Shown one piece after another: positions 1-64,000 of a stretch of DNA of 64,000 nucleotides. The stretch comes from an uncultured bacterium. GTDB taxonomy: Bacteria; Omnitrophota; Gorgyraeia; Duberdicusellales; CBEUCJ01. The position numbers and the translations under genes are program-made. The notes under the pieces are model-generated. The model saw nothing but the letters and a program-made list of their open reading frames with translations. It ran no database searches and was not told the DNA's origin. The number at the start of each line of letters is the position of its first letter. The stretch's first letter is position 1. The DNA is taken from contig CBEUCJ010000001.1 of the NCBI GenBank assembly GCA_965541615.1, forward strand, positions 131,754-195,753, in the 5' to 3' direction.

Positions 1-720
1 TTAGAAGTAAACCCCAGAGCTTCAAGAACTATTCCTTTTATATCTAAAGCAATAGGTGTGCCTTTGGCTAAATTAGCAGCAAAAGTAATGGTGGGTAGGA
101 CTTTAAAAGAATTAGGTTTTACAAAAGAAATAATCCCTCCATATTTTTGTGTAAAAGAATCTGTCTTTCCTTTTAATAGATTTCCAGGCACAGATATTAT
201 CTTAGGACCTGAAATGAAATCTACAGGAGAAGTTATGGGAATAGACTTTGATTTTGGGTTGAGTTTTATAAAGTCTCAAATTGCAGCTTCTCAAAATTTA
301 CCTAAAAAAGGATGTGTTTTTATCAGTGTTAAGAATGAAGATAAACGTGATATTGTGTTTATTGCAAAAAAGCTTCAAGATTTAGGGTTTGAGATAATCT
401 CTACAGAAGGTACAGGTAAAGTTTTGAATAGATATGGAGTAAATGCTAAAATAATTCCAAAAGTTTCAGAAGGAAGACCTAATATTTTGGATTACATAAA
501 AGATAAGAAGGTGCATTTGATAATAAATACTCCTTCTGGAAGGATACCTAGGAAAGATGAGGTAAAGATTAGATCTCAAGCTATAATGCATAATATCCCT
601 TGTATTACTACTATTTCTGGAGCTCAAGCTTCAGTAAATGGGATTGAAGCTTTGTTGAAAAAAGATTTAGACATTAAGTCTTTGCAAGAGTATTATAAAT
701 TAATTAAATATGATTCATGA
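1..720 (+). CDS. carB: Carbamoyl-phosphate synthase large subunit, C-terminal part (MGS-like domain); 5' end lies outside the window
   Basis: The frame is open from nt 1 (LEVNPRASRTIPFISKAIGVPLAKLAAKVMVG...), which matches the conserved CarB C-terminal/MGS-like region. The ORF-track M at 58 is internal. Confidence 0.8.
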   Translation, partial: LEVNPRASRTIPFISKAIGVPLAKLAAKVMVGRTLKELGFTKEIIPPYFCVKESVFPFNRFPGTDIILGPEMKSTGEVMGIDFDFGLSFIKSQIAASQNLPKKGCVFISVKNEDKRDIVFIAKKLQDLGFEIISTEGTGKVLNRYGVNAKIIPKVSEGRPNILDYIKDKKVHLIINTPSGRIPRKDEVKIRSQAIMHNIPCITTISGAQASVNGIEALLKKDLDIKSLQEYYKLIKYDS

Positions 721-1105
721 AATTTCTATCTCTACAAAAAGGAAGACAGAATTTATAGATATTACTTCTGAGGTCAATGAGATTGTGAGAAAAGAAAACG
801 TTCAAGAAGGAGTGTGTGTAGTATTTTGTCCTCATACCACAGCAGGTTTGGTTATAAATGAAAATGCAGATTTTAGTGTAAGAAAAGATATTATAAGTAG
901 TTTACAAAGACTAATTCCTGAAGACGAAGTTTATTCTCATTTAGAGGGAAATTCACCTGCTCATATTAAGTCTTCAATTTTAGGAAATTCATTGACAGTT
1001 TTTATAGAGAACAAAAAATTAAAATTAGGTACTTGGCAAGGAATATTTTTTTGTGAATTTGATGGTCCAAGAAGCAGGAAAATTTGGGTTAAGATATTAA
1101 AATGA
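710..1105 (+). CDS. YjbQ/UPF0047 family protein (secondary thiamine-phosphate synthase-like)
   Basis: 131 aa with YjbQ-like motifs (CPHTTAGLVINENAD, LEGNSPAHIKSS). Overlaps the upstream gene. Confidence 0.7.
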   Translation: MIHEISISTKRKTEFIDITSEVNEIVRKENVQEGVCVVFCPHTTAGLVINENADFSVRKDIISSLQRLIPEDEVYSHLEGNSPAHIKSSILGNSLTVFIENKKLKLGTWQGIFFCEFDGPRSRKIWVKILK

Positions 1106-1875
1106 TAGCTTTGTTTGGATTATTAACTGTAGTTGTTCTTTCTATAATCTGTGTAAGAATAGGTGCTATTGCTTTAGAATTAACAGGTCTCTCACCTGAA
1201 GTAGCTGCTTTTCAAGCACAATCTGCTTTTTCGGGCACAGGTTTTACTACTTCTGAATCTGAAATTATAGTTTCACATCCTGTGAGGAGAAAAATAATTC
1301 GTATCTTGATCTTATTAGGAAGCATGGGGATCACTTCATCTATAGCTACTTTGGTCTTAACATTTGTAGGACAATCTGTAGAGACTATGCTTATAAGAGC
1401 AGGTATTTTAACAATAGGTTTGCTTGCAATTCTGTTATTCGCTCGTTCAAAATATATTTATAGAGTGATGAAAAAAATTATTACAAAAGCATTAGAGAAA
1501 TGGACGCAAGTTCGTATTTATGATTATGAGCAAATTTTAGGTTTAAGTAAAGGTTATACTATTTCCAAGATTACCGTAAAACCTGAAAGTTGGATGGCAG
1601 GTTGTAAATTAAAGGATTTGAAATTAGATTTAGAAGGAACTTTAGTTTTAGCTATTTACAGGAAAGTAAATGGAGAAGAAAAGTTTATAGGTGCTCCCAA
1701 AGGAGACACAGTAATTCAAAAAGGTGATGTTTTAATATGCTATGGTAGAGAAGACGCAAGTAGAGGGTTATCACAAAGATGTAAAGGAGCAGAAGGTAAC
1801 AAAGAACATGAGATGCAAGTTCAAAAAGAACAGCAATTAGCTAAGATGAGAGAGATAAGAGGAGGTTTTGATTAA
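1102..1875 (+). CDS. Membrane protein with C-terminal TrkA-C (RCK_C) domain
   Basis: N-terminal TM helices and a C-terminal RCK_C-like segment (KITVKPESWMAGCKLKDLKL...VLICYGRED). Confidence 0.55.
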   Translation: MIALFGLLTVVVLSIICVRIGAIALELTGLSPEVAAFQAQSAFSGTGFTTSESEIIVSHPVRRKIIRILILLGSMGITSSIATLVLTFVGQSVETMLIRAGILTIGLLAILLFARSKYIYRVMKKIITKALEKWTQVRIYDYEQILGLSKGYTISKITVKPESWMAGCKLKDLKLDLEGTLVLAIYRKVNGEEKFIGAPKGDTVIQKGDVLICYGREDASRGLSQRCKGAEGNKEHEMQVQKEQQLAKMREIRGGFD

Positions 1876-1890
1876 AAGGAGGCAGAATCT

Positions 1891-2688
1891 ATGCCAGAGT
1901 TGCCAGAAGTAGAAACTATTAAAAGAGAGTTAGAGAAAGTAATATTAAATAAGAAGATAAAAGATGTAATTATAAAAAAACAAAAAGTTGTAAAAGAACC
2001 TGCACCAAAAAAATTTAAAGAGAATTTGAAAGGAGAGAGAGTTAAGGAAATAATAAGAAAAGCAAAAGTTTTGATATTAAGATTAGAAAAAAATTTTTTG
2101 ATAATCCATTTAAAGATTTCAGGATGGATTTTGTATGGAAAAGAAGAAGAAAAATCAGCTGTGAGTATTCTTTTTGAGGATGGTAACTACTTAAACTACA
2201 TGGATCAGAGATTATTAGGAGAATTAAGATTAAGGAAAGATTTTAAGGATTTAAAGTTTATAAAAGAACTAGGTCCTGAGCCTTTTGAGTTTACTTTAGA
2301 AGAGTTTAAAGAAAAAGTGAAAAAGAAAAAGACAAAGATAAAGCTTTTATTGATGGATCAAAAATTTATTTCAGGAGTAGGAAATGTTTACGCAGTTGAG
2401 AGTTTATTTAGAGCAAAAATTAATCCTTTAACACCTGCCAATAAGCTCTCTGATGAAAAGATTCAGGAACTTTTTAAAGCCATTTTAGAAGTCTTAAAAG
2501 AAGCTATTAAATATAAAGGAAGTTCAGTAGATACTTACAGAGATATTTATGGTAAAGAAGGAAAAATGACCTGCAGATTAAAAGTCTATGGAAGAGAGTC
2601 TGAACCCTGTTTTATTTGTAAGACTCCTATTAAAAAGATAGAGTTAGGAGGAAGGAGCACCTATTTTTGTCCTAAATGTCAAAAATAA
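1891..2688 (+). CDS. mutM: Formamidopyrimidine-DNA glycosylase
   Basis: N-terminal MPELPEVE, H2TH region, and a C-terminal CxxC...CxxC zinc finger (CFICKTPIKK...YFCPKCQ). GGAGG RBS. Confidence 0.9.
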   Translation: MPELPEVETIKRELEKVILNKKIKDVIIKKQKVVKEPAPKKFKENLKGERVKEIIRKAKVLILRLEKNFLIIHLKISGWILYGKEEEKSAVSILFEDGNYLNYMDQRLLGELRLRKDFKDLKFIKELGPEPFEFTLEEFKEKVKKKKTKIKLLLMDQKFISGVGNVYAVESLFRAKINPLTPANKLSDEKIQELFKAILEVLKEAIKYKGSSVDTYRDIYGKEGKMTCRLKVYGRESEPCFICKTPIKKIELGGRSTYFCPKCQK

Positions 2689-3449
2689 AGATTTTAGAGT
2701 GTCCTATAAAGAATGTTGAGAGCGTAACTAAAGATACTTTTAAGATAGAATTAGAATCTGAATACTTAGCAAAGAATTCTTATCCAGGTCAATTCCTCCA
2801 TATAAAGATAGATGAGGATTTAAGTTTAAGACGCCCTTTCAGTATCCACAGAATTAAAAAAAATAGAGTTCTTGTACTCTTTAAAGTTAGAGGAAGAGGA
2901 ACATCCCTTCTTTCAAAAAAACAAAAGAATCAAAAGTTAAATGTAATAGGCCCTTTAGGAAGAGGATTTAAAATTCCTAAAGTTTTAAAAGAAGGAGAAA
3001 TAATTATTCTAGCAGGAGGAGGTTTGGGGATAGCTCCTCTTTATTTTTTAGCTCAGAAGATAAAAGATTTAAAATTTAAGAAAAATAAAATTTTTTGTAT
3101 TTTAGGTTTTAAAGAAAAGAAAGATGTAATCTGTGAAGAGGATTTTAAATCCTTAGGATTTAAGACTTATATTGTTACTGAGAAAACAGGCGTTAAAAAA
3201 AATCTTGTGGATTTTTTAGAAGAATTTGTTAAAAATAAAAAAGGTTATATATATTTGTGCGGTCCTAAAGAGATGATCAATTCTCTTAAAGAAAAGAAAT
3301 TTAAAGATTTTAAAATACAGGTCAGTTTGGAAAATTTTTTAGGTTGTGGAATAGGAATGTGTAAAGCTTGCAGTATTTTGACTAAGGAAGGAACTAAATT
3401 GGTATGTAAAGATGGGCCTGTTTTTGATATAGAAGATTTAAAAATTTAA
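2676..3449 (+). CDS. pyrK: Dihydroorotate dehydrogenase electron-transfer subunit
   Basis: FAD/NAD-binding fold with a C-terminal Cys cluster (CGIGMCKACS). Lies next to pyrD. Confidence 0.8.
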   Translation: MSKIKILECPIKNVESVTKDTFKIELESEYLAKNSYPGQFLHIKIDEDLSLRRPFSIHRIKKNRVLVLFKVRGRGTSLLSKKQKNQKLNVIGPLGRGFKIPKVLKEGEIIILAGGGLGIAPLYFLAQKIKDLKFKKNKIFCILGFKEKKDVICEEDFKSLGFKTYIVTEKTGVKKNLVDFLEEFVKNKKGYIYLCGPKEMINSLKEKKFKDFKIQVSLENFLGCGIGMCKACSILTKEGTKLVCKDGPVFDIEDLKI

Positions 3450-3464
3450 ACTAGGAGGCAGAAA

Positions 3465-4619
3465 ATGCAAGAGCCATTCGTTTCAATAATAATACCTGTA
3501 AAAAATATGGAAAGAACTATCGAAAAGATGTTTGAGTATTTAAGTGAAGTAGATTATCCAAGAGAAAGGTTAGAGATAATAATAGTTGATGGTGGTAGCA
3601 AAGACAGAACAGTAGAGATAATTAAGAATTATCAAAAAGAAAATCCTTTTATAAAGTTAATTCAGATTCCAGATTGTCCTTCACCAGGCTTTGCTAGGAC
3701 CAGAGCTTTAAAAGAAGCTAAAGGAGATTTTATTTTCTTTACAGATGCAGATTGCGCTCCATGTAAAGATTGGATCAAAAAGATGTTAAAAGTATTTGAA
3801 AGAGATGAAAAAATAGGAGCTGTTGGAGGAGAAATTTACACTCTAAGAGTAGATCCTAACAATTTAGTAGAAATTTACTGTGAAGCTTTTGGATTTAATA
3901 GAGTTTCTTGGAGATATGGGAATTTAGGAGAAGGTTACTTTCCAGATTTAAAAGATTTTACTCCTACTGAAATTTGTGGACACAGAGCTTACTTTTTTGT
4001 TACTGCAAATGTAGCTTATAGAAAAGAAGCTGTAGAGTCTGCTGAAAGAAGATTCTGGGAACTGCCCACAGGTGAAGATATAGATTTCGGTTTAAGAGTA
4101 AGAAAGAATGGAAATTGGAAGTTTTATTTTTTACCTTCAGCTTCTGTAAGACATATGCATAGAGCAGATTTAAAGTCTTTACTAAAAGTATGGAAATCTT
4201 ATGGAACTGCTCACCCCCCACTCTTATATGAACATTCTAAAAAATATTTTGAAATTGTGTTCCAATTTTTAGGAGAGTACCCAAATTTACCTGTTTTAAA
4301 ATTTCCTTTTCCAATAAAAGGATTTCTTTATATAGGAAACTTTCATCTTATGCATATTTTTCTTTTCCTGTTTTTATTAAGTTTTGCTTTTTGTTGGATA
4401 TTTCCTTTATCTGTTTGGTGGAAAATTTTTAGCTGGGTATTTCTTGCTGCGACTTTAATATTTTCATTTAAATTTTTTAGACCAGCCTTTAATATAGAAC
4501 CCTACAATAAATGGTTTGAGTTCTGTAAGATGAAGTATTTAACTAATTTATATTTCATTTTGGGAGGATTAAAAGGTTCCTTAAAGTATAAGACTTTCTG
4601 TATAGAACCCAGTTTCTAA
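3465..4619 (+). CDS. Family 2 glycosyltransferase with C-terminal membrane domain
   Basis: N-terminal GT2 fold (SIIIPVKN...DGGSKD...FFTDADC) followed by several hydrophobic helices. Confidence 0.75.
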   Translation: MQEPFVSIIIPVKNMERTIEKMFEYLSEVDYPRERLEIIIVDGGSKDRTVEIIKNYQKENPFIKLIQIPDCPSPGFARTRALKEAKGDFIFFTDADCAPCKDWIKKMLKVFERDEKIGAVGGEIYTLRVDPNNLVEIYCEAFGFNRVSWRYGNLGEGYFPDLKDFTPTEICGHRAYFFVTANVAYRKEAVESAERRFWELPTGEDIDFGLRVRKNGNWKFYFLPSASVRHMHRADLKSLLKVWKSYGTAHPPLLYEHSKKYFEIVFQFLGEYPNLPVLKFPFPIKGFLYIGNFHLMHIFLFLFLLSFAFCWIFPLSVWWKIFSWVFLAATLIFSFKFFRPAFNIEPYNKWFEFCKMKYLTNLYFILGGLKGSLKYKTFCIEPSF

Positions 4620-4651
4620 AAAATTAAATTTTAAAAAACAAAGGAGGCAAA

Positions 4652-5008
4652 ATGAATCTGTTTTATCTTTTCTTAGGGATAATTTCAGGAATTTTAAGTG
4701 GATTTTTAGGGATAGGAGGAGGTTCAATCTTAATACCTGCATTTGTGTATTTATTGGGTTTGAGTCAACACCAAGCACAAGGCACTACTTTAGCTTTAAT
4801 GGTTCCTCCAATAGGATTGATGGCTGCTTTAAGGTATTACTTTGAAGGAAATGTGAATTTAAAAATAGCTTTCTGGGTTTGTATTGGATTTTTTTTCGGA
4901 GCTTTTTTAGGAGCTGATTTTGCTCAGAAAGTATCAGATACTTTGCTTAAAAAAATTTTTGGATTCTTTTTGTTATTAATTTCTTTAAAAATGATATTTG
5001 CAAAATGA
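4652..5008 (+). CDS. TSUP/TauE-SafE (DUF81) family membrane protein, half-size unit
   Basis: 118 aa, 4 TM. Gly-rich GIGGGS motif typical of DUF81. Confidence 0.6.
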   Translation: MNLFYLFLGIISGILSGFLGIGGGSILIPAFVYLLGLSQHQAQGTTLALMVPPIGLMAALRYYFEGNVNLKIAFWVCIGFFFGAFLGADFAQKVSDTLLKKIFGFFLLLISLKMIFAK

Positions 5009-5904
5009 AGCCAGATTTAACGATAAATTTAAAAGAAGTAAAATTAAAAAATCCAATAATCTTAGCTTCTGGCGTAGTTGGATTTGGAAAAGAGATCGTT
5101 AAGTTTTTTGATATAAATAAATTGGGAGCTGTAGTTACAAAGACTATTACTTTAAAACCCAGGATAGGTAATCTTCAACCTAGAATTTATGACTTAGGTT
5201 TCGGGGTTTTAAATTCCATAGGTTTAGAAAATCCTGGCTTAGAAGGATTTAAGGAAAAATATGCAGATTTTTTATCCTCTTTAAATACCTGTGTATTTGT
5301 AAGTTTATATGGAGAAAGTTTTGATGAGTATAAGGTTTTGATAAGAGAATTAGAAAATTTTAATTTTAAAGGATATGAAATAAATCTTTCTTGTCCTAAT
5401 ATTAAAAAGACTCTAAAGTTTTCTCAAAAAAAATTTTTTAATTTTCTTTCTAAATTGAGAGAATTGACTAAAAAACTCTTAGTAGTAAAATTAGGTTTTC
5501 ATCCAGAGTTAGTGACTATTTGTAAAATATGTGAAAATGCAGGAATAGATGCTTTAACCTTAATCAATACTCTTCCAGCTATGGCACTAGATATTGAAGA
5601 AAGAAAACCTGTTTTAGGAAATATAACAGGTGGTTTGAGTGGAAGGTGTTTAAAGCCTATAGCTTTAAAATGCGTGTGGGAGGTTTCAAGAAAGATAAAA
5701 ATACCTGTTATAGGATGTGGAGGAATATTCGATTTTAAAGATGTAATTGAATTTTTGTTGAGTGGAGCTTGTTGTATACAGATAGGTGTAGCAAATTTAA
5801 TAGACCCTAAAATAAGTCTAAAGATTCTAAAAGATTTACAAAAGTATCTTAAACAGAAAGGGATTAATTCTATAAAAGAAATAATAGGAAGATTAGATGC
5901 CTGA
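5005..5904 (+). CDS. pyrD: Dihydroorotate dehydrogenase catalytic subunit (class 1B)
   Basis: Conserved NLSCPN motif and the class 1 DHOD TIM-barrel pattern. Overlaps pyrF. Confidence 0.9.
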   Translation: MKPDLTINLKEVKLKNPIILASGVVGFGKEIVKFFDINKLGAVVTKTITLKPRIGNLQPRIYDLGFGVLNSIGLENPGLEGFKEKYADFLSSLNTCVFVSLYGESFDEYKVLIRELENFNFKGYEINLSCPNIKKTLKFSQKKFFNFLSKLRELTKKLLVVKLGFHPELVTICKICENAGIDALTLINTLPAMALDIEERKPVLGNITGGLSGRCLKPIALKCVWEVSRKIKIPVIGCGGIFDFKDVIEFLLSGACCIQIGVANLIDPKISLKILKDLQKYLKQKGINSIKEIIGRLDA

Positions 5905-6565
5905 ATTAATCTTAGCTTTAGATTTAGATAAAGAAAAAGAAATAAAAGAATGGCTCAGTCTCACAAAAGATTATTTAAATTATTATAAGATTGGGATAAG
6001 AAGTTTTGTAAAAATAGGTCCTAAATCTGTTAGATTAATAAAAAAATTTAATAAGAAAGTATTCTTAGATTTAAAATTTTTTGATATTCCCAACAGCATG
6101 ATAAAAGCTGGAAAAAACGCTATAGACTTAGGAGTAGATTTATTAAACTTTCATCTTTTAAATGAAGAGTCTAGTTTAAAGGGAACTATCAAAGAACTAA
6201 AAAGCTATTCTGAAAAGAAAGGGAAAAAAGTCTTATTTTTAGGAGTTACTCTTCTTACAAGCATAAACTTTAAAAAGAACATAGAGCAAAGAGTATTAAA
6301 ATTAGCAAAGAAAGCAAGATCAATAGGTTTTGATGGTGTAATATGTGCAGGTAGAGAATCTAAAATAATAAAAGAAACTTTAGGGAATGATTTTATAACT
6401 GCCTGTCCAGGAATAAGATTTGAACCTGTATCTGATGATCAAAAAAGAGTAAGTGCTCCTCAAAGAATTAAAAAATATGTAGATTTTTTTATAATGGGAA
6501 GACCCATTTTAGAATCCAAAGATCCTTTAAAAACTATAAAGAAAATTTTGAGGTTAATAAGATGA
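5897..6565 (+). CDS. pyrF: Orotidine 5'-phosphate decarboxylase
   Basis: LILALDLD start, DLKFFDIPN motif, 222 aa. Confidence 0.85.
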   Translation: MPELILALDLDKEKEIKEWLSLTKDYLNYYKIGIRSFVKIGPKSVRLIKKFNKKVFLDLKFFDIPNSMIKAGKNAIDLGVDLLNFHLLNEESSLKGTIKELKSYSEKKGKKVLFLGVTLLTSINFKKNIEQRVLKLAKKARSIGFDGVICAGRESKIIKETLGNDFITACPGIRFEPVSDDQKRVSAPQRIKKYVDFFIMGRPILESKDPLKTIKKILRLIR

Positions 6566-6888
6566 AAGATTTTGAGGAAATTTTAGAAGAGGTAAAAAGG
6601 ACAGAAGATAAAGCAGAAGAGATCATAATTCAAGCTAAAAAGCAAGCAGAATCTGTTGTAAATTCTGCTTATTTAAAAAGAGATGAGATATTTAAAGAAT
6701 ATCAAAATAATTTTGAGAAAGAATTTGAAAAGTTTAAAGCTCAAGTAGAAAAAGAAATTGAAACTGAGATTTTAAAAATGAAGGAAGAACTTCAAGTCAA
6801 ACTAAAAAAGTTGAAAGAAAAAAGAGAAGAGTTAATAGAAAAATTAAAACAGTATTTAGTTTCTTTAATTAAAGAAAAATGGCAATAG
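6562..6888 (+). CDS. A/V-type ATPase subunit G/H (coiled-coil stator subunit)
   Basis: 108-aa charged coiled coil, first gene of the V-ATPase operon. Confidence 0.6.
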   Translation: MKDFEEILEEVKRTEDKAEEIIIQAKKQAESVVNSAYLKRDEIFKEYQNNFEKEFEKFKAQVEKEIETEILKMKEELQVKLKKLKEKREELIEKLKQYLVSLIKEKWQ

Positions 6889-8744
6889 AAAGAGTAAAAA
6901 GAGTTGAACTTTTAGGGGTAGAGGAAATAAAAGAAGAATTTATAAAAGAATTGCAAAAACAAGAACTTTTACATTTAGATTTTATTTCTTTTCCTAAAAA
7001 TCTTCCTGAATTAAGCACGGTAGAAACTGCTATCAATATACTTTCAGAATTTGAAGATAAAAATTTTTTAGGAGATATGTTTAAAGAGCCAGTTTTTTTG
7101 AAAAAAGAAGAAATAGAAAATATAGATCAAACAAAACTTTTAGAAGTAAGCAAAGAGATTATTCATTTGAAAAATAAGTTATCTCAACTTAAAGAGAAGA
7201 AAAAACAGCTTTTAAAAGAAATAGAAGAGTTAAATTTTTGGAAATTTTTAAACTTTTCTTTAAAGGATTTTCAAAATTTAAATATTTTTTCTTTTGTATT
7301 CATTAAAGTATCTGAAAAAGATTTAGATAAATTAAAAAAAGAATTAAAGATAGAAGCAGCTATCAAGGAAATTTACAGAGTCGATAAGTTTAAGATATTG
7401 GTCGTTATTACTTTCAAAGACAAAGAATCAAATTTGAGAAATTTTTTAAAGTCAAAAAATATTTTTATTTTGGATTTACCTTTAGGAATAATGAGAAAAA
7501 ATCCTGAACTTTCTCTATCTGAGCTAAAAAATCAAATGGAAAGAGAACTTAACATGTTAAACTCTGAATATGAGAATGTTTTAAAAGAGATTTCAAAGAA
7601 ACAAAGTTTTAAAAAAGAGTTAATGATTTTATATGAGTTTTTATACAATTCTAATCTATGCAAAGATACTTTAAAAATTCTTCCTAAGACCAAAAGATTT
7701 TTTGGTGTAACAGGTTGGATGTTAGAAAAAGATGAAAAAAAATTTTTTAATTTTTTAAAGAGGTTTGAAGGTAAAGTTTACGTAAAGATAAGAGAACCTT
7801 TAAAGACAGAATCTCCTCCTGCAAAGTTAAAGAATCCTCAGATTATTTCTCCTTTTGAAATCCTTACTACTATGTATGCGCCACCTTCTTATTATTCTTT
7901 AGATCCTACAGTGTTTTTGGCTCCTTTCTTTTTCTTTTTCGTAGGAGTATGTATTTCAGACGCAGGTTATGGTTTAGTATTGAGTGTCCTTTCTTTTTAT
8001 ATTTTAAAGAAAAAAAAGTTGAGTTCTAAAGCAAAGTTATTTTTTAAGTTATTAGGTTACTTAGGAATCTCTACTTTTTTTGTGGGTGTTTTTTTAGGAA
8101 GTTTTTTTGGTATAGAACTTCCCTTTAAATTGATAGATATGAAGACTTCTCCTTTTGAGTTCTTAATATTTTGTTTTTTGGTAGGATTGGTTCAAATTTT
8201 ATTAGGTCTTTTTTTAAAAGCTTATTTGAGTCTTAAAAGAAGAAATTACAATCAATTTCTTCTTCAGGTTTCATGGATAGGGATATTAGTTTGTTTGCCA
8301 TTGTATTTTTTGGTAAAATCTCTTCTTTTGAAGTATCTTTCTATTTTATTTTGTATAGGGGTAATCTTATTTTCTTCAGAGAGTAAGAATGTAATAGTTA
8401 GGTTCTTTAAAGGACTTTATGAACTTTATGGAATTACCAGGTATTTATCAGACGTTCTTTCTTATTCAAGATTGTTAGCTTTAGGTATGGCTACAGGAGT
8501 AATAGCTATGGTGATAAATATTTTAGCAGAATTCTTTTTCAAAATTCCTGTTTTAGGTCTTATTTTAGGAGGAATTTTTTTGGTTTTTGGGCATTCTTTT
8601 AACATTTTTATAAATCTTTTGAGTGGATTTATACATTCAGCAAGATTGCAATTTGTAGAATTTTTTCCAAAATTTTTTGAGTTAGGTAAAAAATATTTTG
8701 AGCCTTTTAGAATAGTAACAAAGTATACCAGATTAATAAATTAA
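6879..8744 (+). CDS. atpI: A/V-type ATPase subunit I (a-subunit)
   Basis: 621 aa with a hydrophilic N-terminal half and a polytopic C-terminal half. Correct operon position. Confidence 0.8.
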   Translation: MAIERVKRVELLGVEEIKEEFIKELQKQELLHLDFISFPKNLPELSTVETAINILSEFEDKNFLGDMFKEPVFLKKEEIENIDQTKLLEVSKEIIHLKNKLSQLKEKKKQLLKEIEELNFWKFLNFSLKDFQNLNIFSFVFIKVSEKDLDKLKKELKIEAAIKEIYRVDKFKILVVITFKDKESNLRNFLKSKNIFILDLPLGIMRKNPELSLSELKNQMERELNMLNSEYENVLKEISKKQSFKKELMILYEFLYNSNLCKDTLKILPKTKRFFGVTGWMLEKDEKKFFNFLKRFEGKVYVKIREPLKTESPPAKLKNPQIISPFEILTTMYAPPSYYSLDPTVFLAPFFFFFVGVCISDAGYGLVLSVLSFYILKKKKLSSKAKLFFKLLGYLGISTFFVGVFLGSFFGIELPFKLIDMKTSPFEFLIFCFLVGLVQILLGLFLKAYLSLKRRNYNQFLLQVSWIGILVCLPLYFLVKSLLLKYLSILFCIGVILFSSESKNVIVRFFKGLYELYGITRYLSDVLSYSRLLALGMATGVIAMVINILAEFFFKIPVLGLILGGIFLVFGHSFNIFINLLSGFIHSARLQFVEFFPKFFELGKKYFEPFRIVTKYTRLIN

Positions 8745-8755
8745 GGAGGTGAACT

Positions 8756-9229
8756 ATGAGTTGGGGTATAGTTTTGGCTATATTAGGAGGAGCTTTAGCT
8801 GTAATTTTAGGGGGTATAGGTTCTTCAATTGGGGTAGGGAAAACAGGTCAAGCTTCTAATGGAGTAATGAGCGAGAATCCTGAACACTTTGTACCTTTAA
8901 TGCTATTAACAGCTTTACCTGGAACTCAAGGAGTATATGGATTTTTGATAGGATTTATTTTAGCTATGAAGTTAGGATTGTTAAAAGGAGAGTTAGCTTC
9001 TTTAGACCTTTATCAAGGAGCAGCTATGTTCTTTGCTTGTCTACCAGTAGGAGTAGCAGGTTTGGTTTCGGCTATCTATCAAGGAAGAGTATGTGCTACA
9101 GGAGTATATATGGTTTCCAAACAGCCAAAGGAATTTGTAAAGCCTTTAGTTTTGGCAGTGTTCGTAGAGTTTTATGCAGTTTTAGGATTATTAATTTCAA
9201 TATTGATTTTAAATGGAATTAAATTATGA
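8756..9229 (+). CDS. atpK: A/V-type ATPase proteolipid subunit K (c-subunit)
   Basis: 157 aa, duplicated hairpin rich in Gly/Ala. Good RBS (GGAGGTG). Confidence 0.85.
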   Translation: MSWGIVLAILGGALAVILGGIGSSIGVGKTGQASNGVMSENPEHFVPLMLLTALPGTQGVYGFLIGFILAMKLGLLKGELASLDLYQGAAMFFACLPVGVAGLVSAIYQGRVCATGVYMVSKQPKEFVKPLVLAVFVEFYAVLGLLISILILNGIKL

Positions 9230-9660
9230 AGGAGTTATCAGAGCTTTTAAACAAAATAATTTTAGAGAAAGAGAAAGAAAAAGAAGAGATTCTAAAGAAC
9301 GCTCAAATAAAAAAGGAAGAGATTTTAGCTTCTATTAGAAAAGAAGCCCAAAACTATTTTTCTGAAATATTTTTAAAAAAGAAAGAAGAGTTAAAAAAGA
9401 AAAAAAGAGAGATTTTATTTGAAGAAAAATTAAAAAATAAAAGATTGCTTTTACAAGAAAAAGAAGAATTAATAAAAGATGTTTTTAAAGAAATTAAATT
9501 ATTTTTAGAAAAAAATTCTAATTTTATCCCTAAAAAAGAAATCGTTAAGAAAGATGAGAAAATTCAGCAAAATCTTACAATAGAAGAGTTTTTAGAATTT
9601 TTAAAAGAGAATTTTAAAGGAACTCTTTTGAAGATAATAGATGATGAGTTACGATTATAG
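9226..9660 (+). CDS. atpE: A/V-type ATPase subunit E
   Basis: 144-aa Lys/Glu-rich coiled coil in the expected operon position. Confidence 0.65.
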   Translation: MKELSELLNKIILEKEKEKEEILKNAQIKKEEILASIRKEAQNYFSEIFLKKKEELKKKKREILFEEKLKNKRLLLQEKEELIKDVFKEIKLFLEKNSNFIPKKEIVKKDEKIQQNLTIEEFLEFLKENFKGTLLKIIDDELRL

Positions 9661-10306
9661 TTTTTCTTTGGGCAGAATAGGTGCATTAGAAAAGAAGTTG
9701 ATTTCTCCAGAATATTTTTATGAGATTCTAAAGTTTGATTTTCCTGAAGGTCTTTCAAAATTAAGAGATAAGTTTTTTGGTGATTTAAAAGATTTTGAAG
9801 ATATAGATATGTTTTTTTTAAAAGAAGAAGATTATCTTTATGAAAATTTGGAAGTTCTTTTAGAAGAGAAATTAAGAATATTTTTGAAGAAAGCATTCGA
9901 TTTAAATTTTATAAGTAAGAATCTAAATTTATTGAATTCTGAATATTTAAAGAAATATTTTCTTCTTTCAGTAAAATTAGAGAATGCTCTTTTAGATTTG
10001 AGAAGAAAATATTTAGGGATAAAAAAAGATTTAAACTTGCGTGATTTCCCTTCTTCTTTTATAAAAGAAGCTCAAAGTTTAATAGATGAGGGTAAAATTT
10101 ATCTTTTACATTTTTTAAAGATAAGATTTCTTTTGAGATTTTTAGAAGAATTTAAAAAAAATCTTTTAGGAGCTGAGATAGTTTTTTGGTATTTTTTTAA
10201 TAAGAAATTTCAATATGATATTTTAAAATTTATTATTATATGCAAAATGAGAAAAATTGAGATAAATAAAATAAAGAATGTTTTGGAGGTGAGTTTTGGA
10301 AAGTAA
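9641..10306 (+). CDS. atpC: A/V-type ATPase subunit C (d-like)
   Basis: Assigned by operon position between E and F. 221 aa is shorter than typical for this subunit. Confidence 0.5.
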   Translation: MMSYDYSFSLGRIGALEKKLISPEYFYEILKFDFPEGLSKLRDKFFGDLKDFEDIDMFFLKEEDYLYENLEVLLEEKLRIFLKKAFDLNFISKNLNLLNSEYLKKYFLLSVKLENALLDLRRKYLGIKKDLNLRDFPSSFIKEAQSLIDEGKIYLLHFLKIRFLLRFLEEFKKNLLGAEIVFWYFFNKKFQYDILKFIIICKMRKIEINKIKNVLEVSFGK

Positions 10307-10562
10307 GATTTTGTTTATAGGAAAAGATGAACTTGCAGAATTCTTTAAAATATTAGGATTTGAATCTTTAAAAGTAGAAGATTTAGAAAGGATAAAAGAA
10401 ATGCAAGATTTTAAGATAATTTTGTGTGAAGAAGATCTCTATGAAAAACTTTTAGAGAAATTTAAAGATAGAATAATAGTTCCTTTTTGTAATCTAGAAG
10501 AAAAAAAAGAGCTTTTAAAAGAGAATATTTATCACTTAGTAAAAGAGACAATAGGCAAATAA
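10296..10562 (+). CDS. atpF: A/V-type ATPase subunit F
   Basis: 88 aa, in the position immediately before the A subunit. Confidence 0.65.
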   Translation: MESKILFIGKDELAEFFKILGFESLKVEDLERIKEMQDFKIILCEEDLYEKLLEKFKDRIIVPFCNLEEKKELLKENIYHLVKETIGK

Positions 10563-10565
10563 AAA

Positions 10566-12311
10566 ATGAAACCTCAAATTGTAAGAGTATCAGGTCCTTT
10601 AGTGGTAGCAAAGAATTGCGTAGGAGCAAAAATGCACGAGATGGTAAAGGTGGGTGAAATAGGTTTAGTAGGTGAGATTATAGAACTAAGAGAAGATTTA
10701 GCTTTTATTCAGGTCTATGAAGATACAACAGGCATAGGTCCTGGAGAACCTGTAGTTTTGTTAAATAGACCTTTGAGTGTGGAATTAGGACCTGGTCTAT
10801 TAGGTAAGATATTCGATGGGATTCAAAGACCTTTAGATAAAATTTATTCTGAAAAAGGAGATTTTATAGAAAGAGGAATAGAAATTTTTGCTTTAGATAG
10901 AAAGAAAAAATGGAAATTCACTCCTGTTAGAAAAAAAGGAGAGTTTGTTAAAGAAGGAGATATTATAGGAGAAGTAAAAGAGACTCCTTTAATCACCCAC
11001 AAAATATTAGTTCCTCCTCAGATTGAAGGCAAAATCTGTGAAATTAAAGAAGGAGAGTTTAGTGTGGAAGAAGAAGTAGCTGTAATAGAAACTTTGAGAG
11101 GAAAAGTTCCTGTTAAACTTTACCAAATTTGGCCAGTAAGAGAAAAAAGACCTTTTAAAAAAAGGTTAATGCCTTCTGAGATTTTAGTGACTGGTCAAAG
11201 GATTTTAGATACTTTTTTTCCTTTAGCTAAAGGAGGAACAGCTTGTTGTCCAGGTCCTTTTGGAGCAGGCAAAACTGTCTTACAACATCAATTAGCAAAG
11301 TGGTCAGATGCTCAAATTATAGTTTATGTTGCTTGTGGAGAAAGAGGGAATGAGACTGCAGATTTATTATTAAGTTTTCCAGAGTTAAAAGACCCTAGGA
11401 CCAAAAGACCTTTGTTAGAAAGAACCATTATAATAGCTAACACCTCTAATATGCCAGTAGCTGCCCGTGAAGCTTCAATCTATACAGGTATTACCATTGC
11501 AGAGTATTTTAGAGACCAAGGTTACAATGTAGCTTTAATGGCAGATTCCACTTCAAGATGGGCTGAAGCTCTGAGAGAAATTTCTGGAAGGATGGAAGAG
11601 ATGCCTGGTGAAGAAGGATACCCTGCATATTTACCTGCAAGATTAGCTGAATTTTATGAGAGGGCAGGAAAAGTTATTACTTTAGGATCAGATGAGAGGA
11701 TAGGTTCAATAAGTATAATAGGGGCAGTCTCTCCTCCAGGAGGAGATTTATCAGATCCTGTAGTCCAAGGGACTTTAAAGGTAGTTAAAGCTTTTTGGGG
11801 TTTAGATGACAAGTTAGCTAACGCTAGACACTTTCCAGCTGTAAATTGGTTAATAAGCTATTCTTTATATAATCAGCTTTTAGATGAGTTTAAAAAAGAA
11901 AAAATAGCTGAAGATTTTGAAATGCTAAGAATTGAAGCTATGAAGATTTTAGAAGAGGAAGAAGAATTAAAAGAAATAGCCAGATTAGTAGGATTAGAAG
12001 CTTTATCTAATTATGATAGATTGAAGTTAGAAATAGCTAGATCTTTAAGAGAAGATTTCTTGCATCAGAATGCTTTTGATGAAACAGATACCTATACTTC
12101 TTTAAAAAAACAGTATTTAATGCTCAAATTAATTATGAAATTTTATGAAGATGCAAAAAAAGCTTTGGAAAAAGGAAAAGATTTAGATAAAGTAGTAAAA
12201 GTCTCTTCAAGATTTATGATTTCAAAAGCAAAGTTTGTAAGAGAAGAAGAGTTTGAAGAGTTTTTTAAAGAAGTTTCAAAAAAAATAGAATTAGAATTAG
12301 ATGAAATTTAA
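10566..12311 (+). CDS. atpA: A/V-type ATPase catalytic subunit A
   Basis: P-loop GPFGAGKT, 581 aa including the non-homologous insert region. Confidence 0.95.
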
Positions 12312-13686
12312 AGAATACCAAACAGTCTCACACATCCAGGGTCCTTTATTAATAGTAAGGAAAATAGAAGAAGTAAAGTATGCAGAGTTAGCTGAAATAA
12401 TTTTATCCAATGGCCAAAAGCGTTATGGAAAAGTATTAGACGTTTCAGAAGATTTAGCAGTAGTTCAAGTTTTTGAAGGCACTCAAGGATTAGATACAGA
12501 AAATTCTAAAATAAGGTTTTTAGGTAAATCTGAAACATTTGGAGTAAGTAAAGAGATTTTAGGAAGAGTGTTTACTGGAAGAGGAGCACCTCGTGACGGA
12601 TTACCTTTACCTCCAGCTGAAGAATTTTTGGATATAAATGGTTCACCTATAAATCCTGTAGCAAGAAGTTATCCTAATGAGTTCATTCAAACAGGAATAT
12701 CAGCAATAGATGGAATGAATCCTTTAGTAAGAGGACAAAAGCTTCCTATATTTTCAGGCTCAGGTTTGCCTCACAATAGATTGTGTGCTCAAATTGCCAG
12801 ACAAGCAAAGGTTTTGGGTAAAGAAGAAAAATTTGCAGTAGTATTTGGAGCTATGGGAATAACTTTTGAAGAAGCAGAATTTTTCATTCAAGATTTTAAA
12901 AAGACAGGAGCTTTAGAGAGATCAGTTTTATTTATAAATTTAGCAGATGAACCTGTAATTGAGAGAATTTCTGTACCTAGATTTAGTTTAACTTGTGCTG
13001 AGTATTTAGCTTTTAAATTGGATATGCATGTTTTAGTAATTCTGATAGATATGACTTTTTACTGTGAAGCTTTGAGAGAGATTTCATCAGCTAGGAAGGA
13101 AGTTCCAGGAAGAAGAGGTTATCCAGGTTACATGTATACAGATTTAGCTACTATTTATGAAAGGGCAGGAAGAATAAAGGGTAAAAAGGGTTCTGTAACT
13201 TTGTTACCTATTTTAACCATGCCTGATGATGATAAAACTCATCCTATACCAGATTTAACAGGCTACATTACAGAAGGACAGATAATTTTATCACGTGCTT
13301 TACATAAAAAAGGAATTTATCCTCCTATAGATGTTTTACCTTCTTTATCTAGATTAAAAGATAAAGGAATCGGTGAAAATAAAACTCGTAAAGATCACAG
13401 TTATGTTTTAAATCAGTTGTTCGCTTTATACGCTAAAGGACAGGAAGTTAGAGAATTAGCTTTAATTTTGGGAAGAGAAGCTTTAACAGATTTAGATAAA
13501 ATTTATTTAGAATTTGCTGATAGATTTGAAGCTGAGTTTGTAAAGCAAGGAGAATTTGAAGAAAGAGATGTTATTAAGACTTTAGATTTAGGTTGGAAAT
13601 TATTGAGAATGTTTCCAAAAGAAGAATTAACAAGAATAAAGCCAGAAATTTTAGAAGAATATTATGAGATTAAAAGTAAATCCTAA
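12301..13686 (+). CDS. atpB: A/V-type ATPase subunit B
   Basis: 461 aa with the conserved B-subunit core (SGSGLPHN... [13 protein letters not shown]). Confidence 0.95.
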
Positions 13687-14275
13687 CAGAATGGAATTAT
13701 TGAGACTAAAAAAGAGAAGAATTTTAGCTCAAAGAGGATATGATCTATTACAAGACAAATTAGAAGAATTAATAGCAGAGTTTCACAGGATTAATAGAAA
13801 AGCAAAGCTTTTATTAAAAAAATGGGAAGATATTTTTAATCAATTTATAGAAGAGTTAATTTTTTTAAGGGCTCAGAGTAAAAAAGAAAATATAAAAAAG
13901 ATTTTGGAAAATTTGGATTTATTAAAAGTAGAAATAGAATTCAAAAGAATTTTAAATTTAAAAATTCCAAAGTTTAAGATAAAAGATTCTTTAGAATTTA
14001 AATATCCTTTAGAAGAAACTCTGCCTCAATTTGATAAAGTTTATATTTTGAGAAAGGAGTTTTTAGAAGTTTTTTTTCAGGTGATAGAAATTTACTTATC
14101 TTTAAAACTCATTTCTTTAGAAATCGTAAAAACAAGAAGGAGAGTAAATGCTCTTCAATACATTTTGATTCCTACAATTGAAGAAAGTATAAAATATATT
14201 GAAGAGAAACTATCAGAATTTGAGAGAGAATTTCTGATGAGAATATTGAGGATAAAAGAAGTGATAAGAAAATGA
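13664..14275 (+). CDS. atpD: A/V-type ATPase subunit D
   Basis: 203-aa coiled coil, last conserved gene of the operon. Confidence 0.75.
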
Positions 14276-14466
14276 TAAAAGATTTTTCTAAATGGCAGGC
14301 TTTTGAGAAGGAACTTATAAAGAAAGGAAATCTTTTGAAGAAAATTTTAAAGATTTTTGAAGAGATGTATAAACAAGCTCTTTTTTTAAAGTGCTACCTC
14401 CCAAAAAATCCTCTTGAAGGAATAGAAAAAGACATAATCTTAACTAAAGTAATAAATAGTGTTTAA
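14272..14466 (+). CDS. Small hypothetical protein, translationally coupled to atpD
   Basis: 64-aa ORF overlapping the atpD stop by 4 nt. No recognisable motif. Confidence 0.3.
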   Translation: MIKDFSKWQAFEKELIKKGNLLKKILKIFEEMYKQALFLKCYLPKNPLEGIEKDIILTKVINSV

Positions 14467-14536
14467 AAAATTCTTTAAAAAATTCGATGAAAGTTTAAAT
14501 TTAAACCTTAAAGAAAAGTTTTCTAAAATCAAAAAA

Positions 14537-14546
14537 TTGATATAAT
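14537..14546 (+). promoter_or_regulatory. Extended -10 promoter (TGaTATAAT) for tRNA-Val
   Basis: TTGATATAAT sits about 18 nt upstream of the tRNA 5' end. Confidence 0.45.
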
Positions 14547-14563
14547 TATTAAGTAATTTAAAA

Positions 14564-14638
14564 GGGCGGGTAGTTCAGCCTGGATAGAACGCTTCCCTTA
14601 CAAGGAAGAGGTCGGCAGTTCAAATCTGCCCCCGCCCA
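14564..14638 (+). tRNA. tRNA-Val (anticodon UAC)
   Basis: Acceptor pairs GGGCGGG/CCCGCCC. Anticodon loop CTTACAA, T-loop GTTCAAATC. No CCA is encoded. Confidence 0.9.
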
Positions 14639-14776
14639 GGTTTATAGAGATATTTCTATTCTATTTATTTTGAAAAAAATAAATATTCAAATGTCAATTT
14701 ATTTGTCTATTTAATGTTATATTTATTTGACATTTAATTAGAATATATGTTACAATTATTATGGAGGTGATAAAAA

Positions 14777-15100
14777 GTGCTTACTTTTGAAGAAAAGACG
14801 ACTTTAGTAGGGATCTCAGAGTTAAGGACAAAGATGAAGGAGATTTTAAAACAAGCTAAAGAAAATAGGGTATTTATTGGCAAAAGAAACAAATTAATTG
14901 CAGTATTGTTAGATATAGAAGAATACAGAAAGATGGAGAAGGTTTTAGAAGAGTTAGAAGATTTTGCCTTAGGATATTTGGCTCATCGTAGAGAAAAAAT
15001 TTCTTATAAAAAGCAATATTTAGACATAGAAGAGGTAGAAAAAATAATAGATGATATGGAAGATCAAATTCCATCCCCTTGTAGTAAAAGAAGACCTTAA
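14777..15100 (+). CDS. Phd/YefM-family antitoxin
   Basis: GTG start after a GGAGGTGA RBS. The N-terminal fold (TLVGISELRTKMKEIL...NKLIAVLLDIEEY) is typical of Phd/YefM. Confidence 0.8.
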   Translation: MLTFEEKTTLVGISELRTKMKEILKQAKENRVFIGKRNKLIAVLLDIEEYRKMEKVLEELEDFALGYLAHRREKISYKKQYLDIEEVEKIIDDMEDQIPSPCSKRRP

Positions 15101-15338
15101 AAGAATAGACCCTTCTTGGAGAAGGAGAATCATAAAAACAATAAAGAAAAAGCTATCAGTAGATCCTTCAAATTATGGTGAACCTTTAAAGGGAATATAT
15201 AAAAAATACTGGAAATTGAAAGTAGGAGATTATAGAGTTATATATAAGATAGAAAAAAAAGAAATAGTAGTATATGTAATTAAAGTTGGAATAAGAAAAG
15301 ATTATAAAGTCTATAAAGAACTTTTTTACAGAATCTAA
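15051..15338 (+). CDS. RelE/ParE-family toxin
   Basis: 95 aa ending in ...YRVIYKIEKKEIVVYVIKVGIRKDYKVYKELF. Overlaps the antitoxin by 50 nt. Confidence 0.8.
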   Translation: MIWKIKFHPLVVKEDLKRIDPSWRRRIIKTIKKKLSVDPSNYGEPLKGIYKKYWKLKVGDYRVIYKIEKKEIVVYVIKVGIRKDYKVYKELFYRI

Positions 15339-15368
15339 AAAGATAGTGTTGCATATTTTTTATAATTA

Positions 15369-15396
15369 TTGAAAAAAATCAAAGTTGTTATATAAT
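15369..15396 (+). promoter_or_regulatory. Sigma-70-like promoter for tRNA-Asp (TTGAAA, 16-nt spacer, TATAAT)
   Basis: -35 at 15369-15374 and -10 at 15391-15396, about 11 nt upstream of the tRNA. Confidence 0.45.
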
Positions 15397-15407
15397 TTTT
15401 CTACAAT

Positions 15408-15486
15408 GGGGCCGTCGTCTAGCCTGGTTTAAGACCCCGGACTGTCGATCCGGTGATCGTGGGTTCAAATCCCATCGGCCCCGCCA
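15408..15486 (+). tRNA. tRNA-Asp (anticodon GUC), CCA encoded
   Basis: Acceptor pairs GGGGCCG/CGGCCCC. Anticodon stem CCGGA/TCCGG with loop CTGTCGA. T-loop TTCAAAT and a terminal CCA. Confidence 0.85.
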
Positions 15487-15617
15487 TTTGGGACAAAGGG
15501 AATAACTGCTGACACCGAAGGGACATCTGAAGTAGGCGGTTGTTCTTTTACATAGATATTTCTAAATATAAGTTAGCTAAATAAGTAAAAGAAAACTTAC
15601 TTTTTAAGACTTTAGGA

Positions 15618-15998
15618 TCAGAAACGACGTGCTAAGTATTTCCCTTTAGAGAGGACAGAATTTTTAAATAGAGGAGATTTATCTAACTCTTCTTTTGTAT
15701 ACACAAACAAGTCTACATTTAATTCCAGATCTTTAAAGTAATCTATGAAATCTAAGGGTCTGTCTATAAATCTTTTATGGGAATAGCTCACTATAATGAG
15801 AATATCTATATCACTGAGAGGGGTAGCTCTATTTTCTGCTAAGGATCCAAAAAGAACCACACTTTCAACATTTCTGTCGTCAGCGATAATCTTGTGAGCG
15901 ATACTCTTCAATCTTTCTAAGAGAACTTCTCTATTTAGCCAGAATACCTTCACAGAACCGTAAGATTTCTTTACAATCACTGATCGCATTTTCAACAT
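15618..15998 (-). CDS. Minimal nucleotidyltransferase (MNT) of a HEPN/MNT toxin-antitoxin module
   Basis: GS...D.D nucleotidyltransferase motif ([22 protein letters not shown]). Overlaps the HEPN partner gene. Confidence 0.75.
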
Positions 15999-16207
15999 CC
16001 TCTTTCTTGTAGTCCTCTTAGTAAATCATAAACTGAATGACCCCATGCTTGACCTGAAAGCTTTTGATATAAAGCTTTAACTGCTTTTTCTGCTGCTTGT
16101 TGAGAGATGAAACATGCCCACTCAAAAAAACCTTCTTTTAATTGAGAACGTGCACTTTCTAAATCTCTTTTAGCTTGCTTAAACCAGTCAGAACTCCTCT
16201 CAGGCAT
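15992..16207 (-). CDS. HEPN-domain protein (partner of MNT)
   Basis: 71-aa helical protein with an ...[10 protein letters not shown]... HEPN-like core, in 5' overlap with the MNT gene. Confidence 0.65.
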
Positions 16208-16591
16208 TTTAGGAGAATTATATCATAAATTATATTTGTCTTCCAACTACTCATATGCTCCATTTAAAAAGGTCCCATCCCTTTAGTTTAGAGTGTGCAT
16301 ACGATTTGGTATTAAACATTTCCACTCCTGAGATGGAAATGGTTACTTTGAATTTATAAAACCAGAAAAATCATTACCCAACTTAAAAACATATCCTTTT
16401 AGCATCAATAATCTACAATCAACCTTTAAAACAAATCGCAAAAGAACTTAATTTAAGTTATGAAGATGTGAGGCAGAAGAAGAGTTAAGGGGGTGAGAAA
16501 AATGAAAAATTATTTGATTTACTTGTCAGCAAAAAGGATTCCACAGGAAGGAAAGTTTTATTTTCAATTTAGTTATTTTCACAGTTTTTGA

Positions 16592-16912
16592 TTAAAATGT
16601 AATAACTTTATCACACTTTTTTACTATATCATATAAATCTTTCATTGTAGAAAGAGGACAAGTTTCTGAACCTTCTGATTGGCGAATTTTTAGACAACTT
16701 CCACAGGCAAGAATTTTACCACCATTTTCAATAAATGTTTGCATTTGTTCTGTAACCTTAAATTTATCTGTATCTAAGGATTCACATTCTACTCCTTTTG
16801 CAAGTAAAAATATTTCTACCTCATCATTCTCTTTTAAAGTAAAGTTTCCAAATCTAAAAGCATTCCATACAGTTTCAGAGTCGTTTGAGTAAATTATGAT
16901 TCCCAACTTCAT
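16592..16912 (-). CDS. DsrE/DsrF-like (YchN-like) sulfur-relay family protein
   Basis: 106 aa with a GGKILACGSC motif region. Confidence 0.6.
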   Translation of the reverse strand: MKLGIIIYSNDSETVWNAFRFGNFTLKENDEVEIFLLAKGVECESLDTDKFKVTEQMQTFIENGGKILACGSCLKIRQSEGSETCPLSTMKDLYDIVKKCDKVITF

Positions 16913-17044
16913 AGTTTGCCTCCTTTCGAGTACATAATACTTTTATTTGGTTCTTATAATATACCATTTTTTTAAATATTTTTGGAATTTTTTTGTCACA
17001 TTTCCCTTATTTCCTGACATATCTCTATAAGGAGGAAAATAAAA

Positions 17045-17323
17045 ATGAGAAGAAAAGAAATAACCCAAATCTATCAAATAATCAACAAAACTTTCAGAGA
17101 CATAACTCTGACTTTTGCTGGATTAGCCTTGGAAAATAACTTCAAAGATGAGGCAATCACAGACTTTGCCAATTGCCTTGAAGATATCTATTATCAAACC
17201 TTAAACAAAATAGAAAAACTCGCAAAGAAAACCTCTTATTTTGAATTTAACACAAAAGAATATCTGCATCCTCATCCAGCAATAGTAAAATTGTTAAGAA
17301 TTTTTAACTTGGTACCAAAGTAA
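17045..17323 (+). CDS. Hypothetical protein
   Basis: 92-aa ORF with a GGAGG RBS and no recognisable motif. Confidence 0.35.
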   Translation: MRRKEITQIYQIINKTFRDITLTFAGLALENNFKDEAITDFANCLEDIYYQTLNKIEKLAKKTSYFEFNTKEYLHPHPAIVKLLRIFNLVPK

Positions 17324-17373
17324 GGTAAAATTTTATTTTGTTGTATTAAAGAAGATTGTTTTTATAAAATATA

Positions 17374-18273
17374 TTGAAAGAGTTAAAAATGGCAAAGTGT
17401 GTATCTTGTAAAAAATCTGCTCAAATAAAGATTGCTTTTGCTCCTTTTTGTGAGAGTTGTTTTTTAAAGCACTATCAAAATAGAGTAGAAAGATTAATTA
17501 AAAAATTTAAACTTATAAAAGAGAAAGATAAAATTTTAGTTGCAGTTTCAGGTGGTAAAGACAGTATGAGTTGTGCACATGTTTTAAGTAAATTCAGACA
17601 GAGATTTAAATTTGAAATGGGAGTCTTACACATAGATGTAGGAGTCTCAGATTGCACCAATGAAAATACTGAAAATATAATCAGAGATTTTTGCAATGAA
17701 TACAAAGTTCCTTTTTATCTTTTAAAAATAAAAGAATATTTAGGTTTAGATATAAAAGAGGTATCTAAAAAAATAAGAAGACCTATATGTTCAATCTGTG
17801 GGATGGTTAAAAGGTACGCCTTAAATAAATTTGCTCGTGAGAATGGATTTAATAAAATAGCTACAGGTCACTGTGCAGATGACATTACTTTACTTTTCTT
17901 TAAAAACTGGTTCTCTTATTATTTTGATTGGATAGCTAAATTTAAGCCTATTATGCCATCAAATCATCCTAAAATAGTTACCCGTATAAGACCTTTATTT
18001 GAATGTTTAGAAGAGGAAAATTTAACATATGTAAAGCTCAATAAAATAAAAATAGCAGGTTGCTCTAAATATTCTTATTCAGTAAGAAAAGATAAACTAA
18101 AAGAAATATTAAAACTCATAGATTCAAAAAAACCTGATTTTAAGATAAATTTTGTAAGAGCTTTAGAGAGAGTAGAAATAAAAGTAAAAGAACCCGATTC
18201 CATTAAAGAATGCATAAAATGTGGTGAACCCACAGACAAAGAGATCTGTGGAGTATGTAGACTTAAAATGTAA
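17374..18273 (+). CDS. PP-loop ATPase tRNA sulfurtransferase, TtuA/NcsA-like
   Basis: N-terminal CxxC..CxxC, PP-loop SGGKDS, internal CSICG...GHCADD, and C-terminal CIKCG...CGVC zinc finger. Confidence 0.75.
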   Translation: MKELKMAKCVSCKKSAQIKIAFAPFCESCFLKHYQNRVERLIKKFKLIKEKDKILVAVSGGKDSMSCAHVLSKFRQRFKFEMGVLHIDVGVSDCTNENTENIIRDFCNEYKVPFYLLKIKEYLGLDIKEVSKKIRRPICSICGMVKRYALNKFARENGFNKIATGHCADDITLLFFKNWFSYYFDWIAKFKPIMPSNHPKIVTRIRPLFECLEEENLTYVKLNKIKIAGCSKYSYSVRKDKLKEILKLIDSKKPDFKINFVRALERVEIKVKEPDSIKECIKCGEPTDKEICGVCRLKM

Positions 18274-18294
18274 AAAAGTAAATTTTTTGAACTT

Positions 18295-18322
18295 TTGACT
18301 TTCATAAGTTCTTTTATATAAT
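18295..18322 (+). promoter_or_regulatory. Sigma-70-like promoter (TTGACT, 16 nt, TATAAT) immediately upstream of cysK
   Basis: The -10 ends 7 nt before the ATG at 18330, which suggests a leaderless or near-leaderless transcript. Confidence 0.4.
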
Positions 18323-18329
18323 TAAGTTT

Positions 18330-19244
18330 ATGAAGGTAGCAAAATCTGTTTTAGACTTAATTGGTAATACCCCTTTAGTAAGATTAAGAAAGATAGAAAA
18401 AGGATTAAATGTAAAATTAGTAGCGAAATTAGAATTTTTTAATCCAGCTAAAAGCTTAAAAGATAGAGTAGGATTTTTTATGTTAAAAGATGCTGAAAAA
18501 AAAGGTTTAGTCAATAAAAATACACTTATTATTGAAGCTACAAGTGGTAATACAGGAATAGCTTTAGCAGTTGTGTGTGCTTATAAAAATTATAAATTGA
18601 TTTTAACTATGCCAGAAGATGTTTCAGAAGAAAAGAAAAGACTTCTTTCTTTATTTGGAGCAAAGTTAATTTTTACTCCTTCAAAAGAAGGAATGAGAGG
18701 AGCAATAAGAAAAGCAGAAGAACTATCAAAAAAGTACTCTAATTCCTTTTTTGTTCGTCAATTTGAAAATCTGGCAAATCCTAAGGCACATTACCTTACT
18801 ACTGCTCAAGAGATTTGGAAAGATACCGATGGTAAAGTAGATATATTAATAGCAGGAGTTGGAACAGGAGGCACTATTACAGGTGTAGCTAAGTTTTTAA
18901 AAAAGAAAAAGAAGGAGATAAAAATAATAGCTGTAGAACCTAAAAATTCAGCTGTATTGAGTGGTAAAAAACCAGGTATTCATAAAATTGAAGGGATAGG
19001 TGCAGGTTTTATTCCTAAAATTTTAAAAAAAGAATTATTAGATGAAGTAATATGTGTAGAAGATGAAAAAGCTATCAAGATGACTAAAAGATTAGCAAGA
19101 GAAGAAGGGATTTTGGTAGGTTTATCTAGTGGAGCTGTTCTATGGGCAGCTTTACAGATAGCTAAGAGAAAGGAAAATAAAGGTAAGTTAATAGTTATGA
19201 TTTTTGCTGATAGCGGAGAAAGATATTTATCAGAGTTAGCTTGA
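18330..19244 (+). CDS. cysK: Cysteine synthase (O-acetylserine sulfhydrylase)
   Basis: PLP-binding lysine motif (NPAKSLKDR), SGNTGIALA, and a GTGGT glycine loop. Confidence 0.9.
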   Translation: MKVAKSVLDLIGNTPLVRLRKIEKGLNVKLVAKLEFFNPAKSLKDRVGFFMLKDAEKKGLVNKNTLIIEATSGNTGIALAVVCAYKNYKLILTMPEDVSEEKKRLLSLFGAKLIFTPSKEGMRGAIRKAEELSKKYSNSFFVRQFENLANPKAHYLTTAQEIWKDTDGKVDILIAGVGTGGTITGVAKFLKKKKKEIKIIAVEPKNSAVLSGKKPGIHKIEGIGAGFIPKILKKELLDEVICVEDEKAIKMTKRLAREEGILVGLSSGAVLWAALQIAKRKENKGKLIVMIFADSGERYLSELA

Positions 19245-19262
19245 AAATATGGAGGAAAAATT

Positions 19263-20039
19263 ATGGAGGCAATAATCTCTAAAGCAATCCTTGAAACATT
19301 TTTTAAAGAATTTAAGGAATACTTAGAGGTAGATGTAGCTATTGCAGGGTGTGGTCCTTCAGGATTAGTATGCGGATATTATTTAGCAAAAGAAAAGGTT
19401 AAAGTAGCTATATTTGAAAGACAATTAAGACCTGGAGGAGGTATTGCTGGTGGGGGGATGATGTTTAATAAAATAGTATTAGAAGAATCTGCTAAAGAGA
19501 TTTTAGAAGAGTTAGATATAAATGTTAAAAAATACAAAAAAAATCTCTATGTAGCAGATGCTTTGGAAGTAACAAATGGTTTATGTTTTAAAGCTATAAA
19601 AGCAGGGGTTAAGATTTTCAACCTTATAAATGTAGAAGATGTCGTAATAAGAAAAAATAAAATTGCAGGTTTAGTCTTAAACTGGAGTGCAGTAAATTGG
19701 GCACAACTCCATATAGATCCTTTAGCTGTTAAAGCAAAAGTAGTAGTAGATGCTACAGGTCATGAAGCTGAAATCTGTAAGATTATAGAAAGAAAGTTAG
19801 GAACTGTATTTTGCACTCCTTCAAGTAAAGTAGAAGGAGAAAAATCTATGTGGGCAGAAAAAGGTGAATCTGAACTTTTAAAAAATACTAAAGAAGTATA
19901 TCCAGGTTTGGTGGTATGTGGTATGGCAGCAAATGCTGTTTTTGGTGCAGAGCGTATGGGAGCAATCTTTGGAGGTATGTTTTTATCAGGTAAAAAAGCC
20001 TCTAGAATCATTATAAAAAAATTAAATAAAGATGGCTAA
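19263..20039 (+). CDS. thi4: Thiazole synthase Thi4 family (thiamine thiazole biosynthesis)
   Basis: FAD/NAD dinucleotide fold (AIAGCGPSGL) and a Thi4-like GGGMMFN motif. Confidence 0.8.
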   Translation: MEAIISKAILETFFKEFKEYLEVDVAIAGCGPSGLVCGYYLAKEKVKVAIFERQLRPGGGIAGGGMMFNKIVLEESAKEILEELDINVKKYKKNLYVADALEVTNGLCFKAIKAGVKIFNLINVEDVVIRKNKIAGLVLNWSAVNWAQLHIDPLAVKAKVVVDATGHEAEICKIIERKLGTVFCTPSSKVEGEKSMWAEKGESELLKNTKEVYPGLVVCGMAANAVFGAERMGAIFGGMFLSGKKASRIIIKKLNKDG

Positions 20040-21210
20040 AACGATAGCTGAAATAAATGAGAAGATAAAAAAAGGTAAAGTAGTAGTAGTTACAGCAGAA
20101 GAGATGAAAGAGATTGTGAGAAAGAAAGGTGAAAAAAAAGCTGCAGATTATGTGGATGTAGTGACTACTGCTACTTTTGGTCCTATGTGTTCTTCAGGTG
20201 CTTATTTAAATCTCCCAAATACTGCTCCAAAGATTAAATTAGGAGGAGGTAAAGTCTACATTAATGGAGTACCTGCTTATGCAGGATGGGCAGCTTATGA
20301 TATTTACATAGGAGCTACAGCTTTACCAGAAGATGACCCTCGAAATAAAATTTATCCTGGAGAATTTAAGTATGGAGGAGGTCATGTAATAGAGGATTTG
20401 GTAAGGGGAAAAGATTTAAGATTAGAAGCTAAAGCCTATGGAACAGATTGTTATCCTCAAAAAAGGTTAGATATTACTATTAATATTAAAACTATCCCTC
20501 AAGCAATTTTATTTAATCCAAGGAATGCTTATCAAAATTATAATGTGGCTGTAAATTTATCTAACAAGATTATTTATACTTACATGGGAGTTTTAAAACC
20601 AAATCTGGGCAATGCAAATTACTGTAGTGCAGGTCAACTCTCTCCCCTTTTGAACGATCCTTTTTATAAGACTATAGGAATAGGCACAAAAGTATTTTTA
20701 GGAGGAGGAATAGGTTTTGTATGTTGGTCAGGAACACAACACAACCCTAATGTAGAAAGGACCCAGAGAGGAGTGCCTACTCAGCCTGCAGGTACTTTAG
20801 CTTTAATAGGAGATTTAAAGCAGATGTCTCATGAATTTTTAAGGGGAGTGAGTATTTTAGGTTATGGAGTAAGTTTGAGTGTAGGAATAGGTGTGCCTAT
20901 TCCTATATTAAATGAAGAGATGGCTTTTTATACCTCAGTAAGAGATGAGGAAATTTTTGCTCCTGTAATAGATTACAGTAAAGATTATCCTGAATCTACA
21001 GGCAGAATAATAGCAAAGGTAAGCTATGCAGATTTAAGGAAAGGTAAGATTAAAATTTTAAATAAAGAAGTCCCCACAGCAAGTTTGTCCAGTTATGCAA
21101 AAGCTCGCCAGATAGCTCAAATTTTAAAATCTTGGATAAAAGAAAAAAAATTCTTTTTAACCGAACCTGTCTCGCCTTTACCTTTTTCACAAAATTACAA
21201 GGATGATTAA
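20032..21210 (+). CDS. DUF39/COG1900 family protein (homocysteine-biosynthesis sulfur-incorporation enzyme family)
   Basis: 392 aa with conserved DUF39 blocks (VDVVTTATFGPMCSSGAYLN, GGGIGFVCWSGTQHNP). Confidence 0.7.
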   Translation: MAKTIAEINEKIKKGKVVVVTAEEMKEIVRKKGEKKAADYVDVVTTATFGPMCSSGAYLNLPNTAPKIKLGGGKVYINGVPAYAGWAAYDIYIGATALPEDDPRNKIYPGEFKYGGGHVIEDLVRGKDLRLEAKAYGTDCYPQKRLDITINIKTIPQAILFNPRNAYQNYNVAVNLSNKIIYTYMGVLKPNLGNANYCSAGQLSPLLNDPFYKTIGIGTKVFLGGGIGFVCWSGTQHNPNVERTQRGVPTQPAGTLALIGDLKQMSHEFLRGVSILGYGVSLSVGIGVPIPILNEEMAFYTSVRDEEIFAPVIDYSKDYPESTGRIIAKVSYADLRKGKIKILNKEVPTASLSSYAKARQIAQILKSWIKEKKFFLTEPVSPLPFSQNYKDD

Positions 21211-22219
21211 AACCTTAAACGATGTATTAGTTTGGTTAAGAGAAGATAAATATGAGAATTTGATATTTTTATTTAAAGAAGCTGACAGATGTAGAAAGGA
21301 ATTCGTTGGAGATAAAGTCCATTTAAGAGGACTTATAGAATTTTCAAATTATTGTATAAGAAACTGCCTTTACTGTGGTTTAAGAAGAGAGAATACTAAA
21401 TTAAAACGCTATCGTATGGAAATTAAAGAGATTTTCAAACAAGTTAAACTCATCCAAAAATTGGGTTTTAAAACAGTAGTCCTTCAATCTGGAGAGGACC
21501 CTTATTATAGAATAAAAGATCTATGTAGACTTATAGAAAAAATTAAGAAAAAATTAAACTTAGCTGTAGCTTTATGTATAGGAGAAAGAAGTTTTAGAGA
21601 TTATAAAGATTTGAAAGAGGCAGGAGCTGATAGATACCTTCTTAAGTTTGAGACTTCAGATTACAAGCTTTATAAAAAATTAAAGCCAGACAGTTCTTAT
21701 AAGAATAGATTTAGATGTTTAGAATATCTTAGGAGATTAGATTTTCAAACTGGTTCAGGGAACATAGTGGGTTTACCTTTTCAATCTTTGGAGAGTTTAG
21801 CACAAGATATTATGTTATTTAAAGAGTTAGATTTAGACATGATAGGGATAGGACCTTTTATACCCCATCCCAATACACCTTTAAGAGAATTTTCTTCTCC
21901 AAAATTAGAATTAGTTTTAAAAGTTATAGCTTTGACAAGACTTATAACTAAAATTACTCATATTCCAGCTACGACTGCTATGGGTACACTTTATAACAGA
22001 GGAAGAGAAAAAGCTTTAGAATGTGGAGCAAATGTGATAATGCCAAATGTAACTCCTCAAAAATATAAAAAATATTATCAAATATACCCCAATAAAGTCT
22101 GTGTTAAAGAGAATCCGAAAGAATTTAAAATTTATATTGAAAAATTTCTTGCTTCTATAGGAAGAAAGATTGCCACTGATTTTGGGCATAGTTTAAGAAA
22201 GAATCTGGTATTTTTTTAA
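21203..22219 (+). CDS. Radical SAM protein, HydE-like (BioB/HydE family)
   Basis: CxxxCxxC (CIRNCLYC) with extensive block similarity to [FeFe]-hydrogenase maturase HydE as recalled from memory (SGEDPYY, AGADRYLLKFETS, IGPFIPHPNTPL, IPATTAMGT, CGANVIMPN). Confidence 0.75.
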   Translation: MIKTLNDVLVWLREDKYENLIFLFKEADRCRKEFVGDKVHLRGLIEFSNYCIRNCLYCGLRRENTKLKRYRMEIKEIFKQVKLIQKLGFKTVVLQSGEDPYYRIKDLCRLIEKIKKKLNLAVALCIGERSFRDYKDLKEAGADRYLLKFETSDYKLYKKLKPDSSYKNRFRCLEYLRRLDFQTGSGNIVGLPFQSLESLAQDIMLFKELDLDMIGIGPFIPHPNTPLREFSSPKLELVLKVIALTRLITKITHIPATTAMGTLYNRGREKALECGANVIMPNVTPQKYKKYYQIYPNKVCVKENPKEFKIYIEKFLASIGRKIATDFGHSLRKNLVFF

Positions 22220-22229
22220 ACTGATTAAA

Positions 22230-23264
22230 ATGAAAAAAAGAGTAGGAGTAGCAATAAGTGGAGGCATAGATTCAGCTGTGGCAGCTTTTTTGCTTAAAAA
22301 AGCAGGTTTTGAAGTGGTAGGTTTTACAATGTATTTAGGTATAAACAACTTTAAATCCCATAGTATAGAAGATGCAAAGAAAGTATGTGAGAAGTTAGAG
22401 ATACCTCATTATGTTTTAGATTTATCAAATGAATTAGAAGAGATAGTAATAAAAAGGTTTATTAATGAATACTTAGAAGCAAAAACCCCTAACCCTTGTG
22501 TAGAATGTAATAGGTTTATAAAATTTGGAGTTTTTTTAGAAAGAGTGCTTTCAGCAGGATGTGATTTTTTTGCTACAGGTCATTATGCAAAGATAAAAAA
22601 AGTTGGAGATGATTTCTTATTGAAGAAATCTAAAGATAAAACAAGAGACCAAACTTACTTTCTTTATTCTATAGACAAAGAGAAATTTAAGTATATAATC
22701 TTTCCTTTAGGTAATTTTACTAAAGAAAGAGTGAAAAAAATAGCTCAAAAATATAAACTGTGTGAAAATCTAAATTCTGAAAGTCGTGATATTTGTTTTG
22801 TACCTCAAGGTGATTACAGAAAATTTATTTTAGAAAGAGTAAAAGAAATAAAACCTGGTCCTATTTTTGATTTGGAAGGTAATTTTTTAGGGATGCATAA
22901 AGGGATAGTTTTTTATACAGTAGGTCAAAAAGAAGGTTTAGGGCTAATAACAAATAAACCTTTATATGTAATAAATATAGATGCTAAGAAAAATCAAATA
23001 ATAGTGGGAGAAAGAGAGTTTTTAAAAGCAAAAGGTTTGGTAGCTGGTAGAGTAAATATTTTAGTAAAAAGATTACCTCCAGAAGCTGAGGCCAAAATCA
23101 GATACTCTCATAAACCTGCTAAATGTAGAGTTTTTTTAGAAAATGGTAAATTAAAAATAATATTTTATGAAAAACAAGAAGCTATTACTCCTGGGCAGTC
23201 TGTAGTTCTTTATCAAAAAGATGTGGTTATTGGAGGAGGGATTATTGAGGAGGTTTTAAATTGA
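22230..23264 (+). CDS. mnmA: tRNA-specific 2-thiouridylase
   Basis: PP-loop SGGIDS and the conserved catalytic Cys regions. 344 aa. Confidence 0.9.
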   Translation: MKKRVGVAISGGIDSAVAAFLLKKAGFEVVGFTMYLGINNFKSHSIEDAKKVCEKLEIPHYVLDLSNELEEIVIKRFINEYLEAKTPNPCVECNRFIKFGVFLERVLSAGCDFFATGHYAKIKKVGDDFLLKKSKDKTRDQTYFLYSIDKEKFKYIIFPLGNFTKERVKKIAQKYKLCENLNSESRDICFVPQGDYRKFILERVKEIKPGPIFDLEGNFLGMHKGIVFYTVGQKEGLGLITNKPLYVINIDAKKNQIIVGEREFLKAKGLVAGRVNILVKRLPPEAEAKIRYSHKPAKCRVFLENGKLKIIFYEKQEAITPGQSVVLYQKDVVIGGGIIEEVLN

Positions 23265-24163
23265 ATATTCAAAAAGAGATCGAAAAGCTAAAAAAGGAAA
23301 AAAATGCTATAATTTTAGCTCATAATTATCAATTGCCTGAAATTCAAGATATAGCAGATTTTGTAGGCGATTCCTTAAATTTAAGCATTAAAGCTAAAGA
23401 CACAAAAGCTCAAATTATAATTTTTTGTGGAGTCCACTTTATGGCTGAGACTGCCAAAATCTTATCACCACAAAAGAAAGTTTTAATTCCTGTTAAAGAA
23501 GCAGGGTGTAGCTTAGCTGATAACATTACTGTCCAACAGATAAATAAATTAAAGAAAAAGCATCCTAATGCAAAGGTTTTATGTTATGTTAATACCACAG
23601 CTAAGATAAAAGCAAAGAGCAATGTAGTATGTACTTCAGCTAATGCTGTTGAGGTAACAGAAAAAGTTTTAAAAGATGAAGAGGTAATTTTTATTCCTGA
23701 TAAATATTTAGGTTTATATACGATGAGAAAGACAAATAAAAAATTTATATTGCATTCAGGTTACTGTCCTGTCCATGTGAGTATAAGAAAAGAAGATATA
23801 GAAAGACAGAAAAAACTCCATCCAAAAGCTAAAATCTTAGCGCATCCAGAATGTTTACCTGAAGTAATAGATTTAGCAGATAAAGTCTTATCTACAGAAG
23901 GAATGTGCAGGTACGCTAAAAAAACTAAATTTCAAGAGATGATAATAGCTACAGAAATAGGGATCTTACATAGATTGAGAAAAGAAAATCCTAAGAAAAA
24001 GTTTTATCCTGCTTCAAAAACAGCAGTATGTCCTTTCATGAAGGTCATAAGATTAAAGGATGTTTTAGACTCATTAAAATATGAAAGGTATCCTGTTGAG
24101 GTACCTCTCTCTGTAAGGTTAGGTGCTTATAGAGCTATTCAAGAGATGTTAAAAGTAAGCTAA
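23261..24163 (+). CDS. nadA: Quinolinate synthase
   Basis: 300 aa with the NadA triple-repeat architecture and conserved Cys residues. Confidence 0.85.
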   Translation: MNIQKEIEKLKKEKNAIILAHNYQLPEIQDIADFVGDSLNLSIKAKDTKAQIIIFCGVHFMAETAKILSPQKKVLIPVKEAGCSLADNITVQQINKLKKKHPNAKVLCYVNTTAKIKAKSNVVCTSANAVEVTEKVLKDEEVIFIPDKYLGLYTMRKTNKKFILHSGYCPVHVSIRKEDIERQKKLHPKAKILAHPECLPEVIDLADKVLSTEGMCRYAKKTKFQEMIIATEIGILHRLRKENPKKKFYPASKTAVCPFMKVIRLKDVLDSLKYERYPVEVPLSVRLGAYRAIQEMLKVS

Positions 24164-24179
24164 ATCGTTACTCAAACTT

Positions 24180-24899
24180 ATGTTAAGAGTAGAAAATTTA
24201 TATGTAGAGGTTGGAGGCAAAACAGTAGTTAAAGACGTGCAGCTTTTTATTAAAGAGAATGAAGTAGTAGTTCTATTTGGTCCAAATGGAAGTGGGAAGA
24301 CAAGTTTGGTAAAAGCTATAATGGGGTTTGGTGGTTATTCGATAAAGAAAGGTAGAATTCTATTTAAAAATAAAGATGTAACTTTTATTCCAATAGAAGA
24401 AAGAGTCAAATTAGGTATAGGTCTAATGCCTCAACATCCTCCGAAAGTAAGAGGTGTAAAATTAATTCAGTTAGCTGAATTTTTATGTAATGATAGAGAA
24501 AGGATTAAAAATTTAGCAGAAAGCTTTCTTTTACAAGACCTTTTATACAGGGATGTAAATGTAGATTTTTCAGGAGGTGAGATTAAAAGATCAGAATTAT
24601 TCCAACTCTTTCTTCAAAACCCTGACCTTTTACTTTTAGATGAACCTGAATCAGGAGTAGATATTGAGAATATATCTATAATGGGTAAGATGTTGAGAAA
24701 ATATTTAGAAAATAAAGGAAAATCAGCTCTTATAATTACACATACTGGTTACATTTTAGATTACGTACCTGCTCATAAAGGATACGTGATGATAGAAGGT
24801 AGCCTACATTGTGTAGGTTCACCTAAGGAAATATTTAAAAGAATAAAAGAAGTTGGTTATGAAAAATGTAAGGAGTGTAAATGGCAAATGAAAAAATAA
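24180..24899 (+). CDS. sufC: Fe-S cluster assembly ATPase
   Basis: Walker A GPNGSGKTS, ABC signature FSGGE, and the SufC-typical C-terminus. Confidence 0.85.
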   Translation: MLRVENLYVEVGGKTVVKDVQLFIKENEVVVLFGPNGSGKTSLVKAIMGFGGYSIKKGRILFKNKDVTFIPIEERVKLGIGLMPQHPPKVRGVKLIQLAEFLCNDRERIKNLAESFLLQDLLYRDVNVDFSGGEIKRSELFQLFLQNPDLLLLDEPESGVDIENISIMGKMLRKYLENKGKSALIITHTGYILDYVPAHKGYVMIEGSLHCVGSPKEIFKRIKEVGYEKCKECKWQMKK

Positions 24900-25978
24900 A
24901 GGAAATTTTAAAAGAAGATTTTGAAGCGTTAACTTCTTCTGGTATAGAATTTACTAAAGAAAAACATTCAGCAAATTTTTTTCAACAAGATGATGAAGTT
25001 TTATTTTCTAAAAGTTTTTTGGAAGGAGTAGAGATATTAGACATAAAAAAAGCTTTAAAAGATTCAGAGGTAAAAAATTATTTAGGAAAAGGTTTTAAAA
25101 TTTTAAATAAAAACCACCCTACAGATATTTGTGGAGGTTATTTTATAAGAGTGAAAAAATCTAACACTGTAGAGATTCCTATTCAAGCATGTCTTTTTTT
25201 AAAAAAGAGAGGTTTTAAACAAAAAGTTCACAATATAGTAATAGTAGAAGAAGATGCTAAAGTTTATATTATTACAGGATGTGTAGCTTCCCAAAGTTCT
25301 AAAGAAAGTTTTCATTTGGGAATCTCTGAATTTTTTATTAAAAAAGGAGGTTATTTAAACTTTACAATGATCCACTCTTGGCATAAGGATGTGAAGGTAA
25401 GACCAATGAGTGTAGCTGTTGTAGAAGAAGGAGGAAATTTTGTTTCAAATTATATATGTTTGAAACCTGTAAAAGAAGTGGTTATGTATCCTATAGCTGT
25501 GTTAAAAGGTAGAAATTCTAAAGCAAGTTTTAATTCTTTAATAATGTCTCATTCAGATTCTTATCAGGATATAGGAGCAAGAGTTATTCTAAAAGAGGCT
25601 AATACTCAGGCAGAGATTATCTCAAGGAGTGTGAGTTTAGGGGGTAAGATTGTTGTGAGAGGTCATCTAAAAGCAGAAAGTAAAGATGTAAAAGCTCATT
25701 TAGAATGTAGAGGTTTGGTCTTTTCAGATAAAGGGAGTATACATGCTATTCCTGAGTTAGAGACACACTTTAAAGATGTAAATCTTTCTCATGAAGCTGC
25801 TATTGGAAAGATAAGCAGAGATGAGATAGAATATTTAAGGTCTAAAGGATTTAATGAAAAGCAAGCCCAATCTTTAATTATAAGAGGTTTTATGGACGTA
25901 GATATTTTAGGCTTGCCAGAATCTTTAAAAAAAGAGATTAAAAATATAGAAGAAAATATTCTAAAAGAGAGTTTTTGA
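24881..25978 (+). CDS. SufB/SufD family Fe-S cluster assembly protein
   Basis: 365-aa beta-helix family protein immediately after sufC. Confidence 0.75.
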   Translation: MANEKIKEILKEDFEALTSSGIEFTKEKHSANFFQQDDEVLFSKSFLEGVEILDIKKALKDSEVKNYLGKGFKILNKNHPTDICGGYFIRVKKSNTVEIPIQACLFLKKRGFKQKVHNIVIVEEDAKVYIITGCVASQSSKESFHLGISEFFIKKGGYLNFTMIHSWHKDVKVRPMSVAVVEEGGNFVSNYICLKPVKEVVMYPIAVLKGRNSKASFNSLIMSHSDSYQDIGARVILKEANTQAEIISRSVSLGGKIVVRGHLKAESKDVKAHLECRGLVFSDKGSIHAIPELETHFKDVNLSHEAAIGKISRDEIEYLRSKGFNEKQAQSLIIRGFMDVDILGLPESLKKEIKNIEENILKESF

Positions 25979-26841
25979 ATTTAAAGATGTCAAAAATATT
26001 TAAAAAGATTAGTTTTATCTTATCCTTTTTAATATGTATTAACGTATCTTCACAGGTTAAAGATTCAAAGTTAAAAGAGTTACGTATGCAAATAGTTCTT
26101 TACAATTTAGTAAAGAATCTTTATCTCACTAAAGAACAAGCAGAATTTTTATTAGAAAAAGCTAAAGTAGCCAAAAATTTAAAGGAAGATTTTGAAGAAA
26201 AGTTTAAAGAGATATTTTCTCAACAGAAGCAAATTTTGAGTGATTTGAAAGAAATATTGAAAGAGGAAAGCGGAGTAATTCCTCAAAAACTTAAAAAAGA
26301 GTTGCATAAAACCGAGTATGAGCTAAAAAAGCTTCGCAAAGAATATATTCAAAAATTAGATGAAATAGTTAAAGAGGTAAAATCTAAGCTCTCAGATTCT
26401 CAAATTTACATAATTGAAAATTTTAAACCCTGTCTCATTCCTCCAAAAAGTTCTAAATTAATAGGCCAAGCTTTTTCTTCAAAAAGGTTAGAAAAAAAGT
26501 TAGAGTTTTTAAGAAAACTTCCTTGTCAAGAATACATATTTAAAAGAGATAGATTTATAGAGAATTTTTTAAATCATATTTTGTTGAGATTTCCGAAAAT
26601 AGAAGAAAAGAAATTAGAAGAGATTAGGGAGAATTTAGTTGAAATTTTAGATAAAATGAGAGAATTGTCAGATATAGATTTCTCACTTCAAAAAGAGCAA
26701 ATATTAGAGGAAATAAAAAATATTTTTTCTCCTAAATTTTCTTTCAAAGAAAAAAACATAGATGACAAAATACTCCATTTTTTACTTAATCCTCAAATAA
26801 TACCTATTTTGGAGGAGATTTTGGAAACCACAAATTTTTGA
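25975..26841 (+). CDS. Hypothetical secreted coiled-coil protein
   Basis: N-terminal signal peptide and a Lys/Glu-rich body with no enzyme motifs. Confidence 0.4.
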   Translation: MNLKMSKIFKKISFILSFLICINVSSQVKDSKLKELRMQIVLYNLVKNLYLTKEQAEFLLEKAKVAKNLKEDFEEKFKEIFSQQKQILSDLKEILKEESGVIPQKLKKELHKTEYELKKLRKEYIQKLDEIVKEVKSKLSDSQIYIIENFKPCLIPPKSSKLIGQAFSSKRLEKKLEFLRKLPCQEYIFKRDRFIENFLNHILLRFPKIEEKKLEEIRENLVEILDKMRELSDIDFSLQKEQILEEIKNIFSPKFSFKEKNIDDKILHFLLNPQIIPILEEILETTNF

Positions 26842-26984
26842 AAATTTTACTTATAGTAGAGAGCCACATAATTTTATTTTTTCTTCTCAACACATAGATT
26901 CCAAAGTAAGATAAAGATAGTTTATTATTTAGAAAAATTGGATTGAGAGGTTTATGTGCATTCTAAAAGTAGAGATAGGTTAAT

Positions 26985-27443
26985 TTATTCTAATACATCT
27001 CCAAAGGTACTATTACAACCAGCAGTAGAGGTTACAGCTGAGTTTGGATCAGTATATCTTATTATTCCACTTTCGTCCACACAGAAGGAACGTCTACCCG
27101 TTATTCCGTAAGATTGAGGGTAAGCTATAGCTATAAAGGTATTTGTACTACCTGTAAGATTAAAATAGTACCCTCGTTTTAAACAAACTGGATCGCTACA
27201 TCCCAAGATACTATCAATATAAGGAGGGGTCACACTACCTAGTATATTCAAATCACTAGGGAAAGTAGGATGTACTGCTTTATAAGCTTGAGCTGCAGAG
27301 GAGATGAGGCGTAAAGAAGCAATTGCAATAGCTTCATTGGTGTTTAGTCTTGTGCGTAATAAATTGAAAATGACTAAAGCTGCTAATGAGGTAATGATGA
27401 CTACTACAATCATAATTTCTACTAAAGTAAAACCTTTTTTCAT
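26985..27443 (-). CDS. Type IV pilin / pseudopilin (prepilin-type N-terminal cleavage/methylation domain)
   Basis: N-terminus MKKGFTLVEIMIVVVII (G|F cleavage site, Glu at +5). C-terminal Cys pair typical of the pilin D-region. Confidence 0.8.
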   Translation of the reverse strand: MKKGFTLVEIMIVVVIITSLAALVIFNLLRTRLNTNEAIAIASLRLISSAAQAYKAVHPTFPSDLNILGSVTPPYIDSILGCSDPVCLKRGYYFNLTGSTNTFIAIAYPQSYGITGRRSFCVDESGIIRYTDPNSAVTSTAGCNSTFGDVLE

Positions 27444-27716
27444 TTTTGATTATTTTTTTATTTTTTAATTCTCTTAAAATTTATCGCTGAAAATTTAGAA
27501 TGTCAAGCTATAGTTTTTATAGACAGTTTAGTTAATCAATTCTTAAAGAAAACAATAACTGATGATTATCTTTTCTTGATAGTAGATGCAAATATGTAAA
27601 GATATCTCCCCAAAATAAAAGAAAAAAACCTGTAATATAGGTATAAAAGAAGACTTATCTTGCAAAATCCTTTATTATAGTATCTGCTGAAAATGAAATA
27701 AACTATACTAACTTTT

Positions 27717-28263
27717 TCTTTGATTTAAAAGAAAAGGGCTTAGAAGGCAAAAATCTAAAAATGCTTATCTGTGATAGTAAAAAATCAATAGAAAATGCCT
27801 TTTTGTTTGTATATCTCAACAAAGATATTCAAATATGCTCTATTCACTATGTAAGAGAGGTTTTAAGACACATAAAAAATAAAAAATAAAAAATAAAAAA
27901 TTGCCTCCTTTATAAGAAAAAAAAGACATAACAATCTTTATAAATCAAAAACAAAGAATGAGTTTTTAAATAACCTAAACACTCTCAAAAAAGAATATCG
28001 AAATAAAGAACCCTAAATTCTTTAAAATCTTACTTAAAAACATAGATAAAACCTTAACCTTCTATAACTATCCAGAAAAATACCATTCCTTAATAAAGAG
28101 TACCAATTTAATAGAGAGATTCTTGAGGGATATAGAGCAATTAACAAGATACTGGACAGGGTTTAAAGATGAAAAGAGTGCAAATAGAGTTATTTATCTA
28201 TTAGTAGAAAAGAAAGATTTAATAAAAACAATAACTCTAACTATGAAGGGTATAGCTGTATGA
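27717..28263 (+). pseudogene. IS256-family (Mutator-like) transposase remnant, N-terminally truncated and interrupted by stops
   Basis: Translated fragments carry the IS256 signature blocks (...LICDSKKSIENAF...IQICSIHYVREVLRHIK... and ...LTFYNYPEKYHSLIKSTNLIERFLRDIEQLTRYWTGF...) split over more than one frame with in-frame stops. Confidence 0.7.
27874..27901. repeat. (AAAAAAT)x4 microsatellite inside the transposase remnant
   Basis: Four perfect tandem heptamers, which introduce a stop into the transposase frame. Confidence 0.8.
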
Positions 28264-28323
28264 ATTTACACAATTTTGTTGACAGTACCCTTGAAAGCGC
28301 TTTCTTGAAATTAAATTTTTAAT

Positions 28324-28920
28324 ATGCTATACTTTAATTCAATGTTAAATACCCAGATTTTAAGTTCTTTAAATTGTATAGATTTTTTAATAATTTTTTT
28401 ATCTTTGAGGATCCTTTTTATCTCCTTTAAAGAAGGTTTTTTAACTGAATTTTTAAAGACTTTAAGCGTATTTTTAAGTTTTTTGATAGGGGTGCATTTT
28501 TCTCCTATAATAGCAGAGAAGATAAAAAATAAGTTTCCTTTACGTTTAGAAGGTTTGGATAGTTTTATATTTTTAGTTATAACTGTATTGAGTTTTATAA
28601 TTTTTAGTCTTATAAGAAAGGGATCCAGAATTATTTTTAAAAGTGAAAAGGAAAAGTTAGGACTTTTAAATAGATTTTTTTCTTTAATATTAGGTAGTGT
28701 AAGAAGTTTATTTGTGGGTTGTATTGTTATTTGCATTTTTTTATTTTCAGAGATTAATTATTTAAAAAAAATAACTGAAAAAGCGTATTTTTATCCAGTT
28801 TTGATGAAATTTACAAAATCTACATATAAAGTCTTTTACAAAAAATTTATAGTAAAAATTTGGCCTCAATACCCTTTTAATGAGGAGGTAGAAAAATATG
28901 AAGTTGGAAAAGTTTTATAA
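28324..28920 (+). CDS. cvpA: CvpA-family membrane protein
   Basis: 198 aa with 4-5 TM helices and a CvpA-like N-terminus. Confidence 0.55.
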   Translation: MLYFNSMLNTQILSSLNCIDFLIIFLSLRILFISFKEGFLTEFLKTLSVFLSFLIGVHFSPIIAEKIKNKFPLRLEGLDSFIFLVITVLSFIIFSLIRKGSRIIFKSEKEKLGLLNRFFSLILGSVRSLFVGCIVICIFLFSEINYLKKITEKAYFYPVLMKFTKSTYKVFYKKFIVKIWPQYPFNEEVEKYEVGKVL

Positions 28921-29854
28921 AAAAGTAGTTGAGATAGGTATTAAAAACGACCCTCGTCCTAAAGAATTTATTGAGAAGTTATTAGAAGAGAAAAAAAAGG
29001 AATATGAAAAATTGGAAGATAAAAAGAAAGAGTTTTTTGATAAGGATAATTTTTGGAATCCATTTAGTGATACTCGTGTGTTTTTTGAGGATTTAGACAT
29101 AGAGATTAAAACTCTCATGGTAGGTATAGACATAGAAGCTCAAGAAGTTTTAGCTTTTGATAGATTAAGAAAAGAATATTCTTTAGATTTATTGATTGCA
29201 CATCATCCTGAAGGTAAAGCTTTAGCTAACTTTTATGAGGTAATGGATTTGCAGGTAGATATTTTAAAAACAGCAGGCTTTTCTTTAAGTTTAGCTGAAG
29301 ATTTGCTTTCAGAAAGAAAAAAGCAGGTAGAAAGAAAAATACTTCCTTTAAATTTTTTAAGGACTATAGATTTAGCTAAAATTTTTAAAGTTCCTTTAAT
29401 GTGCATTCATACTCCAGCAGATAACTGTGTTTACCAATTTTTAAAGAGATATTTTGAAGAAAAAAAGCCTCAGAGATTAAAAGATATTATAGAATTACTT
29501 TTAGAACTCCCTGAGTACAGAGAAGCAGAAAAAAATAATTTTGGTCCCAGAATACTAAAAGGAAACCCTAACAATAGAGTAGAGAGGATTTTTTTAGAAA
29601 TGACTGGGGGTACAGAACCTCATACTCAAATTTATCAAGAGTTAGTAAAAAAAGGATATGATACTATAGTAAGCATGCATTTATCTGAAGAACATTTTAA
29701 AAAAGCTTCAGATTCTAAATTGAACATTATAATCAGTGGACATATTTCTTCTGATACATTAGGTTTGAATCTGCTTTTTGATGAGATAGAAAAAGAAGAG
29801 CCTTTAGAATTCGTAGAAGTTTCAGGTTTTAGAAGATTTAGACACACAAAATGA
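28898..29854 (+). CDS. Nif3-family dinuclear metal centre protein (YqfO-like)
   Basis: LIAHHPEG and ISGHISSDTLG motifs. Conserved position upstream of dnaG-rpoD. Confidence 0.7.
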   Translation: MKLEKFYKKVVEIGIKNDPRPKEFIEKLLEEKKKEYEKLEDKKKEFFDKDNFWNPFSDTRVFFEDLDIEIKTLMVGIDIEAQEVLAFDRLRKEYSLDLLIAHHPEGKALANFYEVMDLQVDILKTAGFSLSLAEDLLSERKKQVERKILPLNFLRTIDLAKIFKVPLMCIHTPADNCVYQFLKRYFEEKKPQRLKDIIELLLELPEYREAEKNNFGPRILKGNPNNRVERIFLEMTGGTEPHTQIYQELVKKGYDTIVSMHLSEEHFKKASDSKLNIIISGHISSDTLGLNLLFDEIEKEEPLEFVEVSGFRRFRHTK

Positions 29855-31632
29855 TACCCCAAGATTTTGTTCAGGAAGTTTTAGATAAAACAGATATTGT
29901 AGAACTAATATCTTCTTATATACCTTTAAAAAAGTCTGGATCAAATTTTAAATCGCTCTGTCCTTTCCATACTGAGAAAACGCCATCTTTTTTTGTGAGT
30001 CCTCAAAAACAACTTTTTCATTGTTTTGGTTGTGGAGTAGGAGGGAATGCTATTCATTTTTTAATGAAGTATGAAAATTTATCTTTTTATGAAGCTTTAA
30101 AGACTTTAGCTGAACGCGCAGGACTTAAAATGCCTAAAATTCAGGATTCACAGAAAACTTTAAAGACTTCTCTTTATGAGATAAATGAATTAACAGCCAA
30201 AGTCTACAATGCTTATTTAAAGAAAAAGGGAGAAAATGTTATTAAGTATTTAGCTTCCAGAGGTATAGATAAAGAACATATAGATAAATTTTTATTGGGA
30301 TTAGCTCCTAACAGTTGGGATTTTTTAATAAACTTTCTAAGAGAGAAAAATATTTCTTTATCTCTTATAGAAAAAGCAGGTTTAGTATCTCAGAGGGAAG
30401 ACGGTGGGTTTTATGACCTTTTTAGAAATAGATTAATGATTCCAATCTTTGATATAAAAGACAGAATAATTGGTTTTGGAGCAAGAAGGTTGAAAGAAGA
30501 TGCAAATATTCCTAAATACATAAATACTCCTCAAACAGAAATCTATAACAAAGGTAAGACTCTATTTGGATTAAATTTCTCAAAAGAATACATTCTCAGA
30601 GAGAAAAAAATATGTATTGTAGAAGGTTACTTTGATATGATAGTACCTTTTATTAAAGGTCTAAAAAATATAGTAGCTTGCTTGGGCACAGCTTTGACTT
30701 CTGATCAGGTTCAGCTTATCAAAAGGTATACTGATAAGGTGATAATGATTTATGATCAAGACGATGCAGGAAATTTGGCTACTTTAAGAGCTTTGGGTTT
30801 GTTTTTAGAAAAAGAAATAGATGTAAAGGTGTGTTGTTTACCTGAAGGTTTTGATCCAGATAGTTTTGTTAGAGAGCATGGAATAGAAAGATTTAAAACT
30901 TTAGTGAATGATTCTGTAGATTTTTTAGAATTCGTTTTAAAAATTTTATTTAAAAAGTTTGATCCTTCTCAAGTAAAAGGAAAGATTCAGATTATCAAGG
31001 AGTTATTACCTATATTAGAAAAGATAAAAAATCAAATCCTCCTTTCAGAATATATAAAGATCATATCTCAAAGGTTAAATGTAAAAGAAAACTCACTCTA
31101 TTTAGAACTCCAAAGGAAAAATAAGAATAAATCTCTCATATCTGAAGAGATATTTAAAAGTTATCAAAAATTTTTATCTGTAGAAAGAATGCTTTTAAAG
31201 ATTATTTTAGAATTTCCTGAGACTTTTAGTATAGTCAAAGAAAAATTAACTATACATGACTTTGAAGATTCAGCAGTAAAAAAGGTGTTAGAAAGTATCT
31301 GGGATTTAGATAAGATTCCTCAACTAAAAGAATTGAGTTCCATATTTTCAGGAGATGAACAAATAAACAATCTTTTAAGTGAAATCTCTTTTGCAGAAAT
31401 AGAAGAAAGCAAAGTTTCTCAGATATTAAGAGATTGTGTATTAAAGGTAAGTATAGATTCTAAAAAAAGATACTGTAGAATGTTGAAGGAAGAAATAGAA
31501 AAAGCTCAAAGAGAGGGCAATGAAAAATTAGCTTTAGAGCTGTTAAGAAAATATAATATTTTGAGGAAGGTGATCGAAAATGAGAAAAAAGAGATTACAA
31601 AAAGATGTAGAGAGAATTGTAGAGTTAAGTAA
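29851..31632 (+). CDS. dnaG: DNA primase
   Basis: Zinc-binding [11 protein letters not shown]...CFGCG and a TOPRIM core (EGYFD...DQDDAG). Confidence 0.95.
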
Positions 31633-33112
31633 GAAGAAAGGTTACCTTACTTATGATGAGTTAAATCACTTTTTATCAGAAGATATCTACACCCCTCAAG
31701 AGATAGATTATGTTTTAGATCTTTTAGATCAAAGAAAGATAGCAGTAGTAGAATCTGAAGAGGCTTTACAATTTGAAAAGCCAGAGAGGACCTCTGCAGA
31801 TATTGAAGAAAAATACTTACCTTTAGATGATCCTGTAAAGATGTATTTAAAACAGATGGGAAAGATACCTTTGTTGAGTAGAGAAGAAGAAATAAGATTA
31901 GCTCAAAGGATAGAAGAAGAAGAAACCAAATACAGAGAAATAGTGCTAAGACTACCTCTTTCAAAAGAATATGTTATAAAATTAGCCAAAAGCATTCTAA
32001 AAGATGAAGTAAATGTTGATGAAGTTATAAAAGGAGAGATAAAGAGTAAGGAGAGAGAAAAAAGGAGAATAGCTAAATTATTGGAAAGATTAAAAAAAGA
32101 AAAAAAGGATACTTTAAAGTTGCTAATGGAGTTTAATTTAGTGATTTCAGTAATAAATGAGATAGTAAAAGAATTTGAGGAAAAGATTAAAATTTTAGAA
32201 AGAATAGAAAAAGAAATAAAATTATTTAAAAAAAGTAGAAGATATCAAATGGCTAAACACTTAAGTAGAGAAAAGAAAAAAATAGAAAGACTCTTGAGTG
32301 CAGATTTAGAAGGAGCAAAGAAGATCTTAGAAGAGATCAAAGAACGTCAGGACCATTTTAATCAAGCTAAAAAAGAATTAGTGGAAGCTAATTTGAGATT
32401 GGTAGTGAGTATTGCTAAAAAGTATGTGAACAGAGGTTTATCTTTTTTAGATTTAATTCAAGAAGGAAACATTGGTTTAATAAAAGCTGTAGAAAAATTT
32501 GAATATAAAAGAGGATACAAATTTTCTACATATGCTACTTGGTGGATAAGGCAAGCTATTACCAGAGCTATAGCTGATCACGCCAGAACCATCAGGATAC
32601 CTGTACATATGACAGAGACCATAAACAAAATAGCCAGGATTTCTAGACTTTTTATTCAAGAAAAAGGAAGAGAGCCTACTCCTGAAGAATTAGCCAAAGA
32701 ACTAAAGATGCCTACAGAAAAAATAAAAGAGATTTTAAAAGTAGCTCAACAACCTATCTCTTTGCAGACTCCAATTGGAGAAGAAGGAGAGACTCACTTT
32801 GGAGATTTTATAGAAGATAAAAAAGCAGTCTCTCCTGCAAATGCTACTATCTATTCTATGCTTAGAGAAGAGTTATGGACGGCTTTAAATACTTTGACTG
32901 AGAGAGAAAGAAAGATATTAATTTTAAGATTTGGTTTAGAGGATGGCCAGCCTAGGACTTTAGAAGAAGTAGGAAAAGTCTTTAATGTTACTAGAGAAAG
33001 AATAAGGCAGATAGAAGCAAAAGCCCTCAGGAAATTAAAGCATCCCACCAGGTCTAAGAAATTAAGAGTCTTTTTAGATATGACTTTTGCCCAAGAGAGA
33101 GGAGCTTATTAA
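31580..33112 (+). CDS. rpoD: RNA polymerase primary sigma factor (sigma-70)
   Basis: Regions 2-4 are conserved ([51 protein letters not shown]). Confidence 0.95.
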
Positions 33113-33115
33113 TTA

Positions 33116-34453
33116 ATGAGAGAGATTAAGATAGAGAACATCTTTACAGTTTCAGAATTAAATAATCTTGTTAAAAATATCATTAACAGAGAACTTCCAG
33201 AAGCAGTCTGGGTATGTGGAGAGATTCAGGATTTGAGAAAAAGGTTGGGTAAAAAACATGTGTATTTTAATTTATGTCAAAAACATCCAGAGGTAGATGA
33301 GATAATAGCAAAAGTTAAGTGTGTTATATTTGAGAACACACTCCCTTTTATTGAAAAAAGATTAAAACAACAAGATATCTATTTAACTTTAAAAAATGAT
33401 ATTGAAGTAAAACTATTATGCAAAATAGATTTTTATCCAAAATGGGGAGAATTTAGATTAATAATCATAGATATAGATCCTATTTATACTTTAGGAAAGT
33501 TAGCTCAAAATAGGCAAAGACTCTTACGTGAATTAGAAGAAAGAGGACTATTAAATAAAAATAAAAATTTACCTTTTCCTTTAGTCCCTTTAAAAATAGG
33601 TTTAGTTACTGCTTTTGATTCAGCTGCTTGGCATGATTTTCTATCTGAATTAAGAAGTTCTGGTTTTGGATTTAAGATTTATTTTTATGACGCTTATATG
33701 CAAGGAGAGTATACAGAATCTGACATTATAAAAGCATTAGAGATTTTTAATAAATTTAGTAAAGAAGAGTTAGATGTGATAGTTATAACTCGTGGAGGAG
33801 GTTCTACTGCAGATTTGAGTTGTTTTGATAATATAAAGATAGCTGAAAAAATAGCTAATTCTAAATTTCCTGTTTTAACTGCTTTAGGGCATCAGATAAA
33901 TAATACGATTATAGATTTTGTCTCATACACTTCTTTAAAGACACCCACAGCTATAGCTCAGTTTTTAGTTTTGAAAGTAAAAGAATTTTTAGATAACTTA
34001 AATTTTTTATGGGAAGAGGTTTTAAAGATATCTCAACAAAATTTATCTAATGCAAAAAATCAGCTTCTAAATTATCTTTTTAATTTTGAAAGAAATTTGA
34101 ATTCTTATTTTTCACAAAGTAAAAATGATATTTTAGAAAAAGAGGTTTTGTTTAAACATAAATTGATTGATTTTTTTAAGAATAAGAAAGATTCTCTAAA
34201 GGAGACTTTGGAAGACTTAAAAGAAGGTTATGAAAATATTTTTAAAAATAAAAGAGTGTTTTTAGAAAATGCAGAGGAAAAAATAAAATTATCAGATCCT
34301 AAAAAGATTTTGAAAAGAGGATTTAGTATAACTAGAATAGGGAAAAGAGTTTTAAAAGATACAAAGCTTTTGAAAAATGGAGAAAAGGTAAAGACTTTTC
34401 TTTACAAGGGTAGTTTTGAGAGTATAATCTCAAATATTATAGATGAAGTATAA
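33116..34453 (+). CDS. xseA: Exodeoxyribonuclease VII large subunit
   Basis: N-terminal OB-fold and the conserved ITRGGGS motif. 445 aa. Confidence 0.9.
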   Translation: MREIKIENIFTVSELNNLVKNIINRELPEAVWVCGEIQDLRKRLGKKHVYFNLCQKHPEVDEIIAKVKCVIFENTLPFIEKRLKQQDIYLTLKNDIEVKLLCKIDFYPKWGEFRLIIIDIDPIYTLGKLAQNRQRLLRELEERGLLNKNKNLPFPLVPLKIGLVTAFDSAAWHDFLSELRSSGFGFKIYFYDAYMQGEYTESDIIKALEIFNKFSKEELDVIVITRGGGSTADLSCFDNIKIAEKIANSKFPVLTALGHQINNTIIDFVSYTSLKTPTAIAQFLVLKVKEFLDNLNFLWEEVLKISQQNLSNAKNQLLNYLFNFERNLNSYFSQSKNDILEKEVLFKHKLIDFFKNKKDSLKETLEDLKEGYENIFKNKRVFLENAEEKIKLSDPKKILKRGFSITRIGKRVLKDTKLLKNGEKVKTFLYKGSFESIISNIIDEV

Positions 34454-34649
34454 ACAGGCTTTCCAAGAATTAAATAAAATTTTAAAAGATTTGCAGTCAG
34501 AAGATATCGATGTAGATGAACTCACAGATAAAGTAAAGAGGGCTTTAGAATTAATTAAAATTTGCAAAGAAAAGATAGAGAAGACAGAATTAGAGGTAAA
34601 AAAAATTATTGAAGAGTTTCAAAGATCTTCTTTAGAAAAGGAGGTGTAA
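34443..34649 (+). CDS. xseB: Exodeoxyribonuclease VII small subunit
   Basis: 68-aa helical protein overlapping the xseA stop. Confidence 0.8.
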   Translation: MKYKQAFQELNKILKDLQSEDIDVDELTDKVKRALELIKICKEKIEKTELEVKKIIEEFQRSSLEKEV

Positions 34650-34855
34650 GATTTTAGTAGGTTTACTCTTAATAATAGCAGGTATATTGATAGCTATATA
34701 CCCTGAACTTCTTTCTTTGATCGTTGCTTCATTTTTAATTTTTTTAGGTTTACTTATAGTTTTAATAAGTTATTACTATAAAAAGGAAGCAAAGAGATTT
34801 GAAAATCCTTTCATAGATTTCTTCTTTAGATTTTAATACCCCCCCTTCTTTCTTA

Positions 34856-34884
34856 TTGACATCTCAAAGGAAGCGTGTTAATTT
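34856..34884 (+). promoter_or_regulatory. Sigma-70-like promoter (TTGACA, 17 nt, TGt-TAATTT) upstream of proC
   Basis: Consensus -35 TTGACA at 34856-34861. The ORF-track TTG start coincides with this hexamer. Confidence 0.4.
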
Positions 34885-34909
34885 AAAATCCTCAAAAACT
34901 AAAGATATT

Positions 34910-35737
34910 ATGGAGAAGAAGATAAAAATAGGTATTATTGGTTTAGGGAATATGGGTACAGCTATATTGAGAGGTTTGGTAAAGAAGTTAAATAGAGCTA
35001 ATTTATTTGGATATGATAAAGATAGAGAGAAAAATAAGATAATAAAGAAAAATTTAAAGATAAACATTTGTGAAAGTATAGAAGATTTAGTCAAAAAAAG
35101 TAAAGTTACGTTTCTCTGTGTAAAACCCCAAGATTTGAAAGAAGTTTTGAAAGAATTAGAAAAAACATTATCTTCAATAAAGGAGAAAAAAATATTTATA
35201 AGTATAGCTGCAGGCATACCTTTAAAATTTTTAGAGAAGTATTTAAAAAATAATCCTGTAATAAGAGTAATGCCTAATTTAGGAGCTAAAGTCTTTGAAT
35301 CTTTGAATGCTTATAGTTGTGGGAAATTTACAAAAGAAGATGATGAAAAGATAGGTGTTAGGCTTCTAAATAGTTTTGGTGTTTCTATTAAAGTTAAAGA
35401 GTCTTTTTTAGATAAAATTACTGCTTTAAGTGGGTCAGGATTAGCTTATTTTTTTTATTTTTTTGAAGCTTTAGAAGAGAGTGCAAAAAAATTAGGGTTT
35501 TCTGAGTCAGATTCTAAGTTTTTAGTTTATCAAACGATGAAGGCTTCTTTGAAATTATTAGAATCAGAGAATTTAAATGCTCAGAGTTTAAGGAAGAAAG
35601 TAACTTCTAAAAAAGGAACTACTGAAAGAGCTATAAAAATATTTAAAGAGAATAAATTTAAAGAGATAGTCTACAAAGCTGTAAGGCAAGCTCAAAAAAG
35701 AGCAAAGGAGCTAAGTAAGGAGGTTTTAAATGCCTAA
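34910..35737 (+). CDS. proC: Pyrroline-5-carboxylate reductase
   Basis: Rossmann motif IGIIGLGNMG sits directly after the ATG at 34910. The 18 extra codons from 34856 overlap the predicted promoter. Confidence 0.85.
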   Translation: MEKKIKIGIIGLGNMGTAILRGLVKKLNRANLFGYDKDREKNKIIKKNLKINICESIEDLVKKSKVTFLCVKPQDLKEVLKELEKTLSSIKEKKIFISIAAGIPLKFLEKYLKNNPVIRVMPNLGAKVFESLNAYSCGKFTKEDDEKIGVRLLNSFGVSIKVKESFLDKITALSGSGLAYFFYFFEALEESAKKLGFSESDSKFLVYQTMKASLKLLESENLNAQSLRKKVTSKKGTTERAIKIFKENKFKEIVYKAVRQAQKRAKELSKEVLNA

Positions 35738-36590
35738 GATAGGAATAATTGGAGGTAGTGGCCTTTATGAGTTAGAAGGTTTAAAAGTTAAAAAGAAAGT
35801 AAAGATTAAAACTCCTTTTGGAAAACCTTCCTCAGAAATAGTTATTGGAGAATTTGAGAACAAAGAAATAGCTTTTTTAGCAAGACATGGTAAAGCTCAT
35901 ACTATTCCTCCAACTAGCATAAATTACAGAGCGAATATTTTTGCTTTAAAAGTTTTAGGAGTAGAAAGGATAATTTCAGTTTCAGCTTGTGGTTCTTTTA
36001 AAGAAGAATTAAAACCCAAAGATTTTGTTATTCCTTTACAATTTTTTGATAGGACAAATCAATGTAGAAAAATGAGCTTTTTTGTTGAGGAAGGTATTGT
36101 AGCACATGTTGGTTTTTCAGAACCTATCTGTAAAGATTTAGCTCAACTAATTTATAAAGCTTGTCAACAGGTTCAAGTTAACGTTCATTTTGGAGGTGTA
36201 TATGTGAATATGGAAGGTCCTCAATTTTCTACTTTAGCTGAGAGTTTATTCTATAAATCTCAGGGATTTGATATTATAGGAATGACAAATTTAGCTGAAA
36301 GTAAATTAGCTAGAGAAGCTGAAATCTGTTATGCAAGTTTGTGTGCAGTTACAGATTATGATTGTTGGCATCCTTCTCATGAGACTGTTACTGCTCAAAT
36401 GGTAATAGAAAATCTAATGACTAATGTAGAGAATGCTAAGAAAATATTAAAAATTTTGATTCCTCTTATTCCTGAAGAAAGAAATTGTAAATGTAAATCA
36501 GCTTTAAAAGATGCAATAGTTACCCCTTTAAAAGAGGTACCTAACAAATTAAAGAAAAAATTAAAACCTATAATTGGTAAATATCTATGA
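35730..36590 (+). CDS. mtnP: 5'-methylthioadenosine / purine nucleoside phosphorylase
   Basis: N-terminus IGIIGGSGLY and PNP/MTAP family blocks. Confidence 0.85.
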   Translation: MPKIGIIGGSGLYELEGLKVKKKVKIKTPFGKPSSEIVIGEFENKEIAFLARHGKAHTIPPTSINYRANIFALKVLGVERIISVSACGSFKEELKPKDFVIPLQFFDRTNQCRKMSFFVEEGIVAHVGFSEPICKDLAQLIYKACQQVQVNVHFGGVYVNMEGPQFSTLAESLFYKSQGFDIIGMTNLAESKLAREAEICYASLCAVTDYDCWHPSHETVTAQMVIENLMTNVENAKKILKILIPLIPEERNCKCKSALKDAIVTPLKEVPNKLKKKLKPIIGKYL

Positions 36591-39358
36591 GAGACTATAA
36601 GAATACATTAAATCTTCCTCAGACAGATTTTAGTATGAGAGCTAATTTAAAGGAAAAAGAATTAAAGATCCTTTCTTTTTGGAAAGAGACTGATATTTAT
36701 AAAAAGATGTTAGAAAAAGGAGATTTGAATAAGATATTTATACTCCATGATGGTCCCCCTTATAGTAATGCTTCTATTCATATAGGCCACGCTCTAAATA
36801 AAATATTAAAAGACATAATAATAAAATACAAATCTTTTTTAGGTTATAGAGTGCCTTTTATATGTGGATGGGATTGTCATGGGCTCCCTGTAGAACTCCA
36901 ACTGATGAAAGAGTTAAATATTACTAGTAAAGAGCAAATAGATGTTTTAGATTTTAGGAAGAAAGCTACAGATTTTGCTTTAAAATTTGCTCAGATTCAA
37001 AAAGAAGAATTTGAAAGGTTAGGAGTATTTTCAGATTGGAGCACATCTTATTACACATTATCTCCTAAATATGAAGCTGAAGTAATAAGGTTATTTGCGG
37101 AGTTAGTAGAGAAAGGATTTATATATAGAGGTTTAAAACCTGTTAACTGGTGTAAACATTGTCAGACTGCCTTAGCTGAAGCTGAAGTAGAGTATAAAAA
37201 TAAGACTTCCCCTTCAATTTATGTTCTTTTTGAGGTTAAAGATCAAAAAACTTTTCCTCAAAATACTTATTTTTTGGTATGGACTACGACTCCTTGGACT
37301 TTAGTATCAAATACTGCTTTAGCTGTTAATCCTACAGCTGAATATGTATTAATCTCTTTAGAAAATAAATACATAATTATTTTGAAAGATTTAAAAGAAA
37401 AGATTTTAGAAAAGGTTAAGATAAAAAATTGTAAAGTGTTAAAAGAATTCAAAGGAAAAGATTTAGAAGGAATATTAACTCAACATCCTTTTATCGATAG
37501 AATTTCACCTGTAGTCTTAGGAGATTTTGTTTCTAAAGAAGAAGGAACAGGTATTGTACACATAGCTCCAGGTTTTGGTCAAGAAGATTTTGAGTTAGGT
37601 TTAAAATATAATTTAGATATACTTGTGCCTGTAGATGAGAAAGGAAGATTTAAAGAAGAAGATTTTGTTCCTCAAGATTTAAGAAATAAAGATGTTCATA
37701 CTGCTGACAATCTTATAATTGAGATTTTAAAGCAAAAAGATAAGTTATTTATTTCAGAGAACATTACGCATTCTTATCCTCATTGCTGGAGATGTAAAAA
37801 ACCTTTAATATTTAGGGCTACAGAACAGACTTTTTTGAATATAGAAAAGAATAATTTAAGAAAGAATTTATTAAAAGAGATTGAAAAGATAAGATGGATA
37901 CCTCCTCAAGGAAAGGAAAGAATATATGCTATGGTTTCTGAAAGACCTGATTGGTGTCTATCAAGACAGAGAATTTGGGGTTTAGGGATACCTGCTTTTA
38001 TATGTAAAGATTGCAATTTTTATATTTTGGATAAAGATTTAATCTTAAAGATAGCAGATTTAATAGAAAAAGAAGGAAGTAATATTTGGTTTGAAAAACC
38101 TGTTTCTTTTTTCTTGGGATCTCATTATAAATGTCCAAGATGCAAAAGCAAAAATTTAAAGAAGGGAACAGATGTCTTAGATGTTTGGTTTGAATCAGGA
38201 GCGAGTTTTAGAGCAGTTTTAATGAAAAGAGAAGAATTAAAATTTCCAGCAGATATTTATTTAGAAGGTTCAGACCAACATAGAGGATGGTTTCAGGTTT
38301 CATTGATTTTGAGTTATGCTACTCAGAATAAAGCTCCTTTTAGAGATGTTCTTACTCATGGATTCGTAGTAGATGAAAAGGGAAGAAAGATGTCAAAATC
38401 TTTAGGAAATGTAATTAAACCACAAGATATATGGACAAAATATGGAGCTGAAATTTTAAGATTATGGGCGTGTTCAGCTAATTACCATTTAGATATAAAG
38501 ATTTCATCAGATATTATTTTGAGGATAGTAGATTTCTATAGAAAAGTAAGAAATACTTTTAGGTTTTTATTAGGAAATTTATATGATTTTTCTCCAACCA
38601 AAGATATGATAGATTTTAGTAATTTATTATATTTGGACAAAATTTTCCTTTCTAAGCTCTCTGAACTCACTTTAAAAATAAAAAAATTTTATGAAGAGTA
38701 CGCTTTTTATAAGATTTATCAAAATGTTTACAATTATTGTGTAAATATTTTGAGTGCAATTTATTTTGATATTTTAAAAGAGAGATTGTACACTCATCCT
38801 AAAAAATCAAATTCTAGATTGTCTTGTCAGACAGTACTTTTTTATATTTTAAGAACATTAGTAAGGATTTTAGCTCCTATAATGAGTTTTACTTGTGAAG
38901 AAGTTTGGCAGCATATGAGAAAAATGGGTTTTGAAGAAAAAGAATCTGTTTTTTTAAGCAATTGGCCTAAAGAAGTAGAGGATTTTTTAGATAAGAGTTT
39001 ATTAAAAGATTTAGAAAGACTTCTTCTTTTAAGGGATAAAGTAAACAAAGCTTTAGAAATAAAAAGACAGGAAGGTTTAATAAGAGCTTCTTTGGAAGCA
39101 GAGTTAGATATTTATCTTTCAAAAGAAGAATTAGATTTCTTTAAAGGATTAGATATTGACTGGAGAGAATTTTTTATCGTTTCAAAAGTAAATTTTTCAG
39201 AGGGAAAAGAAAGAATAATAGTTGAGAAAGCTAAAGGTCAGAAATGTCAAAGGTGTTGGTGTATAGATGAGAGTGTAGGTGCAGATACTGAATTTCCAGA
39301 TCTATGCAGAAGATGTATTAAATTTTTAAAGGAGGCTAATTATGGGAAGAAGACCTAA
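36587..39358 (+). CDS. ileS: Isoleucyl-tRNA synthetase
   Basis: HIGH (HIGHAL) and KMSKS motifs plus a C-terminal zinc-binding Cys cluster. 923 aa. Confidence 0.95.
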   Translation: MRDYKNTLNLPQTDFSMRANLKEKELKILSFWKETDIYKKMLEKGDLNKIFILHDGPPYSNASIHIGHALNKILKDIIIKYKSFLGYRVPFICGWDCHGLPVELQLMKELNITSKEQIDVLDFRKKATDFALKFAQIQKEEFERLGVFSDWSTSYYTLSPKYEAEVIRLFAELVEKGFIYRGLKPVNWCKHCQTALAEAEVEYKNKTSPSIYVLFEVKDQKTFPQNTYFLVWTTTPWTLVSNTALAVNPTAEYVLISLENKYIIILKDLKEKILEKVKIKNCKVLKEFKGKDLEGILTQHPFIDRISPVVLGDFVSKEEGTGIVHIAPGFGQEDFELGLKYNLDILVPVDEKGRFKEEDFVPQDLRNKDVHTADNLIIEILKQKDKLFISENITHSYPHCWRCKKPLIFRATEQTFLNIEKNNLRKNLLKEIEKIRWIPPQGKERIYAMVSERPDWCLSRQRIWGLGIPAFICKDCNFYILDKDLILKIADLIEKEGSNIWFEKPVSFFLGSHYKCPRCKSKNLKKGTDVLDVWFESGASFRAVLMKREELKFPADIYLEGSDQHRGWFQVSLILSYATQNKAPFRDVLTHGFVVDEKGRKMSKSLGNVIKPQDIWTKYGAEILRLWACSANYHLDIKISSDIILRIVDFYRKVRNTFRFLLGNLYDFSPTKDMIDFSNLLYLDKIFLSKLSELTLKIKKFYEEYAFYKIYQNVYNYCVNILSAIYFDILKERLYTHPKKSNSRLSCQTVLFYILRTLVRILAPIMSFTCEEVWQHMRKMGFEEKESVFLSNWPKEVEDFLDKSLLKDLERLLLLRDKVNKALEIKRQEGLIRASLEAELDIYLSKEELDFFKGLDIDWREFFIVSKVNFSEGKERIIVEKAKGQKCQRCWCIDESVGADTEFPDLCRRCIKFLKEANYGKKT

Positions 39359-39740
39359 AAAGCTTACAAAGAAAGAATTGAAAGAATTTAAAAAGATACT
39401 TTTAAATATGAGAGATAACATACTTTCTGAGATTGAACATATCTCTAAAAATACTCGAGAAACTCAAAAAGAATCTGCAGGAGATCTATCAGCTTACACT
39501 CTTCACATAGCAGATGTAGCTTCAGATAACTTTCAAAGAGAGTTGAGTTTAGAATTAGCTTCCAATGAGAGAGAGCTTTTATTTCAAATAAAAGAAGCTT
39601 TAGAAAGAATAGAGCAAGGCACATACGGAATCTGTGTTATGTGTAAAAAACCCATTCCTAAGACTAGATTGAAAGCAATCCCTTACACTCAGCTTTGCAA
39701 GAAATGTCAGGAAAAGCGTGAGAAAGAATCTGGTTTTTGA
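39342..39740 (+). CDS. DksA/TraR-family C4-type zinc finger protein
   Basis: Coiled-coil N-terminus and a C-terminal CxxC-(17)-CxxC. Confidence 0.75.
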   Translation: MGRRPKKLTKKELKEFKKILLNMRDNILSEIEHISKNTRETQKESAGDLSAYTLHIADVASDNFQRELSLELASNERELLFQIKEALERIEQGTYGICVMCKKPIPKTRLKAIPYTQLCKKCQEKREKESGF

Positions 39741-40173
39741 TATTTTTTTCTTTTTTTCATTATTTTTCTTAGATAGATTAACTAAATACCTTTCTCTTAA
39801 ATTCTTAGAACAAAGGACAAAAGATTTAGGAGTATTTACTTTAAGATTAGTTAGAAATACAGGAGGAGTTTTTGGTATAGGAAAAGGTTTATCTTCTTTA
39901 TGGATAATAATTTCAATAATTATTTTCTTTGTATTTTTGTATTGGTATTTTAGAGAGATAAATTTTCTTTCTAAAGTACACAGGTTAGGATACATTTTTA
40001 TTTTGGAAGGAGCTTTTTCTAATATTTTAGACAGATTTTTTTATGGTTATGTTATAGATTTTATAGATTTTAAAGTTTGGCCAGTCTTTAACCTTTCAGA
40101 TACATTTATAACTTTAGGTATACTAATATTCATATTCAGATTTTGGAGTGAGAGAGGAAATAAAAATAGATAA
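39718..40173 (+). CDS. lspA: Lipoprotein signal peptidase (signal peptidase II)
   Basis: RNTGGVFG and FNLSD motifs, 4 TM, 151 aa. Confidence 0.85.
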   Translation: MRKNLVFDIFFFFSLFFLDRLTKYLSLKFLEQRTKDLGVFTLRLVRNTGGVFGIGKGLSSLWIIISIIIFFVFLYWYFREINFLSKVHRLGYIFILEGAFSNILDRFFYGYVIDFIDFKVWPVFNLSDTFITLGILIFIFRFWSERGNKNR

Positions 40174-41038
40174 AGACGCACTAGGTAAAAGGTTAGATGT
40201 TTTTTTATCTCAATATTTAGAAAAAAAATTTTCCCGTTCTCAAATTCAGGAATTAATTAAAAAAGGAAATATAAAAGTCAATCAAAATCTGGTAAAGCCT
40301 TCTTATAAAGTCAAAGAGAATGATTTAATAACTTTAGAATATGAAGAAAAAAATATCTCCTTAAAACCTTATCCTTTCAAAATAAAAATTTTGTATGAAG
40401 ATGATTGGCTCTTAGTTGTAGATAAACCAGCAGGTATATTGGTTCATCCAACTTCTAAAGAGAAAGAAAGAACTTTAGTAAATGCACTCTTATATTTATC
40501 AAAAAAACTATCAAAAGTTAATCCTGAGAGACCAGGTATTGTACATAGGTTAGATAAAGATACTTCAGGTCTATTATTAGTTGCAAAAGAAGATTTTGTA
40601 CATTTTAAATTAAGAGAAATGTTTTCTAAACACTTAATAGAAAGAGAATATATAGCTTTAGTGGAAGGAATCTTAAAGATAAAAGAAGCAAAAATATCTT
40701 TACCTTTAGCTCATTCTAAAAATAATTTTACTCATATTAAAGTTTCATTTTTAGGTGCAAAGAAAGCTGTAACTTTTTATAAAATTTTAAAAGAGTTTAA
40801 AAAAGCAAGTTTAGTTTTAGCAAAACCTTTGACAGGTAGAACCCATCAAATTAGAGTCCATTTTAAATTTTTAGGACACCCTATAATTGGAGATAAAAAA
40901 TATTCAAATACTCATTTTGAAAGGATGTGTTTACACGCATATAGTTTAAAGTTTGTTCATCCTGTAACTAAAAAAGAGATGTTTTTTAAAGTAACTTTAC
41001 CTAAAGATTTTAGAGAAGTGCTTCTAAAATTTATTTAG
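40148..41038 (+). CDS. rluD: RluA-family 23S rRNA pseudouridine synthase (RluD-like)
   Basis: N-terminal S4 domain and the catalytic HRLDKDTSGLL motif. Confidence 0.9.
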   Translation: MREEIKIDKDALGKRLDVFLSQYLEKKFSRSQIQELIKKGNIKVNQNLVKPSYKVKENDLITLEYEEKNISLKPYPFKIKILYEDDWLLVVDKPAGILVHPTSKEKERTLVNALLYLSKKLSKVNPERPGIVHRLDKDTSGLLLVAKEDFVHFKLREMFSKHLIEREYIALVEGILKIKEAKISLPLAHSKNNFTHIKVSFLGAKKAVTFYKILKEFKKASLVLAKPLTGRTHQIRVHFKFLGHPIIGDKKYSNTHFERMCLHAYSLKFVHPVTKKEMFFKVTLPKDFREVLLKFI

Positions 41039-41064
41039 TATGTTAAAATTAGTCTCTTATAAAA

Positions 41065-41346
41065 ATGAGAAAGTCAGTTATTCTGACTAAGAAAGAAGAT
41101 AAAAAAGATGACCACTTCAAAATTATTCATGTAGATAAAGAATTTGATTTTGTGATAATAAATGCAGGGAAATTAGATAATATGAAAGAGGGAAGAATCT
41201 TAGAAATTTTAGATAGAAATTTTAAAAGTTTGGGAAAGATAAAAATAGAATACGTTTATGATAAAGTATCAGCTTGCAAGTTTTTGCCAGGTGTAAAGAA
41301 GAATTTAGTGTTAGAGACTTTAGAGGTAAGACCTGTAAATGAATGA
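41065..41346 (+). CDS. Hypothetical protein
   Basis: 93-aa ORF with no confident family match. Confidence 0.35.
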   Translation: MRKSVILTKKEDKKDDHFKIIHVDKEFDFVIINAGKLDNMKEGRILEILDRNFKSLGKIKIEYVYDKVSACKFLPGVKKNLVLETLEVRPVNE

Positions 41347-42652
41347 TTGGTTTTATGTAGAGCCTACTAATACCAAAATAGAAGGAGAGATTTTTCTTAA
41401 AGGGGATAAATCTATAACTCATCGTTTAATTATTTTTTCAAGTTTAGCTAGAGGTAAAACTGTAATATTTAATCCCTTAAAATCTGAAGATACTTTAGCT
41501 ACATTAAATATCTTTAAAAACTTGGGTGTTGAGATTGAAGTAGAAAAAGATAGGATGAAGATCAAAGGAAGGGGTAAATATGGTTTGATAGCTCCTTTGA
41601 AAGCTTTAGATTGTAAGGAATCTGGAACTACTATTAGGATTTTGGCAGGATTGCTCTCTGCACAAAAGTTTAGTTCAGTTCTTAGAGCTAAGAAATCTCT
41701 TTTAAACAGACCAATGAAAAGAGTATGCGAACCTTTAAGATTAATGGGAGCTGATATCAAAGGAAGAGTAAAAGATTCTGAAGAGTTTCCGCCATTGAGA
41801 ATAAAAGCTGTTAAATATCTAAAAGGGATAAAGTATAATTTGCCTGTAGCTTCAGCTCAAGTAAAATCTGCTTTGATACTGGCTTCTTTGTATGCTAAGG
41901 GTTCTTGTGAGATAACAGAGCCCTTTAAATCCAGAGATCATACTGAAAGAATTTTAAGTTTTTTAGGAGCAGATATTAAAATAAGGGGTAAAAAGATAAT
42001 AATTAAAAATTCTTTTTTTAAAACTCCCAAAAGATTCTTTATCCCAGCAGATATTTCTTCAGCTTCTTTTTTTATAGCTTTAGCTTTATTAAAAAAAGAT
42101 TCTCATATTAAAATTAAAGATGTTAGTTTAAATCCTACAAGGATTGGTTTTTTGAGAATCTTAAAAAGGATGGGAGCAAAGATTAAACTTTCTTACAAAG
42201 AAAAAGAACCTGAACCCTATGGAGATATAGAAGTCTTCTACTCAAAATTAAAATCTACATTTATAAAAGAAGAAGAAGTTCCTACTTTAATAGATGAACT
42301 CCCTTTATTTATGGTCGTTGCTACTCAAGCAGAAGGAATAAGTTATATTAGTTCCTGTAAAGAGTTGAAAGTAAAAGAGACTGACAGATTAAGATCTATG
42401 ACAGAAAATCTTAGAAAAATGGGAGCCAAAATTTGGATAGAAAAAAAAGGCAATGATTATCAAGTAATAATAAAAGGCCCTACTAAACTCAAAGGCAGAA
42501 TTTTAAATAGTTATTCAGATCATAGGACTTTTTTATCTTTGGTAGTAGCAGCTAATCTTGCAAAATCTGTAAGTAAAATTTCAAATAAAGATTGTGTAAA
42601 TAAATCTTTCCCAGAATTTTTTAAGATTTATAAAATTCTTTTTATTAGTTAA
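41339..42652 (+). CDS. aroA: 3-phosphoshikimate 1-carboxyvinyltransferase (EPSP synthase)
   Basis: LKGDKSITHR and downstream EPSP-synthase blocks. 437 aa. Confidence 0.9.
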   Translation: MNDWFYVEPTNTKIEGEIFLKGDKSITHRLIIFSSLARGKTVIFNPLKSEDTLATLNIFKNLGVEIEVEKDRMKIKGRGKYGLIAPLKALDCKESGTTIRILAGLLSAQKFSSVLRAKKSLLNRPMKRVCEPLRLMGADIKGRVKDSEEFPPLRIKAVKYLKGIKYNLPVASAQVKSALILASLYAKGSCEITEPFKSRDHTERILSFLGADIKIRGKKIIIKNSFFKTPKRFFIPADISSASFFIALALLKKDSHIKIKDVSLNPTRIGFLRILKRMGAKIKLSYKEKEPEPYGDIEVFYSKLKSTFIKEEEVPTLIDELPLFMVVATQAEGISYISSCKELKVKETDRLRSMTENLRKMGAKIWIEKKGNDYQVIIKGPTKLKGRILNSYSDHRTFLSLVVAANLAKSVSKISNKDCVNKSFPEFFKIYKILFIS

Positions 42653-42714
42653 AAAATTTTGAAAAATAATTTTATTGACACTCTTTAATCAGTTTGATAA
42701 ATTTTTGAAAGAAT

Positions 42715-43785
42715 ATGGAATTAAGATTTAAAGAGAAATTAACTAAATTTTTTCATACTTTACTTTCTGTTTTTACTCATGATATAGGTATAGATTTAGG
42801 TACAGCCACTACTTTAGTATATGCAAAAGGTGCAGGTATTATTCTGTGTGAACCTTCAGTGGTAGCTATTCAAAAAGGTACTCGTAAGGTCTTAGCTGTA
42901 GGAGAAGAAGCTAAAAGGATGTTAGGTAAGACTCCAGGTAATATCGTAGCTATTAGACCTCTAAAAGATGGAGTGATAGCTGATTTTGAAGTTACAGAAT
43001 GTATGTTGAGATATTTTATAAAAAAAGTGAATCCTCATAAATTTTCAGGAAGACCCCGAATGGTGATAGCTATCCCTTCAGGTATTACTGAAGTAGAAAA
43101 AAGAGCAGTTAAAGAATCTGCTTATAGAGCAGGAGCAAGAGAGATATTCTGGGTAGAAGAACCTATAGCTGCTGCAATAGGTGTAGGTTTACCAATAGAA
43201 GAACCCACAGGATGTATGATTATCGATATTGGAGGAGGTACGACTGAGATAGCTGTAATTTCTTTAGGAGGAATAGTATTTGCAAAGTCTATTCGTATAG
43301 CAGGTGATGAGATGGATGAAGCCATAGCTGAATATATGAAGAAGACATACAATCTAATGATCGGCGAAAGGACAGCTGAAGAGATAAAGATAAAAATAGG
43401 TTCAGCTTATCCTTTAGAAGAAGAATTAGAGATGGAAGTAAAAGGAAGAGATTTAATAACAGGATTACCTAAAACTATAAAGATTACTTCTGAAGAAGTT
43501 AGAGAAGCTTTAAAAGCACCGATCAATGAAATCTTAGAAGCTACAAAGGTCTCTTTAGAGAAGACCCCACCAGAGTTAGCTGCAGATTTGATAGAAAGAG
43601 GCATAGTATTAGCTGGTGGAGGAGCTTTGTTAAGAGGATTAGATAAATTGATAGCTGAAGAAACAGGTTTACCAGTATTTATTGCAGAAGATCCCATTAC
43701 AGCTGTAGTTCAAGGTACTGGCAAGGTTTTAGAAGAATTTAAGTATTTAAAAAATTTAATTGTTACCTCTCGAGGAGAAGAATAG
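42715..43785 (+). CDS. mreB: Rod shape-determining protein MreB
   Basis: Actin-fold motifs ([18 protein letters not shown]). Confidence 0.95.
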
Positions 43786-44476
43786 AGTAAAATTTTATAT
43801 CCCTTTTTTAATCTTTTTAATTTTAATTTATATTTTTCTAAGAAAAAAATTAATTTCTTTCTTTTATAAATTTGCAGATACCTTAACTCCTTACCCTTCT
43901 CAACTAGAAACTTTAAAAAAAGAAATAGTTTTTCTAAAAGCAAAGCTTGTTTCTTTGAAAAGTTTGGAGGCAGAAAACAAAAGATTAAAAGAGCTTTTAG
44001 GTTTAAAGGATGAAAATAAGAAAATAATTGTTTCTAAGGTTTTAAGAGTAAATATTTCAGGAGGACACAGAGAAATTTTAATAGATAAAGGCAAAGAAGA
44101 TGGTTTAGAAAAAGGAATGTATGTTTTTAAAAAAGAATATCTTATAGGTCAGATAATAGAGACTTTTGAAAATATGAGTAGAGTCCTTTTAATAAATGAT
44201 GCACACTTTTATTTACCAGTTTATGTTAAAATTTCAGAATCAGAGAGAGAAGAATGCTTATTGAAAGGAAATTTGAAAGGAGAGTTGGAGTTAGAGTTTG
44301 TAGAAAATTTTGAAAAGATAAAAATAGGCAACAAAGTTTATACTCAAAAGTTTTCTTCTTTATTACCAGATATATACATAGGAAAAGTTTACTTTGTTAA
44401 TCCAGAGCAAAAGATAATTAAAGTCTCATCTCCAGCTGATCTTAAAAATTTTGATTTTGTAGTTATTTATAAATGA
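43760..44476 (+). CDS. mreC: Rod shape-determining protein MreC
   Basis: N-terminal TM helix and coiled coil, located after mreB. Confidence 0.75.
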
Positions 44477-44835
44477 GATTTGTTATTTTCTTTTTTTGTT
44501 TTCTTATTCAGACTAAACTCAGCTTTTTAAATTTAGATTTGGATTTTTTAAGTAGCTTTTCTTTAGCTTTCTTTACTAAGAGGAAGAGGTTATTTCTTCC
44601 TACACTTTCTTTTTTTATTAAGGATATTTTAGAATTGAATTTATTCCCTTATACTCTTTTAATCTTTTGTTCCCTTTTATTTTTTAAAAAGAGATTTTTG
44701 AAAGATATTTATTTTTATCTTGCTTTTTTTAGTTTTGAGTGCACATTATATTTATTTAAGAATATCTTTTTCCCTTTTTATTATTACCTCCCTTTTAATA
44801 TAGCTTTAACTTTATTTTTAAGAAAATATGTATAG
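44473..44835 (+). CDS. mreD: Rod shape-determining protein MreD (polytopic membrane protein)
   Basis: 120-aa hydrophobic protein between mreC and mrdA. Confidence 0.55.
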   Translation: MRFVIFFFCFLIQTKLSFLNLDLDFLSSFSLAFFTKRKRLFLPTLSFFIKDILELNLFPYTLLIFCSLLFFKKRFLKDIYFYLAFFSFECTLYLFKNIFFPFYYYLPFNIALTLFLRKYV

Positions 44836-46477
44836 AAATCTAATAGTTATTATCTTACTCTTTTTTTTAGCTGATTACACACTCTTTAATCTTCAGATAG
44901 AAAATTACAAGCTCTATAAGAGACTTTCAGAAAGAAACTGCATAAGGTTTATTCCTCTGTATGGAAAAAGAGGCAGAATTTTAGATGCAAAAGGAAGATT
45001 GTTAGCTGAAGATAAAGAAGTGTATAATTTAGCCGTAAATTCTTCGGAGTTAAGCAGAGAGAGTTTAAATTTTTTGAGTAAAACATTAAAGATATCTATC
45101 AAAGAGATTAAAGATTTAATAAAAAAAAATTATAATTATTTTTTTCCTACCATATTAAAGAGAAATTTGAGTAAAAAAGAAATTTTTTTATTTAAAATGA
45201 ATGAAAAATTTTATCCTGAAATCACTGTTTTGAAAACATTTAAGAGAAGATACAATTTTAGAAAAATATTCTCTCATGTTTTAGGGTATACTGTGAATCT
45301 CACTCCTATTAAAAAACAAATTTTTAAAAAATATGGTTTAGATATTCCTAAAAGAGAAGGGGCAAAAGGTATAGAGAAGATCTTCGATGAATATTTAAGA
45401 CCTGAAAATGGAATAATAGAAATAAAAGTAGATTCCAAACTTAAAATTATAGAGATTTTGGCGATTAAAAAACCTAAAAAAGGAAAAGATATCCAACTAA
45501 CTTTAGACGCAGAATTTCAAAAAGTAGCTTTTTCAGCTTTGAAAAATTTTAAAGGTGTAATTATCTTTGGAGATATAAAAGGTAAAATTATAAGTCTGGT
45601 AAGTAAACCTAGTTTTGATATCCAAAGATTTGTAGATAAAGATAATGAGTATATAAAAAAAATAATGCAGTCTAAAAATGCTCCTCTTTTAAATAGAGCT
45701 ACTCAAGGAGTTTATCCTCCAGGTTCTATATTTAAGCTAGTATTAAGTGTGGGAGCCTTACAAGAAAATTTGATTTCAATAAATGATAAATTCTTTTGCA
45801 GTGGAGAGTTTAAATATGGAAATAGAATATTTAAGTGTTGGTCAGAACACGGATATCAAAATATAATTTCAGCTATTAAGAATTCATGCAATGTGTATTT
45901 TTATAATCTAGGTTTAAAGATGGGCAAAAAAAATATTTTAAAATATGCAGATCTTTTAGGATTTTCTCAAAAAACAGGGATTGAATTAGAAGAAAAAAAA
46001 GGATACTTACCTTCTGGGGATCTTTCAGAAACTAATGTTCTTAATATTTCTATAGGTCAGGGCAAAATTTTAGTTACGCCCATTCAAGTTTTTAAATTAA
46101 TGTGTTTCATTGCTAACAAAGGTAATTTAGTTAAACCTTACCTTATAAAGAGAATAGGAGAAATAGAATTTAAACCCGAATTGAAACCTTTAGGAATTAA
46201 AGAAAAAAATCTTGAGATAATAAAGATGGGAATGAGGAGAGCTGTTCAAGATGGTACTGCACAGATATTAAGTAAATTAAAACTTAATATATGTGCTAAA
46301 ACTGGGACTGCTCAGAATCCTAAAAAACCTCATAGTTGGGTAGCAGGTTTTTTCCCTTACAAAAAACCTAAATATGTGTTTGTGGTATTGCTTGAGCATG
46401 GAGGTTCAAGTATAAACGCTTGCAAGATAGCTTTTAGATTTTTGAAAGGACTTAAAGAAAAAGGGTTAATAAGATGA
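44828..46477 (+). CDS. mrdA: Penicillin-binding protein 2 (elongasome transpeptidase)
   Basis: Transpeptidase SxxK (GSIFK), SxN (NSCN) and KTG (KTGTA) motifs. Confidence 0.9.
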   Translation: MYRNLIVIILLFFLADYTLFNLQIENYKLYKRLSERNCIRFIPLYGKRGRILDAKGRLLAEDKEVYNLAVNSSELSRESLNFLSKTLKISIKEIKDLIKKNYNYFFPTILKRNLSKKEIFLFKMNEKFYPEITVLKTFKRRYNFRKIFSHVLGYTVNLTPIKKQIFKKYGLDIPKREGAKGIEKIFDEYLRPENGIIEIKVDSKLKIIEILAIKKPKKGKDIQLTLDAEFQKVAFSALKNFKGVIIFGDIKGKIISLVSKPSFDIQRFVDKDNEYIKKIMQSKNAPLLNRATQGVYPPGSIFKLVLSVGALQENLISINDKFFCSGEFKYGNRIFKCWSEHGYQNIISAIKNSCNVYFYNLGLKMGKKNILKYADLLGFSQKTGIELEEKKGYLPSGDLSETNVLNISIGQGKILVTPIQVFKLMCFIANKGNLVKPYLIKRIGEIEFKPELKPLGIKEKNLEIIKMGMRRAVQDGTAQILSKLKLNICAKTGTAQNPKKPHSWVAGFFPYKKPKYVFVVLLEHGGSSINACKIAFRFLKGLKEKGLIR

Positions 46478-47541
46478 GAGTGTATATTTGTTTAATTTTA
46501 ATAACTTTAGTTAGTTGTATACTAAATTACAGCGCTATGAGTTATAACTCAAGATTAGTCTTTACAGAAAGGTTTGCCAAACACTTAATATTTTTATCAG
46601 TTGGCTGGTTATTCTTTTTATTCTTTAAAAAGAAAAAGAATCTAAAGGTTTATGAATTCAGCACACTCTTATATTTTCTTACAATTTTACTTTTAGTATT
46701 ACTATTTTTTTTCGGTAAAAGAATAGGAGGAGCTGTAAGATGGTTTAGAATAGGTACATTTTCTTTTCAACCTTCAGAGTTATCAAAACTTAGTCTAATT
46801 TTATTCTTAAGTTTTTGGTACCATAGATATTTATCAGAGTACAGTCTTTTTACCAAATATAAAATTTTAAAAGAGTTTTTTTTACCTTTATTTTTTACGA
46901 GTATTTTTTCTATACTTGTTTTCTTTCAGCCAGATTTAGGTACCTCTTTAGAGCTTCTTTTATTTTTCTTCTTAATTTACCTTTTGCTCCCTTTTAAAAA
47001 ATACCCTCTAATCTTTTTAATAGTTTTTTTTGTTATCCTGTTACCTTATATTTTTTCACATCTAAAACCTTATCAACAAAATAGAATATTAGTTTTTATA
47101 AATCCTCAAATAGACCCTTTAGGAGCAGGTTTCAGCACTATGCAGGCAAAGATAGCTATAGGTTCAGGTGGATTAGTAGGAAAAGGATTTTTAAAAGGTT
47201 CACAATCTCAATTAAATTTTTTACCTGAAAGGCATACTGATTTTGTATTTAGTGTTTGGTGTGAAGAGTGGGGGTTTATAGGAGCTAACTTTTTATTTTT
47301 CTTGTATTTTTATCTTTTTTATTTGATATTAAAAGAATTTCAAAATTCTCTTACAAATTTTAAAAGAATGATTTGCTTAGGTGCTTTAATCCATTTTTCA
47401 TTACATTTTTTTATAAATATCTTTATGTGTTTAGGATTGTTACCTGTGGTAGGTTTACCTTTACCTTTTTTAAGTTATGGTGGTTCACACACTTTAATAA
47501 ATTTTATTCTTTTAGGCTTAGTTTTTAATAAATATCTTTGA
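46474..47541 (+). CDS. rodA: Peptidoglycan glycosyltransferase RodA (SEDS family)
   Basis: About 10 TM helices and SEDS conserved blocks. Follows mrdA. Confidence 0.85.
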   Translation: MRVYICLILITLVSCILNYSAMSYNSRLVFTERFAKHLIFLSVGWLFFLFFKKKKNLKVYEFSTLLYFLTILLLVLLFFFGKRIGGAVRWFRIGTFSFQPSELSKLSLILFLSFWYHRYLSEYSLFTKYKILKEFFLPLFFTSIFSILVFFQPDLGTSLELLLFFFLIYLLLPFKKYPLIFLIVFFVILLPYIFSHLKPYQQNRILVFINPQIDPLGAGFSTMQAKIAIGSGGLVGKGFLKGSQSQLNFLPERHTDFVFSVWCEEWGFIGANFLFFLYFYLFYLILKEFQNSLTNFKRMICLGALIHFSLHFFINIFMCLGLLPVVGLPLPFLSYGGSHTLINFILLGLVFNKYL

Positions 47542-47569
47542 TATAATTAATAAATAATTTCTGTTAAAA

Positions 47570-48625
47570 GTGAAGAAAATAGTTTTAATTACTGGTTCTT
47601 GTGGATTAGTAGGAGCAAGCTGTTCTGAATTTTTTTCTAAAAAAGGTTTTAAAATCATAGGAATAGATAACAATACAAGAGAAAGATTATTTGGGAAATT
47701 AGGTTCTATCAATAAGATTAAATACTATCTTAAAGAGAAAATTTCAGATTACACACATTTTGATTTAGATATTTGTGATGAAAAGAATATAGAGGATCTT
47801 TTTAAAGAATATAAATTTGATCTAATAATTCACGCTGCTGCTCAACCTTCACATGACTGGGCAAAGAAATACCCTTTATTCGATTTTAAAATAAATGCTT
47901 ATGGAACTCTTATTCTTTTAGAAAATTTTAGAAAATACAACTCTCAAGCTGTTTTCATATTCTTATCGACTAACAAAGTATATGGAGATAAAGTAAATTA
48001 TTTACCTTTTGTAGAGTTAGAAAAAAGATTTGATCTTTTACCTTCCCATCCTTACTATAAAGGAGTAGATGAAAAAATGGGTGTAGATAATACTTTACAT
48101 AGTCTTTTTGGAGCTTCTAAATTATCTGCAGATATTTTAGTTCAAGAATATGGTAAATACTACGGTTTAAAGACAGCTTGTTTTCGATGTGGTTGTATCA
48201 GTGGAAAGTTTCACTGTGGTGTAGAGCTTCATGGATTTTTATCTTATCTTGTAAGGTGTTTTATTTTAAATAAAAAGTATGTAATCTATGGTTATAAAGG
48301 AAAACAGGTAAGAGATAACTTACATGCTTATGATTTGGCAAAAGCTTTTTATTTATTTTATCTCAATCCTAAATATGGAGAAATCTATAATTTAGGAGGA
48401 GGTCGTTTTTCCAATGTCTCTGTTCTTGAAGCTATTTCTATCTGTGAGAAGATTTGTGGTAAAAAGATAGAAATAGAATATAAAGATGAAAATAGGATAG
48501 GTGATCATATTTGGTGGATTACAGATAATTCTAAGTTTAAAAAAGATTTTCCTGATTGGGAGCTTACTTATAATGTAGAAAAGATTATAGAGGAGATTTA
48601 TTTATTTCAGAAAAATAATTTTTAA
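47570..48625 (+). CDS. NAD-dependent sugar epimerase/dehydratase
   Basis: GTG start, Rossmann motif ITGSCGLVGAS, and a YxxxK catalytic dyad region. Confidence 0.8.
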   Translation: MKKIVLITGSCGLVGASCSEFFSKKGFKIIGIDNNTRERLFGKLGSINKIKYYLKEKISDYTHFDLDICDEKNIEDLFKEYKFDLIIHAAAQPSHDWAKKYPLFDFKINAYGTLILLENFRKYNSQAVFIFLSTNKVYGDKVNYLPFVELEKRFDLLPSHPYYKGVDEKMGVDNTLHSLFGASKLSADILVQEYGKYYGLKTACFRCGCISGKFHCGVELHGFLSYLVRCFILNKKYVIYGYKGKQVRDNLHAYDLAKAFYLFYLNPKYGEIYNLGGGRFSNVSVLEAISICEKICGKKIEIEYKDENRIGDHIWWITDNSKFKKDFPDWELTYNVEKIIEEIYLFQKNNF

Positions 48626-49736
48626 AATAACAAATATTAAAATCAAAAACTTATTATCTTATATAATAGCTGCTTTCCTTTTCTTACGCCCTTTCATTAG
48701 TGATCTTACTTTTGAAAAAATAGAGATTTATTTTTCATCTCTTTTTGATCTGTTTCTCTTTTTAGAAATATTTAAAAAATTCAAAAAAAAGTTTTATGCT
48801 AAATTAGTCTCTTTCTTTTTCTTAAGCTTATTAATTAATTGCGTTTATTCTCACTCTCCTATTTTAAGTACAATTTACTTTTGTAAAAAATATGTCTTTT
48901 GTCTACTCCTTTTTTATTTTTTTCTTTTAAAAACAGAAAGAGAGCTATTTTATAGAATAATTATACTTAGTGCTTTTTTTATTCTCCTTCTTAGCTTACA
49001 TGCTCATTTTGTAGTTGCGACTCATTTAAAAGAAAAGAGTGCCTCTTGGTTTATCTATGAGTTTCTTTCTCGAAAAAGGTTATTTTTTCCTTTTGTGTTA
49101 CCAGCACATTTAGCAGGATTTTTATCTATGGTTATGTTTTTCCATTACAGGACTATTTCTAACAAATTTTTGAAGATAAGTGGTTTGGTGTTCTTTCTTT
49201 TTGGCTTACTTTTAACACAATCTATAGCAGCAGTCTTTTCTCTTTTAATGAGTGTTTTTCTATGTTTATTAATTAAAAAGAAATACAAAAGAATTTTTCT
49301 TTTACTTATACCTTCTATTTTTTTGTTAGCTTTGGTATTCTTTTTACGTCTTCAATATCATAAGGACTTTACTCAACCTTATTTTTCTCTTTTAAAAAGA
49401 ATTGAATATTTTAAAGAGACGATAAAATTAATTTCTAAACATCCTCTTCGAGGAGTGGGTATAGGTTTATTTTCTTTAAAAAATACATTGTTTTCTCATA
49501 ATCTCTTTCTTCAATTATGGGCAGAAGCAGGATTTTTAAGTTTTGTATTATTTTTAATTATTTGTATCTTTTTTATAAAGAAAGGAATGAGAGTAAAAGA
49601 AGAAAAAGATTTTTATATTTTTATAGCTGGAGTATGTTTTCTCATACATAACTTAGTAGATTTTACTTTCTTCACTTTGCAAGTTTCTTTTTTATGGTGG
49701 ATTTGTTTGGGAGTAATTTTAAGTAAGAGCGAGTAA
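48573..49736 (+). CDS. O-antigen ligase / Wzy_C-family polymerase-like membrane protein (the ORF track gives only the C-terminal 213 aa, from 49095)
   Basis: Wzy_C signature H-N-x-x-L-x-x-x-x-E-x-G (SHNLFLQLWAEAGF). The frame is open and hydrophobic for about 175 additional codons upstream of the first ATG (back to 48573) but has no in-frame ATG/GTG/TTG there. Confidence 0.55.
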
Positions 49737-50687
49737 AATTACTTTTAAAGAACATAAAAAAGATAATCCAAAAAAAATAAAAAACCACAGAAATTTTTTT
49801 AAAAAAAGAAAGATACTGCTACTTGCCCATAGAGATGTTAAGAAATAAATTAAGAAAAGAGAAAAATAATAATTATTGGTTTTTCTAAATAATCTTAAAA
49901 AAAGATGGTCTTGAGTTTTTTTAAAAGGGAAGATTCTCTTTTTAATTCTTACAAGTATAAGAAATAAAGTATCTAATATAGGCAATCCTAAGAGTAATAC
50001 AGGAACAAAGATAGCAAAAACATTCTCTAAATTAGCATAGTCAATATACATGCTGATTCCTGCAAAAAGAAATCCTAAAAAATGGCTCCCAGAGTTTCCC
50101 ATAAACATCTTTGCAGGAGGAAGATTAAAAATATAAAAAATACTTAAAGAGACAAAAAGAGAAAAGAAAAAGAAGGAAAGTAAGTAATCTTTAAGAAGAA
50201 TACAAATAAAGAGAAAAAAAAGATTAACAATTAAACTTACTCCACTACATAATCCATCTTTTATATCTAAAAGATTAAAAGCATTCATAATTCCTATTAT
50301 CCAAAGAAAAGAAAGTATAAAATTTAAAAAGGAAGGAAAAAAATATATTTGAATTCTTTTAGCAAAAATAAGAAAGATAAGACAAAAAAATATATGTAGA
50401 ATAAACTTTTTTTTAAGATCAAATTCTTTTAAATCATCAAAAAATTCGATTAAAAAAATTAGAAAAGAAAACAAAAGCAAGATTTTAAAATCTTTATCTA
50501 AAGAAATGTTTTCAATAAATACAAATATAAAAAAGCTAAGGAAAAAAGAAAGAATAATTCCCAATCCTCCTAAAAAAGAGACTTTTTCTTTTGTTTTAAA
50601 AATATTAAACTTAGAAGAAAAAAAAGAAATAAAAGAAAATATAATTGGAGTTATAATTAAGGGATAAAAAAATATACTTACTTTCAT
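49719..50687 (-). CDS. Polyprenyl-phosphate glycosyl-1-phosphate transferase (WecA/MraY family)
   Basis: N..DG.DGL-type motif (NAFNLLDIKDGLCSG) and FMGNSGSHFLG. Polytopic membrane protein. Confidence 0.75.
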   Translation of the reverse strand: MKVSIFFYPLIITPIIFSFISFFSSKFNIFKTKEKVSFLGGLGIILSFFLSFFIFVFIENISLDKDFKILLLFSFLIFLIEFFDDLKEFDLKKKFILHIFFCLIFLIFAKRIQIYFFPSFLNFILSFLWIIGIMNAFNLLDIKDGLCSGVSLIVNLFFLFICILLKDYLLSFFFFSLFVSLSIFYIFNLPPAKMFMGNSGSHFLGFLFAGISMYIDYANLENVFAIFVPVLLLGLPILDTLFLILVRIKKRIFPFKKTQDHLFLRLFRKTNNYYFSLFLIYFLTSLWASSSIFLFLKKFLWFFIFFGLSFLCSLKVILLALT

Positions 50688-51784
50688 AATTTTTGATAAA
50701 GCATCTCTATTTCTCTAATATAACGCTGATAAGACCAATATTCTGTATTTAATCTTTCTCTTTCTTTTTTTATTATTCTATTCCATTCATCTATATTCTT
50801 CAACATTTCTACACATATTTTCCCTAAATTTTTTATATCTTTAAACTCTACTACAAGCCCTTGTTTTTTATTTTTTACAATATCCAAAACTCCTCCTGTG
50901 TTGGTTACAATTAAAGGTATGCCACTTATTACTGCTTCTATTACCGATAAAGGAAGCCCTTCCCAAAGAGAAGTTAATACAAAAATAATCGTTTTTTTAT
51001 AAAAATATGTAATATCTCTTTGCCATCCTAAAAGAAATACATTTTTATCTAATCTTTTCTTTTTTATTAATCTTTTTATTTTTTTTCTTAAAGGTCCATC
51101 TCCTAAAATATAAAATTTAATTTTAGGAAAAATCTTTAAAACATCTTCTGCCATATTTAAAAAATACTTTAAACCTTTCTGAGGTTTTAAAGAAGAGACA
51201 GTGATGATAAAATTATTTGAATTTCTTTCTTTAAATACTTTCTCAAAAATATTCGTTTCAATTCCATAATGAATAAGTTTTAATTTGGAAATAGGAATTA
51301 TTTTTTTGCCTTCATTTAGGTCTTTTTTAGAGACTACAATGATTTTTTTTGTAATTTTAGCTGTCAGTTTTTCTAAAAAAAGATAAAGATAATAACTCAC
51401 AGGAGAGATAAATTTGTGGAATGGCCAACCATGCACTGTGTAGACAATATTTTTGCAACCTGCAAAGAAAGCAGCCCATCTGCCTAAAAAACTTGCTTTT
51501 GGAGAATGGGTGTGAATAATATCAAATTTATGCTTCTTTATATATAAAAATATTTTTATGAAGGCAAATATATCATAAAAAATGTTTATTTCTCTTTTTA
51601 ATTCTTTAATTAGGTAAACTTTTAAATAAGGAATCTTTAAAAAATCTTTTTTTAAAAATCCATAATCACCTGCTAAAAGGAAAAGTTTATATTTTTTAGG
51701 ATCAAGATTTTTAATGAGAAGTAAAAGCTCTTTTTGAGCTCCTCCTAATTCTAAATGAGTAATGATAAACAATATTTTTTTCAT
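50684..51784 (-). CDS. GT4-family glycosyltransferase
   Basis: GT-B fold with the E(x7)E region (LTSLWEGLPLSVIEA). Confidence 0.8.
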   Translation of the reverse strand: MKKILFIITHLELGGAQKELLLLIKNLDPKKYKLFLLAGDYGFLKKDFLKIPYLKVYLIKELKREINIFYDIFAFIKIFLYIKKHKFDIIHTHSPKASFLGRWAAFFAGCKNIVYTVHGWPFHKFISPVSYYLYLFLEKLTAKITKKIIVVSKKDLNEGKKIIPISKLKLIHYGIETNIFEKVFKERNSNNFIITVSSLKPQKGLKYFLNMAEDVLKIFPKIKFYILGDGPLRKKIKRLIKKKRLDKNVFLLGWQRDITYFYKKTIIFVLTSLWEGLPLSVIEAVISGIPLIVTNTGGVLDIVKNKKQGLVVEFKDIKNLGKICVEMLKNIDEWNRIIKKERERLNTEYWSYQRYIREIEMLYQKL

Positions 51785-52881
51785 AGTTTGGAGAAAAGAT
51801 CATTAATTTTAGATTCATAAAAAGAAAAAGAAAACTCTTTAGGTAAAAAAAGTTTTTTTTCTGAAATAGGTTTTTTTATTTTTTGGATAACTTTTTCTAA
51901 TTCATTTAACTCAAATATATTTCTGCTTTTGAAGATCTCTTTTATCTCTTTTGCTCCTCCTTTGAAAGGGAAAAATACATATTTACCATAAAAAATAGCT
52001 TCTAAGATAGCTATTCCAAAAGGCTCTTCTTTTAAAAAAGGAAAAACACAAATATCTGATAAAGATAAGATTTTATCTATGTCTTTTCTGAAACCTAAAA
52101 GATATACATTTTTTAATCCTTCTTTTTCAATAAACTTTTTTATTTTCTTCTTATAAAGTTTATTTTTTAAAGTAAAAGGAGTAATCTCTCCTACAATTAA
52201 GATGATTAAATTTTTCTTTTCTTTAATCACTCTTTTATAAGTCTTTAAAAATTCAAGTTGGCCTTTTTCTGGATGGATACGGGAGATGATACTCAAAATT
52301 ATAGATTCTTTAGGAAAGCCCATTTCTTTTCTTAAAATAAATTTATCATAAAAATTAAATCTTTCTTCATCTACCCCTTCATATATAAGATATGTTTTTT
52401 TAGAAAGAAAAAGTTTTTCTTTTATCGCCTGAGATTGTACAACTATAACATCAGAAAGTGCAGAAACTATTTTTCCCAATATATAATTTAAAGGCGAAAG
52501 GAAAAAGAATTCTCTTATATACCAAACGTGTTTTTTAAAAGTTATTTTTGCTACCAAAGATGAAAAATAAATTAATAAAGAATTAGTAACGATAATGTCA
52601 ATGGGTTTTTTAATTACATAAAAAGAAAAATAAAGAAAAGAAAAAAGAGAAAATAAAAGAAACTTTAAATAATAAATTGGAGAAAGAGAAAAGATCAAAA
52701 CAGGAAGAGGAAAGATAATAATTTTTACATTCAATTTTTTTAATTCTTCTTCTAAAGGCCCCTTTTTAGGAATAACACAGATAATCTCAAATTTTTTTGA
52801 TAACGCTTTTATTAAATTGATCAATCCTCTTTCAGCTCCATAAAGATAATTTCCTGGGTTAAATATAAGAATTTTTTTCAT
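51781..52881 (-). CDS. GT4-family glycosyltransferase
   Basis: GT-B fold (FPFLKEEPFGIAILEA). Confidence 0.75.
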   Translation of the reverse strand: MKKILIFNPGNYLYGAERGLINLIKALSKKFEIICVIPKKGPLEEELKKLNVKIIIFPLPVLIFSLSPIYYLKFLLFSLFSFLYFSFYVIKKPIDIIVTNSLLIYFSSLVAKITFKKHVWYIREFFFLSPLNYILGKIVSALSDVIVVQSQAIKEKLFLSKKTYLIYEGVDEERFNFYDKFILRKEMGFPKESIILSIISRIHPEKGQLEFLKTYKRVIKEKKNLIILIVGEITPFTLKNKLYKKKIKKFIEKEGLKNVYLLGFRKDIDKILSLSDICVFPFLKEEPFGIAILEAIFYGKYVFFPFKGGAKEIKEIFKSRNIFELNELEKVIQKIKKPISEKKLFLPKEFSFSFYESKINDLFSKL

Positions 52882-53723
52882 TTTTTGAGCATGTTAGGTA
52901 ATTCTTTAAATATCTGAAAAAAATAAGGATTAGTAAGAGCAAAATATAAAGATCTGGTTATTTCGTAAGGAAAGCTTTTTAAGAAAAATAAGAAAGATTT
53001 TTTCTTATGATATTTTAATATAACATATAATCTGTTTCTAAAGCACAAATATTTTCTTAATTTTTTAGATATAGGAAAGCCTCCTCCATAATGAAAACAG
53101 ATAAGTTGAGGAAAAAAATTAGTCTTAATATTATATTTTTTCATTTTCATATATAAATCTAATTCTTCAAAAAGAAAAAATATTTTATTATCGAAGACTT
53201 CTCCTTTTTCTTTTATTTTTTCTAAAATTTCCTTTTTAAAGATAGCACAACATAAATTAGGAGCATCTACAAAAAAGGAAGAAGAAAACTTTTTTGGAGA
53301 TTGGTTTTTTCCAATATCATATATTCTATAGAAAGAGCTTATTTTCAATCCACAAGAAAAGATTTTTTTATTTTTTTGATTGATAATTTTAGGAGCAATG
53401 ACAAAATCTATTTTATTTTGAGATATTATTTTTTCTAATTCAAAGAAAAAATTTTTCTCTAAAAAAGCATCACTATCCATGAACATAATAAAATCTCCAT
53501 TTGCTTTTTTAATACCTTCATTGCGAAAAAAACAAGCTCCTTTATTTTCTTTAAATGGAATTATTTTGAAATTATTCGATAATTTTAAATTTTTTTTCAA
53601 AGATATTTTCCCAACCAGAAGAATTTCTATTTTATAAGATTTTTTTTGGTAAAATGATGAAAGAAAATTTAATGTTGAAGGGATTAAATCATTTCCTATA
53701 GGGATAATTACAGATATTTTCAT
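52878..53723 (-). CDS. GT2-family glycosyltransferase
   Basis: N-terminal ISVIIP and a DxD motif (DSDAF). Confidence 0.75.
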   Translation of the reverse strand: MKISVIIPIGNDLIPSTLNFLSSFYQKKSYKIEILLVGKISLKKNLKLSNNFKIIPFKENKGACFFRNEGIKKANGDFIMFMDSDAFLEKNFFFELEKIISQNKIDFVIAPKIINQKNKKIFSCGLKISSFYRIYDIGKNQSPKKFSSSFFVDAPNLCCAIFKKEILEKIKEKGEVFDNKIFFLFEELDLYMKMKKYNIKTNFFPQLICFHYGGGFPISKKLRKYLCFRNRLYVILKYHKKKSFLFFLKSFPYEITRSLYFALTNPYFFQIFKELPNMLKK

Positions 53724-54296
53724 GGAAGTTTATTATACATAAGTTTTAAAAACAAACAAACTTTTTAAGTAAGATATTGTAAAATATCTTATATAAATTC
53801 TTTAATGACCTAAACAAAAAAGACTATACCCTTCTAAAAGAAAGGAAATGGCAGGTTTGTGAAAAAGTTAATTTAATTCTGAAGGAATTTACTCCTAAAA
53901 AGCACTTAAGTAAGGATATTTTGCTGAAGAAAGTATCTTCACAAGATATGAAAAGTAAAGCAAGTAATAAAAGAATTATTAGAATATACTCTAAGTAAGG
54001 AATTAGAAGCTATGATCAAAAGCAAAAAGATACCAACATACAAAAAGTAGCGTTAAATATTTAATTAGGCAGTATAATTAATCAATTTTTGAAGAAAAAA
54101 ACTAATTGATAATTATTTTTCCTGATAAAGATATTTTCTCAAGATAAAAAATAAGGAATTGAGTTAAATATATTTTATCTGTAGCGATGAGAAATATATA
54201 GGAAATACCTTAAAAGAAAATTATCAGAAACATAGAAAAAAGAAGAATTTTTTAATAAAATTAGCTTTAATAAAATTGTTTTAAAGGAGGTGCGGT

Positions 54297-54590
54297 ATGT
54301 GTAGAGAGGAGATAATAGAAAAAATTTTAGTACCCAATGAAGAGATAATTTCATTTAAGGAGATTGATGGAGAGATCGTTTTTTTTCACAAAGAAGAGAG
54401 AAATCTTTATGAATTGAATGAGACAGCAAATTTTATTTGGAAAGAGTTAATTAAAGGAAAGAAACCTAAAGATGTTATAAGAAGTATGCAAAAAAAGTTT
54501 AAAGAAATAAAAAAAGAAGTTTTAGAAAAAGATGTTTTGGATTTTATAAAAAAATTAATTGACAAAAAAATATTTTTGGTCAAAAAATGA
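54297..54590 (+). CDS. PqqD-family protein (RiPP recognition element, RRE)
   Basis: 97 aa with the PqqD signature (LYELNETANFIWKEL...G...P.DVI..M...F....E.LEKDVLDFIKKLIDKKI). GGAGGTG RBS. Confidence 0.8.
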   Translation: MCREEIIEKILVPNEEIISFKEIDGEIVFFHKEERNLYELNETANFIWKELIKGKKPKDVIRSMQKKFKEIKKEVLEKDVLDFIKKLIDKKIFLVKK

Positions 54591-54674
54591 ATAAAAAATT
54601 ACATAAGGATGTAACTGGAGATGTAAACATTGTTATATAATTAAGAATTCGATAAAAGGTATTAACTTTTTCAA

Positions 54675-55880
54675 ATGGATCGAGAGTTTGAAGTAATCAA
54701 ATACTTAACAAAAGAAGTAGTATATGGAAGATATAAAGAACATTTGATAAATTTTTTAACTTCTACTAAGTTAGAGTGGGAAAAGTTAAAGTTCATGTTA
54801 CTTTACAATGAGTTAGCTTCTTTTTTATATATAATATTAAAAAACAATTCCTTATCTCTTCCTTTTGATTTTCTTTCTTTTCTTAAGAATGTCTATTATA
54901 GAGACTTATTTAGATATATTGTATTATTTAATGAGTTATTGACTATACTAGATGCGGCTAATAAGAAGTCAATTCTTATCATACCCATAAAAGGTTTTTC
55001 TATCGGTGAAGAGTATTACAAAAAATTCGGTTTTAGACCTTTGAGTGACATAGATTTATTAATTAAAGAGGAAGAATTAGAAAAAGGAATAAAACTTTTA
55101 TGCGAATTAGGATATGAGAAAAATTTTTTTGGAGCTAAAGAAAGTTATTGGCGTAATAAACAATGTCATATAAACTTTCTAAAAAGAAATAAAAACGGAT
55201 CTATTCTAGTAGAACTTCATTGGTCTTTAGATTTTAAAAGAGACAATAAATATGCCCTTTCTTGTTTATGGAAAAGATTGAAGAAAGTAAAAATAAAAGA
55301 TAAAGAAATTTTTGTTATGGCACCAGAGGATACTTTATTTTCTCTAGCACTTCATCAAAGAAGATTTGGGAAAGTATTTAATCTCAAATATATTTGTGAT
55401 GTAGGCATTATCTTAGAAAAGGAAAAACTTAATTGGGAATATATAATCGAGGCTGCTTATCGAGAAAGAATTAAAGCTTCTTTGTATTTTTTACTATATC
55501 AGACACAGATTATTTTAGATAAAGATCTCAGTAAGTATTTAAAAAAACTAAGAATTAGTTCTTGGCATAAAAGACTAATTTCTTGTGTTATTAGAAAATA
55601 TACAAAATCTTTTATAACTCCTTTTAATCTAAAATATGTCTATACAATTTGTCATTTTCTTCTCTACGACAATATACTCTATCCTATCAAATACGTTTTT
55701 ACTGTTCCTCAGGAACAATTTGCAAAATTTTATCATCTTCCTTTTTATACACCAACTACAGAGAGACTTTATAAACTAAGATATTTATATATTCCTTATA
55801 AAACTGTTAAGGAATTGTTGGATAGGAAAATCTTTAAACGGAATTTTTTAGAAAAATTTAATAGCTGTTTATTTTTGTAA
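54675..55880 (+). CDS. Uncharacterised nucleotidyltransferase (PF14907/NTP_transf_5-like)
   Basis: 401 aa with a GFRPLSDIDLLI nucleotidyltransferase motif. This family is recurrent in RiPP cassettes. Confidence 0.6.
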   Translation: MDREFEVIKYLTKEVVYGRYKEHLINFLTSTKLEWEKLKFMLLYNELASFLYIILKNNSLSLPFDFLSFLKNVYYRDLFRYIVLFNELLTILDAANKKSILIIPIKGFSIGEEYYKKFGFRPLSDIDLLIKEEELEKGIKLLCELGYEKNFFGAKESYWRNKQCHINFLKRNKNGSILVELHWSLDFKRDNKYALSCLWKRLKKVKIKDKEIFVMAPEDTLFSLALHQRRFGKVFNLKYICDVGIILEKEKLNWEYIIEAAYRERIKASLYFLLYQTQIILDKDLSKYLKKLRISSWHKRLISCVIRKYTKSFITPFNLKYVYTICHFLLYDNILYPIKYVFTVPQEQFAKFYHLPFYTPTTERLYKLRYLYIPYKTVKELLDRKIFKRNFLEKFNSCLFL

Positions 55881-56608
55881 GAAGAAGGAATATAAATATA
55901 AATATTCTCTCTTTTCTTTACTACTTCTAAACCTTTCTTAATTAAATGTGATCCTACGCCTCTAGCACGATATAATAGTTTTACATAAGGACCTAGAAAT
56001 AAAATATTATGAGAATTTTTATCTTTTAATATCCAAAGTTTACCTATAGGGATTTTCTCTATTACAGCTACAAGTTTATAGAGAATTACCCAAGAGGGAT
56101 TAGGAAAAAAAATATTATAAAAACTTCTAAATAAAATTTCTTCCTCTTCTTTTCTAACTAAAATATACTTCACCTTCTTTAAAGGAAATAATTTTTTTAA
56201 TAATTTTCTAAAAAAATTAGAAGAATAAAGAATTTCTGTAAATAAATAAGTCGATTCTTTTAAAAAAGAAAAGAAGTTTACAAAAATATAATATAAAAAA
56301 GTATTTTCAAATTTTAAATATTTCAACTTATCTTTTCTATATACGCCTATCACTTTTCCCAAGATATCCTTTGCTTTAACTTTTTCTTTTTTCCAAAAAT
56401 TGAAATCTCCTTTGGTATAAATAATATTATTGTTTTTATCTATTTTTATAACTCTATGGCATATGTACTGCCTTTTTTTTCTAAAAATAATAATATCTCG
56501 AAGAAAAATCTGTGATAAGTTAGTTTTTTTGACTAAAATTTTTTCTTGATTTCTTATAGTAGGATACATACTTTGACCTCTTGAGAGTAAATAAAAGATT
56601 CTTCTCAT
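55796..56608 (-). CDS. Signal peptidase I (S26, Ser/His SipW-like)-GNAT acetyltransferase fusion protein
   Basis: N-terminal S26 boxes (GQSMYPTI, YICHRVIKI with His in place of the bacterial Lys, TKGDFN). C-terminal GNAT motif A (YRARGVGSHLIKKGLE). Confidence 0.55.
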   Translation of the reverse strand: MRRIFYLLSRGQSMYPTIRNQEKILVKKTNLSQIFLRDIIIFRKKRQYICHRVIKIDKNNNIIYTKGDFNFWKKEKVKAKDILGKVIGVYRKDKLKYLKFENTFLYYIFVNFFSFLKESTYLFTEILYSSNFFRKLLKKLFPLKKVKYILVRKEEEEILFRSFYNIFFPNPSWVILYKLVAVIEKIPIGKLWILKDKNSHNILFLGPYVKLLYRARGVGSHLIKKGLEVVKKRENIYIYIPSSYKNKQLLNFSKKFRLKIFLSNNSLTVL

Positions 56609-57389
56609 TTAATAATTTTTAATTAATTCCAAAATTATTAAGAGTGAGAGTTTCAAAAAATCTTTGTTTTATATTCGGGATGACTTCCATAGAGATTTTC
56701 ACCAAAAAATTAATCAAAAGATATTTTCATCTTCTATAAGTACCCCATATTTTTATCCCTTTCTACTAAAACTTCAAATTCAGATATATCATTAACTAAT
56801 AAAGCAGTCAATAGTTTTGTTATTACTTCCATAAGAAAAATAGCAATTAGCTCAGATTTTGTTTTATTGTGATGTTTTTATTTTTTAAACAAATTTTGGA
56901 TTAGAGAGTTTATAGTGAAACATTGTTTCTTTATAAAATATCAAGAAGATAAAAAGCATATTCTCTCCTTAAGAGACGAGTATTTTTTAATTGAAGAGAT
57001 GAAAAAACCAAGACTAAGATAGGCTGATATATTCTCATACTGCCACAAATAGAATATCAGAACAAAATTAAAAGATAAAAAAGTTGCAGAGAATTAAAAA
57101 AATATAGAGTTTTTGAATATAATCAAATCGATGTAAAAAAGATTCAAAAATATTCCTAACCTTTGGGTTTATATGGAAGGATTTGATATTTCCAAATGTT
57201 AAATAGCTTTTGGAGAATTATCTGCAAGAGATAGTTTCTACGTTATACTGTAAAATTTTTACATAATCATTTATTTCAAAACAAAAGTAGAAGCATTTGA
57301 GCATTCTTAATCAGAGGAAAATATCTATTCTCTTTAAAAGAAAAAGGAGTAAAATATAGAAAATAGTTTTTTAAAAACATTAAAAATTT

Positions 57390-57473
57390 ATGGATAATGT
57401 AGTGTTAAGAACCTGCTCATTTTCAACTTTAGAGATTATTTTCTATTTTTCAATTTTGTTTTTAGAAAGTTAA
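57390..57473 (+). CDS. Candidate 27-aa small ORF immediately upstream of, and coupled to, the radical SAM gene
   Basis: ATG...TAA ends 1 nt before the rSAM ATG and encodes MDNVVLRTCSFSTLEIIFYFSILFLES. No clear SD sequence. Confidence 0.2.
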   Translation: MDNVVLRTCSFSTLEIIFYFSILFLES

Positions 57474-57474
57474 T

Positions 57475-58560
57475 ATGAGAAAAAGAGATAAAAATATCCT
57501 TTTTACCCCTTTTCTTATCCAATGGCATATTACCGAGAGGTGTAATTGGAACTGTTTGCACTGTTATAGGAAGAGAAATTCATGTGTAGATTTACCCTTA
57601 AGTGATTTGAAGTATATTCTTCATCAGTGTTTGGGATTATTGGAAGTCTTAGATGTAAAAGATGTGCGAATAAATATTGGAGGAGGGGAGCCGTTTTTAA
57701 GAGAAGATATTTGGGATTTCATAAAGATATTAAAGAAATACAAAGAGATAAAATTGTATATTATGACAAATGGGTCTTTAATTTCTAAAGATGTAGCAAG
57801 AGCACTTTCAAAGATTAAAACTCTTAAAGGAGTTCAGGTAAGTATGGAAGGGTTAAAAGAAACTAATGATAAAATAAGAGGAAAAGGGAGTTTTGAGAAA
57901 ATAGAAAGAGCCATTCGAACTCTAGTCAAGTATAATATTTTTACTAGAGTTTCAGTGACTCTTACAAAGTTAAATTTAGAAGAAATAGAACCCTTGGTAT
58001 CATATCTTAAGGAGTTAGGAGTAAATAATGTCGGTATAAGACGGTTTGTTCCCGTAGGAAAAGGAGAAATTTTAAAAAAGTATATGCTTTCACCATTGGA
58101 GACGAGGGATTTTTATCTATTTAGAGAAGAACTTATGGATAAATATTGTGATAAAAATTTTACAATTTCTTATGGATGTGAAGATGGACTTCTTGTTCAA
58201 GAGGTTGAGAAAATAAGTAAGAAAAGGAGGAAATATCTATACTATACAAATTGTGCAGTATTAAGAAGGAGGGCTCTTACTATTCTTGATAATGGAGATA
58301 TACTTTTGTGTAGGAGGCTTCCTATAAAGATTGGCAATGTTTTTGAAAAAAACTTAGAAGAGATTTTCTTTTTTTCAACACTTGTTCAAAAAATGAGTAA
58401 TTGGAGGAATTTTCTTTCGTATTGTGAAGATTGTCCTTTTTTTTCTTATTGTTTAGGAGGAGCAAGATGTATTGCCTATGGATTCTTTAAAAAAATAGAT
58501 GCACCAGATCCTCAATGTTGGAGGCTCTTTACAGTATTACCTAATTCTGGTATAATTTAA
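57475..58560 (+). CDS. Radical SAM/SPASM-domain peptide-modifying enzyme
   Basis: CxxxCxxC (CNWNCLHC), GGGEPF, and a C-terminal SPASM Cys cluster (CEDCPFFSYCLGGARC). Confidence 0.85.
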   Translation: MRKRDKNILFTPFLIQWHITERCNWNCLHCYRKRNSCVDLPLSDLKYILHQCLGLLEVLDVKDVRINIGGGEPFLREDIWDFIKILKKYKEIKLYIMTNGSLISKDVARALSKIKTLKGVQVSMEGLKETNDKIRGKGSFEKIERAIRTLVKYNIFTRVSVTLTKLNLEEIEPLVSYLKELGVNNVGIRRFVPVGKGEILKKYMLSPLETRDFYLFREELMDKYCDKNFTISYGCEDGLLVQEVEKISKKRRKYLYYTNCAVLRRRALTILDNGDILLCRRLPIKIGNVFEKNLEEIFFFSTLVQKMSNWRNFLSYCEDCPFFSYCLGGARCIAYGFFKKIDAPDPQCWRLFTVLPNSGII

Positions 58561-58578
58561 CAAAAAAGGAGTAAATAA

Positions 58579-58731
58579 GTGAAAAAGAAATTCTTAATTA
58601 ATTTTCAAGAAAGTAAGAAGAAAGATGCCATTCAAAAAAAAGTTTATCAGAAACCAAAGATAAAAAGAGTTGTCTACAAGAAGAAGAAGCTTCCTGTAGC
58701 TATAGCACAGAGTTGCGCCCTTTGTGTATAG
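58579..58731 (+). CDS. Candidate RiPP precursor peptide (50 aa; not in the ORF track, which stops at 60 aa)
   Basis: GTG start 7 nt after a GGAG (AAAAGGAG) RBS. Encodes MKKKFLINFQESKKKDAIQKKVYQKPKIKRVVYKKKKLPVAIAQSCALCV: a Lys-rich leader and a Cys/Ser-containing C-terminal core. Lies between the rSAM/SPASM gene and the HprK-like kinase. Confidence 0.5.
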   Translation: MKKKFLINFQESKKKDAIQKKVYQKPKIKRVVYKKKKLPVAIAQSCALCV

Positions 58732-58744
58732 TTATTTTTAATAA

Positions 58745-59635
58745 ATGCCCTTTTCCTACCAAATAGTCCTTAATAATTTCTCTCTTTCCTTGCATATACA
58801 AGCTGAAAGTTATGTTATTCAGATAATCAGGAAATTCTTACTATATATTTCTCCATGGATTAGAATAGAGAAAATAAAAGGGTACGATAAGAATTTTCAG
58901 ATTTATTTAAAGCCTCTTTCAAAGCCATCTGTAAGACTTCTAGGTGGAGGAAACAAAATTGTGAAGGAAGAAATTAGAAATAAAGATGAGTTTATAATAT
59001 GGTCATCATGGGATGGCTCTTTTTTAAAGACCGATCTTAGGAAAAAAATAGCATATGGAGAATTAGGGAAAAATGAAGTAATAGGTATTTCTATCTTAAG
59101 ACGTTGGTTTGAGACTTTTGTATTCTTAAATAATTGTATTTTTTTACATTCAGCTAATATAAAAGTTAAAAATACATTGAGTACTCTTCTTATAATAGGC
59201 GACTCTGGAAGTGGAAAGAGCACCTTATCTTCTCTTATAAGAAATTATTTCCATTTTAAAGTCATAGATGATGATATAACAGGGTTATTGGATTTTAAAA
59301 AGATTTACTCTTTTTCAATTAGATTTATTTCTTCTTTGGGAAATTTTTTAGAAGTAGAGGCTCTAAAGTTAGAACCAATAGGAATTCCCAGGTTTATTCT
59401 ATTTGTAGAGAGAAAGAAGACAATGTCTAAATTGTGCAGATTAACTTCTAAAGAAGCTTTTAAAAGAGTATGTTTTTTTGCTGAATTTTCCTCTTTTGAT
59501 AATAAAATGTTTGAGCATAAGGTGAAGATTCTAGATAAATTAATAAATCAATGTAATTGTTTTTTGTTAATAAATGGTAAAGATATTTCTAAAGATCCTT
59601 CAAAATTAATCTCACTTTTTTCTTATATTATTTGA
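58745..59635 (+). CDS. HprK-related P-loop kinase (HPr kinase C-domain-like)
   Basis: FLHSANIKVKNTLSTLLIIGDSGSGKSTLS...FKVIDDDITGL parallels the HprK P-loop (GDSGVGKSE) and the following ADD segment. Confidence 0.65.
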   Translation: MPFSYQIVLNNFSLSLHIQAESYVIQIIRKFLLYISPWIRIEKIKGYDKNFQIYLKPLSKPSVRLLGGGNKIVKEEIRNKDEFIIWSSWDGSFLKTDLRKKIAYGELGKNEVIGISILRRWFETFVFLNNCIFLHSANIKVKNTLSTLLIIGDSGSGKSTLSSLIRNYFHFKVIDDDITGLLDFKKIYSFSIRFISSLGNFLEVEALKLEPIGIPRFILFVERKKTMSKLCRLTSKEAFKRVCFFAEFSSFDNKMFEHKVKILDKLINQCNCFLLINGKDISKDPSKLISLFSYII

Positions 59636-60584
59636 CATTTAAAAACTTATCCCATGGGATATGGAGTCTACCCATTATACATTCACCTTTTTCATCTAAT
59701 GTAGGCAACAATAAACATCGAAATTTGCAATAAGGAAGAAGATAGCAATTTTTACACACATCTTCTATTTTTTCTCTATGTTTAAAAGGATATTTTGTGG
59801 TTTTTTTCTTTGTACACGAACTTAAAGATCCATCTGTGTCAATAACCGTTACTCCTTCTGTACAGAAATAGGAACAACCTATCATAGGAATTAATTTATA
59901 TCTTTGAGGAACTAATAAGAAAGAAAAATATCTAACTAAAGAATTTTTACCAAAATAATGATTAAAATCATAGAGTAGTCTATTTAAAATGTCGAAAAAA
60001 TCGTGATGGGGCAAATAATCTTTTCTGTTTTTCGAAAAAACAGGAATTTCTCTTTCCCAAAATATTTCATCTATTAGTTCTTCCTTTAAGAGTTTAATTA
60101 CCAATGAGATTAACCAGTTATATGATGTTTTTCGCAGTAAAGTAACTACTACTTTTATTTTAATATTTTCTTTCTTAACATATCTAAGATATTTAAAAGC
60201 TTCTTTTTGATTTCTCCAAAAATTTCTATACTTGTCTAGAGAAATGGTTAAAGTTAAATGGTTACGTTGTATGAAATCTATACGTTCTTCAATTTTATCT
60301 TTTCTAAAGAAAAAATCAGGATTAGAGGTAATTTCTATATCTACGTCAGGAAAGTTTTTAGAGACGATACTTGCTATTTCATTTAATTTATGAATATCTA
60401 TAGTAAAAGGTTCTCCACCGTGGATAATAACTTTTTGGATTTCTTCTTTTTTAATTTTTTTTATAGATTCCATTAATACGGTCGGAGTTATCATTCTCTT
60501 GGGTGTTTTTTTTACATAACAATGAGGGCATCTAAAAGGGCAGTAATTGGTAGTTTCAATGACTAAAGTTTTTGGAAATGTCAT
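59628..60584 (-). CDS. Radical SAM/SPASM-domain enzyme (second maturase)
   Basis: CxxxCxxC (CPFRCPHC), GGEPF, and a C-terminal Cys cluster (CKNCYLLPYCKFRC). Confidence 0.8.
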   Translation of the reverse strand: MTFPKTLVIETTNYCPFRCPHCYVKKTPKRMITPTVLMESIKKIKKEEIQKVIIHGGEPFTIDIHKLNEIASIVSKNFPDVDIEITSNPDFFFRKDKIEERIDFIQRNHLTLTISLDKYRNFWRNQKEAFKYLRYVKKENIKIKVVVTLLRKTSYNWLISLVIKLLKEELIDEIFWEREIPVFSKNRKDYLPHHDFFDILNRLLYDFNHYFGKNSLVRYFSFLLVPQRYKLIPMIGCSYFCTEGVTVIDTDGSLSSCTKKKTTKYPFKHREKIEDVCKNCYLLPYCKFRCLLLPTLDEKGECIMGRLHIPWDKFLNVK

Positions 60585-61573
60585 TTCTCATTGCTCATTG
60601 CCCTTTCAGCTTCTAATAATATACAATTTACTTCTTTACTTTCTTCAACAGTAAACATTGAAGGAGTTTTAAGAATTACAGGGATTTCTAAGATGATTGA
60701 TACTATTTTAGTTGGAATATTTTTAAATCTAGATGGAATCCATAATTTTGTATATTCTCGAGGTAATAATTCTTTAGCTATTCTCGAATAAGAAAAATTT
60801 TTATACTCTTCTTTGATTAAATGAGAGAGCTCATGTTTTGATAAAATTTTTTTAATCAAGTAGAGTTTTTTATTAAGTCGTATTAATTTTTTTAACATTA
60901 TTGAAGAAGGATGGAAAGCGTATGTCTTGTAAACTATATGATCATCTTCTTTTATATTTATATTCCGGAACACTCCTAATGTGGAGAACCTGTATTTGGG
61001 CGATGTTTTGAAAAATATAGGGAAATATATTTTATCTTCTGCCCCACAATGTTTGTAGATTTCTAAATATGCATTTTTTATCCTTTCTCTTTCCTCAGAA
61101 TTCTTAAATATTTTATTAAAGTTTATTACCTTTGGAGAAACGAATAAAATAATATCTCTTATTTTGTTATCTTTATGTAATGTGATAGATTTAATTGTAC
61201 GGAATTTTAGAAATTGTAATTTGTCTTCTCTTACTGCCATATAGTAGATGTCATCATTGGGACGATAAGGTAAGGCTTTGTAGGAAATGGAAGGAAAAAG
61301 CAGACGGTTATTTTTTATTTTTCCATAAAGAAGAATACTTTCTTTGAATGATAGATATTTAGCATTGTTGAGCAAAGTTTTTATTTTATTTAAAGATATT
61401 TCTCCATTATCTATCAGGTCTGAATATTTTGCTTTAAGTAGATATATAGACGTATAATAGGGAATTCTTTTTTCTGAGAGAAGCCAAAAATAAAGAGCAG
61501 CTAATACCGTGAGACAAATTATTAGTAGGAATGAGATTTTTGTTTTTTTAGAGAATTTCAATATGTGAGTCAT
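60581..61573 (-). CDS. Hypothetical membrane-anchored protein
   Basis: 330 aa with an N-terminal TM helix and no recognisable domain. Overlaps both flanking genes. Confidence 0.4.
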   Translation of the reverse strand: MTHILKFSKKTKISFLLIICLTVLAALYFWLLSEKRIPYYTSIYLLKAKYSDLIDNGEISLNKIKTLLNNAKYLSFKESILLYGKIKNNRLLFPSISYKALPYRPNDDIYYMAVREDKLQFLKFRTIKSITLHKDNKIRDIILFVSPKVINFNKIFKNSEERERIKNAYLEIYKHCGAEDKIYFPIFFKTSPKYRFSTLGVFRNINIKEDDHIVYKTYAFHPSSIMLKKLIRLNKKLYLIKKILSKHELSHLIKEEYKNFSYSRIAKELLPREYTKLWIPSRFKNIPTKIVSIILEIPVILKTPSMFTVEESKEVNCILLEAERAMSNEK

Positions 61574-63059
61574 TATTCACCTCCTCTTTTATTATTTCTT
61601 CCATATTTTTAAATACCACTTCCTTATTTTCAAAAAAAATATTGCTTCCTACTTTAAGAATATTTTTTACTTTTCCTTGAGAAATATTTTTTAAACTCTT
61701 ATTTCTTAATTTTCCTATTATAGCAAAGTACTCATCGCTCTCCTTTTCTTTAAATACTCTTATTATATTTTCAAAGTTTTTTCGAAGAAAATCCCTATAA
61801 TAATTATTCCATAAAAAGGAAAGATTTCTAACTAATAAAATATACTTAATATTTTTTTCTTCTACAAAAAATAATTTAGAAATTTCCACCCTTTTAACTA
61901 ATATCACTTTTTTATTTAAGAGTTTTATGGACTTAATTACTTTATCTATAGGTATTGTATCAGGTATAAAACCTTTGTAGTTTCCACATGGTAAGAGAAT
62001 TCTATCTTTAAATTCGTTCTTAATTTTGTTAAATGTATTAAAGTCACCCGTTATTTCTATTCTATCTTGCATTACTCTTATACATATATATTCTCTGTTT
62101 AAAAGATAATTTCCGACTAATAGAAATCCTCCAATAAATGGAGTATTTTTGTTTGTAAAAAAATATAATCCTATATCAGATATTCTTTTATTTAATGGGA
62201 AAAAAGGAGCTTTATTGAACCAAAAAAAGACGGCACGGATGATATAGAGGAGGACAATAATTTTAACTTCAAGCATATCTGTGCTTGCTATACTCCAGTT
62301 AGGTATGAAGCAGGGGGGTAGGTATAGGAAACTTTCAAGAGTAAAAGTGCCTCTTTTGTTTTTATGGATAAAGAATACGCTATGGTTATCTTCGTTTATG
62401 CAAGACGATTTTAAGCGGGTTACTCTATGGATAGTTACTATAGGAAGAAAATCGGGAGAGATTTTCATTAAATTACATAAGAAAGCACTATTTTTTAGAT
62501 AATTTATCCTGACTTTATTTTTTTCTATAATAACATTTATAAAAGAGTCTATAAATATTTCAAAAATTCCATCTTTTTTATTATGATTTACTAAAGAAAC
62601 TCTATATTTTCTTATTCTGTCTATAGTTTTTATGAAGAGCTCTTGAATTGTCTCTTTTTCTAAAAATAATATTTTATAGAGAATATCACCTGTGGGGGTA
62701 AGAACAAGTAAAGGATACAATAGATTTAAATTAAAAGGCTTTTCCGTATTTATTTTTATACTTTTGAAGAGAAAAACCTTTTCCTTATTATATATTTCTA
62801 TCCAAACACCAAAGTTAAAGAAGACTGATCTATCTTTTTCTTCTGATGTAGTATGAAAATTTTCGAAATTAATAATTTCTCGTCTTGAGAAATAATTTAT
62901 GAGCTCTTCGTTCTTATAAGAAATCATATAAGAAATCAACGGAATGATATGTGTTTTCTCCTTTTCGAAATACAAAGATTTTTCCAAAAAGTTTTTGTAA
63001 TCAGATAAATTCTCTTTATTTTTATAATCTTCCAAAAATCTTCTAATTAAAGTCGACAT
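61548..63059 (-). CDS. Hypothetical protein (503 aa)
   Basis: Long ORF in operon with the neighbouring genes. No recognisable motif. Confidence 0.4.
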   Translation of the reverse strand: MSTLIRRFLEDYKNKENLSDYKNFLEKSLYFEKEKTHIIPLISYMISYKNEELINYFSRREIINFENFHTTSEEKDRSVFFNFGVWIEIYNKEKVFLFKSIKINTEKPFNLNLLYPLLVLTPTGDILYKILFLEKETIQELFIKTIDRIRKYRVSLVNHNKKDGIFEIFIDSFINVIIEKNKVRINYLKNSAFLCNLMKISPDFLPIVTIHRVTRLKSSCINEDNHSVFFIHKNKRGTFTLESFLYLPPCFIPNWSIASTDMLEVKIIVLLYIIRAVFFWFNKAPFFPLNKRISDIGLYFFTNKNTPFIGGFLLVGNYLLNREYICIRVMQDRIEITGDFNTFNKIKNEFKDRILLPCGNYKGFIPDTIPIDKVIKSIKLLNKKVILVKRVEISKLFFVEEKNIKYILLVRNLSFLWNNYYRDFLRKNFENIIRVFKEKESDEYFAIIGKLRNKSLKNISQGKVKNILKVGSNIFFENKEVVFKNMEEIIKEEVNNDSHIEIL

Positions 63060-64000
63060 TTTTTAAATTATTAAAGAATAATTTTGCTAGCTTTAGAGAG
63101 TATAGATAATCTTCAGAAAAAATTCTATCCTTAGGATACATAAAAGGTATAAATCCATTTTTAAGAATTATTCCACTAAGGTTAAGGATAACTTTCTTAT
63201 TTTTCATTTCTATTAATGAAAGTTTCTCCAAACATGCTAAATGATCTTCTAGTAATTGAAAAAGAGAAGGAGGCAACATAGCTTCATAACACCAATATAA
63301 GAGAAGTCGGAATCTAGATACCTCTAAGGAGATATTTTTTTCTTTTTTAAAAAGAATATTCTCTAAACCACGTTTTTTTATATTTAAGAAATACTGAGGG
63401 GGATTAGGGTTTACTTTATTTAGATCATAATAACGTGTTTCTGCAAGAGGTCCTAAACCTATTTGGATAGTTTTTCCATTGAAAATTTCTTTATTAATCT
63501 TTATTTCCTCATAGGGAAAACTTTTTGTCGTTTTTTTAAAAGTAAATCTAATTCCTGCTCCTCCCTTTCTTATGAACAAATTATTTTTTATAAAGTTATT
63601 GCTCACTATGAAAGAGAAAAGAATCCTTTTTATAATGTCTTCTAAGAAGGAGTATTTTGGAGAGTAGATTTTGTTCATTCTTTTTTTAGAACTGTAGTTA
63701 TAAAGAGTAATAAAAATTTCTTTATTATCTTTGAAGTTTTTTAGGAAAGATATAAGATTTATTAAATCTGTTAAATAATTAAAATTAACTTCAGGATAGT
63801 CTATAATAAGATCAATATTTAAACTCAAATCTAACTCTAATACATTTTTTATGCCTTCTAGTACTGTATCCTTTGTATAACGTCTTTCCATTTTTTTTAA
63901 AATACTATTTCTAAGACTTTCTACCCCTAGAGAGATATAATTGAAACCAATATCCTTCAAATTCTTAAGGAAATTTTTGTCTATGCCATATTTATCAGGA
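63043..64000 (-). CDS. Radical SAM-family protein, C-terminal portion (N-terminus beyond the window end)
   Basis: The frame stays open to the window edge. The ...GFNYISLGVESLRNSILKKMERRYT... block is typical of the radical SAM core downstream of the CxxxCxxC loop, which would lie outside the window. Confidence 0.55.
   Translation of the reverse strand, partial: PDKYGIDKNFLKNLKDIGFNYISLGVESLRNSILKKMERRYTKDTVLEGIKNVLELDLSLNIDLIIDYPEVNFNYLTDLINLISFLKNFKDNKEIFITLYNYSSKKRMNKIYSPKYSFLEDIIKRILFSFIVSNNFIKNNLFIRKGGAGIRFTFKKTTKSFPYEEIKINKEIFNGKTIQIGLGPLAETRYYDLNKVNPNPPQYFLNIKKRGLENILFKKEKNISLEVSRFRLLLYWCYEAMLPPSLFQLLEDHLACLEKLSLIEMKNKKVILNLSGIILKNGFIPFMYPKDRIFSEDYLYSLKLAKLFFNNLKNVDFN

Follow-up and report, generated by a model that had tools for sequence, protein, structure and literature searches.

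The locus raises the question of which peptide, if any, is the substrate of a multi-enzyme cassette encoded in this 64,000-nt window (i.e., the whole stretch of DNA analyzed), and whether a short open reading frame (ORF) inside the cassette is that substrate. This candidate precursor peptide gene (58579-58731, + strand) encodes 50 aa (MKKKFLINFQESKKKDAIQKKVYQKPKIKRVVYKKKKLPVAIAQSCALCV by translation), starts with GTG, ends with TAG, and occupies the 184-bp gap between a radical SAM (rSAM)/SPASM gene (57475-58560) and a gene for a P-loop protein (58745-59635). The in-frame codon just 5' of the GTG is TAA (58576-58578) and the frame contains no ATG, such that GTG is the only plausible start. A Shine-Dalgarno (SD) sequence, AAAAGGAG (58564-58571, +), is located 7 nt upstream of this start codon. 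The position, start codon, ribosome binding site, length, and SCALCV C-terminus given in the initial annotation are all borne out by the sequence and the frame, as is the CxxC spacing of the two cysteines (C46-A-L-C49). When the 184-bp gap was shuffled 20,000 times with dinucleotides preserved, 0.3% of the shuffles had an ORF of at least 50 codons on the + strand, and 1.7% had one on either strand.

The ORF had been described as unannotated, and we found no record of its product. An exact look-up in the gene-position index did not return the peptide (the rSAM protein and P0001 are both absent from this index as well), and the peptide was not among the matches of an exhaustive profile search against 1.84 billion representatives. 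The protein collection does contain the neighbors of this ORF from the same 339-kb NCBI contig. When an alternative precursor was sought, no second ORF bearing the leader motif described below was found in the whole window, and the gaps at 56609-57474 (866 bp) and 53724-54296 (573 bp) showed no tblastx conservation with other cassettes. For expression signals, a candidate sigma-70-like promoter (TTTACA-17 nt-TATAAT with a TG extension; 58528-58556, +) was identified by consensus match inside the 3' end of the rSAM gene. This 11/12 match is the top one within 53700-60700, a region in which the total number of such sites is not above that of shuffles, and an RpoD-type sigma factor is encoded in the window. 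An RNA hairpin followed by a U-rich tail, which is a possible attenuator, overlaps the 3' end of the ORF (58696-58735, +; -15.4 kcal/mol, z = -3.8). This hairpin is not conserved in five other loci, so we regard it as a local feature only and dropped it as evidence for the family. A scan of the window against Rfam identified two tRNAs and nothing else.

Homologous small ORFs with a shared motif were looked for in syntenic cassettes and were found. An ORF of 49-62 aa with a strong SD is present in all cassettes found to have a close homolog of the rSAM/SPASM enzyme (about 42-56% identity to that of the window) and a PqqD-type RRE, with one exception; in L011, a 2.3-kb contig with PqqD and rSAM genes, the rSAM gene is followed by the next gene with no peptide ORF in between. 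AGGAG or GGAGG is found upstream of all eight locus homologs, at 5-9 nt from the start in seven of them; in L016, the SD abuts the first ATG and lies 6 nt before a second in-frame ATG. The only close relative, the 99% strain L009, has identical DNA. In a word-indexed protein search, the peptide profile recovered the seeds and only one new sequence, and an exhaustive hmmsearch added four further members with the same architecture.

These family members share a basic N-terminus and the motif Y-x-K-P-x-[I/M/L]-K-x-V, which is almost unchanged (Y, K, and P hardly vary across 14 members) and behind which there is a hypervariable Cys-rich tail. In the window peptide, the motif corresponds to Y23-Q-K-P-K-I-K-R-V31 (codons at 58645-58671, +), and the C-terminal segment S45-C-A-L-C-V50 (58711-58728, +) carries the conserved Ser and the Cys-containing end of the core. 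A Ser is located at Y+20 to Y+27 in 12 of 13 members (in P0127, it is read at Y+25), and lies 1-5 residues ahead of the first Cys in all but one of these 12; the spacing is Y+22 in the window peptide and Y+25 in most relatives, and the L017 peptide is without this Ser. The number of Cys per member ranges from two, as in the window peptide, to nine, and these Cys are the sole constant feature of the cores. The variability of the tail can be illustrated by P0124 and P0127, natural variants with identical leaders, between which the core has undergone an A(S/T)S substitution and the deletion of 7 residues. The initial annotation had proposed a long leader followed by a short hydrophobic core. The leader is supported by its conserved motif and the variable C-terminus behind it, but the hydrophobic core is specific to the window peptide; the trait of the family is instead a small-residue, Cys-rich core. 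Taken together, these features make it very likely that the ORF is a genuine RiPP precursor gene that has gone uncalled.

A discrete PqqD-type RRE is encoded upstream of the rSAM/SPASM gene (54297-54590, +; PF05402 at 1.3e-13). Its best NCBIfam matches are lasso PqqD chaperones. Among solved structures, it is closest to lasso B1 RREs, with TbiB1 (6.7e-7) as the best PDB match, followed by TfuB1, 9x90_B, and 9x8z_B; these are lasso- or LPP-type RREs. The window leader Y23-Q-K-P-K-I28 fits [Y/W]xxPx[L/V/I/F/A], which is the leader motif bound by lasso-type RREs and by LppB of the linear polyphosphorylated peptide (LPP) systems; experiments have shown that both the LppB-LppA interaction and leader binding by lasso RREs require YxxP (Popov et al., Nat Commun 2026; PMC13381572). 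A peptide with the leader motif was found only in loci with PqqD or loci too short to tell, and in none of about 70 loci that have the more distant, PqqD-less rSAM subfamily.

The rSAM/SPASM gene (57475-58560, +) encodes a peptide maturase without a fused RRE domain (Radical_SAM 5.6e-22, SPASM 5e-6), with CxxxCxxC at residues 23-30 and eight invariant Cys in the C-terminal half. Its best PDB relatives are the thioether-forming SkfB and CteB, the Cys-oxidizing anSME, and SuiB and PqqE. Its best NCBIfam neighbors include ACGX and SbtM, which are maturases of Cys-rich peptides, and all scores are far below the curated cutoffs (ACGX 154 bits, GeoRSP 131, and ScmE 113). A second, accessory rSAM enzyme (59628-60584, - strand; Radical_SAM 2.9e-13, Fer4_12) is encoded convergently with the kinase gene described below, and L004 has an ortholog with 52% identity at the same position. 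Farther downstream (60581-64000, -), genes for two proteins (330 and 503 aa) without Pfam families and a third rSAM gene cut off by the window end may belong to the same cluster. Orthologs of the 330- and 503-aa proteins and a further Radical_SAM gene are found in L004/L005 with the order kept; the third rSAM gene itself, of which the frame is open to the window end, had no tblastn match in this comparison.

Several known rSAM systems were considered for comparison. The cassette resembles those of sactipeptides and ranthipeptides (e.g., SkfA/SkfB and the SCIFF maturase CteB) in having an rSAM/SPASM enzyme with a full set of auxiliary-cluster Cys next to a precursor composed of an N-terminal leader and a C-terminal Cys-containing core. 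However, the RRE here is a separate, lasso-like protein and not a domain of the enzyme, the leader has YxxP, genes for a kinase, an NTP-transferase, and a signal peptidase I-like (SpI) protein are added, and no family cutoff is reached. ACGX maturases target Cys-rich peptides of about 50 aa. Assignment to the ACGX system (TIGR04340) was rejected, with 153.9 bits for the rSAM enzyme against a cutoff of 400 and a SCALCV core without an ACGX repeat. Mycofactocin was also rejected, with 119.6 bits for MftC against a cutoff of 265 and a peptide that ends in -LCV rather than -VY. By names, the cassette is similar to SynChlorMet, which has a PqqD relative (ScmD), two rSAM/SPASM proteins (ScmE/F), and ScmC, which matches the HprK-like family. 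In contrast, the scores are 30.4 against a cutoff of 100 for ScmD, 112.9 against 400 for ScmE, and 72 against 400 for ScmF, and the ScmC matches are weak (best 3.4e-5). The SCM precursor has been listed as unidentified.

The P-loop protein encoded directly downstream of the peptide gene (58745-59635, +) was confirmed at the family level as a member of the HprK superfamily (ScmC/HprK_rel_A-like and LppK-like), as the initial annotation had suggested. All seven members of this kinase family match HprK_rel_A (TIGR04352; best 1.6e-11), five match ScmC, and five match hpr-ser; by model accession, TIGR04249 and TIGR04355 are each matched by five. The window kinase alone gave weak matches to HprK models (E 0.003-0.03), and as a query in the word-indexed protein search it returned itself only. 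The motifs LH[SA]A, GxSGxGK[ST], and DD are present in this order. Two other genes in the cluster encode an LppN-like nucleotidyltransferase of the NTP_transf_5 family (54675-55880, +; PF14907 at 6.9e-35) and an archaeal-type SpI domain fused to a GNAT-like domain (55796-56608, -; TIGR02228 at 1e-12). The latter is the proposed leader peptidase and possibly an N-acetyltransferase as well. Its score of 48.2 bits is just below the TIGR02228 equivalog cutoff of 51.85, its orthologs in L007, L053, and L013 scored 51.5, 54.2, and 72 bits, respectively, and the SMxP, HRV, and KGD motifs are conserved. The GNAT matches are weak, including those from PDB, where the fusion protein gave only weak matches to GNAT.

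This combination of genes points to the LPP systems (LppA/K/B/S/N/D), which were first described in 2026 and have been reported as restricted to Bacillota (PMC13381572). In those systems, the Ser just after the cleavage site is polyphosphorylated, with LppK acting on Ser3 of a core that starts with A-Q-S; the peptidase model is TIGR02228, the 'putative NTP transferase' is NTP_transf_5, and the kinases are labeled by TIGR04249/TIGR04352/TIGR04355 (PMC13381572). The window has the core LPP set of a discrete PqqD RRE, an HprK-like kinase, NTP_transf_5, and a TIGR02228-type SpI. The two also have in common YxxPx[V/I] in the leader, a Ser near the junction of leader and core (A-Q-S in the LppA core and A-Q-S-C at the equivalent place in the window peptide), and a location beside polysaccharide and glycosyltransferase genes. 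On the other hand, there are clear differences. The core of the window peptide is tiny and Cys-rich, compared with 45 aa in LPP, and of the LPP consensus YxxPxVLxHQxIxFETxxS only YxxPx[I] and the downstream Ser are shared, with the VLxHQxIxFET part missing. The Tyr-Ser spacing is 20-27 residues in this family (22 in the window) and 18 in LPP, and the SpI domain is fused to a GNAT-like domain. The ORFs from 41339 to the window end at 64000 yielded no ABC transporter or MsbA-like exporter, and the host is not evidently a member of Bacillota, the closest homologs being from metagenome-assembled genomes (MAGs) named Omnitrophica/Omnitrophota and CPR. Finally, the cassette includes one to three rSAM/SPASM enzymes, and the accessible portion of the LPP domain co-occurrence tables lists no Radical or SPASM domain, so the rSAM enzymes may represent a specific addition that arrived with the Cys-rich cores.

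The phosphorylated and phosphoglycosylated lasso peptides paeninodin and pseudomycoidin have a B1-type RRE, a YxxPxL-type leader motif, and a pair of HprK-like kinase and NTP_transf_5 enzymes that acts on a Ser, all of which resemble the window cassette. They differ from it in that the candidate Ser here is not C-terminal and that rSAM enzymes are present, and the ORFs of 41-64 kb yielded neither a lasso macrolactam synthetase (C; Asn-synthase-like) nor a B2 protease of the transglutaminase type. Where the initial annotation had pointed to possible thioether or sactionine donors and to a possible kinase target as in phosphorylated lasso peptides, the closest known system is LPP plus rSAM/SPASM rather than a plain sactipeptide or lasso peptide. 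The suggestion that the Ser is a kinase target is supported by the conservation of this residue and by the experimentally characterized LPP set of kinase, RRE, and peptidase, from which we infer the phosphate chemistry.

Based on these comparisons, we consider it probable that the ORF is the A-peptide (precursor) gene of a RiPP pathway that unites rSAM and LPP modules, with Cys cross-links and Ser phosphorylation predicted by analogy. As suggested by homology and motif conservation, the PqqD-type RRE would bind Y23-x-x-P26-x-I28 in the manner of lasso B1 or LppB and then present the peptide to the enzymes. The rSAM/SPASM enzyme, which lacks an RRE of its own, would modify the Cys-containing core (C46 and C49), most likely through Cys-centered radical chemistry that forms sactionine- or ranthionine-type thioethers, with the type being uncertain; one or more of the extra rSAM enzymes may introduce further changes. 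By analogy with LPP and paeninodin/pseudomycoidin, the HprK-like kinase would phosphorylate, and possibly polyphosphorylate, S45 beside the first Cys, and the NTP_transf_5 enzyme may decorate this phosphate. The soluble SpI-like protease would cut the leader a few residues N-terminal of S45, around V-A-I-A|Q-S, and the fused GNAT domain may acetylate the new N-terminus. The predicted product is a cross-linked phosphopeptide of about 7-9 residues, made next to a polysaccharide locus.

It is possible, albeit unlikely, that the peptide is a substrate of the rSAM/SPASM enzymes only, as in sactipeptide/ranthipeptide-type systems, and that the HprK-like, NTP_transf_5, and SpI proteins serve the neighboring polysaccharide pathway or another substrate. 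The gene arrangement is consistent with such a division of labor in L004, L006, and L007, where the end of the PqqD gene touches or runs into the start of the rSAM gene, and in L004, the closest cassette, where SpI and NTP_transf_5 are absent within 17 kb and this module is thus not universal. The glycosyltransferase and polysaccharide genes that border the cluster would also fit. However, the HprK-like gene is present in every cassette with sufficient sequence, and lies directly 3' of the peptide gene in five; furthermore, a Ser recurs at a fixed distance from the RRE motif, and the same kinase families act on peptides in the LPP and paeninodin systems.

The converse, in which the product is a linear phosphopeptide of the LPP type and nothing more, the rSAM/SPASM enzymes act on another substrate, and the Cys have a different role such as metal binding or disulfides, is very unlikely. 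While it would account for the presence of the core LPP enzyme set, and more distant rSAM homologs do occur without PqqD or the peptide, the distribution within the cassettes argues against it. The peptide gene is adjacent to or near the rSAM gene in all of them, and PqqD and the peptide occur together with precisely that rSAM subfamily whose members exceed about 42% identity. The lack of Radical and SPASM domains in the accessible LPP co-occurrence tables likewise speaks against an LPP-only pathway.

Equally improbable is non-thioether rSAM chemistry at the C-terminus, such as MftC-like oxidative decarboxylation and cross-linking of the hydrophobic residue at the C-terminus, SbtM-like thiooxazole formation, or anSME-like Cys oxidation, giving a cofactor-like or metal-binding product instead of a cross-linked peptide. 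SbtM, MftC, and anSME are among the best family or structure matches, and many members end with V/F/Y/W/L/M/I right after a Cys, but all family matches are far below cutoffs and the C-terminal residues vary (GE, S, A, and C are found as well). The gene is very Lys-rich in a genome of 28% GC, is called by no source, and has no Pfam or NCBIfam match (scans of 10 peptides with hits up to E <= 10 gave only noise); a search of PDB with the peptide profile gave nothing but spurious matches to designed 'Pizza' proteins. Yet a chance ORF or a small basic structural or nucleic-acid-binding protein is extremely improbable given that the ORF keeps its position, SD, leader motif, and Cys-rich tail across loci of 33-49% GC, that the core is hypervariable, and that the peptide strictly co-occurs with RRE, rSAM, and kinase genes.

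Returning to the combined rSAM and LPP pathway, an extended version of it is more speculative and rather doubtful. Here, the peptides would form a new RiPP class outside Bacillota, in which a single lasso-type RRE serves both Cys cross-linking and (poly)phosphorylation of the adjacent Ser on a core of 7-25 residues. The phosphate would be the attachment point for sugars made by the flanking genes, which include those for an NTP-transferase, GT4, a phosphodiesterase, and a Wzy-like protein, and the peptide would act as a glycopolymer primer or anchor rather than a free antibiotic. Literature searches on SynChlorMet, ACGX, HPr kinase with PqqD and radical SAM, and HprK with radical SAM and RiPP yielded nothing relevant, and we found no description of LPP enzymes and radical-SAM enzymes in one cassette.

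These findings indicate that a real gene missed by gene callers is the probable substrate of a multi-enzyme cassette. They would extend the LPP-type logic of RRE, HprK kinase, NTP-transferase, and signal-peptidase-like protease beyond Bacillota, and suggest that such a module can operate together with rSAM/SPASM chemistry on a Cys-rich mini-core. The predicted product is very small (about 8 residues here), which makes it an easy target for co-expression and mass spectrometry. For the family, a basic N-terminus with YxKPx[IML]Kx[VI], followed about 20-27 residues on by S[GC] and a Cys-rich tail, provides a pattern with which precursors of ScmC/PqqD/rSAM cassettes may be searched for. If the new-class reading is true, it would supply the missing precursor type for the ScmC/PqqD/rSAM-SPASM ('SynChlorMet-like') cassettes.

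The 184-bp gap between the Radical_SAM + SPASM gene (57475-58560, + strand) and the P-loop gene (58745-59635, + strand) is occupied by a GTG-initiated ORF of 50 codons (58579-58731, + strand), which translates from the window as MKKKFLINFQESKKKDAIQKKVYQKPKIKRVVYKKKKLPVAIAQSCALCV. Position, start codon and the 50-aa length given in the initial annotation were thus reproduced exactly. An in-frame TAA lies immediately 5' of the GTG, an in-frame ATG is absent, and the Shine-Dalgarno sequence (AAAAGGAG) ends 7 nt 5' of the start. The window has a GC content of 28% and stop trinucleotides at 7.6% of positions; a + strand ORF of at least 50 codons appeared in 0.3% of dinucleotide-preserving shuffles of the 184-bp gap (n = 20,000). 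An exact look-up returned no public record of the product, and it did not appear among the matches when a collection of 1.84 billion representative proteins, which includes neighbouring proteins from the same 339-kb NCBI contig, was searched exhaustively by profile. The ORF, first described as unannotated, is a gene uncalled in public data. The top promoter match within 7 kb (TTTACA-17-TATAAT with a TG extension, 58528-58556) suggests that the gene may be driven by its own promoter. A hairpin with a U-tail (58696-58735; -15.4 kcal/mol, z = -3.8) is given little weight because it is not conserved in the other loci compared.

The initial annotation had proposed looking in other genomes for a similarly placed small ORF with a Cys-containing C-terminus, and such ORFs (51-54 aa) were found in metagenome loci with homologues of the window rSAM/SPASM enzyme (L004/L005, L006, and L007/L008), in the order PqqD, rSAM/SPASM, small ORF, and HprK-like gene. 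Like the window peptide, they have a basic N-terminus, the motif Y-x-[K/R]-P-x-[I/M]-K-x-V, and a C-terminal region with abundant Cys and small residues. A scan of 80 more metagenome loci revealed related peptides, placed differently, in four additional cassettes: L014 (peptide, 311-aa HprK-family protein, PqqD, rSAM), L016 (peptide, two PqqD genes, rSAM, HprK-like, GT4), L017 (peptide immediately 5' of the rSAM gene), and L032 (a looser match). The profile search contributed members P0131, P0132, P0134, and P0135. In the short locus L011 (PqqD + rSAM, 2.3 kb), no peptide separates the rSAM gene from the gene that follows. No second motif-bearing ORF occurs in the entire window, and neither of the large gaps in the window cluster (two in all) shows conserved coding.

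In an alignment of 14 sequences, the motif residues Y, K, and P are almost invariant. A Ser lies at Y+20 to Y+27 in 12 of 13 members (Y+22 in the window), at exactly Y+25 in seven by table and in eight with P0127, read by eye; it precedes the first Cys by 1-5 residues in 11 of the 12 Ser-bearing members. Each member has 2-9 Cys. Two members, P0124 and P0127, have identical leaders, and only an A(S/T)S substitution and a deletion of 7 residues distinguish their cores. AGGAG/GGAGG lies 5' of the start in all eight locus copies; the spacing is 5-9 nt in seven of them, and in L016 the sequence directly adjoins the first ATG, 6 nt ahead of a second in-frame ATG. Since these loci span 28-49% GC, the basic N-terminus is not mere AT bias. 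No Pfam or NCBIfam model matches the family. The leader is conserved and the core is hypervariable and Cys-rich, the gene co-occurs strictly with the RRE (a PqqD-type protein) and modifying enzymes, and it has a strong Shine-Dalgarno sequence of its own; together these features form the pattern of a RiPP precursor.

The window cassette opens with the RRE gene (54297-54590, +; PqqD model, 1.3e-13) and an NTP_transf_5 nucleotidyltransferase (54675-55880, +; 6.9e-35), followed by a signal peptidase I (SpI)-like domain fused to a GNAT-like domain (55796-56608, -). The 3' ends of the latter two convergent ORFs overlap by 85 bp (55796-55880). In the 866-bp gap between the divergent peptidase and rSAM genes (56609-57474), no ORF exceeds 43 aa, and neither tblastx against other cassettes nor Rfam gave a match; the gap may be a regulatory region or a decayed gene. 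Downstream of the P-loop gene, whose product matches HprK at the family level, are a second rSAM (59628-60584, -), two unknown proteins of 330 and 503 aa (60581-63059, -), and a third rSAM open to the window end. The two unknowns, conserved parts of the extended cluster, match no Pfam or NCBIfam family and have 31-32%-identical orthologues at equivalent positions in L004/L005. The 330-aa protein has a hydrophobic segment at its N-terminus. Neither SpI nor NTP_transf_5 occurs in the 17 kb analysed for the nearest cassette, L004; therefore, the invariant core of the family is RRE, rSAM/SPASM, peptide, and HprK-like kinase.

Glycosyltransferases, a Wzy_C protein, a WecA-like transferase, and an epimerase lie 5' of the cassette, with MreB, MreC, PBP2, and RodA still further upstream. 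Otherwise the window carries ordinary bacterial chromosomal genes (RpoD, DnaG, IleRS, V/A-type ATPase); the V/A-type ATPase operon (I, A, and B subunits; 6879-14275, +) alongside an RpoD-type sigma factor is consistent with an uncultured lineage.

The closest known system is that of linear polyphosphorylated peptides (LPPs), defined by Popov et al. (Nat Commun 2026, PMC13381572). As described there, YxxPxVLxHQxIxFETxxS is the consensus of LPP precursors, Ser3 of a core starting A-Q-S is polyphosphorylated by LppK, leader cleavage by LppS needs presentation by LppB, the clusters lie within capsular-polysaccharide loci, and the LPP family is confined to Bacillota. The supplementary tables list PqqD, NTP_transf_5, TIGR02228, TIGR02203, and TIGR04249/TIGR04352/TIGR04355 as gene models (PMC13381572). 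The window proteins match the same PqqD and NTP_transf_5 models, and the HprK-like family matches TIGR04352 in 7/7 members (best 1.6e-11) and TIGR04249 and TIGR04355 in 5/7 each. The window SpI-like protein matches TIGR02228 at 1e-12 and 48.2 bits, under the cutoff of 51.85 (orthologues in other cassettes, 51.5-72 bits), and carries SMxP, HRV, and KGD motifs; its match begins at residue 11, and the catalytic domain therefore has no preceding N-terminal membrane anchor. The window peptide has A-Q-S-C where LppA has A-Q-S-N. However, the window leader lacks the remainder of the LPP consensus, Tyr and Ser are further apart, and the core is very small and rich in Cys. The SpI domain has a GNAT-like fusion partner, window 41-64 kb was found to hold no exporter, and rSAM/SPASM enzymes are present, whereas the LPP domain tables examined contain no "Radical", "SPASM" or "Fer4" string. 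On precursor consensus, exporter, and phylum, the cassette does not qualify as LPP proper.

Discrete lasso-type RREs are reported to bind [Y/W]xxPx[L/V/I/F/A] (PMC13381572), to which the window leader motif conforms. The best solved structures for the window PqqD are the lasso B1 proteins TbiB1 (E = 6.7e-7) and TfuB1, its top NCBIfam matches are lasso PqqD chaperones, and two 2026 structure entries named PqqD-family chaperones are also close. A lasso peptide was rejected, as neither a C nor a B2 gene was found among the ORFs of window 41-64 kb. The ACGX, SynChlorMet, and mycofactocin families were rejected on scores far below cutoffs.

The window rSAM begins directly with CxxxCxxC (residues 23-30) and therefore has no fused RRE; eight invariant Cys in its C-terminal half indicate a full SPASM domain. 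The nearest solved structures are the sactisynthase SkfB, anSME, the SCIFF thioether maturase CteB, SuiB, and PqqE, and the nearest NCBIfam models are the ACGX, GeoRSP, SbtM, MftC, and ScmE maturases, every score being far below cutoff. Because of these relatives, our best guess is Cys-centred chemistry on the core, most likely thioether formation. Homologues of 45-56% identity occur in metagenome bins. Window-type PqqD and HprK-like genes accompany only homologues above ~42% identity in a tblastn matrix, and ~70 loci with a more distant subfamily (35-43% identity, many CPR bins) have no PqqD or motif peptide.

Several related loci show further variation. Beside the distant PqqD-less, CPR/Patescibacteria-type subfamily, ORFs of 80-104 aa (L001 1080-1322, -; L023 177-491, -; L058 539-793, +) combine a membrane anchor at the N-terminus with a conserved S/R-A-D-[VI]-P motif and a C-terminus rich in Cys, Gly, and Ser, and may be a second, differently recruited substrate class of the same enzyme family. 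L016 has two tandem overlapping PqqD-type RRE genes ahead of its rSAM gene (3419-3965), possibly one per enzyme module. L013 (679-5262) combines rSAM/SPASM (44% identity), PqqD, a 743-aa protein judged by eye to be similar to YcaO-type enzymes, a second PqqD, and a stand-alone SpI-like protease (TIGR02228, 72 bits); this hybrid cassette yielded no recognisable peptide ORF. GT4 glycosyltransferase orthologues (28-71% identity) adjoin rSAM/SPASM genes of the family in many loci, including PqqD-less ones (L007 7860-9083, L006 10320-11573, L016 6106-7347, and L032 2748-3992; also L082, L023, L040, L026, L031, L033, and L076), which hints at glycosylated products; the window has no GT4 orthologue at E 1e-8. 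In L006 and L007, GT4 is followed by a Phosphodiest-family enzyme, and a Wzy_C protein lies downstream (L006) or upstream (L007) of the cassette.

We propose that the RRE would bind Y23-x-x-P26-x-I28 and present the peptide to the enzymes, that the rSAM/SPASM enzyme would act on the Cys-containing core, and that S45 would be the target of the HprK-like kinase. NTP_transf_5 may build on the phosphate, with paeninodin/pseudomycoidin as precedent; the SpI-like protease would cut a few residues N-terminal of the Ser, exposing a new N-terminus that the fused GNAT domain could acetylate. We found no paper combining HprK, radical SAM, and RiPP. The cassette, which works like an LPP system joined to a sacti/ranthipeptide-like system, is a genuine and interesting find, but the chemistry is a proposal and the general logic, an RRE-dependent RiPP with rSAM and kinase tailoring, is already familiar.

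Follow-up and report, generated by a model that had tools for sequence, protein, structure and literature searches.

A divergent HprK/PEPCK-fold protein in a recurring radical-SAM peptide-modification cassette of an Omnitrophota bacterium: a putative precursor serine kinase

Results

Gene organization of the locus

The window, by which we mean the whole 64,000-nucleotide stretch of DNA that was analyzed, contains a compact group of genes in which a kinase-like gene follows a small precursor gene. The genes and features to which we refer are as follows.

54297..54590, plus strand: PqqD-family leader-binding protein (RRE), 97 aa (PqqD 1.3e-13)
54675..55880, plus strand: NTP_transf_5 nucleotidyltransferase-fold protein, 401 aa (PF14907 6.9e-35)
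55796..56608, minus strand: signal-peptidase-like S24/S26 peptidase, with a C-terminal extension that has a weak GNAT-like match
57475..58560, plus strand: radical-SAM (rSAM)/SPASM maturase, called rSAM1, 361 aa (Radical_SAM 5.6e-22, SPASM 5.1e-06)
58528..58556, plus strand: promoter-like site TTTACA-17-TATAAT with extended TG, 11/12, just upstream of the precursor gene
58579..58731, plus strand: precursor gene, 50 aa, MKKKFLINFQESKKKDAIQKKVYQKPKIKRVVYKKKKLPVAIAQSCALCV, GTG start, AGGAG 7 nt upstream
58705..58727, plus strand: terminator-like hairpin overlapping the precursor 3' end, with an 8-bp stem containing 3 GC pairs, then ATAGTTATTT
58745..59635, plus strand: kinase-like gene, ATG start, 296 aa, HprK/PEPCK-fold P-loop protein
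59147..59149, plus strand: His135
59198..59224, plus strand: Walker A, G152-D-S-G155-S-G157-K158-S159-T160
59267..59275, plus strand: Asp175-Asp176-Asp177

A preliminary description of this DNA had placed an HprK-like kinase gene beside an rSAM/SPASM enzyme and a candidate precursor with a serine in its core. The kinase-like ORF was found exactly where it had been placed, starting 13 nt downstream of the precursor gene. The rSAM/SPASM neighbor is real, the candidate precursor corresponds to the 50-aa ORF with Ser45 beside Cys46, and the adjacency of the three genes is conserved in other loci. Neither a pseudogene nor a second precursor was found in the 865-bp gap at 56609–57474, and a search of the whole window against Rfam gave two tRNAs only. 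The promoter-like site is a consensus match, of a kind whose regional count is not above the shuffled expectation, and two terminator-like sites were found versus 1.5 expected; the hairpin is at most a hint of a possible attenuator between the precursor and kinase-like genes.

The minus-strand genes downstream (encoding a small rSAM protein, a 330-aa protein, a 503-aa protein, and two HemN-like rSAM proteins) were considered as cassette members and rejected. Because they have no homologue in any related locus, we treat them as a separate neighbor.

Cassette partners and their conservation

Related loci, designated by L numbers, were sought with the rSAM alignment as the query. It was found that a cassette of genes encoding PqqD, NTP_transf_5, the S24/S26 peptidase, the rSAM/SPASM enzyme, a precursor of about 50 aa, and then the kinase-like protein is present in at least 10 loci of Omnitrophota, Planctomycetota, and others. 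All seven loci that have an rSAM1 orthologue (at least 41% identity) and a readable downstream flank contain a kinase-like gene and PqqD, and usually NTP_transf_5 and S24 as well, whereas 74 of 75 more distant rSAM loci are without these partners. The kinase-like gene is linked to a precursor in 10 of 10 loci, lying directly downstream of it in nine, and to a PqqD RRE in 9 of 10, with the remaining locus, L003, being on a short contig. The maturase varies, being an rSAM enzyme in most loci and YcaO in L003 and L007. The least conserved component is the kinase-like protein itself, with 25–35% identity, whereas the rSAM and NTP_transf_5 proteins reach about 50%. By its gene content, the recurring cassette is one for peptide modification, with a radical-SAM enzyme in place of the lasso cyclase.

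The best NCBIfam matches of rSAM1 were the ACGX system (154 bits), GeoRSP, SbtM, and ScmE; membership in any of these families was rejected because the scores are far below cut-off. The rSAM1 orthologues within the same cassette are 41–56% identical. The PqqD protein, kept in 10 related loci, matched the lasso PqqD chaperone models at 3.8e-9 and 2.3e-8 and ScmD at 3.3e-7, all below cut-off. Orthologues of the NTP_transf_5 protein (42–55% identical) are present in L006, L007, L012, L013, and L015, and in L007 the protein is fused to an rSAM/SPASM domain. The S24/S26 protein, with orthologues in L002, L006, L012, L013, and L015, scored 48.2 bits against the archaeal-type signal peptidase I model TIGR02228 (cut-off 51.85) and matched Peptidase_S24 at 2.6e-5, and is a candidate leader peptidase.

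Glycosyltransferase, Wzy_C, and ABC-2 genes surround the cassette in the window and in L004, L006, L007, and L012. In L004 and L006, it is also bordered by genes of the Phosphodiest family.

Precursor peptides

Small ORFs homologous to the precursor gene were found near the kinase-like gene in nine other loci and directly upstream of it in eight, so that this arrangement is seen in the window, L002–L007, L011, and L012; in L013, the precursor is upstream of the rSAM gene. All 10 precursors contain a lasso-like leader, Y-x-K-P-x-[ILM]-K-[KR]-[VI], which in the window reads Y23-x-x-P26-x-I28-K-R-V. The window precursor continues with an AxA-like junction, A41-I-A43, followed by S45-C46, and a Ser or Thr past such a junction is present in 9 of 10 precursors, at a distance of 22–25 residues from the leader Tyr, with an unclean Ser alignment in L002. 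In at least five of the 10, a Cys follows the Ser directly (QSC in the window, GSC in L007 and L003, SSC in L011 and L012), the cores of L006 and L002 have no Cys, and a C-terminal Ser was found in none of the 10. When seven of the peptides were scanned for a known precursor family, six were unmatched in NCBIfam and Pfam, and only the L003 peptide gave a weak match, of thiazolylpeptide type.

The proposal that the product is an rSAM-crosslinked peptide is not supported as it was worded; rSAM orthologues of 47–51% identity serve precursors that have no core Cys.

The kinase-like gene is real and its catalytic residues are conserved

The 296-aa protein comprises a β-rich N-terminal domain (about residues 1–110) and then a C-terminal P-loop domain. 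The P-loop block LLIIGDSGSGKSTLS (residues 148–162, nt 59186–59230) and the VIDDD segment (residues 173–177, nt 59261–59275) pointed out in the preliminary description were both confirmed in the translation. An exhaustive phmmer search of 1.84 billion representatives yielded 61 proteins at E ≤ 1e-3, and 20 of these also passed E ≤ 1e-10. In an alignment of 54 homologues (A1), no variation is seen at H135, G152, G157, or K158, and at least 90% of the sequences retain T160 and D177. His135, which is also invariant in an alignment of the kinase-like subfamily (A2), is the equivalent of BsfK H148, the conserved HprK-type His, and was paired by hhalign with the lasso-kinase His. The family-conserved part of the Asp triplet is D176-D177, equivalent to BsfK D186-D187 (Mg2+ ligand/catalytic Asp), and hhalign paired it with the lasso-kinase Asp-Asp. 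The Walker A sequence reads GDSG[AS]GKST, like that of PadeK. A word-indexed homologue search returned the protein itself only when the single sequence was used and four proteins when A2 was used, and no relatives of the single protein were found across 185,579 species genomes.

The GC content of the window is 28%, a composition that gives rise to many long spurious ORFs, and a clear Shine-Dalgarno sequence is absent before the kinase-like ATG, both of which would fit a chance P-loop within a spurious ORF of an AT-rich genome. The 61 homologues, the full-length alignment, the conserved synteny, and the confident fold prediction described below speak against this explanation, to which we give a negligible probability; it is already refuted by the homologue search, the alignment, and the AlphaFold model. 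The homologues and the residues conserved in the 54-sequence alignment make the motif more than a chance P-loop, and the gene is real.

Profile evidence for family placement

The preliminary description had tied the kinase assignment to a match with Pfam Hpr_kinase_C (PF07475) and suggested a check against the HprK-related kinase A/B models. Neither came out as anticipated for the window protein: hmmscan gave no match to PF07475 at E ≤ 0.1 (curated threshold 33.3 bits), and the scores were 13.5 bits (E 0.029) for TIGR04352 (HprK_rel_A) and 16.9 bits (E 0.0027, aligned over residues 69–163) for TIGR04355 (HprK_rel_B), compared to a cut-off of 200 bits for each. The model TIGR00679 (threshold 240 bits) was absent among the best 25 of 26 NCBIfam matches at E ≤ 0.1, and the ScmC model TIGR04249 (125 bits) was unmatched on the NCBIfam scan. 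The protein has no precomputed Pfam domains, PF27840 included. Direct scans against Pfam and NCBIfam thus returned generic P-loop matches and the sub-threshold HprK_rel_A/B matches only. In a phmmer search of the PDB, ABC transporters were the only matches, and these through Walker A alone.

The same models are matched by its homologues. HprK_rel_A was matched by 33 of the 54 A1 proteins (best 6.8e-15), Pfam Hpr_kinase_C by 18, HprK_rel_B and HPr(Ser) kinase by 16 each, and ScmC by 14; the best homologue E values for PF07475 and TIGR00679 were 5.6e-08 and 3.4e-09, both sub-threshold. The HprK_rel_A alignment of distant relatives covers positions 89–266 of 280 and so extends beyond the P-loop alone. 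Within the close subfamily, three proteins (P0009, P0013, and P0017) give direct matches, at about 1e-6, to HprK_rel_A or hpr-ser, and two other close relatives (P0005 and P0008) give weak PF27840 matches. Comparison by hhalign of A2 with a group of 300–370-aa proteins, most of them carrying PF27840 and/or PF07475, gave a full-length match over 282 columns (99.6%, E 1e-23). The subfamily matched proven lasso-peptide kinases, compared as fragments of about 100 aa only, at 97.8% in hhalign, and its HMM scored 23–46 bits on these fragments versus 20 bits on HprK/P. The A1 and A2 profiles also matched the HprK crystal structures 1knx, 1ko7, and 1jb1 across the His-to-Asp-Asp segment, over 58–92 residues (E about 1e-6 with A1 and 0.0025 with A2).

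Predicted structure

An AlphaFold model computed with the alignment had a pLDDT of 88 and a pTM of 0.84, compared to a pLDDT of 36 from the single sequence. In a Foldseek search, all of the top 50 matches were PEP carboxykinases and none was HprK (best E 7e-9), with low TM-scores of about 0.35; the model is predicted to have a PEP-carboxykinase-like P-loop fold. Past the Asp-Asp pair, HprK/P has a central signature loop, which we take to be an E-x-R-G-x-G-type motif. Such a motif is not readable in residues 178–215 of the window protein, a stretch that varies and has gaps in A2 and whose residues 196–204 are modeled with low confidence.

Taken together, the profiles and the predicted structure place the window protein, as a very divergent member, in the HprK/PEPCK-fold P-loop kinase superfamily. 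The HprK-like identity proposed at the outset therefore holds at the level of the superfamily, by way of intermediates, profile-profile comparison, and structure, but not by direct PF07475 scan; a plain Pfam scan overlooks the whole clade. The proposed kinship with lasso-peptide kinases was upheld, in that the hhalign and HMM comparisons support the precursor kinases of lasso peptides as the nearest characterized relatives.

Comparison with known kinases

The lasso-kinase motif H148-G163-G166-G168-K169-S170-D186-D187 (BsfK numbering) was tested by mutagenesis in BsfK (PMC10368454), and its window equivalent is H135-G152-G155-G157-K158-S159-D176-D177. The His and the first Gly lie 17 residues apart in the window protein and 15 in BsfK, and the Ser-to-AspAsp spacing is 17/18 (16/17 counting D175) versus 16/17. 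The lasso kinases PadeK, ThcoK, PsmK, and BsfK share with the window protein the HprK-like P-loop and this H-G-G-G-K-S-D-D motif, and beside their genes lie those for a PqqD-type RRE and for a precursor whose leader has the form YxxPx[L/I/M], in many cases together with a nucleotidyltransferase gene. The window likewise has an RRE (54297–54590) and a YxxPxL-type leader (Y23-Q-K-P26-K-I28). It differs in that an rSAM/SPASM enzyme and an S24/S26 peptidase replace the cyclase and the B2 protease, that the precursor has no terminal Ser, and that the similarity is at the profile level only. An Asn-synthetase-like cyclase (C) or a transglutaminase-like B2 protein was absent from the ORFs at 54–64 kb, from the remaining large ORFs in the window, and, by precomputed Pfam domains, from the genes to about 10 kb past the window end.

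The acceptor in paeninodin-type kinases, as in the lasso kinases studied best, is a C-terminal Ser, whereas the window precursor ends in Val, and the paeninodin precedent cited in the preliminary description is not supported as it was put. BsfK is the better precedent because it acts on core Ser3; its reaction is sped up by the RRE and needs the YxxPxL leader, and its gene adjoins a nucleotidyltransferase gene. In pseudomycoidin, PsmN puts a hexose on phosphoserine. The PsmK/PsmN pair resembles the window in having kinase-like and nucleotidyltransferase-fold genes near a precursor and an RRE, and differs in its lasso scaffold and C-terminal Ser acceptor.

The Walker A form GxSGxGKS, the His before it, the Asp-Asp pair that follows, and the PEPCK-like fold of HprK/P itself were all found in the window protein; however, PF07475 is not directly matched, the N-terminal domain is unlike, and the context is peptide maturation rather than carbon catabolite control. 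In NCBIfam, the wider family is best matched by the HprK-related kinases A/B, which are likewise uncharacterized. A parallel in gene content is ScmC (TIGR04249; PF27840), an HprK-like P-loop protein with PqqD (ScmD) and rSAM/SPASM (ScmE/ScmF) neighbors, to which the window adds NTP_transf_5 and a signal-peptidase-like protein. This SynChlorMet cassette is already curated (TIGR04248-04251; Pfam PF27840 "ScmC"). Its models are weakly matched by the window's family, with scores below the cut-offs in the window (ScmD 30.4 versus 100 bits; ScmE 112.9 and ScmF 72 versus 400 bits). To call the combination not described was therefore an overstatement. Our literature search for SynChlorMet, ScmC, and HprK-related kinase returned nothing relevant (for ScmC, among the entries listed), and neither a product nor an activity is described for such cassettes in the literature searched.

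Discussion

The results indicate that the ORF at 58745–59635 probably encodes a divergent member of a peptide-kinase clade (by which we mean PadeK/ThcoK/PsmK/BsfK, ScmC, and the HprK-related kinases A/B) belonging to a conserved cassette. By sequence and by analogy, it is most likely a putative RRE-assisted Ser kinase on the precursor. In the mechanism that we infer, the PqqD protein would grip the lasso-like leader, and the kinase with ATP-Mg, using Walker A residues G152–T160, His135, and Asp176/177, would phosphorylate a Ser/Thr of the still-linear precursor. In analogy to BsfK and its core Ser3, the likeliest acceptor would be the conserved Ser past the small-residue junction, Ser45 in ...VAIAQ-S-CALCV. 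The phosphate may next be built upon by the NTP_transf_5 protein in a pseudomycoidin-like manner, the rSAM/SPASM enzyme would install a further modification, and the signal-peptidase-like protein may cut off the leader past the AxA-like site. Counting against this reading are the scores below every curated threshold, the low conservation of the kinase-like protein within the cassette, the Foldseek matches to PEPCK instead of HprK with their low TM-scores, the lack of a C-terminal Ser in all 10 precursors, and the imperfect alignment and varying position of the proposed acceptor Ser.

Phosphorylation of the precursor could instead be transient, with a Ser/Thr activated as a leaving group (for β-elimination to dehydroalanine, or for displacement) and a mature product free of phosphate, much as class III/IV lanthipeptide synthetases use a phosphorylation-elimination route. 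The Ser-Cys pairs, the Phosphodiest-family genes beside L004 and L006, and Cys-rich cores that would supply nucleophiles agree with such a route, which we nevertheless consider improbable: a lyase/cyclase domain was undetected in the window's cassette, the L006 and L002 cores have no Cys to offer, and the conserved partner NTP_transf_5 has a putative counterpart in pseudomycoidin that builds on a retained phosphate. We also think it unlikely that the protein binds or hydrolyzes ATP without phosphotransfer, as a scaffold or chaperone that presents the leader/RRE complex to the rSAM enzyme or to the peptidase. Its scores below every curated kinase-family threshold and its standing as the fastest-evolving cassette member would be in keeping with this role, as would the differing maturase partners (mostly rSAM; YcaO in L003 and L007), which fit generic leader handling. 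However, His135 and Asp176/177 lie outside Walker A, are catalytically important in BsfK, and are conserved across the 54 homologues, and the nearest characterized relatives are true kinases.

We judge it very unlikely that the protein phosphorylates something other than a peptide, for instance a sugar or a polysaccharide intermediate made by the surrounding glycosyltransferase/Wzy locus, or that it serves as a regulatory HPr-type kinase. Although the cassette has glycosyltransferase, Wzy_C, and ABC-2 genes around it in the window, L004, L006, L007, and L012, and the FomB phosphonate kinase and PEPCK are small-molecule users of the same fold, close linkage to a precursor holds at all 10 loci, nine of which also have a PqqD RRE, the profile is nearer to peptide kinases than to HprK/P, and the architecture expected of HprK/P is missing.

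With the kinase-like protein read as a precursor Ser kinase, a more tentative proposal, to which we give less than even chances, is that the cassette defines an undescribed RiPP class in which an rSAM/SPASM enzyme and a cytoplasmic leader peptidase of the signal-peptidase-like kind have been joined to the leader/RRE/kinase/nucleotidyltransferase module of phosphorylated lasso peptides. Its product, subject to the same reservation, would be a peptide of about 7–11 residues (...QSCALCV) bearing phospho- or phosphoglycosyl-Ser and an rSAM-installed modification. The makers would be uncultured bacteria of the Omnitrophota/Planctomycetota type, with possibly a link to the adjacent cell-surface polysaccharide genes.

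To our knowledge, lasso peptides are the only peptides for which phosphorylation by HprK-like kinases has been demonstrated, and many HprK-like/ScmC genes beside PqqD and radical-SAM genes are catalogued with function unassigned. The locus is a compact test case, consisting of six genes with a 50-aa precursor, a recognizable leader, and a candidate acceptor Ser. It could show whether a kinase and an RRE, perhaps with a nucleotidyltransferase, form a portable tailoring module for non-lasso scaffolds. If this is true, phospho- or phosphoglycosyl-Ser would join the chemistry of rSAM-modified peptides, and a function would become assignable to hundreds of "hypothetical" ScmC-like proteins.

The kinase-like gene and its cassette

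The 296-aa reading frame that the preliminary description had proposed as an HprK-like tailoring kinase was confirmed, as were the motifs reported in it (LLIIGDSGSGKSTLS, residues 148–162, and VIDDD, residues 173–177) and its two named neighbours, a radical SAM (rSAM)/SPASM protein and a 50-aa ORF. The cassette consists of the following genes:

54297–54590, plus strand: PqqD-type leader-binding protein (RRE); top matches, lasso PqqD chaperone models and ScmD (Pfam/NCBIfam)
54675–55880, plus strand: NTP_transf_5 protein (Pfam/NCBIfam)
55796–56608, minus strand: S24/S26 signal-peptidase-like protein (TIGR02228, 48.2 bits, cut-off 51.85)
57475–58560, plus strand: rSAM/SPASM enzyme (Pfam/NCBIfam)
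58579–58731, plus strand: 50-aa precursor ORF, AGGAG 7 nt ahead of a GTG start
58745–59635, plus strand: kinase-like protein, ATG start

Searched exhaustively with phmmer, a set of 1.84 billion representative proteins contained 61 homologues of the kinase-like protein at E ≤ 1e-3, of which 20 reached E ≤ 1e-10. In an alignment of 54 homologues, H135, G152, G157 and K158 were invariant and T160 and D177 were kept in at least 90% of the sequences. A chance P-loop was rejected on the basis of the 61 homologues and the four invariant residues. The 29 closest relatives (the close subfamily) were alignable end to end, with additional conserved blocks that include G91-S92, F220, PIS.KEAFKRI.F.S and L.NGKDLK.NP. 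An AlphaFold model made with the 54-sequence alignment (pLDDT 88, pTM 0.84; pLDDT 36 without an alignment) consisted of a β-rich N-terminal domain and a C-terminal P-loop domain, with disorder confined to residues 196–204.

Relation to HprK and to lasso-peptide kinases

The claimed likeness to HprK did not appear in the direct profile test that the preliminary description had named, but it emerged through intermediates and profile–profile comparison. In an hmmscan against Pfam, the kinase-like protein had no match to Hpr_kinase_C at E ≤ 0.1, just to generic Walker-A families, and a PDB phmmer search found only ABC-transporter P-loops. Against NCBIfam, it matched HprK-related kinase B (E 0.0027, 16.9 bits, residues 69–163) and HprK-related kinase A (E 0.029, 13.5 bits), both far under the cut-off of 200 bits. 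Among the 54 homologues, however, 33 matched HprK-related kinase A (best 6.8e-15), 16 kinase B, 16 HPr(Ser) kinase/phosphatase, 14 ScmC and 18 Pfam Hpr_kinase_C, and distant relatives covered positions 89–266 of the 280 in the kinase A model, the whole catalytic domain. Three close-subfamily members (P0009, P0013, P0017) directly matched the kinase A or hpr-ser model at about 1e-6. By hhalign, the subfamily matched a group of ~340-aa proteins, most with PF07475 and/or PF27840 (ScmC), at 99.6% (E 1e-23, 282 columns). The HprK crystal structures 1jb1, 1ko7 and 1knx were matched by the 54-sequence profile (E ~1e-6) and the close-subfamily profile (E 0.0025) over 58–92 residues including the His and the Asp-Asp pair, and were among the few PDB matches extending well past the Walker A loop. 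The homology to HprK-type kinases is therefore real, though visible through intermediates.

The nearest characterised relatives are lasso-peptide kinases. BsfK, the HprK-like kinase of a Bradymonas lasso cluster, phosphorylates core Ser3 rather than a C-terminal Ser and is strongly accelerated by the PqqD-type RRE BsfB1; the leader carries a YxxPxL motif, and the cluster also encodes a nucleotidyltransferase (2023, PMC10368454). All lasso kinases share H148-G163-G166-G168-K169-S170-D186-D187 (BsfK numbering), variants of which have reduced activity, except G166A and G168A, which are similar to wild type (PMC10368454). The counterpart in the window protein is H135-G152-G155-G157-K158-S159-D176-D177, with spacings within one or two residues, and its segment IIGDSGSGKSTL differs at a single position from IIGDSGAGKSTL of the lasso-precursor kinase PadeK. 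The subfamily matched ~100-aa lasso-kinase fragments (Figure S10 of PMC10368454) at 97.8% (hhalign, E 7e-13), and its HMM scored 23–46 bits on these fragments compared to ~20 bits on full HprK/P chains. Therefore, by sequence, the kinase-like protein is nearer to peptide kinases than to HprK/P. Neither a lasso cyclase nor a B2 protease was found in the window, where the remaining large ORFs are housekeeping genes.

Conservation of the cassette

The closest cassette orthologues occur in Omnitrophota and Planctomycetota MAGs. Contigs L002–L007, which carry the closest kinase-like homologues, have the genes of the window cassette in varying combinations. BLAST identities to the window orthologues were 41–56% (rSAM), 42–55% (NTP_transf_5), 28–56% (S24 peptidase), 27–41% (PqqD) and 25–35% (kinase-like).

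Table. Gene order or content of L002–L007, and precursor junctions (residue run, Ser/Thr, next residue) at these and other loci.
Window: VAIAQ-S-C
L002: S24, PqqD, small ORF, kinase-like; junction ambiguous
L003: YcaO (2.2e-63), small ORF, kinase-like; FTT-S-G
L004: PqqD, rSAM, small ORF, kinase-like; AVAA-S-G
L005: PqqD, rSAM, small ORF, kinase-like; AVTS-S-G
L006: PqqD, rSAM, small ORF, kinase-like, additionally S24, NTP_transf_5, second rSAM/SPASM; TIAA-S-G
L007: NTP_transf_5::rSAM/SPASM fusion, ThiF/YcaO protein; SALAG-S-C
L011: SVAS-S-C
L012: AAGVS-S-C
L013: MAAGT-T-Y

The rSAM alignment was used to scan 185,579 species genomes. Orthologues of at least 41% identity were found in Omnitrophota (L011, L015), Planctomycetia (L012, L013) and a Saccharibacteria MAG (L014, which ends at a contig edge), and every such locus with readable flanks had the kinase-like gene and PqqD, usually with NTP_transf_5. 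In contrast, these three genes were absent from 74 of 75 remoter rSAM loci, which are at most 37% identical and come mainly from Nitrospirota and deltaproteobacteria. Therefore, the linkage of this rSAM enzyme to the cassette is specific.

In L007 (GCA_020047475.1, 11106–13388), NTP_transf_5 and radical SAM/SPASM domains are joined in a single 760-aa protein, which argues that the NTP_transf_5 protein and an rSAM enzyme share one substrate. YcaO cyclodehydratase genes lie beside the precursor and kinase-like pair in L003 (2–1309) and L007 (5319–7685, with a ThiF-like domain), and so some family members are probably also azol(in)e-modified.

The precursor family

Near the kinase-like genes, ten short ORFs of ~43–64 aa were found; nine lie directly upstream of that gene, and the one in L013 lies upstream of the rSAM gene. 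Of seven of these peptides scanned against Pfam and NCBIfam, six matched no model and the L003 peptide gave a weak thiazolylpeptide-type match. All ten members contain Y-x-[KRA]-P-x-[ILMVF]-K-[KRE]-[VI], the lasso-type YxxPxL leader motif recognised by PqqD-type RREs (compare YSKPSLEVL of paeninodin). A run of small residues, often A-x-A, follows 10–16 residues past the motif, and then a Ser or Thr. The tails are Cys-rich at most loci, whereas those of L006 and L002 are rich in Gly/Ser or lack Cys. An rSAM crosslink, as suggested in the preliminary description, was not confirmed; the L006 rSAM orthologue, which shares 47% identity with the enzyme of the window, has a precursor whose core contains no Cys.

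The AxA-like site is of a kind suited to signal-peptidase-type enzymes, which makes a leader-peptidase role for the S24/S26 protein plausible; cleavage there would leave a core of only about seven residues in the window (QSCALCV). By analogy with Ser3 of the BsfK substrate, the most plausible phosphate acceptor would be the conserved Ser, which is predicted to occupy core position 1–3. The paeninodin-type phosphorylation of a C-terminal Ser does not apply to this subfamily, since none of its precursors ends in Ser.

Precursors ending in Ser do occur at remoter ScmC-like loci, and this agrees with a kinase role for the wider clade as a whole. In L008 (Pyrinomonadaceae MAG GCA_024330265.1, 7791–9763), a 354-aa remote relative with weak PF27840 and PF07475 matches is flanked by a 59-aa ORF ending in GGSIPS and a PqqD gene, with Transglut_core3 (lasso B2-like) and NTP_transf_5 genes nearby and no lasso cyclase within 8 kb; the locus resembles a lasso-type set for leader processing that lacks a cyclase. 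In L010 (Logan SRR22388277, 1–10276), two paralogues of ScmC type are accompanied by five or six radical SAM genes, one of them B12-binding, by a PqqD gene and by a tandem pair of precursors that share an FKPEITKVEL leader and end in Ser-rich stretches (SSSASS, PSSVSS); every protein scanned from this locus was under the SynChlorMet cut-offs.

Genomic surroundings

The 865 bp at 56609–57474, between the divergent S24 peptidase and rSAM genes, have no credible ORF, and no Rfam family, pseudogene remnant or second precursor was found there; the copy from another sample (L001) is slightly different. The region's best promoter-like site (58528–58556, 11 of 12, extended TG) lies within the 3′ end of the rSAM gene, right before the precursor, and a terminator-like hairpin (58705–58727) covers the final precursor codons. 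Both are consensus matches only, and together they would yield more precursor than kinase transcript.

Downstream, a convergent minus-strand block (59628–64000, running on into L001 10884–17429) encodes a radical SAM protein of 318 aa whose C-terminus is rich in Cys, 330-aa and 503-aa proteins with no family match, and two HemN-like rSAM enzymes (483 and 560 aa; top matches HemN, HemW and the STM4012 family, all under cut-off). As none has a homologue in any related cassette, the block looks like a separate multi-rSAM operon.

Glycosyltransferase, Wzy_C (O-antigen polymerase-like) and ABC-2 transporter genes repeatedly surround the cassette (window 49095–53723, L004, L006, L007, L012), a pattern that hints at a connection with the synthesis of cell-surface polysaccharides; Phosphodiest-family genes are also present in L004 and L006. 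Window 1–48625 is ordinary bacterial chromosomal DNA (28% GC) with genes for V/A-type ATPase subunits, DnaG, RpoD, a class I tRNA synthetase, exonuclease VII, a MurA-like EPSP_synthase, PBP2 and RodA, and tRNA-Val and tRNA-Asp at 14564–15486.

Discussion

We consider it fairly probable that the kinase-like protein is an RRE-assisted, ATP-dependent Ser/Thr kinase. The PqqD-type RRE would aid phosphorylation of the still-linear precursor, possibly followed by decoration of the phosphate by NTP_transf_5, for which pseudomycoidin is a precedent, by further rSAM/SPASM modification and by leader removal. Phosphorylation might instead be a transient activation for elimination, as the Ser-Cys pairs in the precursors and the nearby phosphodiesterase-family genes could indicate, but no lyase was found in the window's cassette and we regard this as unlikely. 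We hold it to be equally improbable that the protein is an ATPase scaffold without phosphotransfer, given that the His and Asp-Asp outside the Walker A loop are conserved. The strict linkage with the precursor gene speaks against a small-molecule or polysaccharide kinase.

The preliminary description called a phosphorylated, rSAM-crosslinked peptide an undescribed combination. The gene combination is not new, because curated entries already cover HprK-like, PqqD and rSAM/SPASM neighbourhoods, namely the SynChlorMet cassette (TIGR04248–04251), Pfam PF27840 (ScmC) and HprK-related kinases A and B. The window proteins, however, fall far under every cut-off of the SynChlorMet and HprK-related models, and the window cassette additionally has the NTP_transf_5 and signal-peptidase-like proteins. 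In the literature searched, we found neither a product nor an activity described for any cassette of this kind. This tractable six-gene system could show whether the lasso module of kinase, RRE and nucleotidyltransferase serves as a portable unit for tailoring.
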